From Chlamydiota bacterium (GTDB lineage: Bacteria; Chlamydiota; Chlamydiia; Chlamydiales; SM23-39), in assembly GCA_031423235.1 (NCBI GenBank), contig JANPFC010000055.1:1-61584 (forward strand): a DNA stretch of 61,584 bases, read 5' to 3'. Of the stretch, positions 1-61,584 are shown one piece after another; positions within the stretch are counted from its first letter, which is position 1; every line of letters starts with the position of its first letter. The position numbers and the translations under genes are program-made. The notes beneath the pieces were generated by a model that ran no database searches, was not told where the DNA came from, and saw only the letters and a list, made by a program, of their open reading frames with translations.

Positions 1-198
1 CGTTTGTGTTGCGCTATGAGCTGAGCCCGCTCAGCATCGCTTAAGAAAATCATGCTCAATATTTTGCATGTCAAGCCAAATTTTTATCAAACCGATTCTT
101 GAATCACGAACGGTATACATTCGGGTGTGTTCTCTAATTGCGCGCGTGTTTTTGGAAGGCAATAATCTTAATAAATATCACATTGTTCAGGATATTGC

Positions 199-873
199 TT
201 AAAGAAATTGAGTTCGTAGTTTTACCGCTAGTTGTTCTTCCTCTTTTGAGTCGATGATTTCTTTGATTGAGTTCCAAGCAGGGATGAATTTCTCGGGCGC
301 AGCGTCTTGGATGTCGCGGAGAAATGCTTCCCGATCAGAGGCGTTGAAGTGGGGAAATAGCACCTGCATCATCTGAATCAACTCATCTACCGTCATTAGC
401 TGGTAAGTCTCTTCTTCCACTTTTCGCAGCTCAACATCCGTGTACAGTCTCTGCAATTCTGGCAGAATCAAAGTTTCTTCCAGATGAAGATGGTGGAGAT
501 TGTCGCCAACGAATTCTCTATAGCTGAGATAAAACTGATAGCCCAATTCAGTCTGGTGAATTTTGTCTTGTGAAGCTTTAATTTGGTTTAAAAGGCTCTG
601 TAGGTTATGAAAAATGGCATCATGCTGCTGATGGTCATCATGTGCTTCTTGAAAAAGCGTTGAGCCCTTTTGGCGAAGGAGGGGGTGGAGCTTTGTATCT
701 TCATATTGAGCATGGCCCTGGAGCATCTCGACGACGGCACTGAACTCCTGTTCGATTTTTCCCACTTGGAGAGGGATCCGAAAATCTGTTTTGGCCACTA
801 GCCTTTCGAGCTCATTCAGTGCGAAACTGACGTATTTATGCTCGCGATAAAACTTATATCTATTCTGTTCCAT
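199..873 (-). CDS. Hemerythrin-like (HHE cation-binding) domain protein
   Basis: 224-aa ORF with His/Glu-rich helical motifs (HAQYEDTKLHPLL, HDDHQQHD, HHLHLEETL) typical of hemerythrin/HHE domains. It overlaps the upstream TetR gene by 14 nt, implying an operon. Confidence 0.55.
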   Translation of the reverse strand: MEQNRYKFYREHKYVSFALNELERLVAKTDFRIPLQVGKIEQEFSAVVEMLQGHAQYEDTKLHPLLRQKGSTLFQEAHDDHQQHDAIFHNLQSLLNQIKASQDKIHQTELGYQFYLSYREFVGDNLHHLHLEETLILPELQRLYTDVELRKVEEETYQLMTVDELIQMMQVLFPHFNASDREAFLRDIQDAAPEKFIPAWNSIKEIIDSKEEEQLAVKLRTQFL

Positions 874-1456
874 TTGAATACCTAGCTAAGAGTTTTGCTT
901 TCATCTGTTCTAACGGGTAATCTTTTGGCCCAAGCATATATTCTAGGGAAATCCCTTGTAGCAATGAGCGGAGGAACGTAGCTTCCATCTCGGGATCGGG
1001 AAACCCAAGATCGCTGTACAATTTCTTCTCCGCTTGAAATAGTCTTTCAAATTGATCGCGGTATTTTTCCATCGCCTTCTCGATTGCGCGGACGCCATCG
1101 GCGTTTAGGTATAGAGAATTGTAGAAGCGGAGTTTTTCTGTATGTTCGATGAGTTCCAACAAGACGAAATCAACCAAAAAGGAGAGCCGTTTCTTTGGAT
1201 CTTCAATAGACTCAAGCCCCTGGACTAGCGGAAGGGCGTCTTGAAGTCTTATTTCGGCTAAGGCGATGAGGATGGCCTCTTTGCTCTCGAAATAATGGTA
1301 AGCTAATCCTTTAGAGACTTTAGCCGCTTTGGCGATTTGAGCCATACTGCCAGCATGATACCCATTTTTAGAAAATATTTTAATTGCGGCTTCGAGGAGT
1401 CGGGCTATCGATACCTTCCTCTCTAAAGCGAATTGCTTATGGCTTTTTGGACTCAT
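860..1456 (-). CDS. TetR/AcrR family transcriptional regulator
   Basis: About 200 aa. The N-terminal HTH signature GYHAGSMAQIAKAAKVSKGLAYHYFESKEAIL is typical of TetR-family proteins. Confidence 0.85.
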   Translation of the reverse strand: MSPKSHKQFALERKVSIARLLEAAIKIFSKNGYHAGSMAQIAKAAKVSKGLAYHYFESKEAILIALAEIRLQDALPLVQGLESIEDPKKRLSFLVDFVLLELIEHTEKLRFYNSLYLNADGVRAIEKAMEKYRDQFERLFQAEKKLYSDLGFPDPEMEATFLRSLLQGISLEYMLGPKDYPLEQMKAKLLARYSNGTE

Positions 1457-1475
1457 ATCTCTCTATGCTAACATA

Positions 1476-1495
1476 GGTTGACCGATCGGTCAACC
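1476..1495. promoter_or_regulatory. Perfect 20-bp palindrome GGTTGACCGATCGGTCAACC; candidate TetR operator
   Basis: Read directly. It lies 20 nt upstream of the TetR start (1456), in the divergent intergenic region shared with ORF 1586(+). Confidence 0.55.
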
Positions 1496-1585
1496 AAATC
1501 GTTTAATGAGTCATGTTAAATTAATGATGTGTATTGGATTGATTTGTGTGAAACCATATAATACGCCAAAAAAATAGGTGGGTAT

Positions 1586-2176
1586 ATGATTGCGAGTTTA
1601 ATTGGAAAAATGGTTTTACCAGAGCCTTCTGTCTCGGATGAAATTTTTGGCAGACTCTACTACGGCGTCAGCACTTGCGTGGATACTGCTCAGACGGTTG
1701 TAAAGGTAGCCAGATCCATTTTTACCAGCGCCCTGGCTCTAGTTTTTGCGGGCCAATCTACTTTGCTGAACAAAGCTAGCCTCCTTTCTTGGGACGATGT
1801 TGGTTTTTCTCTTCAGATGACCGGTTACTCGCTTTTGGGAATATTAAGTCCCCAACAGGCATGGCTAAAAAAATGTCAGTCTCATATTTCAAATGCCACT
1901 TCTACTAAGAGAGTGGAAGTTTCTGATTTCCTACTCGAAGAGTGGGGAACCGCGAAATCTGCCGGTGTCCGCACGTTTCTCATTGGGCAAATGCTAGAGA
2001 GTGGATTCCGCTACGCTACTTCTTCTGTTCGATTTTTCGCAGCTAAACTAATGTATGCGATGAGTTTGGAAAATGCCAAATTCGTGAACCTAGTCGCCGA
2101 TGGGGCTTACCACTCCGCTGAATGCGCAAGCCATGAAGTGAGCTTAATCTCCAAGGTCGCTTTCAATCGTTATTGA
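1586..2176 (+). CDS. Hypothetical protein
   Basis: 196-aa ORF with an AGGTGG Shine-Dalgarno just upstream of the ATG. No motif recognised. Confidence 0.4.
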   Translation: MIASLIGKMVLPEPSVSDEIFGRLYYGVSTCVDTAQTVVKVARSIFTSALALVFAGQSTLLNKASLLSWDDVGFSLQMTGYSLLGILSPQQAWLKKCQSHISNATSTKRVEVSDFLLEEWGTAKSAGVRTFLIGQMLESGFRYATSSVRFFAAKLMYAMSLENAKFVNLVADGAYHSAECASHEVSLISKVAFNRY

Positions 2177-2618
2177 GCTTTGAAAGCGTCCATTTTGGGT
2201 ACTGGAGTTCCGACCCATCCAATTTCAACCAGCCAGGCATGATCATATCCAACCCAGTCTTCTGTTTTATATTTAGGGCATCAAGAATAGATGTTATGAG
2301 AGGTCCAAATGAACAGGATATTCCAATCGAAAGGTTATCCGATCTAAGTTTGACTGCCATAAACATATCTCCGCCGCATGGCGCGACTGTAATTACATCC
2401 GTTGATTCAGGGACATAAGATAATCCATTCCTGCGGGCAAATATCTGCGCAGCCGACTCTGCAATCTTCTTGTCTGAATCAGAGGCTATGGTTGTATTTG
2501 AAACAGAAAAAACGATCTTGTCATCTTCAACTCTTGGGAATGTTTTCAGGACAACTGAATATTCTGTGCCGGTTTGAGCAACCGTAACAAATCTCGTTAG
2601 GTCAGATGGAATTGCCAT
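2163..2618 (-). CDS. Hypothetical protein
   Basis: 151-aa ORF, convergent with 1586..2176. No motif recognised. The plus-strand ORFs 2173..2418 and 2402..2587 are nested in it and look spurious. Confidence 0.4.
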   Translation of the reverse strand: MAIPSDLTRFVTVAQTGTEYSVVLKTFPRVEDDKIVFSVSNTTIASDSDKKIAESAAQIFARRNGLSYVPESTDVITVAPCGGDMFMAVKLRSDNLSIGISCSFGPLITSILDALNIKQKTGLDMIMPGWLKLDGSELQYPKWTLSKLNND

Positions 2619-2668
2619 AATATCCTCGTTTGACCGAGCGATATTAATAGGAGTGGGAGATTATTTGC

Positions 2669-3508
2669 ATGAAAAAAATGGGTGCTGAGGTTATAAATAT
2701 GGGCATGTTTGAGAAGAGATTAGCAGGTAAAGTCGCTCTGGTTACAGGAGCTGCTCAAGGCATTGGGAAAGAAACGGCGATTGTTCTTGCAAGAGCTGGC
2801 GCCAGGGTAGTTGTGTCGGACATATTCGATACAGCGGGCAAATTAGTTGCCGAGCAAATAGGAGAGGGGAGCCTCTATTTGCATCTCGATGTGCGCAAAG
2901 AGAGCGATTGGGAACAGTGCATGCAAGAGATCGTGAAACGATATGGCCAGCTCAATATCCTCGTGAATAATGCCGGTCTGACAGGATTTCAAGAGGGTTT
3001 TGGTCCCCAAGATCCTGAACATGCATCATTAGAAAGCTGGAGAGAGGTTCACGCAGTCAATTCCGATGGCGCGTTTCTTGGCTGTAAGCATGGAATTCGG
3101 GCGATGAAAAATGGGGGAGCATGTTCTATCATCAATATTTCCTCTCGGTCGGGCCTTGTTGGGATTCCGGGAGCTGCGGCTTATGCATCGAGTAAGGCTG
3201 CGATGAGGAATCATACGAAATCGGTCGCCCTATATTGCTGCCAGCAGGGGTACAACATCCGCTGCAACTCTATCCACCCCGCAGCCATTTTGACCCCGAT
3301 GTGGGATCCGATGCTGGGGGATGATCGAGAAGCCAAAATCAAGGAAATTTCTAAAGATATCCCCATGCATAGAATGGGAGCGCCCGAAGATGTCGCGAAT
3401 GCTGTGTTGTTTTTGGCCTCGGATGAGTCTAAGTATATCACCGGGATCGAACTGACTATCGACGGCGGTATTCTTGCAGGTTCCGGCGCATCTCCACAAA
3501 GAAGATAA
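2669..3508 (+). CDS. Short-chain dehydrogenase/reductase (SDR) family oxidoreductase
   Basis: Cofactor motif VALVTGAAQGIGKE (TGxxxGxG), NNAG, and catalytic YASSKAA (YxxxK). The start may instead be the ATG at 2699, which has a GAGGT 7 nt upstream. Confidence 0.9.
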   Translation: MKKMGAEVINMGMFEKRLAGKVALVTGAAQGIGKETAIVLARAGARVVVSDIFDTAGKLVAEQIGEGSLYLHLDVRKESDWEQCMQEIVKRYGQLNILVNNAGLTGFQEGFGPQDPEHASLESWREVHAVNSDGAFLGCKHGIRAMKNGGACSIINISSRSGLVGIPGAAAYASSKAAMRNHTKSVALYCCQQGYNIRCNSIHPAAILTPMWDPMLGDDREAKIKEISKDIPMHRMGAPEDVANAVLFLASDESKYITGIELTIDGGILAGSGASPQRR

Positions 3509-3530
3509 TACACACAATTATGAGACTGAT

Positions 3531-3953
3531 ATGGCTGTAAGTTCTACGCAACAATTTCCTATTCCGACCCACGTACAAGAAATAAGAGCCATCTATGTGT
3601 TATCAATTTCCAATCAAATAGCCGTTTGCATAGCGTTCAAAAAGGGGTGCGAAGCCGTGCGGCAAGCCGCAGAAAAAGTGCTATGTCCTGATTACTGGGA
3701 ACATAACACGCTTATTGGGCACATGCCCGCGGATAATCGTTATATTCAAGAAAGGAGATGTGTTTGCAAGCTGCTTTCCACGGATGCAAGCCCACTAATT
3801 CAGAAAATTTTAGATGTTGTGGATCTGGTTGGCACTAAGGATTCATCTCATCTTAGGATGGTTCCTGTTATTCCAACCATAAACCTATTGGACACAATTC
3901 AAGCTCCGCCTGCTCAAGCCCTAGTAGACATCAAAGAAGTGCACGGCTCTTGA
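3531..3953 (+). CDS. Hypothetical protein
   Basis: The ORF is open from 3474, but that start overlaps the SDR gene by 35 nt, so the ATG at 3531 (MAVSSTQQ) is preferred. No motif recognised. Confidence 0.35.
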   Translation: MAVSSTQQFPIPTHVQEIRAIYVLSISNQIAVCIAFKKGCEAVRQAAEKVLCPDYWEHNTLIGHMPADNRYIQERRCVCKLLSTDASPLIQKILDVVDLVGTKDSSHLRMVPVIPTINLLDTIQAPPAQALVDIKEVHGS

Positions 3954-4032
3954 ATCTATCCCATTAATTTGTTATTCGTTTTTTATTAATGTAATAATTT
4001 GTTATAATATTAATAATTTTAACATTAAAAGG

Positions 4033-4422
4033 GTGAATATGAGTGCTATTGCATGTTTGAGCGGTACATTGTCTTGGGGTTTGATCAGAACGGGCGATTG
4101 GATGATCAGGAGCGGAGCTGGAATCATAGATCAAGGGATCCGGAAATCTAACGTTCTCATAGACCATATTTGTCACGGCTGCAAGATAAGTCGATTTAGT
4201 CCTGATTTCGAAGAAGTGAGAGGTATCATCAACCAGTCGTCGTTATACACTACTCAAACTGTTAATCAATTGAATACTATTCTTTCAGAAGCTCTCAACC
4301 AAGAAGTGGTAGGCGAAGGGATTTGCAAAATGGGCGCTGTTTGTCAGATTGCAGGGGTTGCATTGGGTGCCTACGCTGTTTATAAATTGGCCGGACAGGT
4401 TGTCAATTACTTAAAAAGTTAA
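4033..4422 (+). CDS. Hypothetical protein with C-terminal hydrophobic segment
   Basis: 129-aa ORF with a GTG at 4033 and an ATG at 4039. The C-terminal stretch MGAVCQIAGVALGAYAVYKLAG looks like a TM helix. An AT-rich upstream region contains TATAAT at 4003..4008. Confidence 0.4.
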   Translation: MNMSAIACLSGTLSWGLIRTGDWMIRSGAGIIDQGIRKSNVLIDHICHGCKISRFSPDFEEVRGIINQSSLYTTQTVNQLNTILSEALNQEVVGEGICKMGAVCQIAGVALGAYAVYKLAGQVVNYLKS

Positions 4423-4506
4423 CATCCACAGTCGCTAATTTGGTACGAAGCTCGACTAATTTCAAGCTTTTTCCTATACTCTCGGCCCCATTAATAGTGA
4501 GGCCGT

Positions 4507-6288
4507 ATGTTCAATTTCTTGATCGCTGCATTTTTGACTGTTGTTCCTCAGGAAGAAATCATCCACCTGATTCCCGATTTTGCTCAACCCAAATACTCTA
4601 GCAATGAACAAAGTCTCGCCTATCTGGCTCCCAATGAACGGGGATCTTACAATCTGCATGTTGATGGGAAATGTGTAACGAATGAACGGCGCTCAATCTA
4701 TCAATTCAAATGGGATCCCGATAACGCTCACCTCCTCTATCTTTATGATGAAGAGGGGGATGAAAATTACCACTTGTATCGGACAGATTTAGAGGGGAAG
4801 AGAGAAGATCTGACCCCTTTTCAAGATGTTCATGTTGAGTTGCTCGGCGTTGATAAATCGTCAGCTCTAATTACAATGAATGTACGCGATCCAAGATACA
4901 ACGACTTTTACAGGATCGATCTTGAAAGCAAAAATCTAGAGCCCATTTACCCTCAGAATGACCATCGCGACAGGTGTTTTATTGGGGATAATTTAGAGCT
5001 CAAAGCGATTATCAATCTAGAGCTAGACGGGAGGAAATATCTCGAGGTTTCTGAAAATGGAAATTGGCGCACTCTTTGCGAACTCGACCCAGATGACTGG
5101 TATACTGAAATCGTGCAGATAAGTCCTGATAAGAAAAACATCGTTATTCTCTGCTGCATGGAGCAGCCTACCCGGGGGATCTACTCGATCGATCTCCAAT
5201 CGGGAGATGCTGAGCTCCTTTTTTCCCATCCGAAACTAGATTGTTTGAAGAGCTATTTTCATCCAGAGACGGGCGCTCTTCAGGCAGCTGTGGTTCGCGA
5301 TGGGCTTCTAGAGTGGCATTTCTTTGATGCGGATTTTCAAACAAATTACGAAAGGATTGAGTCGGTTCTAAAAAAAGGGGAAATTCATCTTATTTCCCGC
5401 CTTTCCAAGGATCGGAAATGGTTTATTGTGCACAGGCAGGATGACGCTCCAAATGCCTACTATGTATGGGACAAAGATGAGAAAAAACTGACCCTGGCGT
5501 ATCAGGAAAGCCCAAATCTACTCAACTACACTTTCGGAAAAATGGAGTCGTTCCATTTTACAGCAACAGATGGACAAGATATCCAAGGTTATTTTCTAAA
5601 ACCGCCGGTGGGCGAGACCCCTTATCCTACCGTTGTTCAAGTGCATGGCGGGCCTCATGGAAGGGATCAATGGGGTTTTATCCCTCACCGCCAATATTTG
5701 GCATCTCAAGGCTACGCTGTACTATTTATCAACTATCGAGCTACTTTTGGTTTCGGAAAGAAGTTCCTGATGGCCGATAAGGGGGAGTGGGGAGGGCGCG
5801 TCTTTCAAGATATCATCGATGGAAAGAGATGGGCTGTAGAGCAAGGATGGGTAGATCCGAATCGGGTTGCCCTTAGAGGGGGCAGCTATGGGGGATACAT
5901 GGCTCTTCTTGGCTTGACTCTGACCCCTAATGAGTTCCAATGCTACTTATCAGATTGCCCTGTCGTAGAACCTAATGCTTGGATGCCGCAAGGGTATGTT
6001 GTTTGGGATTTTGCCTACGAGAGCCTCTTTCGGAACGCGGTTGCTTGCGCCAAAAGCCCCTTGACTTACGCAAGCCATGCGAACAAACCCTTACTTATGA
6101 CGCATGCAGAAAACGATCTTCGTGTGGTTCTGGATCAAAGTCAAAAAATGTCTCAAATTCTCCAATTATACAGAATACCTCACACCTACATTGTATATCC
6201 GAGAGATGGGCATATCTTTTATGACCCAGACAATCGGCGCCACCATCACCTCGAGGTGGATGCATTTCTCAATAAGTGCTTGCAATGA
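4507..6288 (+). CDS. S9 family serine peptidase (prolyl oligopeptidase / dipeptidyl aminopeptidase-like)
   Basis: N-terminal beta-propeller-like region followed by a C-terminal alpha/beta hydrolase. Nucleophile elbow GGSYGGYM, downstream HAENDLRV and DGH, consistent with a Ser-Asp-His triad. Confidence 0.85.
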   Translation: MFNFLIAAFLTVVPQEEIIHLIPDFAQPKYSSNEQSLAYLAPNERGSYNLHVDGKCVTNERRSIYQFKWDPDNAHLLYLYDEEGDENYHLYRTDLEGKREDLTPFQDVHVELLGVDKSSALITMNVRDPRYNDFYRIDLESKNLEPIYPQNDHRDRCFIGDNLELKAIINLELDGRKYLEVSENGNWRTLCELDPDDWYTEIVQISPDKKNIVILCCMEQPTRGIYSIDLQSGDAELLFSHPKLDCLKSYFHPETGALQAAVVRDGLLEWHFFDADFQTNYERIESVLKKGEIHLISRLSKDRKWFIVHRQDDAPNAYYVWDKDEKKLTLAYQESPNLLNYTFGKMESFHFTATDGQDIQGYFLKPPVGETPYPTVVQVHGGPHGRDQWGFIPHRQYLASQGYAVLFINYRATFGFGKKFLMADKGEWGGRVFQDIIDGKRWAVEQGWVDPNRVALRGGSYGGYMALLGLTLTPNEFQCYLSDCPVVEPNAWMPQGYVVWDFAYESLFRNAVACAKSPLTYASHANKPLLMTHAENDLRVVLDQSQKMSQILQLYRIPHTYIVYPRDGHIFYDPDNRRHHHLEVDAFLNKCLQ

Positions 6289-7186
6289 CTTTTAAAGCAC
6301 GGAGACCTTCGCGTAGGATGGCAGGATCTCCCGAGTGATGGCCGTATAGAACGAGCATCATACTGCTATAGATTGCTCGTAAACGGGCAAGCGCCCAAGT
6401 ATCGTGGGAGATCTCGCCATACGCCTCTCGAAAGAGGTGGTGGGCGTGCTGAGGAAGAAAGCTGTGGGCGATGGATAGATCCATAGCGGGATCGCCAAGA
6501 TGGATATCGCCCCAATCAATCACTCCAACGAGCGTATGCTTTTCATCGACGAGCAAATGCCTTACGTAGAAGTCTCCATGAACAAGAACATTAGACAGCG
6601 GCGCTCTCAAATTCTTAGATGTTTCAAGGACCGATTCGAGTCCTTTTCTATTTTCAAGGAGATTGAGGAGGGCAAGTTCTGCTAAGTTCTTTCTGATTTT
6701 CTCAATCAGCTGCGTCCCGTCGATGCGGCTTCGGTTGTCGCCGAAAATATGGGATCCAGCCACTATAGCTCCGGAGGTGTTGTGAAGGTGGGCAAGAAAG
6801 CGGGCAATCGGCTCAGCTAGAGAGGCTCTTTCATCTTCAGTCAAATTTGCGTAGCAGGCGGTGAAGCCGGGGAGCATCTTATAGCCGATGAAAGGCCATG
6901 GAAAGCGGGAAGTGGGCTCGCCTCTCCATTTCGGAACGGGTATGGGCAAGGGGAGAAGAGGAGCTAGTTTGGGGAGGATGCACCACTCGGCCTCCAAAAG
7001 GGGAAGGGCGATCTCTCTTCGGGGGAAACGGAAGATTAGGTCTTCGTTAATCACAAAAGCGGTATTGTCCCACCCTGCGCCTAATAGACGGATTTTGGTA
7101 GGAGATAGCTGAGGAAATTGCTCGCGGATGAGCTCGAGGGCAAGCGGCGGCTCGAGTGTCTGCTCCGGATTCCAGAGATGAGTCAT
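6269..7186 (-). CDS. Phosphotransferase (APH/choline-kinase-like) family protein
   Basis: Catalytic loop VHGDFYVRHLLVD and metal-binding IDWGDIHLGDPAMDL are typical of the aminoglycoside phosphotransferase fold. Confidence 0.8.
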   Translation of the reverse strand: MTHLWNPEQTLEPPLALELIREQFPQLSPTKIRLLGAGWDNTAFVINEDLIFRFPRREIALPLLEAEWCILPKLAPLLPLPIPVPKWRGEPTSRFPWPFIGYKMLPGFTACYANLTEDERASLAEPIARFLAHLHNTSGAIVAGSHIFGDNRSRIDGTQLIEKIRKNLAELALLNLLENRKGLESVLETSKNLRAPLSNVLVHGDFYVRHLLVDEKHTLVGVIDWGDIHLGDPAMDLSIAHSFLPQHAHHLFREAYGEISHDTWALARLRAIYSSMMLVLYGHHSGDPAILREGLRALKVIASTY

Positions 7187-7192
7187 GATTTT

Positions 7193-8005
7193 CTACATCG
7201 CATGATAGTTAAAGAAGACCATGTGGATTAAATTTAGGAGAAAGTGAGTGAGGATCGCACTTTCAATCTTGCCTGAAAGTAGATAGACGCCGCCATAAAG
7301 AAGACTCGCGATGAAGACAAATCCCAGTACCGCTGCATTCGGGCTCCAAAAAACATGAGCAAACGTGAAGATGGCTGAGGTGAGGATGAGGGCAGCTATT
7401 TTGCCCCACTTCGTGTTGTGGAAATAGCGGACTAATTGGGTTTGCAAAAAGCCTCGATAGAACCCCTCCTCAGGGATACAGGTGAGGATTAGATTGCTCC
7501 ATGTGCGGAGCCCCATGTGGGTGGGAATCTTTAATTGCCAATGGGTGGCTTTAGCAATTGTTGCAAGGATGGCTAAGACCGCAATTCCGCAGCATCCGTA
7601 GCCAAGGCCAATGAGGACTTTTTTCCAGTCCTTGAGCGTTTTAGAGAGGGGAACCAATAGGGCTAGCGGCAGGAGGCCGACAATAGGACCTTCCAATCCG
7701 ATTTTAAATTTAGATGTGATCAATACAGGTTCAAATCCAGGAACAAGGCGGAGTTTAAAGCTGATCGATACGATGACTAATAGGGCGAATAGGGCAAAGC
7801 TTGGCTTCTTATCATAGTACAGCCACAAGATGGAGAGCAGCGCTAAAATAACGAGCCCCAGAAAGAAAACGTTTCCGTTGATTAATCCGCCAAGGACGCT
7901 GAGGCCAAGGAGACTGCCCCAAATTTTAGGATCTCGCCTGATCCATAAGCTAAGAAAGGATAGAGTGAGGAAAAGGAAGCTTAAAAAAGTCACTGAAGGC
8001 CCCAT
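7193..8005 (-). CDS. CPBP (CAAX/Abi) family intramembrane metalloprotease
   Basis: Polytopic membrane protein with the three family motifs: EEGFYRGF (EExxxR), FAHVF (FxxxH) and HFLLN (HxxxN). Confidence 0.8.
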   Translation of the reverse strand: MGPSVTFLSFLFLTLSFLSLWIRRDPKIWGSLLGLSVLGGLINGNVFFLGLVILALLSILWLYYDKKPSFALFALLVIVSISFKLRLVPGFEPVLITSKFKIGLEGPIVGLLPLALLVPLSKTLKDWKKVLIGLGYGCCGIAVLAILATIAKATHWQLKIPTHMGLRTWSNLILTCIPEEGFYRGFLQTQLVRYFHNTKWGKIAALILTSAIFTFAHVFWSPNAAVLGFVFIASLLYGGVYLLSGKIESAILTHFLLNLIHMVFFNYHAM

Positions 8006-8058
8006 TCAATACAACGAAGTATTTTAGAATGAGGGAGGCCTGTTGTAAAGTGAAATGA

Positions 8059-11000
8059 TTAAGCCATCGAGAGACGATCGCCCTGCAAACATGCTCCCAC
8101 GCTGGCCTCTAGATTTACTTTGAAAGTAGCATAGTCAGCGGTGCTGTATAGATCCATTTGCCTGCCGCACGTATGAAAACGGGGGTTACCATCATATGAA
8201 TACCCTTTAACGATCAGCCGCCCGTTTTCGGGCAATGTCCGAATCCCTGTTGTACATTCAACTAAATCTCCAAGTTGCTGGTCGCTCGCTGCATCAATCC
8301 ATCTCCTGAGATGCAATGCAATTGCACGATCGCTATCAAACGCTAAGGCCCTAAGAACCACCTGTTTCGATAATGATCCTTGAATCTTCACTTGGAATGC
8401 TTCTGGAGTAGCTCCCTTCAATCGTTCAAATTGCAACCCACGAGCCAAAAGGGTCATAGTCATTGATTTTGCCATAACCATAGTGGCCTGAATTGCTTCA
8501 TCAATTCCTGACTCTGCATAGAAATCTTCTATGGGTGCTCCTAGAGCATTCTCAGTGATAGTTCGATTTGCAATGCCAATGACCTGCTCAGGGCTAAAGT
8601 GGGGATATTGGGTTTCTATGTAAATCCTACGCATTTTTTGTTGGAGATCTGCTGGCATTTCTCCTGAATCTGAGAATTGATTTATTTCAGTTTGAGTAAG
8701 ACTGTGCATCATTTTGAATACGACTGGATGGAGCTGCTGCCCAACTCGGATCTGTAGGTCTTGATCACCTAATGCCACGCCCAAGATGGCTCCGAGCCCT
8801 CTATAGCAGGTATTTTGTTGAGCCGGATCTAGCTGCTCGTTTGGTTTAATTTGCGGGATAAATAGGTCATCTCGCTTTATTACGGGCAATTTCTGTTGTC
8901 CATCTTTAAAAATTTCTTTGAATAAACCTGTTGCAAGAGATCTTCTGAGTCCACCTGCGTCAACACCCTGGAGATGTTGCCCTTGAGCTACGTGTCTGAC
9001 TTCTGGAAGTCTTCCTCTGTTTCTGGAAATTGCCGTCGGCATTCTCAAAAGGATTGCTGTCGGATCGGTGGTGATGTGATCAGGATTGATTTCAATAACC
9101 CCACGATCTTCACCTCTTGAATTGAACTGCATCCTAATCTCGTTCATTGGTCGAAACTGAGCAGGATCTATGTGGGCTAGATATCCTGGTCTTTCAATGT
9201 CTCGTACTCTTGGATTTAACCGCATCCAATTATAGTTCAGTGGTCGAACCGGATCTTGAGGAAAATCTACTTCGGGTCGATTATTTTGCAAATCTTCCAA
9301 AGATTGAATCCGAGCTCTAATTAATGCAAGAGTTGATTCTATGTTGTTGCGGGATTCACGAATTTCGAATACAAAATTCGTGGCTGAATCTAGCCTTATA
9401 TTACGTATAAATATGTCTGAATGTTGAGAACTATTGCTGAGAATTGTGAAATATCTTATTAGTTCTTGCCGTACTGGCGGGGGTAAACCTGGTAGGTTGG
9501 CATAGGCCAATTCACGGATTCGGACATCCACATTAGGGTTGTTTCGTAATGGAGCATATTCAGGGTCGAATTCAGGGGGCAGGGCGTCCTCGTTAGCTAG
9601 AGCTTCAGGAACTCTCTCGGGTTGAGGAACTGCTCCTTGGGCGGGCGCGTCAGCAGCAGGCTCTCTTCTCAATGCATCATGATGATCTACATCCCAAGGT
9701 AGAGGTACGTCGTCAGGAACTAGTGCGCCTATTGCGAAGGCTGGCTGCAGATCGGCTTCTGCAGCTTCAGGCGCACCGGGGGGGTTAAGAGGATCTGCAA
9801 TCAAGTCGGCTGGTGGAGGAGGGACAGGGGCGAGCCGCTCTGTAGGAATATACACTCGCTCGTTAGCAGGTGCTACAGGAGGAGTATACCAGCCTAAGTG
9901 TTCTAGGTTTATATTGAACTTGTTTGCAATCGAAACCAAAACACTGAATAGGGTGGACAGTATTGAGAGCTTTACTGAGTTGTTTCTGATATCTACCTTA
10001 TGATGGAGCGCCATTAATGTAGAGCAGAAGTTCTCTAGTCTATTGTTGCGTAATCTGAGGGATTGAAGATGTTGCAAGTCTTTGAGTTCTTGCGGAATGG
10101 AGGTGAGCTGGTTGTTATTCATATTCAGATGCTCGAGGTTCGAGAGTCTGGTAATAACTGGAGGTACTGTTGCAAAACAGTTGTTATCCAACTTAAGAAG
10201 GTTGAGATTTGATAGGTTTGAAAGATTTTCAGGGAGATCTGTTAGTTTATTTTCAGCGGCATTAATTCTTTCAAGGTGGTGCAATTGGCTAATGCATGGG
10301 GGAAAAGATGTTAGCCCATATCCATCTATGTCCAAAAATGGACTCCTATTCCGGATATTATTCTTAATTGCGCTTGCTGCTAGTTGCCTCATTACTCTTT
10401 CTGGTTCAGGCCCAGCTAATGCCCACGTATTTAAAACATTATCTACGACTGAGGTTCCAAGCCGGACTGCCTTATTCTGAATTTCAAGAGGAAGATCTGT
10501 TGTTAGATCTACTTTCAAATCTCTCAGATTCGGAAGGTCTGCGATTGAAGCTGGAATCTGAAGCAATGGGTTTTGATCTAGGTAAAGATGAACAAGGTTA
10601 TTTAGTCCCTGAATAGTCGGTGGAATTGTGGTTAAGTCGTTTGCCGATAGATTGAGGCCGGTAAGCTGCGGCATTAAATCAAATTTATCTGGAAGCGATT
10701 GCAGTCCCAAATTACTTAAGTTTAGGTTTTCGTTTCCATTTCTGTAGCATTCCATCATTCTATGTACGGCTTCAGCTCTATTTTCGCTGGGTTGAGCGGT
10801 GCTGGCCCATTGATCAAGGTGCCTTTGAAGTGCTTGTTCATTGGTATATGTTGTTGGGCTCTGGCTGCTGATATATCCTCTGATGCCCTGTCCAACGCGG
10901 CCAGTTAAATCGCTAACAAGATTAGTGCCTGTAGATGTGAGGCTGCGTAGGGTTCCAATAGCTCCCTGACAGGCCGTTGTAACTCGGCTGCTTAAATCAG

Positions 11001-18873: not shown

Positions 18874-21171
18874 CTAAGGGACGAGCTTGAGTTCATGGAT
18901 CGCGGGGCCGGGGAGAAATGGGGTCGGATTTCCATCTAGCCAAGCTGCATGCTGGTCTCGATAGTGTGGCGATAGTGGGTGGCCGCTCTGCCCGCATGGG
19001 ACATTAAATAGCCCTTCTTCTTCATGACCTGGCGAGACAACCATTCGCAATGATGCTCCACATGAGGGCCCTGCAACACGAGGAACATACCAATCGCCAG
19101 CAAGCGTACTTTTCGGCATGTCAAGCCAGCGGTTCAATAATGGAATGGCTGAGCTCAAGGGATGCTGAATGAGGGCGAGATTGGTTTTCCCCCAAGAAAT
19201 ATCCAGTGTTTGGGCTTTTAACATCTCATCTATCGCGGCCCGGAGTTCTAGTTCCCATGAGTTAAATGCGGAAAGATAGGCCGGTTTTTGCGATGCAATC
19301 AGATAGATCGGTTCCTCAAAATTGAATGGACCCAGATCAAGATCAGGGCAAGAGAGAAAACAGGGGGCCAATATCCTTTTTAAGATGTTTGCTTTAACTG
19401 TGTCGCGGAACGTTCGAATCCAAAAATAGCCCTTGGATGAAGAGGAGCAATGGCGGTCCCAATCAGCTACGAGAGGATAGAGGGCTTTATGGGCTGGATT
19501 ATTGAGGTCGAGGGCCTCTAGAAGGATTGATTGCCACCGTTCGAAGAAGATCGCCTCATCATCTAATTGCATGGCTTTCATGTCATTGATTGTCAATTTA
19601 TCAGAAGACGCTAGACGTTTCTGAATCTGGTAGGCGCGGATTCCATTTAGCTGATCGAACCCGAGAGATAGGTCTTCCAAAACTCGATTATTTGCAGTCC
19701 ACAGGCGGCTGGAGGGCGGGTCAATAACAAAGGGAACTTCGGTGGAAGTGCGGGTTCCGTTCCAATAGTTAGTTCCATCGGTAAATGAGACGGGAAGTTC
19801 CGGGTGATACCCTTCCCTTTTTGGGATGCCGCCAATATAGCTCCACCCAATGTGACCTTCTGCATCTGCTACCATGAAATTAAGAACGGGAAGGCGGATA
19901 TTTGGAACGGCTTTAAGTGCGTTCTTAACTGATGTAACTGTTTCAAGGTCGACCATGCGGAAATTGAAAGCGTCTAGATCGTGAGCAATCCAACGAATCG
20001 CAACGGGCTTTCCAAGAAAGGGCTTTGGATCAATGGGTCCCCACCGGGTCCAAAGGACTTTATGAAAACAGGAAGGGGATCCTTTAATCTTGATCTCTTC
20101 GATCCTTTCTTCAAAGGGAGTGGAACCATCGGGCGTGATGTAATTGTTGGGATTGGCTGGATCTAAATCGATTAAAACCAGATCGGTTGTATCGACGTAT
20201 CCATTTGTAAACCCCCATGCTATGTGTCTATTGCTCCCTGCAGCGATAAAAGGGGTTCCGGGCAGGGTCACTCCGTCCATATGTACGAGGTTTTCGGCCT
20301 TGTATTCGATTCCAAGACGGTACCAAATGTTTGGAACGAAGAGGTTGAGGTGCATATCGCACGCAAGCAGGCTATGTCCATCCGCTGTTGAGGAGCCTTG
20401 AACTGCCCATTGATTGCTCCCTCGAGCTCTCGGAGCTGACTCTTTAAATTCTGCGTGATCGGTTTTTTGGAGGTACTGGAACGATTCGCTTCCAGGAATA
20501 GAGAGAAGAGAAATTTCGCTCTGATCCAGCGGGGCTTCCCAAGCAGACCCGTTATGGATAAAAAACGTATAGACTTCCGGAGGAAGAGTGGCTTTCATAA
20601 GCCCTCTTGTTCGATCCATGGCCCCCAATGGATCTTGCAGATCAAAAAAGAGGCCGAGGCCAACCAGGAGAGAATCTTCTTCTGTCCAAGGTTGCGGGTT
20701 TGCATTGAGAAGAAAGTATTCAAATGGTTTGCAATCTAGAGATTGAAGTCCGCTATTTACCCCTTCCGCATACGCCGTGATAAGGGTGTGCTCGGATGGA
20801 GAGAGGAGGGGCCAGATCTTTTCAGCTTGTTTCCGAAATCCGTGGATCCGCCGCTCTTTATCGAGTTCTAAAACAACTGAACCGAGCAGTTCGGATAGTT
20901 CTCCTGCAGCCATTCTCCGCATAAGATCCATTTGAAAAAACCGATCCTGGGCATGGATAAAACCTGTAGCGCGGGCCACGTCAGCCCTTGATGCTCCGTG
21001 GACGGTGGGAATGCCATATTTGTCCCGATCGATCTCAACTGGGTATTTGAGACCCGGCAACGGCTCTTTGCCACAGAGGTGGGGGTAGCTCCCTCGCAAA
21101 ATACAATAAATTGAAACGACCGGCACTCCTAAAATAAGAAAGAGGGGAGTGAGCCAGTAACGTTTTTTCAT
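18874..21171 (-). CDS. Penicillin/AHL acylase family (S45 Ntn hydrolase, PvdQ-like), membrane-anchored or secreted
   Basis: N-terminal signal/anchor MKKRYWLTPLFLILGVPVV. The autoprocessing site RG|SNQWAV places the nucleophile Ser near aa 252. Size is 765 aa. The start overlaps the upstream methyltransferase stop by 4 nt. Confidence 0.85.
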   Translation of the reverse strand: MKKRYWLTPLFLILGVPVVSIYCILRGSYPHLCGKEPLPGLKYPVEIDRDKYGIPTVHGASRADVARATGFIHAQDRFFQMDLMRRMAAGELSELLGSVVLELDKERRIHGFRKQAEKIWPLLSPSEHTLITAYAEGVNSGLQSLDCKPFEYFLLNANPQPWTEEDSLLVGLGLFFDLQDPLGAMDRTRGLMKATLPPEVYTFFIHNGSAWEAPLDQSEISLLSIPGSESFQYLQKTDHAEFKESAPRARGSNQWAVQGSSTADGHSLLACDMHLNLFVPNIWYRLGIEYKAENLVHMDGVTLPGTPFIAAGSNRHIAWGFTNGYVDTTDLVLIDLDPANPNNYITPDGSTPFEERIEEIKIKGSPSCFHKVLWTRWGPIDPKPFLGKPVAIRWIAHDLDAFNFRMVDLETVTSVKNALKAVPNIRLPVLNFMVADAEGHIGWSYIGGIPKREGYHPELPVSFTDGTNYWNGTRTSTEVPFVIDPPSSRLWTANNRVLEDLSLGFDQLNGIRAYQIQKRLASSDKLTINDMKAMQLDDEAIFFERWQSILLEALDLNNPAHKALYPLVADWDRHCSSSSKGYFWIRTFRDTVKANILKRILAPCFLSCPDLDLGPFNFEEPIYLIASQKPAYLSAFNSWELELRAAIDEMLKAQTLDISWGKTNLALIQHPLSSAIPLLNRWLDMPKSTLAGDWYVPRVAGPSCGASLRMVVSPGHEEEGLFNVPCGQSGHPLSPHYRDQHAAWLDGNPTPFLPGPAIHELKLVP

Positions 21172-21932
21172 CGAGTAGCAATAAATGTGAATTCGGGATC
21201 ATTCGGAGAGGCCGGTTCATTCGTATACTCCCGCACGCAGCTTATCTCTTTGAATCCTGCTTGAACCAATAGAGCGGTTAATTGCTCTTGCGTGTGCCAA
21301 CGCATCAAAAGATCTTCCTCTTCCGTGGCAATTACCTTCCCCTCTTTTGTAACAGTATAGAGATAGGCTGCATTTTCAATTTGGTTCGCTGTATCGAAAT
21401 GGGCTTTTTCATAGCAGCAAATGGTTGATCCGTCTGAGCGCGTCCCTTGGCGTCTAAGGCGCCATTCATCATGAGTCGGGGCCTTTTGATGAATATCAGA
21501 TTCAGTTGGAATCAGCGAGGGGATGATCAGTCTTCCCCCAGGCGTTAGGTGGTTCCAAAAGCGGGTTAGCGCTTGCCGCACATCGTCCATCGAGCTAATC
21601 AGCATGAAGGTCCCGTAGGGGATATAAAGTGTCGCGTAGCGGCCGGGAAGATCGAGATTCTGCATAGCCTGTGCATAGAGATTTACAGACAGCTGTTTTT
21701 TTGCAGCATTTTTGCGGCATTGGTCAAGCATATAGGGAGATAGATCGACCCCATCGACCCGGAGCCCTTTTTCAACAAACGGAATGAGAAGCCTTCCATC
21801 GCCGCACCCAAGCTCTAGGGCAGGTCCGTTCCCTTTTCGAATCCAAGACTCAAAAAAATCGGTATCTTCGTATTTTTGTTCAGGGAACCATATTCCATAA
21901 GCTTCTGAGCTAAGCGGTCCATAACTGGGCAT
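21168..21932 (-). CDS. Class I SAM-dependent methyltransferase
   Basis: Motif I ALELGCGDGRLL and motif post-I VDGVDLS. Translationally coupled on both sides (23-nt and 4-nt overlaps). Confidence 0.8.
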   Translation of the reverse strand: MPSYGPLSSEAYGIWFPEQKYEDTDFFESWIRKGNGPALELGCGDGRLLIPFVEKGLRVDGVDLSPYMLDQCRKNAAKKQLSVNLYAQAMQNLDLPGRYATLYIPYGTFMLISSMDDVRQALTRFWNHLTPGGRLIIPSLIPTESDIHQKAPTHDEWRLRRQGTRSDGSTICCYEKAHFDTANQIENAAYLYTVTKEGKVIATEEEDLLMRWHTQEQLTALLVQAGFKEISCVREYTNEPASPNDPEFTFIATR

Positions 21933-24900
21933 CTTTTTTCAACCTTTTTGGCATCTTTGAGATATATCCTCGAAACGCGGCAATCCAAAGGTCCGCATTT
22001 ATCAACGAGGTGGGATTGTAAAGAATTGCAATGCGCAGGCAATTATCCATGATAATTGCATTCATTTCAATCAAATGAGCCATCCTATTGGCTGGATGAA
22101 TCGACCGCCCAATTTCCTCTTGGCAATTGGAGAGAAATTTCTGATTTCCCTGTGTAGCGAGGTCGTCGTCCACGCGCCCAAAATAATTGAGGAGAATTTC
22201 GGGTTTGAATTCTGCAAGCCGGGGGTGTTTCTGAAGATAGCGCCCAATTCCATAGAATAGATCGGATGAACTGAATCTCCGGATCGATTCTTTGATATTC
22301 AGAAGAGTCTCAAGGGGAGTTCCTTTCCGTTTGAGGCAAATGGGGTAGATCGTTGTGAACCAACCGATTGTGCGGGATACATCGAGATTCCCATTTCTCC
22401 CATGCCCTTCATGATCGATCAGACATTTTTCAATACCAAAGTGATCAAAAAGAGATTCGGAAAGGGCGGCAAGAAGGATCTCATTGATATTGGCTTGCCC
22501 AGAGGCGGCTAGGAGCTCTGCCGTTTCCTCTTCTGTAAATCGGACATATTCTTCGACTGTTTCGCCATGCAGTGGAAAGGGATCTTTGGATAGACGAGGG
22601 AACTGGGCAGGGTCCATCTCGAGCCACGGTTCAATTTCACTGCTGGCAAGAGAAGAGAGGTACAGCGACCAATCTTTGTAAGAATGGGTTTTCAATGGGA
22701 GTAGCTTGCAATGGTAAAGCGCGGCCAGATCTTCCACTAAATAACGCCAAGAAACGCCATCGATGATGAGGTGATGGATTGCTAAAAAGAGCCTCTTTCC
22801 ACGGCAGCCAAGATCGAAAAGAGCCGCTTTCAAGAGCGGAGGCTTGGCCAGATCGAAATTCGCCTGAAGCTGTGTGGTCAGAGCGAGAATTTCTTCTTTT
22901 TGCTCATCTTCGCTCAAGTCTCCCAATCCAAATTCATCGATGTGGAAGACCATTTTATCAAGTGGCTCAATGGTCTGGTCCCCTTCAATAAATGACATCC
23001 GGAGGGCGTCGTGATGCTCGAAACATTTCCAGAAAGCCTTTTGCAATTGCTCCAGATCCAGCTCGGTTGGAACTTGGAAGAGATAGGCCATGTTGAAGTA
23101 GGAAGGCTTTAGCATTTCTTGCTCGAAAAACCAGTGCTGGATCGGTGTTCGTGGGAGCGATCCTTCAACCGCTTTCTGATCTATGAGGCATTCTGGATGA
23201 GGCACCATTTTTTGGCATAAAGCTGAAATGGTTCGGTGTTGGAAAATTTCCTTAATGGAAAGATTGAGCCCTGCGGCTTTGACTTGGGGCAAAATCCTCA
23301 TCGCCATAATTGAATCGCCGCCGAGATCAAAAAAGTCATCTTCAGTACTCAATTCCATTTCTGGAATCCCTAAAACACGGCTCCAGATGGAGCCAAGCAC
23401 CTGTTCGATTTCATTTTTAGGAGGGACTCTTTTCTTCGACTTCACCATTTGGAATTCGGGGAGTCTAGCTGTGTCCACTTTCCCATTCCCAGTTGTAGGC
23501 ATTGCACTTAGAAGTACAAGATGGGGAGGGATCATATACGGAGGAATAAATTTCCCAAGAAACTGAGCGAGCTCATCGCTTTCAAGAGGAGCTCGGGTTG
23601 TGTAATAGCCGCAAAGAAGCGGGCCGCGCTGAGGATCATTTTTAGCGATTACTGCGCAGTTTAAAACGGATGGGTGTTTCAAAATTTGCGCTTCAATCTC
23701 ATCGAGTTCGATTCTGTACCCTTTTATCTTCACCTGCCGGTCTTTTCGCCCTAAGTAGGCGATCTTTCCGTTGGGAAGCAATCTGCCCAAGTCTCCCGTT
23801 CGGTACATTCTTTCTCCAGATTTGGGGTCGGAGAGGAATTTTTGCTGGGTTAGATCGAGGTTATTTAAATACCCCCTCGCAAGCCCCATTCCGCTGATCA
23901 CAATTTCCCCGATTCCGCCGATAGGAACGGGATGAAGGGTGTCATCGACAATGTGAATGGTTGAGTTGGCAATAGGCCGGCCGATCAGGAGAGCCCCTTC
24001 TTTTTCGGCTTCGTTCCACGTGTGCGTGATACATCCAACGGTGGCCTCGGTAGGACCATATTCGTTGTCGACCCGAATCGATTGTCCATAAAGTTTGCTG
24101 AGAGCGGCGACTTGCGGGGCATAAAGAGACTCGCCTCCTACAATGAACTGCCTGATGGAGGAAATAGGTTCTCCTCGATCCAGGATCATCGTCAAATGGG
24201 CGGGGGTGAGTTTTAAAATATTGCAGTCGTCGGTTTGGCTTAAGGTTTCAAGTACTTCGTCGAATTCGCCTTGGAAAATCCGCAAAAATCCTCCGTATAG
24301 AAGAGGGGTAAATAGGCTTGTCATCGTCAGGTCGAAATGGAGCGGGGAATAGAATGGGAATTGGTTTTTCCCATACTCGTGCATCGCCCAGGCGATGTAG
24401 TTGTGAACAGAACGGTGTTCGACCATGACCCCTTTGGGCTGTCCGGTGGAGCCTGAAGTGAATAGAACATAGGCAAGCGACCGATCTGAGATGGGGAGAT
24501 CAAGATTCGATTCGGCCTCTTTTTCAACGGAGATCCAGCTATGCTGCTCCCTTTGTTTGGAAATGGCTAATTTTCTTTCTTGATCAACATGGATGAGCGT
24601 GTCGAATCGGAATCGGGTCAATTCATTTTCTACTGTCCCCATTTTCCCACTAAACTCGAGGTGGGTGATCCCGGGAATATCGCCCCGGAGATCTGAGAGG
24701 AATTCCCTGGAGATGAAAAGCTCTTGGCTCCAATCGATTTTCGTTCGGAAAGAGGAATCCCGATGAGACTCTTTAAAGGCGCGCAAAGAATCTTCCAATT
24801 CCCCTTTCAATTGCAGATCCATGAGGTCTCCAAGGAAGATAAGGGCTTTGCCATTGCACAGGTTCATCGCTTTCTGGAGGACGGATCTCAGGTAGGGAAG

Positions 24901-27900
24901 ATCGGGGAAGCAGTGGATGACGCTATTCATGATGACGAGATCAAAACCGCCTGTTTCGAGGGAGTCGATTTGATCTGCTTGGCAGCAGGCAAATTTGAGG
25001 TTGTCAAGGTTTTCCCGTTTGGCCCTTTCCTGGTTTTTTTGGATGATTGTAGAAGAGAGATCGACTCCGAAATACTCTTTCACATGCGGGGCGAGAGAAA
25101 AGGCGGTGAGTCCCGATCCGCACCCGATCTCTAAAACCTTAAATGAAGGGGTAAGATGGATTTTTAGTTTTTGGAGGATGTTTTCTGAGTACTCTCCCAT
25201 CTCTATTGGCGAGAAGGGGAGCCCTGTATAACTGGAAACCCACCCGCTTGAGGAGATCTCATCGCTTGATTCGAGCGCTACCTGATTCCAAAGTTCGGCG
25301 CTCATTAGATCGGAATAGGAGGCTGCTCGCTCTTCAGCATCTAGGCAAATATAGGATTGAAGGGAAGTTCCCCATTGGAGGTCGCCGAGCGTTTTAATGT
25401 ACCTTTTCTTTGAAAGGATGTGTTCGATCTTTCCTTGTTCGATCATTGAGGAGATTCTCTTCATAGGGGCTTTGATGTCGAGAGGGACGAAAGCTCCTCC
25501 GGCTTTGAGAACGGCAAGAATTGCCACAATCGATTCTTCGCTATTTTCTAGATAGATTCCGACAAGGGCTTCGCTTTTTAAGTTCTTCTGAAATTTCAGA
25601 TAGCGGGCGAGTTGATTGGCCTTGTTGTTCAACGCTTCATAGGTCACCACCCGATTGTCCGCCTTTACCACTGGGAGGAGAGGGGTGAGTTCGGCTTGCC
25701 TTTCAAAGAGCCGATGGAGCGGGATCTCTTCAAGAGGAGAACGGGGCCCAGTAATCGCATAGCTGAGCGGCGCGAGTTTTAGTTTGCGGAGGGGGGGGTC
25801 GATTTCTTCACTAATGGCTGAAAGGAGAGATCGATAGGTTGCGATGAGGAGATCGATCATCGGATCGGAATAGATGCCGACATAGTATTCGATGAAGCAC
25901 TCGATAGTTCCGCCCGCCTCTTTGACGAATTCAAACTCAAGATCCCACTTACAGCTTTGGTGCGGCAGTTCGACCCGCTCAGCTTTCATATTCTTAAGCG
26001 CCTCTTCCGCTTTAGAATCGAGTTCGAAATTTTGAAAGGCGACATTGATATTAAAGAGGGGGGAGCGGCTTGTATCCCGCTCGAGCTTAAGTTGGTCGAT
26101 CAGATGGTCAAATGGGTAGTCTTGATTCTCCATAGCTTCAAGCACCCGTTCTTTGACCCGATGGAGAAGGTGTTTGAAATTCTCTTCTGGAACAAGCGAG
26201 CACCGGATCGCTAAGGTGTTTACAAAAAATCCGACGAGCGGCTTGAGATCGGCATGGGACCTGCCAGAAACGGGAGTTCCTACAATGAGGTCAGTTTGCC
26301 CTGTGTATCGGTAAATTAGGGCGTAAACCGAGGAAAGGAGAACCATGAAGAGGGTTCCATTTGCGCCGTTTCCTATGCGCGTTAGAGCGGCCTGCTCTTT
26401 TTGCGAAAGGCGAAACGTTTTTCGCGACCCTTGGAAATGGAATACAGCTGGACGGATTTTGTCGCCGGGGATTTCACAAACAGGGAGGGGAGCTGTGAAC
26501 TGTTTTAGCCAGTAGCTTTCCATCGTTTTAAACCGTTCGCTCGAGAAGAGTTCCCTCTGCCAGTGGCAATAATCGATTGGATCTATTGTGAGCGGGGCCA
26601 GGTTGGCTTTACTGTATAGTTTGATGAGCTCTTCTACAATGATCCGAATCGACCAGCCGTCGGAGGCGATGTGGTGGATCATGAAAAAGAAAAGAGAAGA
26701 GGTCGGAGAGAGACGAAGAAGGAGCGCTTTTGCTAAGGGACCGTTCTCAAGGTCGAAGGGTTGATTGCGGAGCCGTCCGATCTCTTCTTTGGCAGCCTCT
26801 AGAGAAGGGACGTCTAGGACTGTTAAATCGAACGGTTTCGGTTCGAGTAGTTTCTGGTGCGGTTCTCCCTCTTTTTGGATAAAAACGGTGTGCAATCCTG
26901 CGTGGCGCTTAACGAGGAGATTTAGAGCATTCGTAAAGGCGTCGATGTCGATGGGAGTGTCGAAACGGTAGGTGTCGTAGATGTTATAGGCTACTGGGTG
27001 ATCCTGCATCTGATGGAGAATCCAGAGCCGTCTTTGGCCGAAGGAAAGGGGGTGGAGTTCTTGCTCTGCAATATGGGGGATAGGTTGAAACGAGCTTTCC
27101 ATTTTCTCCCCTAAAAATAGTGTGAGATCGGAAATCCTAGGGTTGCGGAATAGGTCTTGGTAGGAGATCTTTTTGTTGAGCCTCTTATGGATCGAATTGA
27201 TGATTTCCATGCCAGCTAGAGAATCTCCTCCCAAATCGAAGAAGTTCTCGCTGGGATCAATTTGATCCAGCCCCAATACCTCTCTATAAAGGGAGAGAAG
27301 CTGTTCTTGGACCGAGAGTTCCCTTTTTTCAGGGGGCGCGATGCAGGAGCGCCTGTCTTCATCATTCCATATTTTTGTCTCCAGCCAAAACCGTTTTTGC
27401 TCAAAGACATATGTGGGGAGAGAAACAAGATGGGGAGAGAACCCTTTGAATATTTCTTCAAAATTCAATTTTGGAATAGGTGCTAATTTAAGCTCATTTT
27501 GTTCCATTTGCTCTACGAGTTCACTGATCGAGGAGGCCATGAAGAGGATTTGCACAGGGTAATGGTTTTTCCCCTTAGCTAACGTGTAGCTTATATCAAC
27601 AGGGTGGAGTGAAGAAGGGGCGCTCCGGAAAAATGAGGTGTAGGCCCTCAATTGCTTTTGGAGGCCTGAGAGGGTTCGGTGCGAAAAGAGAAAGGGGAGT
27701 TTCGAGGCTATTGCCGCCGTTTGGCGCGCGGGGACCGGCGCCTCTTCGATAACGACATGGCAATTAGATCCGTTGAATCCGAAGGCGCTTACTCCTGCTA
27801 GACGTGGATGCTGTTTGGAAGGCCACGGGAGAGCTCGATTGGCGATAAATACGGGTGTATTTGGGAAATCGATAAATGAATTGGGCTCTTTAAAGTGGAG

Positions 27901-29130
27901 CGATGGGGGGATTTGGTTGTTTTTGAGAGCCAGAACTGTTTTTAAGAGGCTTGCCAATCCGGAAGCACCTCCAGTAAGGTGGCCAATATTGGTTTTTACC
28001 GAACCCACTGCGCAAAATTGCTTATCTTCTGTGTACTCGGAAAAGGCTTTGGAAATCCCCTGGATTTCGATCGGATCTCCGATGCGGGTCCCCGTTCCGT
28101 GGGCCTCTATATAGTCTATTTGGCGGGGATCGATCTTCCCTTTTTCCCAGGCCGCTTTGAGCAGGGCTGCTTGGGCCAGCGGATTAGGGGCTCCAACGCT
28201 TGAGGATTTGCCATCATTGTTAGTGGCGCTGCCCCGAATTAGAGCATAAATCGGATTTCGGTCGCGGATCGCATCGCTCAGCCTTTTGAGAATGAGTGCG
28301 CCGGCTCCTTCTCCTCTCACAATCCCGGAGGCCTTATCGTCAAAAGCGAGGCAGGCTCCTTGATCTGTCGTGATTCCGAGCGCATCGACAGGATCGTCTT
28401 TTACGGCAAAAGGGAAAAGGCGCAAATTGACAGCGCCTGTAATCGCCAAATCGCATTCGCGGGCAAGGAGCGATTGGCAGGCAAGATGGACAGCCACAAG
28501 AGATGTGGAGCAGGTGGTGCTCACATTGATGGCAGGGCCATGGAGATCGTAAAAGTGGGAAACGCGGGAGGCGATAAAGGGGGATATATTTCCGATTACT
28601 GCCAAAGGAGAGGCCTCTGAAATCAGTTTCCGATATTCGTTGACTACATCGCCAATAAAAACAGCTGTATTGGATCCCCGAAGCTGGGCTGATGTATAGC
28701 CCGCATCTTCAAGAGCTGTATGGACAAGTTCAAGAAAGATCCGCTGCTGCGGATCCATGATTTTCGCCTCAGATGGGACAATGTGGAAAAATTCGTTGTC
28801 AAACAGGTCCACATCGGTCAGGAATCCCCCTTTCCAATAAGGTTCATCTATCGAACGAAGCTGATCTCCTAAAGTCGGTATCAAACAGTCTGTATCTTTC
28901 CTACGCTCATCGGGAAACTCTGTCACGCAATCGGTTCCTTCAATCAACCGTTCCCAAAAGGACTCTTTCGTTGGAGCCAAAGGCATCCTGCATGAAAGAC
29001 CGATGATTGCGATCGGGTCGGACCCCTTTTCATTGAGCGCTTTGTATTTTTCTAATAGAGAAAGGGCCGATTCGTGCGAAATCCGCTTATCTTTATAGAG
29101 TTGGAGAAGATGTTCAATATACTCGTTCAT
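21910..29130 (-). CDS. Hybrid PKS-NRPS: KS-ACP-C-A(with embedded methyltransferase)-PCP-C(terminal)
   Basis: KS: STTCSTS, EAHGTGT, NIGHL. ACP: FFDLGGDSLAG. C: HHIASDGWS. A: LKAGGAFVPLD ... [VLEIGCGSGLTAF MT insert] ... FTSGSTGQPKGV, NEYGPTE, YRTGD, GRKDRQVKIKGYRIE, GNGKVD. PCP: FFDLGGDSIMA. Terminal C: HHLIIDGVS. Confidence 0.95.
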   Translation of the reverse strand: MNEYIEHLLQLYKDKRISHESALSLLEKYKALNEKGSDPIAIIGLSCRMPLAPTKESFWERLIEGTDCVTEFPDERRKDTDCLIPTLGDQLRSIDEPYWKGGFLTDVDLFDNEFFHIVPSEAKIMDPQQRIFLELVHTALEDAGYTSAQLRGSNTAVFIGDVVNEYRKLISEASPLAVIGNISPFIASRVSHFYDLHGPAINVSTTCSTSLVAVHLACQSLLARECDLAITGAVNLRLFPFAVKDDPVDALGITTDQGACLAFDDKASGIVRGEGAGALILKRLSDAIRDRNPIYALIRGSATNNDGKSSSVGAPNPLAQAALLKAAWEKGKIDPRQIDYIEAHGTGTRIGDPIEIQGISKAFSEYTEDKQFCAVGSVKTNIGHLTGGASGLASLLKTVLALKNNQIPPSLHFKEPNSFIDFPNTPVFIANRALPWPSKQHPRLAGVSAFGFNGSNCHVVIEEAPVPARQTAAIASKLPFLFSHRTLSGLQKQLRAYTSFFRSAPSSLHPVDISYTLAKGKNHYPVQILFMASSISELVEQMEQNELKLAPIPKLNFEEIFKGFSPHLVSLPTYVFEQKRFWLETKIWNDEDRRSCIAPPEKRELSVQEQLLSLYREVLGLDQIDPSENFFDLGGDSLAGMEIINSIHKRLNKKISYQDLFRNPRISDLTLFLGEKMESSFQPIPHIAEQELHPLSFGQRRLWILHQMQDHPVAYNIYDTYRFDTPIDIDAFTNALNLLVKRHAGLHTVFIQKEGEPHQKLLEPKPFDLTVLDVPSLEAAKEEIGRLRNQPFDLENGPLAKALLLRLSPTSSLFFFMIHHIASDGWSIRIIVEELIKLYSKANLAPLTIDPIDYCHWQRELFSSERFKTMESYWLKQFTAPLPVCEIPGDKIRPAVFHFQGSRKTFRLSQKEQAALTRIGNGANGTLFMVLLSSVYALIYRYTGQTDLIVGTPVSGRSHADLKPLVGFFVNTLAIRCSLVPEENFKHLLHRVKERVLEAMENQDYPFDHLIDQLKLERDTSRSPLFNINVAFQNFELDSKAEEALKNMKAERVELPHQSCKWDLEFEFVKEAGGTIECFIEYYVGIYSDPMIDLLIATYRSLLSAISEEIDPPLRKLKLAPLSYAITGPRSPLEEIPLHRLFERQAELTPLLPVVKADNRVVTYEALNNKANQLARYLKFQKNLKSEALVGIYLENSEESIVAILAVLKAGGAFVPLDIKAPMKRISSMIEQGKIEHILSKKRYIKTLGDLQWGTSLQSYICLDAEERAASYSDLMSAELWNQVALESSDEISSSGWVSSYTGLPFSPIEMGEYSENILQKLKIHLTPSFKVLEIGCGSGLTAFSLAPHVKEYFGVDLSSTIIQKNQERAKRENLDNLKFACCQADQIDSLETGGFDLVIMNSVIHCFPDLPYLRSVLQKAMNLCNGKALIFLGDLMDLQLKGELEDSLRAFKESHRDSSFRTKIDWSQELFISREFLSDLRGDIPGITHLEFSGKMGTVENELTRFRFDTLIHVDQERKLAISKQREQHSWISVEKEAESNLDLPISDRSLAYVLFTSGSTGQPKGVMVEHRSVHNYIAWAMHEYGKNQFPFYSPLHFDLTMTSLFTPLLYGGFLRIFQGEFDEVLETLSQTDDCNILKLTPAHLTMILDRGEPISSIRQFIVGGESLYAPQVAALSKLYGQSIRVDNEYGPTEATVGCITHTWNEAEKEGALLIGRPIANSTIHIVDDTLHPVPIGGIGEIVISGMGLARGYLNNLDLTQQKFLSDPKSGERMYRTGDLGRLLPNGKIAYLGRKDRQVKIKGYRIELDEIEAQILKHPSVLNCAVIAKNDPQRGPLLCGYYTTRAPLESDELAQFLGKFIPPYMIPPHLVLLSAMPTTGNGKVDTARLPEFQMVKSKKRVPPKNEIEQVLGSIWSRVLGIPEMELSTEDDFFDLGGDSIMAMRILPQVKAAGLNLSIKEIFQHRTISALCQKMVPHPECLIDQKAVEGSLPRTPIQHWFFEQEMLKPSYFNMAYLFQVPTELDLEQLQKAFWKCFEHHDALRMSFIEGDQTIEPLDKMVFHIDEFGLGDLSEDEQKEEILALTTQLQANFDLAKPPLLKAALFDLGCRGKRLFLAIHHLIIDGVSWRYLVEDLAALYHCKLLPLKTHSYKDWSLYLSSLASSEIEPWLEMDPAQFPRLSKDPFPLHGETVEEYVRFTEEETAELLAASGQANINEILLAALSESLFDHFGIEKCLIDHEGHGRNGNLDVSRTIGWFTTIYPICLKRKGTPLETLLNIKESIRRFSSSDLFYGIGRYLQKHPRLAEFKPEILLNYFGRVDDDLATQGNQKFLSNCQEEIGRSIHPANRMAHLIEMNAIIMDNCLRIAILYNPTSLINADLWIAAFRGYISKMPKRLKKDAQLWTA

Positions 29131-32100
29131 AGGTTCTTTGCTGTTTCGTAGAGATTGATTTTACCTGATTGAAAGTCTTCGAGAAGTTGGCTGAGCGACT
29201 TTTTGTCCTCTTTTTTCTTTTGACGCTCTTCAATCGAGCGGCAAAGATCTTCTAAGATCGGGTAGGAATAGAGATCGGAAATCTCTAAAGCTACTTGAAG
29301 CTGTACTTTTGATAGATGGAGCAGTTTGACCGCGGAGATCGACTCTCCTCCGATTTCAAAGAAATTCGCTTTTCGATCGATTTCTTCGAAGCCGAGAACA
29401 TCTTTCCAGATCTTTTGCATGATGACGATCATTTCTTCAAAGGTGAAGTCGTTCCGAACCTCTTTTTGATCTGCTGGAATTTCTAATTTGGCTTTCTCAA
29501 ATTCGCGGATCAAAGAGGGGGCGAAGCGGATTTTCATGAAGGGGAGAACGAGATTCATCACCTGGGCATTGAAGTCGGCGATGAGCGCAAATCCCATCTT
29601 CTTTGTGATGCACAAATCGAGAGTTTGTAAAAACTCCTCTTTTGTGAGGGGAGGAATCATGCTCATCCTGTCCGATAATAGGCTGCCATCATCCGCTTCG
29701 ATGAGGGTATAATTCATCGTTACAGTTGTGAGTCCCTGATCCATTCTCCAATCGCCAAAACTATCGAGGAACAAGTTCGAGGCGCAGCAATCGGCTCCAG
29801 TCGGCCCTCCTGTTAAAGACGAAATCGATGAGAAGGTAGCCATGAAATCAAGGGGCCATTTTCTTGTCAGTGTATCGAGGAGCCAGGTCCCTTTTACCTT
29901 CGCCAGAATATTTGAGCTGAGCCTCTCAAAGGCAACTGTATCCAACCGCTCATGGCTGATGTTTTTCATAGCGATAAACAGGCCGTGGATTGCGCCCCAT
30001 TTTTTCTCAACCGCTTCAATTAGCAACTGGCACGACTCAAGGCTTGTTACATCTCCTGAAAGATAGAGAACTTCAGAGCCGAGTTTTTCGATCTCCTCGA
30101 TTTGATTTTTTTGCTTTAGGGAGAGCGATTTTAGGTCTTTACGGCCGAAAAGTGCGATTTTGACCTTTTTTTTCTCCGCCAAGAGACGGGCTGTAGAAAG
30201 ACCGAGGTAGCCGCCGCCGCCCGCGATCACGTAAACGCCCTGATCGCGCACGACCATTTCTCGATTGGGCAATGAGAGGACCTCTTTCCTTTCTAAGACC
30301 TGAACGTACCGTTTTCCTTGGCGATAGCCGATGACCGCATCTTTGAACTCTTCCACTTTGAAGATTTCTGTAAAAATCGACGAGAAGATTTCCGGTTTTA
30401 ATTCGATATCGAGCGCAAGGCTTTGTACAAGGGGCATCTCTTGAGACGCCACCTTGTTGATCCCGAGCGACGGCATGCGGGTCGGGTCGATGGCCGCTTT
30501 TTCAGGCCCAATTTTATGGGCATATGTCGTACCGGTTACAAGTTTCCATTTCGCGTGAGGAACGCCCCTTTTGAGAGCGTTGATTAAATGGAAGAGGCTG
30601 AACGCGCCATGAACTTGAGACTTTTTGACCTCTTCCCAACTCATCGGCTTTCCAGAAGGGAGGGTGCAATCCCAAAGGTGGACGACTCCGCCAAATGAGC
30701 CAGATCTGTTTTCCATTGCCCATGCGGCTAGCCGATTATAATCTTCAGCTGAATCGGCGGCGATTATGCATTTATTCCCATCCAAAGGTTGGAAATCGAC
30801 TCCAGGATAGACCCGCAATACAGAAACCCCTTGCGATTCGGCAAAATCGGCAAAGGCTGTATGGGCATCATCTTGGCGAAGGAAGAAAATAAAGAACTGA
30901 TTGTCTATTCCACGGGTGGTTGGAAGGAGAGCCTCCTCTTCCCATTTTACCTCATAAAAGAAGGAACGGAGCCGTTCGTCTGTCGATTCCCGCTTTTCAA
31001 CCTCCAGTTTGGGCCAATGTCTTTTTCGGAGGAATGGATAGGTAGAAAGGGGGACTTTTCTTCCTGAGCCTTTAGGAAAATAGGTATTCCAGTTGATCTG
31101 CCTGTTTTGAAGATAGAGCTGAATCAGTTCTGGGGCCTCTCTTAGAGAGGTATTTTTTGTATAGATTCCGGGAACTTCTTTACCCTCGATGTGGGAGGTG
31201 ATTTTATTGGATAATTCGGAGATTGAATCGGCAGAAATGGCTATCCTAGTTTCATAGTGATTCCGCCCCTTGGCAAGAGTAAATGAGAGGTCGCTTGCTG
31301 TAAGATTTGGGTGGGTCTTTATCCAATCGAGATGCTTGGTTAGGTGGGGGATCATCGATTCGGGCTGTTTAACTGAAAAAAGGAACACCTTAACTGGGAC
31401 TGAGGGGGATGGGTTTTGAGGATAGTTTTCCACAACAAGATGGCAGTTAGTTCCGCTGATGCCAAAAGAGCTGATCCCCGCAGTCAATTTTCCCCCTTTC
31501 AACTCGTGAAGTTGAGCATTTGGGTAAACCGCTGAATTCTTAAAATCGATAAACGGATTGGGCTTATGGTAATGGATGTTGGGAGGAAGGGTCCGATGTT
31601 CCAAGGCCAAGATCGCCTTGATGAGTCCCGCTAAACCGGAGGTGGCTTCCAAGTGGCCAATATTTGTTTTAACAGCGCCAAGAGGGCAAATCTGCTTTTT
31701 CTCAGTCGATTCGTTAAAGGCTTGGGTAAGTCCTAAGATTTCAATTGGATCTCCCAACTTTGTCCCAGTCCCGTGCGTTTCGATAAAGGAGAGATTTTCA
31801 GGCTCGATCTTAGCCTGTTTCCAAGCGGCTAAAAGTACATCTCTTTGCGCTTCTGGGTTTGGCGAAGTGAGGCCGTTTGAACTTCCGTCGCTATTGACCG
31901 CGCTCCCTTTGATGAGGGCGTGGATATAGTCGCCATCCCGCTCTGCCAAGTCTCTTCTTTTGATGATGATCGCGGCAACCCCGTCTCCAATATTGGTTCC
32001 GCTGGCCTTTTCATCGAAGGATTTGCATCGTCCATCGTAGGCTTCAATCCCCAAGTTGCTGATCTCCCGAATCGCGGGGAATATCCGCACATTTACCCCG

Positions 32101-32801
32101 CCGACAATCGCTTGGTCGCAATCGCCCTGAGCGATCGACTGGCATGCCTGATGGACTGCAACGAGTGAAGAAGAACAAGCTGTATCGATAATCATGGTCG
32201 GCCCTCTCATGTCATAGAGGAACGAGAGGCGGTAGGCGAGGAGAGAAGGTTGATTTCCTAAAGCGATATTCGGGTCGTTTTTTGAAAGAATATCGATGTA
32301 GTTGTCATCGTTTACAGAATATCCGACAAACACTCCTGTATTCGTTCCCCGGAGATCGCTTTCTGTCAGCCCAGCATTTTCGAGCGCCTCAATAGCAGTT
32401 TCTAGGAAAATCCGTTGATTTGGATCCATGACCCTCGCTTCAGCTGGAGTTAACTTGAAAAAGGTATGGTCGAATAGATCGATTTGATCGAAATAGGTTC
32501 CAATGCGGCAATGGAGTCCATTGCAAAGTTCAAAGGTGCGCGCATTGGCATACTTTACATCATCCATCCGCTGCTTGGGGAAAGCTCCAACTGCATCCCG
32601 CCGATTGATCAGATTGTCCCAGTAGGCTTCAAGGGTGGGCGCTCCAGGCAAACGGCATGACATACCGATAACCGCATATTCGTGCGAGGATTTGGGGGCG
32701 GTATGCTCGAGCTCTTCCAAATAGCGGAGGGCCTCTTCGGCGGGTAGTTTTTTTGCGGCAATCTGTTGCAGGAGATAATTTTTCAGTTGTTCCATAGACA
32801 T
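29127..32801 (-). CDS. AT-less polyketide synthase module: KS-(linker/psiKR)-KR-like-ACP
   Basis: KS: DTACSSS, ETHGTGT, NIGHL. KR Rossmann motif VYVIAGGGGYLG. The KR active-site region SSISSLTGGPTGADCCASNLFLD has Cys where Tyr is expected. ACP: FFEIGGESISA. No GHSxG acyltransferase motif. Confidence 0.95.
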   Translation of the reverse strand: MSMEQLKNYLLQQIAAKKLPAEEALRYLEELEHTAPKSSHEYAVIGMSCRLPGAPTLEAYWDNLINRRDAVGAFPKQRMDDVKYANARTFELCNGLHCRIGTYFDQIDLFDHTFFKLTPAEARVMDPNQRIFLETAIEALENAGLTESDLRGTNTGVFVGYSVNDDNYIDILSKNDPNIALGNQPSLLAYRLSFLYDMRGPTMIIDTACSSSLVAVHQACQSIAQGDCDQAIVGGVNVRIFPAIREISNLGIEAYDGRCKSFDEKASGTNIGDGVAAIIIKRRDLAERDGDYIHALIKGSAVNSDGSSNGLTSPNPEAQRDVLLAAWKQAKIEPENLSFIETHGTGTKLGDPIEILGLTQAFNESTEKKQICPLGAVKTNIGHLEATSGLAGLIKAILALEHRTLPPNIHYHKPNPFIDFKNSAVYPNAQLHELKGGKLTAGISSFGISGTNCHLVVENYPQNPSPSVPVKVFLFSVKQPESMIPHLTKHLDWIKTHPNLTASDLSFTLAKGRNHYETRIAISADSISELSNKITSHIEGKEVPGIYTKNTSLREAPELIQLYLQNRQINWNTYFPKGSGRKVPLSTYPFLRKRHWPKLEVEKRESTDERLRSFFYEVKWEEEALLPTTRGIDNQFFIFFLRQDDAHTAFADFAESQGVSVLRVYPGVDFQPLDGNKCIIAADSAEDYNRLAAWAMENRSGSFGGVVHLWDCTLPSGKPMSWEEVKKSQVHGAFSLFHLINALKRGVPHAKWKLVTGTTYAHKIGPEKAAIDPTRMPSLGINKVASQEMPLVQSLALDIELKPEIFSSIFTEIFKVEEFKDAVIGYRQGKRYVQVLERKEVLSLPNREMVVRDQGVYVIAGGGGYLGLSTARLLAEKKKVKIALFGRKDLKSLSLKQKNQIEEIEKLGSEVLYLSGDVTSLESCQLLIEAVEKKWGAIHGLFIAMKNISHERLDTVAFERLSSNILAKVKGTWLLDTLTRKWPLDFMATFSSISSLTGGPTGADCCASNLFLDSFGDWRMDQGLTTVTMNYTLIEADDGSLLSDRMSMIPPLTKEEFLQTLDLCITKKMGFALIADFNAQVMNLVLPFMKIRFAPSLIREFEKAKLEIPADQKEVRNDFTFEEMIVIMQKIWKDVLGFEEIDRKANFFEIGGESISAVKLLHLSKVQLQVALEISDLYSYPILEDLCRSIEERQKKKEDKKSLSQLLEDFQSGKINLYETAKNL

Positions 32802-32804
32802 TCT

Positions 32805-35800
32805 TTAGTGATGATTTTTGAGTAGTTGATAGGCTTCGTCAGAATTGATCGATCCACTTTCGAGCATTTTCAATAGCTCAAGTTTCGATTTTTTCTTTGA
32901 GCCGGATGACTCTATTTTTTGCGCTTGGGAGGCGATTGTGTAATGGGCGAAAAGGGTGGAGATATCCTGCTTTATTGAAAAGGTCTCTTGGATCTTCTCA
33001 TGCAGCCGAATGATGAGGAGCGAATGGCCTCCCACATCGAAAAAGCTCTCTTCTTTTCCAATCGATTCAATTCCGAGCACCTCTTTCCAAATGGCCAATA
33101 GTTTTTTTTCGGTTTCGGTGAACTCCCCATCGCTGACCGCCTCTTCCGTCTGTATCCGGTGAGCGTCAAGGGAGAGCATGTCCACTTTTCCATTGTGGAG
33201 GCGGGGGATCTCTCTAAGGAAGCCGATTTGATCGGGAATCATGTAGTCGGGCAATTTCTTCTTTAGGAGGTCTTTGACGGCAGATGCGGAGGGGAGGGGG
33301 GCTTCCTTGGAAAAAACAACATAGGCAATGAGAGCCCCTTTTAAAACCACGAGAGCCGTTTCAACTCCTTTCAAACAGGACAAAGTTCTTTCAATCTCTT
33401 CGAGTTCAATCCGAAAGCCTCGGCGCTTCACTTGCCTGTCGCTTCTTCCTCGAAGGAGGACTTCGCCTGAGACGGTCCTCAAGGCTATATCGCCGGTTCG
33501 GTAGAGTCTCTCTTTTGTGGAAGGATGGTTGATAAATCGGTCATCCGTGAGCTCTTTGAGATTGAGATACCCCCTCGCCACGCCAACCCCGCCGATGTAG
33601 AGATCTCCAGGCATTCCGGGAGGAACCGGTTTTAGACAGGAATTTAAAATATGGAGCTCCACATTCGGGATGGCTCTCCCAATAGGAATATCTTCCCACT
33701 CGGCAGGCCATTTTGAGAGGTCGAAAACAGCTGAGATGGAGGTCGCTTCCGTTGCTCCATAAGTATTTAATAACTGGATCCCGGGAGCCACTTTTTCGCA
33801 CCAAGTAACGACCTTCGATCGATTCACCCGCTCTCCCCCCACAATCACCATCCGGAGCGAGGCCGGAACTGAAATATCCTTTCTTTCTAGCACATCGACG
33901 AGGTCATGCCAGTAGGAAGAGGGGAGATCCCAGAAGGATACCCGGTATTTTTCGGTCCTTTCCAACAGTGACTCGAACGACTCAACACGCCCCTCTCCTC
34001 TTAAAACAAGGCTAGCCCCGCAAAGGAGGGTTGGGTAAATCTCTTCAGACGAGGTGTCCCAGCAGATAGAGGAAAACTGGAGTGCTCTATCCTCTGGAGT
34101 CATTTCAAAGAAGTCGATGGCAGAGAGCGAGAAGTTCAAAAGGCTCCGATGTCCAACCATGACCCCCTTCGGATTTCCGGTGCTTCCAGAAGTGTAGAGA
34201 ATATAGGCCAGACCATCGGGAAAGCGGGGGAAAGTTGTGATGGAAATGGGCCGTTTTGATTCTACTGCTGGATTGAAAACGGTTCCAGTAAAACAAGAGA
34301 GAGATTCAGCCCCTTTTTCTGATGCGAGGATGAATCGGATGCCTGCATCTTTGATGATAGCTTGAACCCTCTGAGAAGGGTAAGTGGGATCGATGGGGAC
34401 ATAGGCTCCCCCTGCTTTTAAAATGGCTAAAAGGGAGGCGATTAAGAGAGGCTCGCGCTCCAAACAAAGTCCAATCGGCTCCGACGGCTTAATTCCCGCA
34501 TGAACCAATGAAGAGGCAATAGCGGAAACGGCTTGGTTTAATTCCCCGTAGCTGAGGTTCCCCCGGTCTGAAAAAATGGCCGTTTTATCTCGATTTGCCT
34601 CTGCTTGTTTTTCAAAGAGATCGATGAGAGAGTCCTCTTTCGAAAGAGAGTGGGACTCCAATGAAGCCGAGGGGGCAGCAATGGCCTGCTCGAGAAAGGA
34701 AAGGTAGGTTCGCCCGATTTCCTCAATGAAAAACCCGGGAATTTTCTCATTTTGATATTCAAAGACTAGTTCAAGCCCCTCTTCTCTTTGCTGCACTTCA
34801 AGCACAAGATCGTAAAGGGGGGCAGAACTTTTAATAGGCAAATTTTCAATCTTTAAATCGGCGAACTGCGTGCGGTTCGTCGGAGCATTTTGCATGACAA
34901 ACATCGCTTGAAAGAGAGGGGAGGCATTCATGAACCGAGGCGGGTGAAGGCGCTGCAGCAGATGTTGAAATGGGTATGCAGTCTCTTTTTCATCTGTCCA
35001 AACACAATCTTTAACCTGCGCTAAAAGATCCAAAAACGTCCCGTTTTGTTTCGATTCTGTTTTGCAAACGAGCGTATTCACAAAAAAGCCGATTATTTTT
35101 TGAAAATTGGCGCGGGGGCGATTAGCTGTTGGAAATCCAACATAGATTTGCTTTTCGCCAGAATAGAGGTGGAGAACTGCGTGAAATGCGGCCATCAAGA
35201 CAATTGACGGGGTAGCTTGGCAGCTTGCGGCGAATTCTTTCACCCTTCGAGCCAGATGACTATTCATCATCAGGGATTTAGAATAGGAATTTTCCTTAAG
35301 AGGATCTGGGCTGAAGGGGGAGATTTTCAAGATCGGATATTCTTCTGCCTTTAATCGCTTTTCCCAGTTCGTTTCGACGGTTTTGTATGCGGGGCTTTCG
35401 AATAGTTCTTGCTGCCATCTGACAAATGGATCGTATTGAGAGGGGAGGGGAATCCATGAGACTTTTGTCCCATTGACCCGGGCCTGGTACGCCTCTTCCA
35501 GTTCTTTGAATAAAATCTCTACTGACCAACCATCAAAAATGAGGTGGTGGAAATTAAACACAAGAATGGATTTCTCCTTAGCAAGTGTGATCTTAAAGAG
35601 CGGAGCAACAGATAGATCAAATAGTTGGCTGCAGATCTCATCAATACTCTCCTCGGATAGATCGAGCGGGATAGAAACTTGCTCAGAAACGATCTGGACA
35701 GTTCCGGAGGGACGAGATTCGAAGCGGGTGCGCAGGGGGGCGTGCCTTTCAATTAAATCACCGATCGCTTCCTTGAGCGCCGCTATATTCAAAGCCCCAT

Positions 35801-37772
35801 CAATACGAATTGCAAATGAGATGTTGTATGCAGGCGATGAGGGGTGAAGTTTGCAGGAGACCCAAACATTTTCCTGATTCGGCGAAAGGGGAAATTCAAG
35901 AGAGGCCGTCTCTTCTGGTTGCGGCGATAGGGGGATTTCATTCTGAATGAGCTTTTCAATCTCCCCGACGGTTGCCCCATTTAAAAGATAAGGTAAGTTG
36001 AGCTCTTTCCCATATTTTTCTTGAATCCAGCTTAAAAACTGAACGCCGGCGAGAGAGTCAATACCTAGTTTTATAATTGGATCATCGACTCCAATTTCAC
36101 TTGGATGAATGCCTAATAGCTGAGAGAGTTTTCGCTTGATACTCGGGTCCTCTTCCCCGTTGTCGATTTCCCCTTTTTGCCAGGAAAAAAGGGTCGATAA
36201 CGATTTTTCCAGAAATTGCTGGCGGACCGCAAAGTGTTGGATTTTCCCAGAGGTTGTCCGCGGAAGCGAGTTGGGGACAACAAAATGGAGCGCATAGGGG
36301 GCAATCTCAAATTCTTCAGCAAGAGCTCTTTTGATGTTCTTGAAGAGCTCTTGAATAACAACAGGGTCTTTTATATGCCTGTCGATCTCTTGAACTAGGA
36401 CAAGCTCTTCTCCCTCATTGGTATCTATCGAAAAAGCAGCGGCCGGCTGGGCATTGGCGGCGCAGGTTTCAAGATCGTGAGGGAAATAATTCTTTCCCCG
36501 CAGGATAACCATGTTTTTCACCCGCCCCAGTACAAACAACTCCCCATTTTTCAAGAAGCCAAGATCCCCAGTTCTTAAAAAGGGGCCTTTTCCATCAGAG
36601 GTAAAGGCATTAAAGGTCTTCTCCGTCTCCTCGGGTTGATTCCAATAGCCGGCAGCAACCGATTTTCCCGCGGCCCAAATTTCACCATATTGCAATTCTT
36701 GGCAAACTTGTTTGGTTTCAGGATCGGCAACGACTACGGTTTCACCAAGAGTCGGACTGCCGCAATTGACCACGTCGCTTAAAGACTGAGCGGATGTAGT
36801 GAAGAGCGTGGAGCTAGCCCCTTTGCGCCCTGTAATCAGAAGGGTGGTTTCAGCCATTCCATAGCAAGGGAAGAAAGCCTCTTCGCGAAAGCCAATGGGA
36901 GCGAATTTTCGGGCAAAAGCGCGCATTGTTTCTGTCTGCACTCTTTCCGCCCCATTGAAAGCGATAGTCCATGAGGAAAGATCTAGTTTTGAGAGCTCTT
37001 CATCTTTGATTTTAGAGGTGCACAATTGGTAGGCAAAATTCGGACCGCCGCTCGTGGTTCCTTTGTAGCGGGAAATCGCTTCCAGCCAGCGGATAGGGTT
37101 TTGCATGAAGGTTAAGGGGGCCATGAGCGTGCAGGAGACCCCTAAATAGAGAGGGTGGAGAATATTTCCAATCAGCCCCATATCGTGATAAAAGGGGAGC
37201 CAGCCTACGATTTTAGACTCTTCTGAATGTTGGAACGCCTGTTGCAAAACACTTTGATGATGGAGTAAGTGGGCGTGAGTTAAAATGACCCCTTTCGGAC
37301 GGGAAGTAGAGCCTGAAGTATATTGGAGAAATGCGATCTGATCTCCTTTTACAGGGGCCATAGAATGGACGGGCAAATTTAGAGCATCTTCTATATACAG
37401 TGTGGGAAGATCGAATCCATCTCCTATCCCTTTCATAGTTAAGATCAAAGTTGGATTCGCATTCTCCATAACTGGGGCTGTACGGGCGATCTGCCTTTTG
37501 CTTTGAGGAGGAGGAATAGGTATAGCGATAGCTCCCGCATAGAGACATCCGAGGAATGCAGTGATAAATTCAATCCCTGGCGGGAAGAAAAGAATAACCC
37601 TCTTTTCGCCTTTGGTTTGCTGTTGAATCATCCCTGCAATTTGGAGCGCCCTCTTTTGAAGGGTGGCAAAAGTGACTATTTCCTTCTCATTTCCCTCGTT
37701 ATTCAGGAAAATATAAGCTGGCGCGGAGCCTCGGGTATCAGACCAATGATCTAACCGGTTTAAGATGGACAT
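32805..37772 (-). CDS. Loading/first NRPS module: FAAL-ACP-C-A-PCP
   Basis: FAAL-type N-terminus (YTSGSTSRPKGV, GWLPFYHDMGL, YGMAETT, LRTGDLG). ACP: KLGIDSLAG. C: HHLIFDGWS. A: YTSGSTGNPKGV, NTYGATE, YRTGD, GRSDRQVKRRGFRIE, HNGKVD. PCP: FFDVGGHSLL. Confidence 0.95.
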   Translation of the reverse strand: MSILNRLDHWSDTRGSAPAYIFLNNEGNEKEIVTFATLQKRALQIAGMIQQQTKGEKRVILFFPPGIEFITAFLGCLYAGAIAIPIPPPQSKRQIARTAPVMENANPTLILTMKGIGDGFDLPTLYIEDALNLPVHSMAPVKGDQIAFLQYTSGSTSRPKGVILTHAHLLHHQSVLQQAFQHSEESKIVGWLPFYHDMGLIGNILHPLYLGVSCTLMAPLTFMQNPIRWLEAISRYKGTTSGGPNFAYQLCTSKIKDEELSKLDLSSWTIAFNGAERVQTETMRAFARKFAPIGFREEAFFPCYGMAETTLLITGRKGASSTLFTTSAQSLSDVVNCGSPTLGETVVVADPETKQVCQELQYGEIWAAGKSVAAGYWNQPEETEKTFNAFTSDGKGPFLRTGDLGFLKNGELFVLGRVKNMVILRGKNYFPHDLETCAANAQPAAAFSIDTNEGEELVLVQEIDRHIKDPVVIQELFKNIKRALAEEFEIAPYALHFVVPNSLPRTTSGKIQHFAVRQQFLEKSLSTLFSWQKGEIDNGEEDPSIKRKLSQLLGIHPSEIGVDDPIIKLGIDSLAGVQFLSWIQEKYGKELNLPYLLNGATVGEIEKLIQNEIPLSPQPEETASLEFPLSPNQENVWVSCKLHPSSPAYNISFAIRIDGALNIAALKEAIGDLIERHAPLRTRFESRPSGTVQIVSEQVSIPLDLSEESIDEICSQLFDLSVAPLFKITLAKEKSILVFNFHHLIFDGWSVEILFKELEEAYQARVNGTKVSWIPLPSQYDPFVRWQQELFESPAYKTVETNWEKRLKAEEYPILKISPFSPDPLKENSYSKSLMMNSHLARRVKEFAASCQATPSIVLMAAFHAVLHLYSGEKQIYVGFPTANRPRANFQKIIGFFVNTLVCKTESKQNGTFLDLLAQVKDCVWTDEKETAYPFQHLLQRLHPPRFMNASPLFQAMFVMQNAPTNRTQFADLKIENLPIKSSAPLYDLVLEVQQREEGLELVFEYQNEKIPGFFIEEIGRTYLSFLEQAIAAPSASLESHSLSKEDSLIDLFEKQAEANRDKTAIFSDRGNLSYGELNQAVSAIASSLVHAGIKPSEPIGLCLEREPLLIASLLAILKAGGAYVPIDPTYPSQRVQAIIKDAGIRFILASEKGAESLSCFTGTVFNPAVESKRPISITTFPRFPDGLAYILYTSGSTGNPKGVMVGHRSLLNFSLSAIDFFEMTPEDRALQFSSICWDTSSEEIYPTLLCGASLVLRGEGRVESFESLLERTEKYRVSFWDLPSSYWHDLVDVLERKDISVPASLRMVIVGGERVNRSKVVTWCEKVAPGIQLLNTYGATEATSISAVFDLSKWPAEWEDIPIGRAIPNVELHILNSCLKPVPPGMPGDLYIGGVGVARGYLNLKELTDDRFINHPSTKERLYRTGDIALRTVSGEVLLRGRSDRQVKRRGFRIELEEIERTLSCLKGVETALVVLKGALIAYVVFSKEAPLPSASAVKDLLKKKLPDYMIPDQIGFLREIPRLHNGKVDMLSLDAHRIQTEEAVSDGEFTETEKKLLAIWKEVLGIESIGKEESFFDVGGHSLLIIRLHEKIQETFSIKQDISTLFAHYTIASQAQKIESSGSKKKSKLELLKMLESGSINSDEAYQLLKNHH

Positions 37773-38641
37773 AGTTTTGCCGCAATATGCTGAAGGATTT
37801 TCTTCGGTTCGTGAACAAAAAAGTGGTCCCCTTCCATTTCATGAACTTCGATTTTTTGTTCCGACCAAAGGGCCCATTTTTGCATTTCAGGAAGCGAAAC
37901 GATTGGATCTCGATCGGCGCCAAATAAAATGATGGGAAAGGAGACCTTTGCCATTTTTCGTTCATACCCCTGCATTAGGGAAAAATCGTTCCTCAGAATA
38001 GGGAGGAAGAACTCTTTAAATTCATGAGACTCTAATAAAGTCGGAGGGATCCCGTTTAGTTTCTGAAGCGTCTCTATAAAATCGGAATCGGAGAGTTCAT
38101 TGATCGTTGATAACGCTGTGGCTGCATCAGGCGAAGGGGAACCGGAAAGGAAGAGGGCCTCTGGAGACATCCCATATATATCCTTTAAAATAAGTGCAAG
38201 CTCGAAGGCAATAATGGCCCCAAGACTATGGCCGAAAAAGGCAAATCGGCCTTTAGGAGCATTGAGAATTTCCTTTTCCAAATGAGCTAAAAGGAGCTCA
38301 AGAGTGGATGCTAGCTTCTCTTTTGCTTTCGATCCCCTTCCTGGGTATTCAATCGGATGAACCCGGATTTTCGAGGGGAGTGCTTTTTGCCAGTTTTCAT
38401 AAAGCCACTTATTTCCCCCTGCATAGGGAAAGCAAAAGAGATGTAAATCGGAGGCTATCAGCTCCTCTATCTCTCTCGTTGGAGTCTTTTTTAGCTTCAA
38501 TGCCTCCAAAACCAAACGGTCTGCCTCTTCAGGCGTAGGCTTTTCTTTTAGGCGCTGGTAGATTTCAGCGATCCGATTTGCTGCCTGAAGATCTCCCCGG
38601 TTGTAATTTTGGGTTGTGGCAAGAAGTGTTAATGGATTCAT
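37760..38641 (-). CDS. Type II thioesterase
   Basis: About 250-aa alpha/beta hydrolase core with FCFPYAGG, nucleophile elbow FFGHSLGA and C-terminal GDHFF. Overlaps the NRPS start by 13 nt. Confidence 0.85.
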   Translation of the reverse strand: MNPLTLLATTQNYNRGDLQAANRIAEIYQRLKEKPTPEEADRLVLEALKLKKTPTREIEELIASDLHLFCFPYAGGNKWLYENWQKALPSKIRVHPIEYPGRGSKAKEKLASTLELLLAHLEKEILNAPKGRFAFFGHSLGAIIAFELALILKDIYGMSPEALFLSGSPSPDAATALSTINELSDSDFIETLQKLNGIPPTLLESHEFKEFFLPILRNDFSLMQGYERKMAKVSFPIILFGADRDPIVSLPEMQKWALWSEQKIEVHEMEGDHFFVHEPKKILQHIAAKLCPS

Positions 38642-38647
38642 AAATGT

Positions 38648-39823
38648 TCAGCAAGATGATGATAAAACTAGGTTTTGAGATTGCCGTTTTGTCGGTGTGA
38701 TTGGATAGCGGTATTCTTTGCCCTGAAAGTTTTTTAGGACAATCTCTGTCTCTGTAATCTCTTTAATCGTGTCTGGATTTAGAGGGATTTTTCCTCCGCC
38801 TCCAGGACCGTCGATCACAAATTGGGGAACTCCGTAACCGGTCGTATGGCCCCTGAGCTGCTGAATCAGATCCAGCCCTTTTTGGACATCGGTTCTGAAA
38901 TGGGAACTCCCTGTAATCAAATCGCACTGATACAGGTAGTAAGGTCTCACACCCATTTGCAAAAGGCGATGGGAAAGAGATTTTAACGCATCGATATTAT
39001 CGTTGATCCCTTCCAGAAGAACAGATTGGTTTCCTAAAACAACGCGCGCCCTTGCGAGACTTTCGCATGCTTTCTTCAGTTCTAGAGTGCACTCTTTGGG
39101 ATGATTGACATGTATACTCATCCAAATCGGTCCATTTTGATCAAGAACTTGACACAATTCAGGAGTGATTCTTTGCGGCATGAAAACGGGGATTCTTGAT
39201 CCAATCCGGATGAACTCAATGTGGGGAATCGCCCGTAATCTTGCTAGCAGGACTCCGAGTTTCCTATCAGGTAGAAGGAGTGGATCTCCACCGCTGATCA
39301 GGACATCCCGGATCGTTGGGTGGTTCTCAATGTATTGGATCGCCTCTTCAAAGGCTGGGTGAAAGTCATAGTTTTGCGCATTTGAAACAAGCCGGCTTCG
39401 CGTGCAGTATCGGCAGTAAGCTGCGCAGGCGCTTGTGACAAGAAACAACACCCGGTCAGGATACCGATGAACAAGTCCTCTTACTGGCATATGGGATTCT
39501 TCGCCAACGGGATCCAGTCTTTCCTCAGGCGCTGTGAACATTTCTCCGCTTCTTGGGATGACTTGTTTGCGGATAGGGCAATCGGGATCGTTCCGGTCGA
39601 TTAAGTTAAAGTAGTGCGGTGTGACTGCGAAAAGGAGTTTTTGGTTTGCGAATTGACAGCCCTCTTCCTCATCGGGACTTAATTCCATTAAGCTTTTCAG
39701 TTGGTCGATTTTTTGGATTCGTGATTTGAGTTGCCATGCCCAGCTATTCCACTCTTCTTTTGGAGTATCGCTCCATAATCCCTGTCCAGAAATCCAGTTG
39801 CTAAGATGATCGTTTGGGTACAT
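38648..39823 (-). CDS. kamA: KamA-family radical SAM amino acid 2,3-aminomutase (lysine 2,3-aminomutase-like)
   Basis: Radical-SAM cluster motif CAAYCRYCTRS, ISGGDPL, and the length and overall pattern of KamA-family enzymes. First gene of the assembly-line operon. Confidence 0.75.
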   Translation of the reverse strand: MYPNDHLSNWISGQGLWSDTPKEEWNSWAWQLKSRIQKIDQLKSLMELSPDEEEGCQFANQKLLFAVTPHYFNLIDRNDPDCPIRKQVIPRSGEMFTAPEERLDPVGEESHMPVRGLVHRYPDRVLFLVTSACAAYCRYCTRSRLVSNAQNYDFHPAFEEAIQYIENHPTIRDVLISGGDPLLLPDRKLGVLLARLRAIPHIEFIRIGSRIPVFMPQRITPELCQVLDQNGPIWMSIHVNHPKECTLELKKACESLARARVVLGNQSVLLEGINDNIDALKSLSHRLLQMGVRPYYLYQCDLITGSSHFRTDVQKGLDLIQQLRGHTTGYGVPQFVIDGPGGGGKIPLNPDTIKEITETEIVLKNFQGKEYRYPITPTKRQSQNLVLSSSC

Positions 39824-39905
39824 TTTTTTATCCTCGAAGTGGGAGAGCTGAGTATGTTATCTTAAGTATTTGATTTATTGAAAGTAGTGCGAATTTCTTT
39901 AGTCT

Positions 39906-40574
39906 TTGCAGGCGAGTATGTGCATACAAATCAGATCTGTAGATCTTCGGACATATCATGAAAATGAAGAGACATTTTTCTCCGTTCTCGATATTCATGA
40001 AAAAAGAAGAGCGGATAGCTTTAAGTTTCCTTATTTGCGCCGGAATTACATTCTCTCTCACGGAATTTTGCGCTATGAACTCGCCGAGTATCTCAATGTG
40101 GATCCATCTGAAATAGCATATCGCTACGGGCCGTTTGGCAAACCGTACTTAACAACGGGTGAAATGTATTTCAATATGTCCCATTCGATGGATATGGCGT
40201 TGTATGGATTTTCATTTCAGGCAGATATCGGCGTAGACATCGAATACATTAAGCCCTTAATTGGCATCGAAGATCTGCCCCTTTCTGCCCTTACAATTCA
40301 AGAACGGAATGAGATCTTGGATTTACCCATCTGCAAACAGAAAGAGGCGTTTTATAAACTGTGGACTCGACGAGAGGCCTATTACAAGGCGATTGGAAGC
40401 GGATTGCAATCAGAAACTGTTGAGATTCCACCTGAGTGCCGTTTTTTAGAACCCTTTTCTTCGTGTCAGTATATCTCAACAGTTGCTTACTTGGACCTGT
40501 TTGGGAAAATCACTTTAGTACAGCCGAGCGCTAAAATAAGGGCTGCAGCTAGCATCGCAATACCTCCGACATAG
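39906..40574 (+). CDS. Sfp-type 4'-phosphopantetheinyl transferase
   Basis: GKPYL, FNMSHS, GVDIEY and WTRREAYYKAIG motifs. Start is the TTG at 39906 or the ATG at 39918. Divergent from the NRPS operon. Confidence 0.8.
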   Translation: MQASMCIQIRSVDLRTYHENEETFFSVLDIHEKRRADSFKFPYLRRNYILSHGILRYELAEYLNVDPSEIAYRYGPFGKPYLTTGEMYFNMSHSMDMALYGFSFQADIGVDIEYIKPLIGIEDLPLSALTIQERNEILDLPICKQKEAFYKLWTRREAYYKAIGSGLQSETVEIPPECRFLEPFSSCQYISTVAYLDLFGKITLVQPSAKIRAAASIAIPPT

Positions 40575-41668
40575 ATTGGCAGATTGTGGCTTAATCCGAC
40601 AAAAGCTCCAGATAAGAGAGGGCTTAGGCCAAAGGCAAGCGCTTCTGTTGATTGATAAATCCCCATGGCCTCGCCCTGAATATCATTTTCAGCCCAGTCG
40701 GAAATCAAAGTGGCTGCGGTAGGGAAGAGAAAGGCGGTTAGATACTGCTGAATAGGGAAATAGGCCCAAAGCCATTTCGGGTGGCTAGATGGAAAGAGGA
40801 GAATATATAGCCCGAGAAGTGTCAATGAGAAAAATAAAATCCGAGCGGGCTTGAATCGATTTAGAACAGGGCGGATTAAGAGTCCGCAACTCAATGCGTA
40901 AATGGCTGCTGAATAAGCATAAAAATTACCCACTTGAGATGCGCTCATTCCAAAATCTTCAATCCAGGTGACCGGGATGAATTCCCAATAAAATGACCAC
41001 CCAAAACAAAAAACGAATGTACAAATCAGTAGACTTCTCATTTCTTTCAATCGGAGAGCTCTTTTGAAATTCGTTAAGCCAAAGGAGATCGAGAATTTAA
41101 TTTTTTTTCTGACTGGATAGGTTTCCTTAAAGAGTAAATATAGGAATATGAGATTGAGCAGGGTCAATAACCCAGCAAAAATGAACGGTTTATCATACCC
41201 GCCTCTGCTGAACCATGATTTCTCTGATAATATCCCCCCAAGGAATGGGCCTACGGTAAACCCTATTCCGCTAGCCATGTTGATCAGGCCAAAGTTTTTG
41301 CTTTTTTCTCCTTCACTGCTTAAGTCTGCCATCACAGCTCCTGCTACAGCTGCATTTCCCGCTGCAACTCCGACCACGACCCTTCCCAAAAGAAGGAGAA
41401 TGAGGTTGTTTGATCGGACCCCCAATGCGCTCAGGAAATAGCCAGCTAGACTGAGGATGAGAGTTATGATTAAAACTGGCTTTCTCCCTTTTAAGTCTGA
41501 TAACGATCCCAAAATGGGGGAGCTGAAAAATTGGGAAAGGGGCATGGCTGCTAGAAGTATCCCTAGCCAAAAACCTCTCATAAGATCAGAGGTCGCGTGA
41601 GGTAGCATGAGGCTTTCCCGCTGGAATAAAATCGACGAGAACATCGGATAAACAAGCCCAATCCCCAC
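40487..41668 (-). CDS. MFS transporter (drug:H+ antiporter-like)
   Basis: 12-TM pattern with motif A GSLSDLKGRKPVL. The open frame continues upstream to 41740 with TM1-like sequence but no ATG, GTG or TTG (see findings). Confidence 0.8.
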   Translation of the reverse strand: MGIGLVYPMFSSILFQRESLMLPHATSDLMRGFWLGILLAAMPLSQFFSSPILGSLSDLKGRKPVLIITLILSLAGYFLSALGVRSNNLILLLLGRVVVGVAAGNAAVAGAVMADLSSEGEKSKNFGLINMASGIGFTVGPFLGGILSEKSWFSRGGYDKPFIFAGLLTLLNLIFLYLLFKETYPVRKKIKFSISFGLTNFKRALRLKEMRSLLICTFVFCFGWSFYWEFIPVTWIEDFGMSASQVGNFYAYSAAIYALSCGLLIRPVLNRFKPARILFFSLTLLGLYILLFPSSHPKWLWAYFPIQQYLTAFLFPTAATLISDWAENDIQGEAMGIYQSTEALAFGLSPLLSGAFVGLSHNLPIYVGGIAMLAAALILALGCTKVIFPNRSK

Positions 41669-41726
41669 CCAGTCTATAAGGGCAATGGAGAGGGCTATAA
41701 GGAGGGAAATCTTCTTTTGTCTGGCG

Positions 41727-43199
41727 TTAATTTTCGTCTCTTACGTCAAAAATGAGGAGGTCAATTTTTGTCACAATTTTATCAAGCGATTGAATCCCGT
41801 CTGTTTTCATGCTGTCTTGCTTTGCTTTTCGGAATAAGACCTCTTCTATGGGCGTAAGGAAAAGGTTTTGGATCTCTTTCCCAAGAATTTTAAAGCCTCT
41901 ATTTGGTGGAAAATAATAGAGTTGAATCCAGGGCAATCCATCGGCGGTAAAATCTCGCGCTAAGTTGAAATAATCATAGTCATCACTGATGATCGAAGAG
42001 TTCAGAAGGATGATTTCGCTCTCAGGGGAGATAGGGAGATTCATCTCGCTAAATGCGCTGAATCCAGCATCTCTTTTGATGAGTCTAACCAGCTTTACCT
42101 TTAAAATCGACTTTTGATCCACTCCAAACTGAGATGCTAGTTCTTGAACAACAGGAATGTGAGTTGATACTGGCAATTCGAGGATTTCGACATTTTCTCG
42201 ATCTGGATATTTAAAAAGCAAACCTTGATCAAATTTTTCTAAAAGAGATCTAACTTCCATGGAGATCTCTTTGGCGACAGTTCCATCTCCGTACACCCAT
42301 TCGTTATTCGAGTAAGCGGGGCGATTTAAATGTAGCGGCTTGGAGTTTTTTTTAAGTTCATTCAGTTCGCTTTCAAGAACAACTCCTCGAACGACTGTAC
42401 TGAGCCGTTTTCCTTTTGAAGATCCTGAAGTGACTCCCCCTTTTCTGTCGATTGGCGATAGAACAGCGTGATAGGGGAATATGGTTGGAACTAAGTAGCT
42501 TGGGTGAGCTTCTCTTGTAAGGTATTTAGGAGACTGAGCAAAGATCATTCCAACAGCCTCTTTGGGAAAGAGGGCGAGAAGAAAACGCTCATCAGAATGG
42601 GGGTCTTGCAAGATGGTGGCAGACATCGTATCTGCTGACATGTCCCAATCAACTAAGGTGAGATCTTGAATGATCGTGCAAGGAGGGAGCGAAGGATCTC
42701 TTTCTTTAAGAAAGGCAAACTGTTTGGTTGATTGATCTTGGTGAAATTTATGCGCATCTTGGTTTACTACAAAATTGATCTCCCTTGAAACGCCTTCCAT
42801 ATGGAGGCCAAGCTCTGTTGAAATGAGCTCATTCAATGAAGTTGAAAATGAATTAAGCACCTCGTTTCCCTGCGGGTCAGGATAGGATAGAAAGCCGTTT
42901 TGGTTCTCAATTGGATCTGGATATTTTGACGCGGTAGCTGAAATTTCTGTCGTGAAGCAATCATAGTCGTTGATATCGACAGTCAGGCCCAGTTTTTCAT
43001 GGTTTACGTCTTGAACGATTTTTTGGATGAGAGAGTTTTTTTCTGGGGTCATATAAAAAAACAGATCGGTGGTTCCAAGCTGCACCCATTGAACTCCATC
43101 CGTACCTAAACGGCCGGGCAGTTCTCCAAAAAGGTTTGCAAATCCAACAATTGCTGCTAAAAGAGTAAGTCGTTTGAAGTAAAGGTAAGCGTTAGTCAT
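41727..43199 (-). CDS. Hypothetical protein with N-terminal signal/anchor
   Basis: The ORF is open from a TTG at 43238, but the ATG at 43199 gives MTNAYLYFKRLTLLAAIVGFANLFG (signal-like). No catalytic motif recognised. Confidence 0.4.
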   Translation of the reverse strand: MTNAYLYFKRLTLLAAIVGFANLFGELPGRLGTDGVQWVQLGTTDLFFYMTPEKNSLIQKIVQDVNHEKLGLTVDINDYDCFTTEISATASKYPDPIENQNGFLSYPDPQGNEVLNSFSTSLNELISTELGLHMEGVSREINFVVNQDAHKFHQDQSTKQFAFLKERDPSLPPCTIIQDLTLVDWDMSADTMSATILQDPHSDERFLLALFPKEAVGMIFAQSPKYLTREAHPSYLVPTIFPYHAVLSPIDRKGGVTSGSSKGKRLSTVVRGVVLESELNELKKNSKPLHLNRPAYSNNEWVYGDGTVAKEISMEVRSLLEKFDQGLLFKYPDRENVEILELPVSTHIPVVQELASQFGVDQKSILKVKLVRLIKRDAGFSAFSEMNLPISPESEIILLNSSIISDDYDYFNLARDFTADGLPWIQLYYFPPNRGFKILGKEIQNLFLTPIEEVLFRKAKQDSMKTDGIQSLDKIVTKIDLLIFDVRDEN

Positions 43200-43278
43200 A
43201 GGCGGTTCCGTTAATAGAAAATGGTAAGAGACTAGCAAATTTTACGAATTATTTACAAACGACAAGGAATGTACCTTT

Positions 43279-44577
43279 TTATCTGACCACAGCGCTGATC
43301 TGATTGCTTTCAAGCCCGTTTGCATCAAATGCAGTGATAGAATAGGTTGTCGCGATCCCTGGCTGCCTATCGTGATCTTCATATTGAAAAGTACTGTTAT
43401 CTAATGTGGCAATTTGAATACCATCCCGATAGACAAAATACCCAGCAACAGGGGTCGAGCTAGCGTCCCATTTCAATAAGTTAAATAACTCGAATGCAAG
43501 GCCGAAATCATTTTTTTTCTGCGTTCCTTGAAGAGTTTGTGGAGCTGAAATAGGAGAAGCTCCAAGGGCAAGACCTAGTATACCTGGACCAAGTCCGTTC
43601 GTATGAGGAGATCCACCGACTGGAGACAGCGTGACCGCATCCAGAACAGAAATACTATTGGAAGCTTGATTCGCTATATAAAGAAGAGTTCCTGTTGGGT
43701 CTAATACGAGTGATACGGGTTGCATGCCGCCAGTTAAATAAGGCGATGCTCCTACGGGTAGAAGGGTCGTTGTATTAAATACACCAACACTATCCACCCC
43801 CCCTCCAATAAGCACATACAGAAACGGTTTAAGAGGATCGGGGTTAACTGCAGCGGCTCCAGATGATGGAAATCCCGTTGGAAGAGGCCCCAAGATAGGA
43901 GCTAAAGTGCTTGCGTTAAATGAGTAGATAAATCCGTTGCCGTCAATTACATATAGAATTGTCCCTGTTGGGTCAATCGCGATTCCTCTAGGAGTAGGAA
44001 CAGCAATAGGCGACATTGGATGAGCTGTGAAGGGGAACGTTTGGTTGAATACAGATACGCTAAGGCTATTTTGGTCGACTACATAAGCAAACGTCCCCAA
44101 AGGGTTGAGTACAATCGCTTCAGGACTCATTCCAACTGGCGCTAATCCTAGAAATGGAAGCGTTGGACTTGTCGCGTCGAGCACCGAAACATCATTGCTG
44201 CCGCTATTGACTACATAAAGTTGGGTTTCCGCTGGATTCAACGCAATGTCTATTGGTCCTACTCCACCGCTTGGGAAGGGAGATCCTGCAATAGGCATGA
44301 AAGTTGTTCCATCAAGCACAGAGATGTTGTTGACATTGAAGTTGTTCGTTATATAAATGCGCGTTCCAGAAGAGTTAACCACTACTTGATTGATGCCCCC
44401 TGCCATGAATGGAAAATTCACCATAAACGGGGACCCTGCGATAGGTACAAAGGTAGCTGCATCAAGCACTGAAAGGGTCTCGTTGTTATTATTCGCAACG
44501 TACAGCAAATCGCTTCCCATCGCAGTACTAGAAACCACAAGAGAGAGTAAAAAGGCTATGATCGATTTCTTCATCAA
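43279..44577 (-). CDS. Secreted YVTN-type beta-propeller repeat protein with C-terminal Fn3-like domain
   Basis: Signal peptide MMKKSIIAFLLSLVVSSTAMG. Repeats of LYVANNNNETLSVLDAATFVPIAGSPF, IYITNNFNVNNISVLDGTTF and LYVVNSGSNDVSVLDATS. The C-terminal 79 aa are shared with the 51724 gene. Confidence 0.7.
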   Translation of the reverse strand: MMKKSIIAFLLSLVVSSTAMGSDLLYVANNNNETLSVLDAATFVPIAGSPFMVNFPFMAGGINQVVVNSSGTRIYITNNFNVNNISVLDGTTFMPIAGSPFPSGGVGPIDIALNPAETQLYVVNSGSNDVSVLDATSPTLPFLGLAPVGMSPEAIVLNPLGTFAYVVDQNSLSVSVFNQTFPFTAHPMSPIAVPTPRGIAIDPTGTILYVIDGNGFIYSFNASTLAPILGPLPTGFPSSGAAAVNPDPLKPFLYVLIGGGVDSVGVFNTTTLLPVGASPYLTGGMQPVSLVLDPTGTLLYIANQASNSISVLDAVTLSPVGGSPHTNGLGPGILGLALGASPISAPQTLQGTQKKNDFGLAFELFNLLKWDASSTPVAGYFVYRDGIQIATLDNSTFQYEDHDRQPGIATTYSITAFDANGLESNQISAVVR

Positions 44578-44640
44578 ATTTCCTCAAAGGTAGATTGTAC
44601 CTTGAGCGGAAAATTATAAATAGATTTTTTAATCTTTCTT

Positions 44641-46176
44641 TTACGATGTCTTTTTTGCGAGGACCGGGTCGGAATCGGGGATGTCGAGCTTGGTTTTCTC
44701 GGCAGCTAGCTCATCGAATTGTTTGCCCAGTGAGATGGCAGAGAGGGTCCAGATCAGAATGATCACTAAGAAAATGGCTGCAACGTAGGGGATGCTTGAG
44801 GCGACTGACGAAAAGATAATAATCAGCCCTTGGTGGATAGCCGATCCGGCAGATTTCCCAATACGGGAACCGACGCCGTCAATCGCGGCCTTCCCCTTCA
44901 GCTTAGATTCGCTGCTGAGCGGGATGAATGCGATCTCTTTTGTGGCATCAAAGAACGTGTACTTGGATGCTCTACTCAGGCAGTTTTGCGCGGCTCCTAG
45001 GGTGACGCAGAGCACGAGGGGCGACATGTTGATAAAGCCAAGTATCCAGGAGAGTCCCTGATTGGGGAAAAAGATAAATTGGAAGAAGAGGATCCCTGTG
45101 ATGCCGACGATAATGGGGGAGATGAGGGCTGATGCGGTCCAAGAATAGCGCTGAATCACTTTCGTAGTAGTGAGGAGGCCTGTAAGGCTGGCGACTAAGG
45201 CCATTACAAATATGACCTGCCCCATGTAGGTATTGTAATCGCTCGGGTTGGGGTAGAGGGCCCGGATTTGGTCCTTCCAGACGACTTCGACGAGATTGAT
45301 AGCCACATTGTAGGCGAAGACAATCAGAGCGATGCAAATGAGGTATTTTGAGCGGGCAAGATAGGCGAAATTGGCCCGCATCGACATCTTGATCTTTTGT
45401 TTAGGGGCAGATTGCCGCTCTTGAGGAAGGATGACGCGGACGTTCAGCCAGCGGAATAGGAACATCGTAAGGAGTCCGGAGAGGATGATGGTGCAGCTGA
45501 GAAAGAAAATCGATTGATCCCAGGCGGTTTTTCCGTAGGGGAGCCACGGGAGGTAGAGGTTGCTCGAAAAATGGATCGCAGCAAAGCCGGAAAACATCCC
45601 CGCTAGGCTGCCGCCGAATGTGAGGAGGCCGTAATATCTTCGGGCTTCTTCGACGGAGGTCACTTCATTGGCAAAACCCCAGAAAAGGACGGTGAAAATC
45701 GCCGTCGACCAGAGTTCCGACATCACGTAAAACAGGGTGAATGTCCAGTTCCGGAAAATGGCTATGAATCCCTTAAATCCGGTGGGGAGAATTTCTTGGA
45801 GCGAGTTAGCGAGCTCATTGGGGTGCAAGTAGTCTTGGGCCGGGTATAAAACAAAGGCGAAAAGGAAGAAAAAGACGAGGAATATAGAGAGGACTATATA
45901 AAAAACTTTTTCTCTCGTAAACCAGTTCGAAAGCCTTGTAAAAAGGATGGTAAAAAGGATCGCGCTCGGGAGAACAGCCCAGAGTTTAATAAAGGGGATT
46001 GCCTCGGCGCCAGATTGGGATGCGGTGATCACAATTGAATCTTTATAGGAACGGAGTACGTTGTAGTTGAATGCGATAAGGAAAAAGATGAAAAACATCG
46101 GAAGAAATTTACTCAGCTCGGCGCGGTGAATGGGCCAGAAAAAAGATCTCCACTTTCCGAAGCCTGCTGTCTTCAT
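44641..46176 (-). CDS. TLC/NTT family nucleotide (ATP/ADP) translocase
   Basis: 511 aa, 12 TM. Hallmark N-terminal block KFLPMFFIFFLIAFNYNVLRSYKDSIVITA, plus FYVMSELWSTAIFTVLFWGFANEVT and EARRYYGLL. Confidence 0.9.
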   Translation of the reverse strand: MKTAGFGKWRSFFWPIHRAELSKFLPMFFIFFLIAFNYNVLRSYKDSIVITASQSGAEAIPFIKLWAVLPSAILFTILFTRLSNWFTREKVFYIVLSIFLVFFFLFAFVLYPAQDYLHPNELANSLQEILPTGFKGFIAIFRNWTFTLFYVMSELWSTAIFTVLFWGFANEVTSVEEARRYYGLLTFGGSLAGMFSGFAAIHFSSNLYLPWLPYGKTAWDQSIFFLSCTIILSGLLTMFLFRWLNVRVILPQERQSAPKQKIKMSMRANFAYLARSKYLICIALIVFAYNVAINLVEVVWKDQIRALYPNPSDYNTYMGQVIFVMALVASLTGLLTTTKVIQRYSWTASALISPIIVGITGILFFQFIFFPNQGLSWILGFINMSPLVLCVTLGAAQNCLSRASKYTFFDATKEIAFIPLSSESKLKGKAAIDGVGSRIGKSAGSAIHQGLIIIFSSVASSIPYVAAIFLVIILIWTLSAISLGKQFDELAAEKTKLDIPDSDPVLAKKTS

Positions 46177-46232
46177 AGAAAACTAATTTCTCATATTCGC
46201 CAATTTTATTCAAACTTGACGGATAAATCTCT

Positions 46233-47918
46233 ATGGGCGATTTAGAAGGCATGAAGGAAGATGTTGTCAAAGTCAGTAAGAGAGGGGGGGCTATTCTCAA
46301 TAGTTCTCTTTTGAACAAGGGGACAGCGTTTACCCAGAAAGAGCGGGATGAATTGGGGCTAAATGGCCTCCTGCCCCCGCGAATTTCCACTGTTGAGGAG
46401 CAAATTCAGCGCTCGTATCTCAATTACAGCCAGAAGAGGACCCCGATAGAGAAATATGAATCTCTAGTCGGTTTGATGAGCCGCAATGAGCTCCTTTTCT
46501 ACCAATTTATTTCCCGCTATCCGGCAGAAATCCTTCCGATCATTTATACCCCGACAGTTGGCGATGCCGCTATGCAGTATAGCCGGATCTACTTCCATCA
46601 AAGGGGGCTCTACCTCTCCTATCCTGTCATGGATAAGATCGAAGAAATCATAGGAAATTACTCCTTGAAAGAGGTTGATGTCATCGTTGTGACCGATGGA
46701 GAGCGGATTTTAGGTCTCGGAGATCAAGGAATCGGGGGGATGACGATCCCGATAGGAAAGCTTTCCCTTTACACCCTTTTCGGAGGGATCCATCCGGCCC
46801 GTACGCTTCCGATCATTCTTGATGTGGGAACAAATAATCCGGAGCTCCTAAAAGACCCTCTCTATTTAGGATGGCAGCACGAAAGGCTGACGGGAGCCAA
46901 GTACGATGAATTTGTCGACCGTTTTGTCCAAGCGATTCGAAAACGGTACCCAAAAGTTCTCCTTCAGTGGGAAGATTTCGGCAAGAATAACGCCCGAAGG
47001 ATTCTCGATAAGTACAAAGATCAGATTCTTTCATTCAACGATGACATTCAGGGGACAGCTTCGGTGACGCTGGCGGCTCTTTTGGGTGCAGTCAATGTAA
47101 CAAAGCAGAAGATCACAGATCAGCGGGTAGCTATTTTAGGCGGAGGGTCGGCGGGTACAGGGATTGCTGACATGATCGTGGCTGCGATGGTGGATGATGG
47201 TTTAAGCAGGGAAGAGGCCTCGAAGCGTATATATCTCATCGATATCGACGGACTGATCCATTTTAACAGCAAAAACATTACCGATGCCCAGAGGCCCTAC
47301 GTTCAGCCTCAGTCGCAGGTGACAAATTGGAAGATCCATTCAGATCACATTTCTTTATTGGATGTGGTTGCAAATGCCCATCCAACGATTTTGATCGGGG
47401 TTAGCGCACAAGGTGGAGCGTTTAATAAAGAAGTGATTGAAGAGATGGCCCGGCATACAGCAAGACCGATCCTCTTCCCCCTTTCCAATCCCACTTCAAA
47501 GGCTGAGTGTACGCCTCAAGAGGCAATCGAGTGGACTCATGGCAAAGCGATCGTGGCTACGGGGAGCCCCTTTTCTCCAGTAGTTTTTGAGGGGAAAACA
47601 TACAAAATCGGCCAGTGCAACAACGTCTATATTTTCCCAGGAGTGGGTCTGGGCGCCCTTGGATCTGAGGCGTCGCAAGTGACTGAGGGGATGTTTTTAG
47701 CTGCGGCACGGATGTTAGCAAGTCATTCGCCTGCGTTAAAAGATCCTACGGCATCGCTCTTTCCTCCGATTGAAGAGGTCCGTTCTGTGTCCCGCCAAAT
47801 TGCGCTTGCAGTAGCTAAAAGGGCTTGCGAAGAAAAAGTGGCGCGCTGTTCCGATTTCAAAAAGGGGATTGAGTCCCACGTGTGGGAGCCAAGCTATCCA
47901 ATTTATCAAATCGAATAA
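46233..47918 (+). CDS. maeA: NAD(P)-dependent malic enzyme (oxaloacetate-decarboxylating)
   Basis: LNKGTAFT, IYTPTVGDA, VVTDGERILGLGDQG, FNDDIQGTA and GGGSAGTGIA motifs. 561 aa, like the large MaeA/SfcA type. Confidence 0.93.
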   Translation: MGDLEGMKEDVVKVSKRGGAILNSSLLNKGTAFTQKERDELGLNGLLPPRISTVEEQIQRSYLNYSQKRTPIEKYESLVGLMSRNELLFYQFISRYPAEILPIIYTPTVGDAAMQYSRIYFHQRGLYLSYPVMDKIEEIIGNYSLKEVDVIVVTDGERILGLGDQGIGGMTIPIGKLSLYTLFGGIHPARTLPIILDVGTNNPELLKDPLYLGWQHERLTGAKYDEFVDRFVQAIRKRYPKVLLQWEDFGKNNARRILDKYKDQILSFNDDIQGTASVTLAALLGAVNVTKQKITDQRVAILGGGSAGTGIADMIVAAMVDDGLSREEASKRIYLIDIDGLIHFNSKNITDAQRPYVQPQSQVTNWKIHSDHISLLDVVANAHPTILIGVSAQGGAFNKEVIEEMARHTARPILFPLSNPTSKAECTPQEAIEWTHGKAIVATGSPFSPVVFEGKTYKIGQCNNVYIFPGVGLGALGSEASQVTEGMFLAAARMLASHSPALKDPTASLFPPIEEVRSVSRQIALAVAKRACEEKVARCSDFKKGIESHVWEPSYPIYQIE

Positions 47919-48622
47919 AATTGAGCCGGATTAGCGGCAAGGATCTGATCTGCTTTGGAACCTGCCCAATTGCGGAATAATTCAAGTAGTTGGGCGTCGT
48001 CTGGCATAGCGCCTTCAATTCTCATGTGGGGCCAATCAGTTGCCCATAGCATCCGTTCAGGCGCATGTTTGATCAGCGTTTTAGCAAGAGGTTCGATGTC
48101 TGCGTAGGGGAAGGGCTCTTTTGAAATGCGGTAGGGGGCGGAAATCTTGACCCAGCAGTTCCCTTTGTCGATGAGCTTGAGGAGCGAGGCGGTAGAATCT
48201 CTAGGGCCGTGCATTGCAAAATGGTCTAAGACGATTGGAATGGGCAAATCTACCATTTTATGCGCCCAATTCTGGAACATCTTGGCCGAAATGTAGAAAT
48301 CCATATGCCACCCAAGAGAGTCGATTCTCCTGGCATACCGTTCAATTGCATCCCACTCTAGCTTTTCGCCGCTTTTATGGTTGATTCGGCAGCCGATCAT
48401 CCCTCTTTGAGCAAGCGAGGCAAGATCTTTATCTGAAAGGGTAAAATCAATCTCGCCAACGCATCGGAAATTGGATCCAAGCTTGTCAAGCGCTTCAAAG
48501 GTCCGTTTGGGATCTTTGCCCTGCGTACTCGCCTGGACAATGATGCCCCGCTTTATCCCTAGCTTTTTGGCAAGCTCCAGATAAGCGCTTTCCGTAGCAT
48601 CCGGATAGGCGGGGCTGAGCAC
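47906..48622 (-). CDS. Amidohydrolase-2 (PF04909-like) family metal-dependent hydrolase; start uncertain
   Basis: WATDWPH near the C-terminus and DHFAMHG. The expected N-terminal metal motif (VDCHFHV) lies in-frame immediately upstream of the only GTG start (see findings). Confidence 0.65.
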   Translation of the reverse strand: MLSPAYPDATESAYLELAKKLGIKRGIIVQASTQGKDPKRTFEALDKLGSNFRCVGEIDFTLSDKDLASLAQRGMIGCRINHKSGEKLEWDAIERYARRIDSLGWHMDFYISAKMFQNWAHKMVDLPIPIVLDHFAMHGPRDSTASLLKLIDKGNCWVKISAPYRISKEPFPYADIEPLAKTLIKHAPERMLWATDWPHMRIEGAMPDDAQLLELFRNWAGSKADQILAANPAQFYSI

Positions 48623-48639
48623 ATGAAAGTGGCAGTCAA

Positions 48640-49149
48640 CTATCTGTGGGCTTGTAGAAATTCGAATGCCTTATGGTAATTTGGTTCAGTTGTAATTTCC
48701 GGTACGAGTTCAACATAAATCACGTGGTCTTTCTCGTCGAGAACGAAGAGGGATCTAGCGAGAAGTCCAGCCATAGGTCCTTCTTGAATCAATACGCCGT
48801 ATAATTTGCCGAAATCTTTGTTGCGCATCATCGAGAAGGTGAGTACATTGTGGACGCCTTCGTGCTCGCAAAATCGCTTTTGAGCAAAGGGCAGGTCGGC
48901 AGAAACTGTTATGAAGACGAATTCTGGGTGCTTTTTAGCAAAGTCGTTGATGTGTTTTGTCATTGTGCTGCAAGTTCCAGTGTCTATGCTTGGAACCGTT
49001 GCGATGATCTTTCTTTTTCCATTGAATTCGTGAAGGCTTCGATCTTTCAAATCTTTATCGACTAGATGGAAATCGGGAGCTTTAGTGTGAACTTGCGGTA
49101 GGTTGCCGGTTAGGGCAACTGGTTTGCCTTTGAATGCTGTCTGAGTCAT
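48640..49149 (-). CDS. tpx: Thiol peroxidase (atypical 2-Cys peroxiredoxin Tpx)
   Basis: MTQTAFKGKPVALTG..., peroxidatic Cys motif VPSIDTGTCS, resolving Cys in FAQKRFCEHEG. The ATG at 49149 gives the usual ~169 aa; the longer ORF (to 49260) would overlap the upstream gene. Confidence 0.9.
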   Translation of the reverse strand: MTQTAFKGKPVALTGNLPQVHTKAPDFHLVDKDLKDRSLHEFNGKRKIIATVPSIDTGTCSTMTKHINDFAKKHPEFVFITVSADLPFAQKRFCEHEGVHNVLTFSMMRNKDFGKLYGVLIQEGPMAGLLARSLFVLDEKDHVIYVELVPEITTEPNYHKAFEFLQAHR

Positions 49150-49160
49150 AAATACCTCGT

Positions 49161-49913
49161 TCAATTTTTTTTTGCGTATCCACAATACCCCGTTGCAAGG
49201 CTTTTTGAAAAGCGAAAGGTGAAGTTTTCTGGCACCTTTCTTTTGAAAAGCATTTGCCAAAATGGCTTGGAAAGGATTTTGGGGCTAAACCCCATAAGAT
49301 TGACCACTTCCAAATCTTTCGACTCGCAAATTTCCTTGAGCTCTTCCGGTTTGATGAAGAGGGGATAGACATGCATGTTTTTAGGGGCGTTGGGAACACA
49401 CCATTCAACACCCTTGATGATCAGCATATAGCTCAAGAAATTCCGGTTGAAGGTGTGGAAGAAGAAGAGGCCCCCCGGTTTTAAAACGCGGCTCGCCTCA
49501 GAAATGAGTAAACTGGGTTCTTCAACGTGTTCGAGCACATCCATTGCGCAAACCACATTGAACATCTCATTTTCAAAGGGGAGCGCGTAGGCGTTCGCGA
49601 CTGCATAGGAGACTTTCTTAGTCATATCGTATCTTTTCGCCACTTCCAAGCTCGAAGGGGAGAGGTCGATCCCATAGACGGTGTGCCCCTCTTTGGAAAG
49701 GGCATTTGTCAAAATCCCCGCCCCGCAGCCGATATCCAAAACGGTCTTGTTCTTTCCTATTTCAGAGATGATCCAAGGAACCCGGACCGCATTTTCCGCT
49801 CTGAGGAGAGCGATCGGATGGTCTGAGGCTGTGTACCACCCATCAGCCAACTCCTCGTAGAAGTCGTTGTTTATTGTTTGAGTACCGGTTTGTTTTTCCA
49901 TATTACATTCCAA
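49161..49913 (-). CDS. ubiG: UbiG-like class I SAM-dependent O-methyltransferase
   Basis: VLDIGCGAGILT, GIDLS, DVLEHVEEP, LKPGGLFFFHTFNRN and FIKPEEL closely follow the UbiG pattern. Lies in an operon with the type III PKS. Confidence 0.7.
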   Translation of the reverse strand: MECNMEKQTGTQTINNDFYEELADGWYTASDHPIALLRAENAVRVPWIISEIGKNKTVLDIGCGAGILTNALSKEGHTVYGIDLSPSSLEVAKRYDMTKKVSYAVANAYALPFENEMFNVVCAMDVLEHVEEPSLLISEASRVLKPGGLFFFHTFNRNFLSYMLIIKGVEWCVPNAPKNMHVYPLFIKPEELKEICESKDLEVVNLMGFSPKILSKPFWQMLFKRKVPENFTFRFSKSLATGYCGYAKKN

Positions 49914-50377
49914 AAGAGGATTTGATAGCAGAGGAACAGCGCCATTGTTCCGAACTGCATTTGTAAAAAGAGGCGGAGGGCTTCAGGCTGATTGAGCCAG
50001 CGGGCGATCCAAGGCGTCACTTCAATGCCTTGGACAACAGGCCACATGAATCCTGCAGAGGTTAGGGTGATCGGATGGAGGGTGAATAAAACGGCGTGGA
50101 GCCAATTTTCGGTTGCGGGGCAGTGCTCTTTGTGGACGAATTCGTCTTTAGTGACGAGAATTGAGGAAAATGAGGCGAGTGCGATGTAGATGACGAGCGC
50201 TGTTGTTGAGAAGGGGACGAATAGGATGAATCCCATGCATACAAGAACGCTTAACGTGTCGATCGGGTGGCCGATCCGCTCCCATAGAGGCAAGCCGCGC
50301 CGGATGTGGAAGTACCCTTCATCAAAAACCATTCCCAAAGCTTGAAGTGCAAAGGGAAGTACTCCTAAGATCCACAT
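49871..50377 (-). CDS. Small polytopic membrane protein (His/Glu-rich loops), function unknown
   Basis: About 168 aa from the ATG at 50377 (MWILGVLPFALQ...). 4-5 hydrophobic helices with polar motifs FDEGYFH and KDEFVHKEH. Overlaps the PKS stop by 13 nt and the MT start by 31-43 nt. Confidence 0.45.
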   Translation of the reverse strand: MWILGVLPFALQALGMVFDEGYFHIRRGLPLWERIGHPIDTLSVLVCMGFILFVPFSTTALVIYIALASFSSILVTKDEFVHKEHCPATENWLHAVLFTLHPITLTSAGFMWPVVQGIEVTPWIARWLNQPEALRLFLQMQFGTMALFLCYQILFWNVIWKNKPVLKQ

Positions 50378-51459
50378 GTTTTTACCATAAGTGCGCCAGC
50401 GATGGTCAAACCTGGACCAAATGCTAAGCTGATGATTGGTGTATTTGCGGGGACTTTTGGATCTCTTAAGATCTTGTCCCAAATATGGGGCAAAGTGGCT
50501 GACGACATGTTTCCATACTCTTTTAGAACCTCAAAGCTGTAGGCCATCTGCGCATCTGTCAATTTTAGAAGGTCCTGAACGTGCAAGAGGATCTTAGGTC
50601 CTCCAGGATGGACCGCAAAGAGAGCATTTGAGGGGATTGTCCAGCATAAACGGTCTAAATACCCTTTCAGATGGCGGGTAATCAATACGGCGACCTCTTT
50701 GGCGAGCGACATTTTAAAGCCCCATTCGATCACATCCCAGGTCATCGCTTTGATTGAATTGGGGATGATTTCCTCCCGAACCTTTAACACTTTAATGCTT
50801 GGCTGATCGGTTTCTTTGACGAGGGAATATTTCATGAAGCCGTCGGCAAAGAGGCTTTGCGATACGAGCTGATCGAGTTCGTGTTTAGAGGGGTTGGAAT
50901 GAAGCGAGCAAATTTCCGTGTGGACGATATCGATCCGTCTTTTCTCTTCTCCGCTCTTCAGAAAACCGGACCCCATCCGAATGGCGGGGATAGAGCCGTA
51001 GCATCCCATGTGGTAGGCGTGGGTGGCGGTAGTTAAATTGCCCCAGTCTCTCTTCGAAATGATGGTTTGGGCGCCGCTCGGAGAGACGTATCCTGTGCAG
51101 GTTACGTGGATAAGATCATCGGGAGCCTCGGCACCTTCCGGGTAGTACTGCTCAAAGATGCTATTTACTTCACTTTGGAAAATTTTACTTCTGGCGGAGA
51201 GGTCTTTTCCTGCAGGGAGCTCATGGAGCCTATAGATCTCCATCTGATCCCAATTCGTATGGAGAAAATCGGAAAGCACGTGGCCCCGTTTTTGAATTCT
51301 GTCTGGTTTGCAGCCGACATGCCAGAGCTTTTCCTTAATAACAGGTCGGAACTCTTCTTTCCCCTCTGCCATGACGTGGGCTTCTACGAGCCAGTCGAGC
51401 GTATCTTCTTGGGTCGATTCATATTTTGGACGAATAAGTTGGAAATCAGTGAGAAGCAT
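50365..51459 (-). CDS. Type III polyketide synthase (chalcone/stilbene synthase superfamily)
   Basis: Catalytic triad contexts: Cys in HVTCTGYVSPSGA, His in FAVHPGGPKIL, Asn in YGNMSSATLPHI. 364 aa. Confidence 0.9.
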   Translation of the reverse strand: MLLTDFQLIRPKYESTQEDTLDWLVEAHVMAEGKEEFRPVIKEKLWHVGCKPDRIQKRGHVLSDFLHTNWDQMEIYRLHELPAGKDLSARSKIFQSEVNSIFEQYYPEGAEAPDDLIHVTCTGYVSPSGAQTIISKRDWGNLTTATHAYHMGCYGSIPAIRMGSGFLKSGEEKRRIDIVHTEICSLHSNPSKHELDQLVSQSLFADGFMKYSLVKETDQPSIKVLKVREEIIPNSIKAMTWDVIEWGFKMSLAKEVAVLITRHLKGYLDRLCWTIPSNALFAVHPGGPKILLHVQDLLKLTDAQMAYSFEVLKEYGNMSSATLPHIWDKILRDPKVPANTPIISLAFGPGLTIAGALMVKTCGS

Positions 51460-51526
51460 GGAACAAAGCTACCTAGCCCTTCATTTTTGAGGCAATTAAA
51501 ATCGGAGTTTTTGTACGCTCCAAATT

Positions 51527-51727
51527 ATGCGAAAGATATTCTGGATGCTGATCCTTTTTGGTGCTTACATTTGGTCGATGACCTCCGGCCATGACCGGAT
51601 GATCATTGATCAGGGGAAAAACCTCTATACAGCGCTTGTCTCATGGCTGGACGACGCCGATGTCGATTTTCAGGTGAAGCCGAAAAAGACGCCCAAAGTC
51701 AAAAAAAAGTCCCGCCGCTGGGACTAA
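51527..51727 (+). CDS. Small hypothetical membrane-anchored protein with Lys-rich tail
   Basis: 66 aa. N-terminal TM MRKIFWMLILFGAYIWSM and a C-terminal KPKKTPKVKKKSRRW. Support is weak. Confidence 0.3.
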   Translation: MRKIFWMLILFGAYIWSMTSGHDRMIIDQGKNLYTALVSWLDDADVDFQVKPKKTPKVKKKSRRWD

Positions 51728-53322
51728 TTGACGGTTATCGTAATGGGGTTTCCCTCGTTGCCAAAGCTGTCTACGGAAGTGATTGAGTACGTAGCCATGC
51801 TATTAGGTTCTCTTCCATGGTCCTCGTATTGAAAGGTATTCGAAGAGACTTGAGCGATAAAAGTTCCATTTCGGTAGATCCGATACCCGGCAACGTGAGT
51901 ACTCAAACTCCTTGCCCACTTCAAGAGATTGAAAAATTCCACTTGCAAGCCAAAGTCGTTGGTGATTTGCTGGCCAAAAGCGGTGGCTGGAGGAGCAATT
52001 CCTATGTCTGCCCATGATGATTGCACAATGAAATACGTTCCGTTATCGCGTCTCCATACCGCAACAGCTATCCCGTCAGCATTTACGGAGACTTGGGTTG
52101 TGTCGGAGTTCGCCCCAGCAATCGAGAGATCGGCAGGTGTTGACCACGCCCCAGTCCCAAAGGCAAGGGTTGATGCCTGTATGATTGTATCGGATCCGTA
52201 GTATTCCCATATGGCGACAGCGTTTCCATCTCCGTCGACCCCAACCTGAGGTAAATTGGCGCTGAACGCAGAATTTGAGAGATCAACGGGCGTTGTCCAG
52301 GCTCCGCCAAAGGGGAGTGTAGATGACTGAATCATGGACATCGGCCCATTGAAGGATGCCCAGACAGCGACAGCATTGCCATCTGGGTCTACTGCGACTT
52401 GCGATGCACTGCTATTAAAGCCCGCAGGAGAGACGTCCACAGGAGGAGACCATGCTATTATCGGGGCAAAGGGTAATGTAGAGGATTGGATGATGTCATT
52501 GGCCCCATCGAACCGTTGCCAGACGGCGACAGCATTCCCGAATGCATCTACGGCCACTTGCGGGAAGGTGGCGTTTTGTCCAGGAACGGAAATATCGCCA
52601 GACAAACTCCATACAAAAAAGTTCAAATCAAACGAACCGGCAAGAATAATGGTATTTGCTCCATCGAATCGGCTCCATATTGCGACAGCATTCCCGTTTG
52701 GATCTACCGCAACTTGGGGATTGGCCGCATCTTGTCCTAGACCGGAAAGAGTTGCAGCACCTGTCCACATCATGCCAAACATATTAGCCTTCACATTGGC
52801 TTGTATGACTATATTCGCTCCGTCGAACCGTTGTCAAACAGCGACAGCATTGCCCACAGGATCAACACCGATTTGAGGAAGCGAAGCATTTTCTCCTGCT
52901 ACGGAAAGGTCATCAGTGATAACAGACCAGGGCATGTTGAGGGGCTTCGTTCTGGATTGTATGATCGTATTTGCGCCATCATTTCGGCTCCATACAGCGA
53001 CAGCATTGCCGGATGCATCAACAGCGACTTGCGGGTCAATGGCATCTTGTCCTGCAGCGGAAAGGTCAGTTATGGGCGACCATGCAGTTGATCCGAAGCT
53101 AAGCGTTGCGGATTGAATGATTGTGCTGGCTCCATCAAAGCGTTGCCACACAGCGACAGCATTCCCGTTTGGGTCTACGGCGACTTGGGGAACATCAGCA
53201 TTCCCGCCGGTAAGGGATGCATCGAGTGGAGGCGCTGACCATGTTGCAGACATAAGCGGACACACTAAAATACACCCCAGAATCCATAGATAGCGCCATA
53301 CTGATTTCATTGAGAGCCTCAT
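51724..53322 (-). pseudogene. Secreted 8-repeat protein with Fn3-like C-terminus, interrupted by one in-frame TGA (52834..52836)
   Basis: ORFs 52834..53322 (signal peptide plus repeats 1-3a) and 51724..52794 are in the same frame. The sequence across the gap reads GNAVAV*QRFDGAN, where the other seven repeats read GNAVA(V/I)W. Confidence 0.65.
52009..53190 (-). repeat. Eight tandem ~156-bp (~52-aa) coding repeats
   Basis: Consensus PQVAVDxxGNAVAVWxRFDGANTIIQSSTLxFGxxWSxPxDLSxxGxNA, counted eight times in the translation. Confidence 0.7.
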
Positions 53323-53352
53323 TTTAAAGAAATAATTTGAGGCAGAGTTGGG

Positions 53353-55173
53353 TTATTGTCCAGCTAAATATGTCTGATCGGCGATTGCTATGAATCCATC
53401 GAGAACCCGATCGAACTCGGCGAGTAATCGGGGGTATTTATGCCCGATATGCGGCCGGCTTCTTGCTATTATTTCTCTTAATTCCGCTGTACTCATGTCC
53501 ATCATAGGGGACAAGTGAGTTAAGTCTTCATCCTTAGCCCATTCGGAAATAGCGACAGATGCCACGATAGCTTTAAGCGGCTTTTGTTTTGTGGGAAAAT
53601 TCTCTGCGGCAGATTGTCTCATATTGGTTATAAATTGCTTTCTGTCGATTAACGCAATCGATTGAATGGCCAAACGGGCCTCAGCATCGGTTGCTTCATC
53701 CTTCAACCAATCGGTGCATAAAGACTCAGCTTCGGCATTTTTTTTTAAAACAGCCAGCACATCACCCCATGCGGTTTGCCTTTCCAAATCAGGGACTCTC
53801 CGCTTTAACTGATCCATGAATTGAATCACGATGTCGATAGGATGGGCTTTGATGAAGGTGTATATATCTCTAGAAATCCGGCATGCCAATCGATTGGGCA
53901 GCCTGACCTTAGTAATAGCCATCCATCCTTCAAGGAATATGCAAAATGAATCGATTTGCACATTTGACAAATTTAAAATCTTTTGAAAAAGGGGTTCGTT
54001 CAGCAGATCGTAGAGCTGCTGGGGATCAAGAAGTTTTTGGTGTAGCAATTCAAAAACTAGAAATGGATTTGAGATCAAATAGCTTATTTGAGCCCGGTAA
54101 AGTTCTATTTCTGCTATTTTTCGAGAGCTGGGATTTACAGTATTCATAAGCATGGAAAAGAACTTCATCGGAGTATTTTGACGATAAAACTCGATTGTTT
54201 CACGAGATATGGGTTGGTATTCGAATTTATCGCAATGATACGGGCCAAAATCTATCCGGAGCTCTTCTCCCGCCTTAATGGGTCTGCTTGCGATGAATAG
54301 TTGATATGGAATGCCCCCTACATCGATGACTTCATTATGGCAGTTAGGGGTGCCGTCTTTGATCATAGCGGCAAGGTTTGTGATTTCGCCCGCATCGACC
54401 TCTCCCATTCGAGCATGGGCCTTCTCATCCCTTTCTCCAGGTGCAGCGGGCGAGATTTTCCCACCATGAAACCCGACGATGTCTCCTGAAGAGATCCCTT
54501 GAGTGGTTATCACTTGATGGGTACCGCTTTTGAGGGCAAGCGGGGGGAGCTTAAAACGGTTTTTTAAGAATCTAGCTTCCAATTCTGGATCGGTTTTCCT
54601 AACGGCCGAGAGCCAATACTTCGCAAGGGATTCTCTTGTTCCAACAAGCTCATGAGAGTAAGTCATTCCATAAAGTCTATTAAATTCCTCCGCCCTTAGC
54701 TCTCTCGTGATCCCATTTGGCTGTTGTTGAAGAACTACAGGTTCCTTATTTTCTGGAAAGCGGGGGTTTAGCACGCACTGCAGCTCTTTCAAGTTTGGCA
54801 AATCCCTGGTTTTCGCTGCTGTTTTTATCATTTGTTCGATCTCCCCATTTCTCTCGATTTCAAGATAGTGAAGAGGGGTCCAGTTCACTTTATCTAAAGG
54901 AAGGGGATTTGCTCCAAGAGCGAGCAGTATTTTTACAACGTCCGCATTTCCATCCATAGCCGCTACGGCCAAGGGGGTTAGCTTGTACAACGGGTCTTTC
55001 TCATCAACATGATCGACTTTTTTTAGGAGCTTTACAATTGAGGAGAGGGGCTGTCTCAGCGCGATCAAGTAGTGGAGTTTTTGAGCCGTGGGCGCAGTCG
55101 CGTACCCATCGCGTGGAAACATACTCTCTAATGGAAATAGTTGCTGTGGCGGCATCAATATCAATGGATTCAA
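53353..55173 (-). CDS. Ankyrin-repeat + SET-domain protein (putative protein-lysine methyltransferase effector), copy 2
   Basis: ANK: LTPLAVAAMDGNADVVKILLALGANPLPLDKVNWTPLHYLE. SET C-terminal signature NLAAMIKDGTPNC...IASRPIKAGEELRIDFG (compare NHSCxPN...GEELxxDY). Confidence 0.7.
   Translation of the reverse strand: MNPLILMPPQQLFPLESMFPRDGYATAPTAQKLHYLIALRQPLSSIVKLLKKVDHVDEKDPLYKLTPLAVAAMDGNADVVKILLALGANPLPLDKVNWTPLHYLEIERNGEIEQMIKTAAKTRDLPNLKELQCVLNPRFPENKEPVVLQQQPNGITRELRAEEFNRLYGMTYSHELVGTRESLAKYWLSAVRKTDPELEARFLKNRFKLPPLALKSGTHQVITTQGISSGDIVGFHGGKISPAAPGERDEKAHARMGEVDAGEITNLAAMIKDGTPNCHNEVIDVGGIPYQLFIASRPIKAGEELRIDFGPYHCDKFEYQPISRETIEFYRQNTPMKFFSMLMNTVNPSSRKIAEIELYRAQISYLISNPFLVFELLHQKLLDPQQLYDLLNEPLFQKILNLSNVQIDSFCIFLEGWMAITKVRLPNRLACRISRDIYTFIKAHPIDIVIQFMDQLKRRVPDLERQTAWGDVLAVLKKNAEAESLCTDWLKDEATDAEARLAIQSIALIDRKQFITNMRQSAAENFPTKQKPLKAIVASVAISEWAKDEDLTHLSPMMDMSTAELREIIARSRPHIGHKYPRLLAEFDRVLDGFIAIADQTYLAGQ

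Positions 55174-61584: not shown

Follow-up and report, generated by a model that had tools for sequence, protein, structure and literature searches.

A contig of a Chlamydiota bacterium carries a putative radical SAM aminomutase gene directly ahead of a series of NRPS and PKS genes, which raises the question of whether the enzyme supplies this assembly line with a beta-amino acid and, if so, which amino acid it converts and where its product enters the chain. Secondary metabolism of Chlamydiota has so far been described by antiSMASH counts alone, with no product or building block assigned; in the report concerned (PMC9666466), NRPS genes are noted for Chlamydiae bacterium S4.2_7, the MAG that also contains one of the loci compared here (L024). 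We addressed the question in the whole stretch of 61,584 nucleotides that was analysed (hereafter the window) and in related genomes.

The kamA-like gene and its operon

The initial annotation had described a 391-aa ORF at 38648-39823 containing the motif CAAYCRYCTRS. Both the ORF and the motif (aa 133-143) were found at these positions, and the strand, which had not been given, is the minus strand, the plus-strand reading of the interval being full of stops. Pfam detects Radical_SAM and LAM_C in the encoded protein (P0001), and its score against the NCBIfam KamA subfamily model TIGR00238 (354.7 bits, cut-off 199.2), with which the genome-level search agrees, upholds the proposed assignment to the KamA family, as does the phmmer match to a characterised enzyme given below. 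The closest database matches of P0001 (P0002-P0023) are 71-96% identical to it. The features considered here are as follows:

39906-40574, plus strand: Sfp/HetI-type 4'-phosphopantetheinyl transferase (PPTase), divergent from kamA (profile match)
39824-39905, no strand: 82-nt divergent kamA-PPTase intergenic region, in which the promoters are presumed to lie
38648-39823, minus strand: kamA-like gene (P0001, 391 aa), predicted lysine-type radical SAM/PLP amino acid 2,3-aminomutase (profiles, match to 2A5H)
39395-39427, minus strand: codons of CAAYCRYCTRS (aa 133-143; alignment to 2A5H, invariant in alignment A1)
38789-38923, minus strand: codons for Asp301, Asp338 and Lys345 (motifs YQCDL and DGPGGGGK; alignment to 2A5H, A1)
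37760-38641, minus strand: stand-alone thioesterase (TE), 293 aa (PF00975, E 5e-43)
32805-37772, minus strand: NRPS1, FAAL-ACP-C-A-PCP (Pfam)
33186-34616, minus strand: NRPS1 A domain (aa 1053-1529), specificity code DTEDIGTSIK, proposed beta-lysine acceptor
29127-32801, minus strand: AT-less PKS module, KS-KR-ACP (Pfam)
21910-29130, minus strand: KS-ACP-C-A(MT)-PCP-terminal C (Pfam, A-domain code)
21168-21932, minus strand: class I SAM methyltransferase (Pfam)
18874-21171, minus strand: penicillin-amidase/PvdQ-type Ntn acylase, final gene of the run (profile matches)

Between 39823 and 18874, seven minus-strand genes follow one another with gaps of 6 nt or less or overlaps of 4-23 nt, in the order KamA, TE, FAAL-ACP-C-A-PCP, KS-KR-ACP, KS-ACP-C-A(MT)-PCP-C, methyltransferase, and PvdQ-like acylase. 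The stop codon of kamA (TGA, 38648-38650) and the thioesterase ATG at 38641 are 6 nt (acattt) apart, so the short distance to a type II thioesterase gene noted in the initial annotation is real. Because the PPTase gene upstream is divergent, kamA is the first gene of this co-directional run. A GAGGA ribosome-binding site is located 8 nt before the kamA ATG, and a promoter scan of the kamA-PPTase spacer detected no sigma-70 consensus. The best matches of the N-terminal domain of NRPS1 are FAAL structures (7R7G, 3KXW, and FadD23/32). In the protein encoded at 21910-29130, the MT interrupts an A domain between its core motifs A2 and A3, the code of this A domain, DLTKIGEVGK, is Asn-like, and the last domain of the assembly line is a C domain without a cis-TE. 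None of the partners ablB, kamDE, kdd, and kce was found among the operon genes or the neighboring ORFs scanned; the same genes and ORFs include no acetyltransferase, on which ground an AblA/AblB osmolyte pathway was rejected.

Relationship of P0001 to known 2,3-aminomutases

P0001 is 48% identical to the lysine 2,3-aminomutase (LAM) of Clostridium subterminale SB4 (PDB 2A5H), a similarity far beyond chance (phmmer E 1.9e-121). The same structure is the top PDB match of an AlphaFold model of P0001 (pLDDT 81.8, pTM 0.84), with a TM of 0.80 and an E of 7e-39, the runner-up reaching E 7e-6 among other radical SAM folds. Cys133, Cys137, and Cys140 of P0001 correspond to the [4Fe-4S]/SAM ligands Cys125, Cys129, and Cys132 of 2A5H, and Lys345, within GGGGK, to the PLP lysine Lys337, all of which are invariant in A1. 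Arg142, Ser177, Asp301, and Asp338, equivalent to Arg134, Ser169, Asp293, and Asp330, are conserved as well; in the 2A5H structure, the two Asp residues are reported to bind the epsilon-ammonium group of lysine and the Arg/Ser pair its carboxylate. The motifs YQCDL and D(A/G)PGGGGK are common to P0001 and Bacillus AblA (PGAP annotation, with ablB adjoining), which is also 48% identical to P0001. The comparison with C. subterminale KAM, BlsG-type enzymes, and EpmB that had been suggested at the outset, including inspection of the substrate residues, thus yields LAM-type residues in P0001.

On the other hand, P0001 differs from these LAMs in several respects. It is shorter than 2A5H and Bacillus KamA-AblA (391 aa versus 416 and 473, respectively), it lacks the C-terminal Cys375/377/380 region of the inter-subunit zinc site of 2A5H, and it has Asn276 in place of Cys268, although this site is not universal among LAMs because Bacillus AblA has Ser at position 268. 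Its gene is located in an NRPS/PKS operon and not, as in the classical LAM context, beside lysine-fermentation genes or ablB. Among the NCBIfam equivalog models, the highest score was obtained for TIGR03820 (lysine; 436.5), below its threshold of 525.4, and P0001 also fell below the cut-offs of TIGR04468 (arginine, BlsG; 409.3 versus 600), TIGR04368 (glutamate; 399.8 versus 650), and TIGR03821 (EpmB; 275.4 versus 369.3). Because every one of these cut-offs is missed, P0001 falls in a separate and so far uncharacterised subclade of KamA.

Other members of the family are distinguishable from P0001 by the same residues. BlsG is likewise a cluster-encoded KamA-family protein (41-45% identity to P0001), but YQCDL and DGPGGGGK of P0001 are replaced by YHCDN and TTK--GK in the BlsG-type arginine aminomutases, one of which is from a blasticidin-type cluster. 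Ruzicka and Frey reportedly described in 2007 that glutamate 2,3-aminomutase has Lys and Asn in place of Asp293 and Asp330; both positions are Asp in P0001, and, judging from this literature and the HMM score (399.8/650), the glutamate type was rejected. The LAMs of actinobacterial clusters are only 22-28% identical to P0001.

EpmB (YjeK), the enzyme of EF-P beta-lysylation, is in the same family as P0001 (approximately 35% identity) and has the [4Fe-4S] cluster and PLP residues in common with it, and the TIGR03821 match of P0001 might be read as a sign of this function. However, that match lies under the cut-off, and EpmB is shorter and has signature features that are absent from P0001, namely a Glu at the Asp330 position and the motifs LD(R/P)VQG and RE..G.PSK; the tree places EpmB and BlsG in clades of their own and does not group P0001 with EpmB. 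The initial annotation had named a firm EpmB phylogeny, together with an epmA/efp partner, in a genome with no other epmB as the finding that would overturn it. This is not the case because the genome holds a separate EpmB-like paralogue on another contig (C72; 363.4 bits with TIGR03821, just under the cut-off of 369.3) and an EpmA, above its own cut-off, on C13. It is the C72 gene that groups with Klebsiella EpmB in the tree and has orthologues in nearly all relatives; no P0001 orthologue was found in 40 genus, family, or order relatives, which carry only the EpmB type (31-39% identical). A role of P0001 in EF-P modification is effectively refuted. The residues and scores described above place P0001 in the KamA family with substrate residues of the LAM type, apart from the EpmB, BlsG, and glutamate types, and suggest that lysine is most likely its substrate.

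Conservation of the operon and the lysine-type adenylation domain

We surveyed orthologues in a phylum sample of 400 genomes. A KamA orthologue is present in only 6 of these, and a full-length NRPS1 orthologue in four, all of which (4/4) also carry KamA. The linkage to the NRPS/PKS operon claimed previously gains support from the order KamA-TE-NRPS1-PKS, which recurs in three chlamydial genomes of other families (G377, G217, and G292); in G254, KamA and NRPS1 are on separate short contigs, and in G293, the fifth genome, KamA lies beside an ABC exporter and another NRPS. Wherever the contig permits the check (the genome under study, G217, G292, and G377), kamA is directly upstream of TE-NRPS. 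Thioesterase orthologues (41-48% identical) occupy the same position in loci L023, L024, and L036, the divergent position of the PPTase is kept in L023 and L024, and G217 keeps the whole cluster, with a 51% identical acylase at its end. Conserved physical linkage and co-occurrence are as expected of a beta-amino acid supplier dedicated to a biosynthetic cluster. The enzyme type is not intrinsically a BGC enzyme because stand-alone genes of approximately 70% identity, with variable neighbors, are common in Opitutales/Verrucomicrobia and also occur in the chlamydial genome G330. No conserved partner gene was detected among the neighbors of the Opitutales homologues, and the 18 loci found in a JGI metagenome scan, mostly high-GC, are all stand-alone, with TE/NRPS genes at none of them.

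The code DTE(D/N)IGTSIK is found in the NRPS1 A domain of all five clusters, and FAAL-NRPS homologues from genomes without KamA have other codes. Two stand-alone A domains of a streptothricin-type cluster (locus H29), the counterparts of ORF5 and ORF19, which adenylate beta-lysine, have the similar codes DTENVGTLVK and DTEVVGTLVK. They also share with the NRPS1 A domain a YWH motif and the loss of two residues after G(A/S)TE. These likenesses concern the pocket alone, as the NRPS1 A domain is not grouped with the streptothricin-type domains by whole-domain similarity (30-31% identity); its best plasmid matches are cyanobacterial NRPSs (approximately 40%). Two Streptomyces plasmid loci annotated as lysine 2,3-aminomutase (H27 and H36) contained no usable beta-Lys A domain. 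The A domain of ScoA (DTEDVGTVVK) activates L-lysine, not beta-lysine, and the NRPS1 code agrees with it at 7/10 positions, as closely as with the streptothricin-type codes; because both kinds of domain match, alpha- and beta-lysine are not separable by the code. A putative beta-Lys code of VioO, DTEDVGTMVK, was given no weight as evidence. The initial annotation had predicted a beta-amino acid building block, possibly for one of the two A domains, and one of them indeed has a Lys/beta-Lys-type code that is compatible with beta-lysine.

Proposed role and comparison with known systems

Considering the whole of the data, the best explanation (with a probability of roughly 0.6) is that P0001 is a dedicated LAM of the adjacent operon and that its product, beta-lysine, is most likely adenylated by the A domain of NRPS1. 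It is based on the family, fold, and catalytic and substrate residues of P0001, the position of its gene in the operon, the synteny and co-occurrence with NRPS1, and the Lys-type pocket. That lysine is the substrate of P0001 and that beta- rather than alpha-lysine is the substrate of the A domain are, like all of the downstream chemistry, inferred.

Three other explanations have to be weighed against this one. An unlikely one is that KamA makes beta-lysine but the NRPS1 A domain loads L-lysine, with beta-lysine entering elsewhere, e.g., as a free amine that releases the chain. Terminal C domains without a cis-TE release chains onto free amines in other systems, the assembly line studied here terminates in just this way, and the closest biochemically tested code, that of ScoA, belongs to an L-lysine activator. 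However, the streptothricin-type beta-Lys codes are equally close and are accompanied by the extra pocket features, one lysine-derived unit is more economical than two, and the terminal C domain bears no sequence mark of amine acceptance. It is also rather improbable that P0001 acts on a different basic amino acid (e.g., ornithine, arginine, or a modified lysine), feeding the resulting beta-amino acid to the pathway. Such a substrate would be in line with the three similar equivalog scores (436.5, 409.3, and 399.8), all below their cut-offs, and with a clade that is uncharacterised and in which the two Asp residues do not reveal selectivity for side-chain length. Against it are the LAM-type character of the two Asp residues and of the motifs around them, with BlsG-type enzymes differing at both sites, the identity of 48% to both the C. 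subterminale LAM and Bacillus AblA, and the Lys-type code of the partner A domain.

The remaining explanation, a general cellular role (beta-lysine as an osmolyte, or lysine catabolism) of a kamA gene that merely adjoins the NRPS/PKS genes, appears very improbable. Although the abundance of the stand-alone genes in Verrucomicrobia and the one in G330 would fit such a role, the absence of a P0001 orthologue from the 40 close relatives, the constant company of NRPS1, the position directly upstream of TE-NRPS1, and the 6-nt gap argue for cluster dedication, and the genes expected of those pathways (ablB, kamDE, kdd, or kce) are not found nearby.

If P0001 is indeed a dedicated LAM, it would convert free L-lysine to beta-lysine (3,6-diaminohexanoate) by canonical LAM chemistry, in which [4Fe-4S]-bound SAM would give rise to a 5'-deoxyadenosyl radical and the substrate, held as an aldimine with PLP, would undergo a 1,2-amino shift. 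Beta-lysine would then most likely be adenylated by the Lys-type A domain, loaded onto the PCP of NRPS1, and N-acylated, through the starter C domain, with a fatty acid delivered by FAAL-ACP. Chain extension may proceed through the two AT-less KS modules and the Asn-type, methyltransferase-bearing NRPS module. Either the terminal C domain or the discrete TE would then release the chain, from which the PvdQ-like acylase may subsequently strip the lipid.

The pairing of a LAM with a Lys-type A domain leads to the structural prediction that the product starts with an N-acyl-(beta-)lysine unit, and provides a mass-spectrometric handle for the compound. It also carries over to the PVC superphylum a rule drawn from actinomycetes, by which a neighboring LAM gene points to a beta-lysine-containing product. 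As the enzyme chemistry is already well known, this is a useful annotation rather than a surprise: the supply of beta-lysine by a cluster LAM is an established route that most likely recurs here in a new group of hosts, and the operon is shared by a few environmental chlamydiae. A broader and more tentative possibility is that a distinct chlamydial/Opitutales LAM subfamily, zinc-site-free and C-terminally short, has been recruited in a few environmental chlamydiae for a beta-lysine lipopeptide-polyketide. There, kamA would head a conserved AT-less assembly line with FAAL priming and a PvdQ-type acylase as processing enzyme. If true, obligate intracellular bacteria would yield their first beta-amino-acid natural product and one of their first defined NRPS/PKS products, and the compound could target hosts or competing symbionts.

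Several known systems resemble parts of this operon. VioP of viomycin is a KamA-family gene within a peptide antibiotic cluster. In pyoverdine synthesis (PvdL/PvdQ), the chain is primed with a fatty acyl group and later deacylated, and the operon studied here likewise begins chain assembly with an acyl-adenylating domain and ends with a PvdQ-family Ntn acylase; however, it has no pyoverdine chromophore genes, the likeness concerns the operon and not KamA, and deacylation is only presumed. The logic is shared with the LAMs of streptothricin-type and epsilon-poly-beta-lysine pathways, in which a cluster LAM provides beta-lysine for a dedicated A domain with a pocket of the DTE..GT..K or D.E type. 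Epsilon-poly-beta-lysine itself was discovered through a LAM gene adjoining an NRPS-like synthetase (PMC10522769). Whereas these actinobacterial LAMs serve A domains that stand alone or polymer synthetases, the proposed partner in Chlamydiota is a module in line within a FAAL-primed NRPS/PKS hybrid.

Layout of the kamA operon

The ORF at 38648-39823, which the initial annotation had described as a KamA-family gene heading an assembly-line operon and had predicted to supply a beta-amino acid, is indeed present; it is a minus-strand gene (numerous stops interrupt the plus-strand frame) for the expected 391-aa protein (P0001), whose residues 133-143 form the CAAYCRYCTRS motif. Its ATG is preceded, at a distance of 8 nt, by a GAGGA ribosome-binding site, and 6 nt separate the TGA of kamA from the ATG of a thioesterase (TE) gene, exactly the spacing claimed; no terminator-like site was found in a scan of this junction. 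Because the upstream PPTase gene is divergent, KamA opens the co-directional run, as had been proposed.

Genes of the kamA operon and the adjacent divergent gene
39906-40574, plus strand: Sfp/HetI-type PPTase, upstream of KamA
38648-39823, minus strand: KamA (P0001)
directly downstream of kamA, minus strand: stand-alone thioesterase, 293 aa (PF00975, E 5e-43)
downstream of TE, minus strand: FAAL-ACP-C-A-PCP protein (NRPS1), 1655 aa
downstream of NRPS1, minus strand: KS-KR-ACP protein (PKS), 1224 aa
21910-29130, minus strand: KS-ACP-C-A(MT)-PCP-C protein (NRPS3), 2406 aa
downstream of NRPS3, minus strand: methyltransferase
last of the five genes after TE, minus strand: penicillin-amidase/PvdQ-type acylase

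The five genes past TE are separated by 3-nt gaps or overlap by 4-23 nt. PDB matches identify the N-terminal adenylating domain of NRPS1 as a fatty acyl-AMP ligase (FAAL). Both KS modules are AT-less, and the scan of operon proteins and neighboring ORFs turned up no AT domain; the activity must therefore come from a trans-acting AT with its gene elsewhere, perhaps FabD. The methyltransferase of the second A domain sits between core motifs A2 and A3, not A8/A9, and NRPS3 ends in a C domain without a cis-TE. The PPTase ORF converges with an MFS transporter ORF (minus strand, 40487-41668) in an 88-nt 3' overlap (40487-40574), and one of these ORFs may have been called with too long an end. The cluster is flanked by an NTP/NDP exchange transporter (44641-46176; TIGR00769, 555.9 bits) and a second TLC/MFS-like transporter (14412-15644). 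Such transporters are typical of energy parasites that live inside cells, which fits a member of Chlamydiota.

Family and substrate type of P0001

P0001 contains Pfam Radical_SAM and LAM_C domains and exceeds the cut-off of the NCBIfam KamA subfamily model (354.7 vs 199.2), while it stays below those of the lysine (436.5 vs 525.4), arginine (409.3 vs 600) and glutamate (399.8 vs 650, a comparison by HMM score only) equivalogs. Its residues 16-375 align to Clostridium subterminale lysine 2,3-aminomutase (LAM; PDB 2A5H; E 1.9e-121), and an AlphaFold model (28 homologues in the alignment; pLDDT 81.8, pTM 0.84) matches this structure with 48% identity at a TM of 0.80, whereas the fold ranked next in the PDB has E 7e-6. 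In the alignment, conserved positions, with their roles in the 2A5H structure, include 2A5H Cys125/129/132 (Cys133/137/140 in P0001; the cluster cysteines), Arg134 and Ser169 (Arg142 and Ser177; carboxylate binding), Asp293 and Asp330 (Asp301 and Asp338; binding of the lysine epsilon-ammonium), and Lys337 (Lys345; the PLP lysine). The zinc ligand Cys268 is replaced by Asn276, a position that is also non-Cys in aligned Bacillus AblA, and the C-terminus falls short of the 2A5H Cys375/377/380 region. All six chlamydial-clade members examined (P0001, 38648-38700; L023, L024, L036, L047, and L051) lack this C-terminal zinc-ligand region and terminate in a single or double cysteine (..SSSC, ..SQCC, ..EPTC, ..ITQC, ..LSCC, and ..SGPC), which may form a replacement metal or redox site.

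Annotated references were taken from a plasmid collection, namely Bacillus velezensis AblA (beside ablB), Klebsiella EpmB (beside efp), Kitasatospora BlsG (between blsE/blsF and other blasticidin-type genes), and a Xenorhabdus BlsG-type gene. When the side-chain-binding residues were inspected in the alignment, as suggested in the initial annotation, P0001 was found to share the LAM/AblA signature and not that of BlsG or EpmB.

Aligned signatures around Asp293 and around Asp330/Lys337 (2A5H numbering)
LAM/AblA and P0001: YQCDL; D(A/G)PGGGGK
BlsG type: YHCDN; TTK--GK (two-residue deletion)
EpmB: LD(R/P)VQG; RE..G.PSK

A quick maximum-likelihood search, in which long branches leave the deep order unsure, placed P0001 in a 99%-supported chlamydial clade nested in a 97%-supported clade otherwise composed of Opitutales/Verrucomicrobia, with the BlsG type as a separate clade (SH-aLRT 99). 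Signatures and tree together indicate, at the sequence level, that P0001 is a LAM-type protein, and lysine is its most probable substrate (probability about 0.8). The large Opitutales/Verrucomicrobia KamA clade (58-73% identical to P0001; L025-L035, L037, L038, and L060-L077) consists of stand-alone genes with variable neighbors, among which ablB, epmA and fermentation partners were not detected.

There is hardly any chance that P0001 is instead EpmB, the identity that, together with an epmA/efp partner and no other epmB in the genome, the initial annotation had named as fatal to its reading. P0001 scores 275.4 against the EpmB equivalog cut-off of 369.3, and EpmB lies far from it in the tree, grouped with the second KamA paralogue of the P0001 genome (2.56 Mb, 148 contigs, 96.9% complete). 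This separate EpmB-like gene (contig C72) reaches 363.4, slightly below the cut-off, and is accompanied in the genome by EpmA (contig C13; 307.2, above the cut-off of 286.9). An EpmB-type gene was present in 37 of 40 relatives searched, among which no P0001 orthologue was detected (best identity only 31-39%, save a 41% partial fragment).

Several other KamA-family genes were encountered. One chlamydial homologue (L049:9794-13068; genome G380, contig C7; 54% identical) carries a D-Ala-D-Ala-ligase-type ATP-grasp domain as a C-terminal fusion (763 aa overall), and a second ATP-grasp gene comes immediately after it. Another chlamydial gene (L050:9905-11122; G222) has the BlsG (arginine 2,3-aminomutase) signature YHNDN and TTK--LGK and groups with the Xenorhabdus and Kitasatospora BlsG-type genes, with no NRPS nearby. 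On the Xenorhabdus bovienii CS03 megaplasmid (L058:7971-16466), a BlsG-type aminomutase gene precedes those for an aminotransferase, a TauD-type dioxygenase and a type I PKS, a further instance of a KamA-family protein that supplies an assembly line, in this case probably with a unit derived from beta-arginine.

The probable acceptor A domain and linkage across Chlamydiota

Ten specificity positions were taken from the core motifs and checked by alignment. The NRPS1 A domain has the code DTEDIGTSIK (DTE(D/N)IGTSIK in orthologues from the other four clusters), and its acidic pocket, Glu239 and Asp/Asn278, is by sequence of the Lys type; the second A domain has DLTKIGEVGK, which we take to be an Asn-like code. 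FAAL-ACP-C-A-PCP homologues in two KamA-less genomes (G276 and G240) have unrelated codes. ScoA, compared by its code (DTEDVGTVVK), prefers L-lysine in ATP-PPi exchange (bioRxiv 10.1101/121228). A plasmid cluster of Streptomyces sp. 2P-4, judged from gene content to be of streptothricin type, encodes a LAM, VioC/VioD-like enzymes, a carbamoyltransferase, a PCP-C protein and two stand-alone A domains (DTENVGTLVK and DTEVVGTLVK), which have in common with the chlamydial NRPS1 domain a ..LP..YWH stretch and the loss of two residues following G(A/S)TE. From gene content, we infer that these two domains are the counterparts of ORF5 and ORF19, for which adenylation of beta-lysine is reported in the passage of PMC10522769 citing Maruyama et al. 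2012. Whole-domain identity to the NRPS1 domain is only 30-31%, so the resemblance is confined to the pocket. The code comparison thus bears out the initial annotation in part: one of the two A domains is of Lys/beta-Lys type, with the NRPS1 domain predicted to take either lysine or beta-lysine, but the code alone cannot separate the two. Beta-lysine is the more economical reading, since every copy of the cluster opens with a LAM gene.

In a 400-genome phylum sample, P0001 orthologues (67-73% identity) were found only in six genomes from four families. KamA is directly followed by TE, NRPS1 and PKS in G377 (L023), G217 (L024/L054-055) and G292 (L036/L053), and G217 retains the full set (orf503, PPTase, KamA, TE, NRPS1, PKS, NRPS3, methyltransferase, and acylase). 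In G254, a contig end cuts KamA and the NRPS1 orthologue is on a different short contig. The genomes with a full-length NRPS1 orthologue (42-52% identity) are precisely these four, all with KamA (4/4), counts that are descriptive only because related genomes are non-independent samples. In G293 (L051, contig C375), KamA (68% identical) comes after a fused double ABC exporter, and a different NRPS gene, which starts with a C domain, is oriented divergently to kamA; elsewhere in this genome (L091), an A domain with an acidic pocket (DPENVGVIIK) may, from its code, take a basic amino acid. The orthologue in G330 stands alone. L024 belongs to the MAG 'Chlamydiae bacterium O_S4.2_7', whose NRPS genes were mentioned in passing, with no KamA analysis, by Dharamshi et al. 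2022 (PMC9666466).

Proposed pathway and comparison with known systems

From the observed gene content, gene order and conserved residues, we infer the remaining steps and the product. KamA would convert free L-lysine to beta-lysine, which would be loaded by the NRPS1 A domain and N-acylated, via the starter C domain, by the fatty acid bound to FAAL-ACP. Chain extension would then fall to two AT-less KS modules, the last residue would come from the Asn-type module with its methyltransferase inserted between A2 and A3, and release of the product would be due to the terminal C domain or, alternatively, to the discrete TE. The PvdQ-type acylase may remove the lipid afterwards, as is known in pyoverdine maturation.

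Alternatively, the A domain might carry L-lysine, which its code would equally accommodate, and beta-lysine might be the off-loading amine, an arrangement that we consider unlikely. That P0001 acts on another basic amino acid is a slim prospect beside its LAM/AblA signature. Slimmer still is a general cellular role with fortuitous adjacency to the cluster; the lone G330 gene might suit it, but the patchy distribution of kamA and its strict co-occurrence with NRPS weaken it. Conversion of lysine to beta-lysine for NRPS1 is our preferred reading.

To our knowledge, no NRPS/PKS product has been characterised from Chlamydiota. In the biosynthesis of tuberactinomycins and streptothricins, cluster-encoded LAMs supply beta-lysine to NRPS-type enzymes. 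A LAM gene beside a synthetase also led to epsilon-poly-beta-lysine (PMC10522769). The chlamydial operon appears to follow the same cluster-LAM logic; unlike in those cases, however, its KamA belongs to a different LAM subclade, the partner sits in line as a module of a FAAL-primed NRPS/PKS hybrid, and the host phylum is Chlamydiota.
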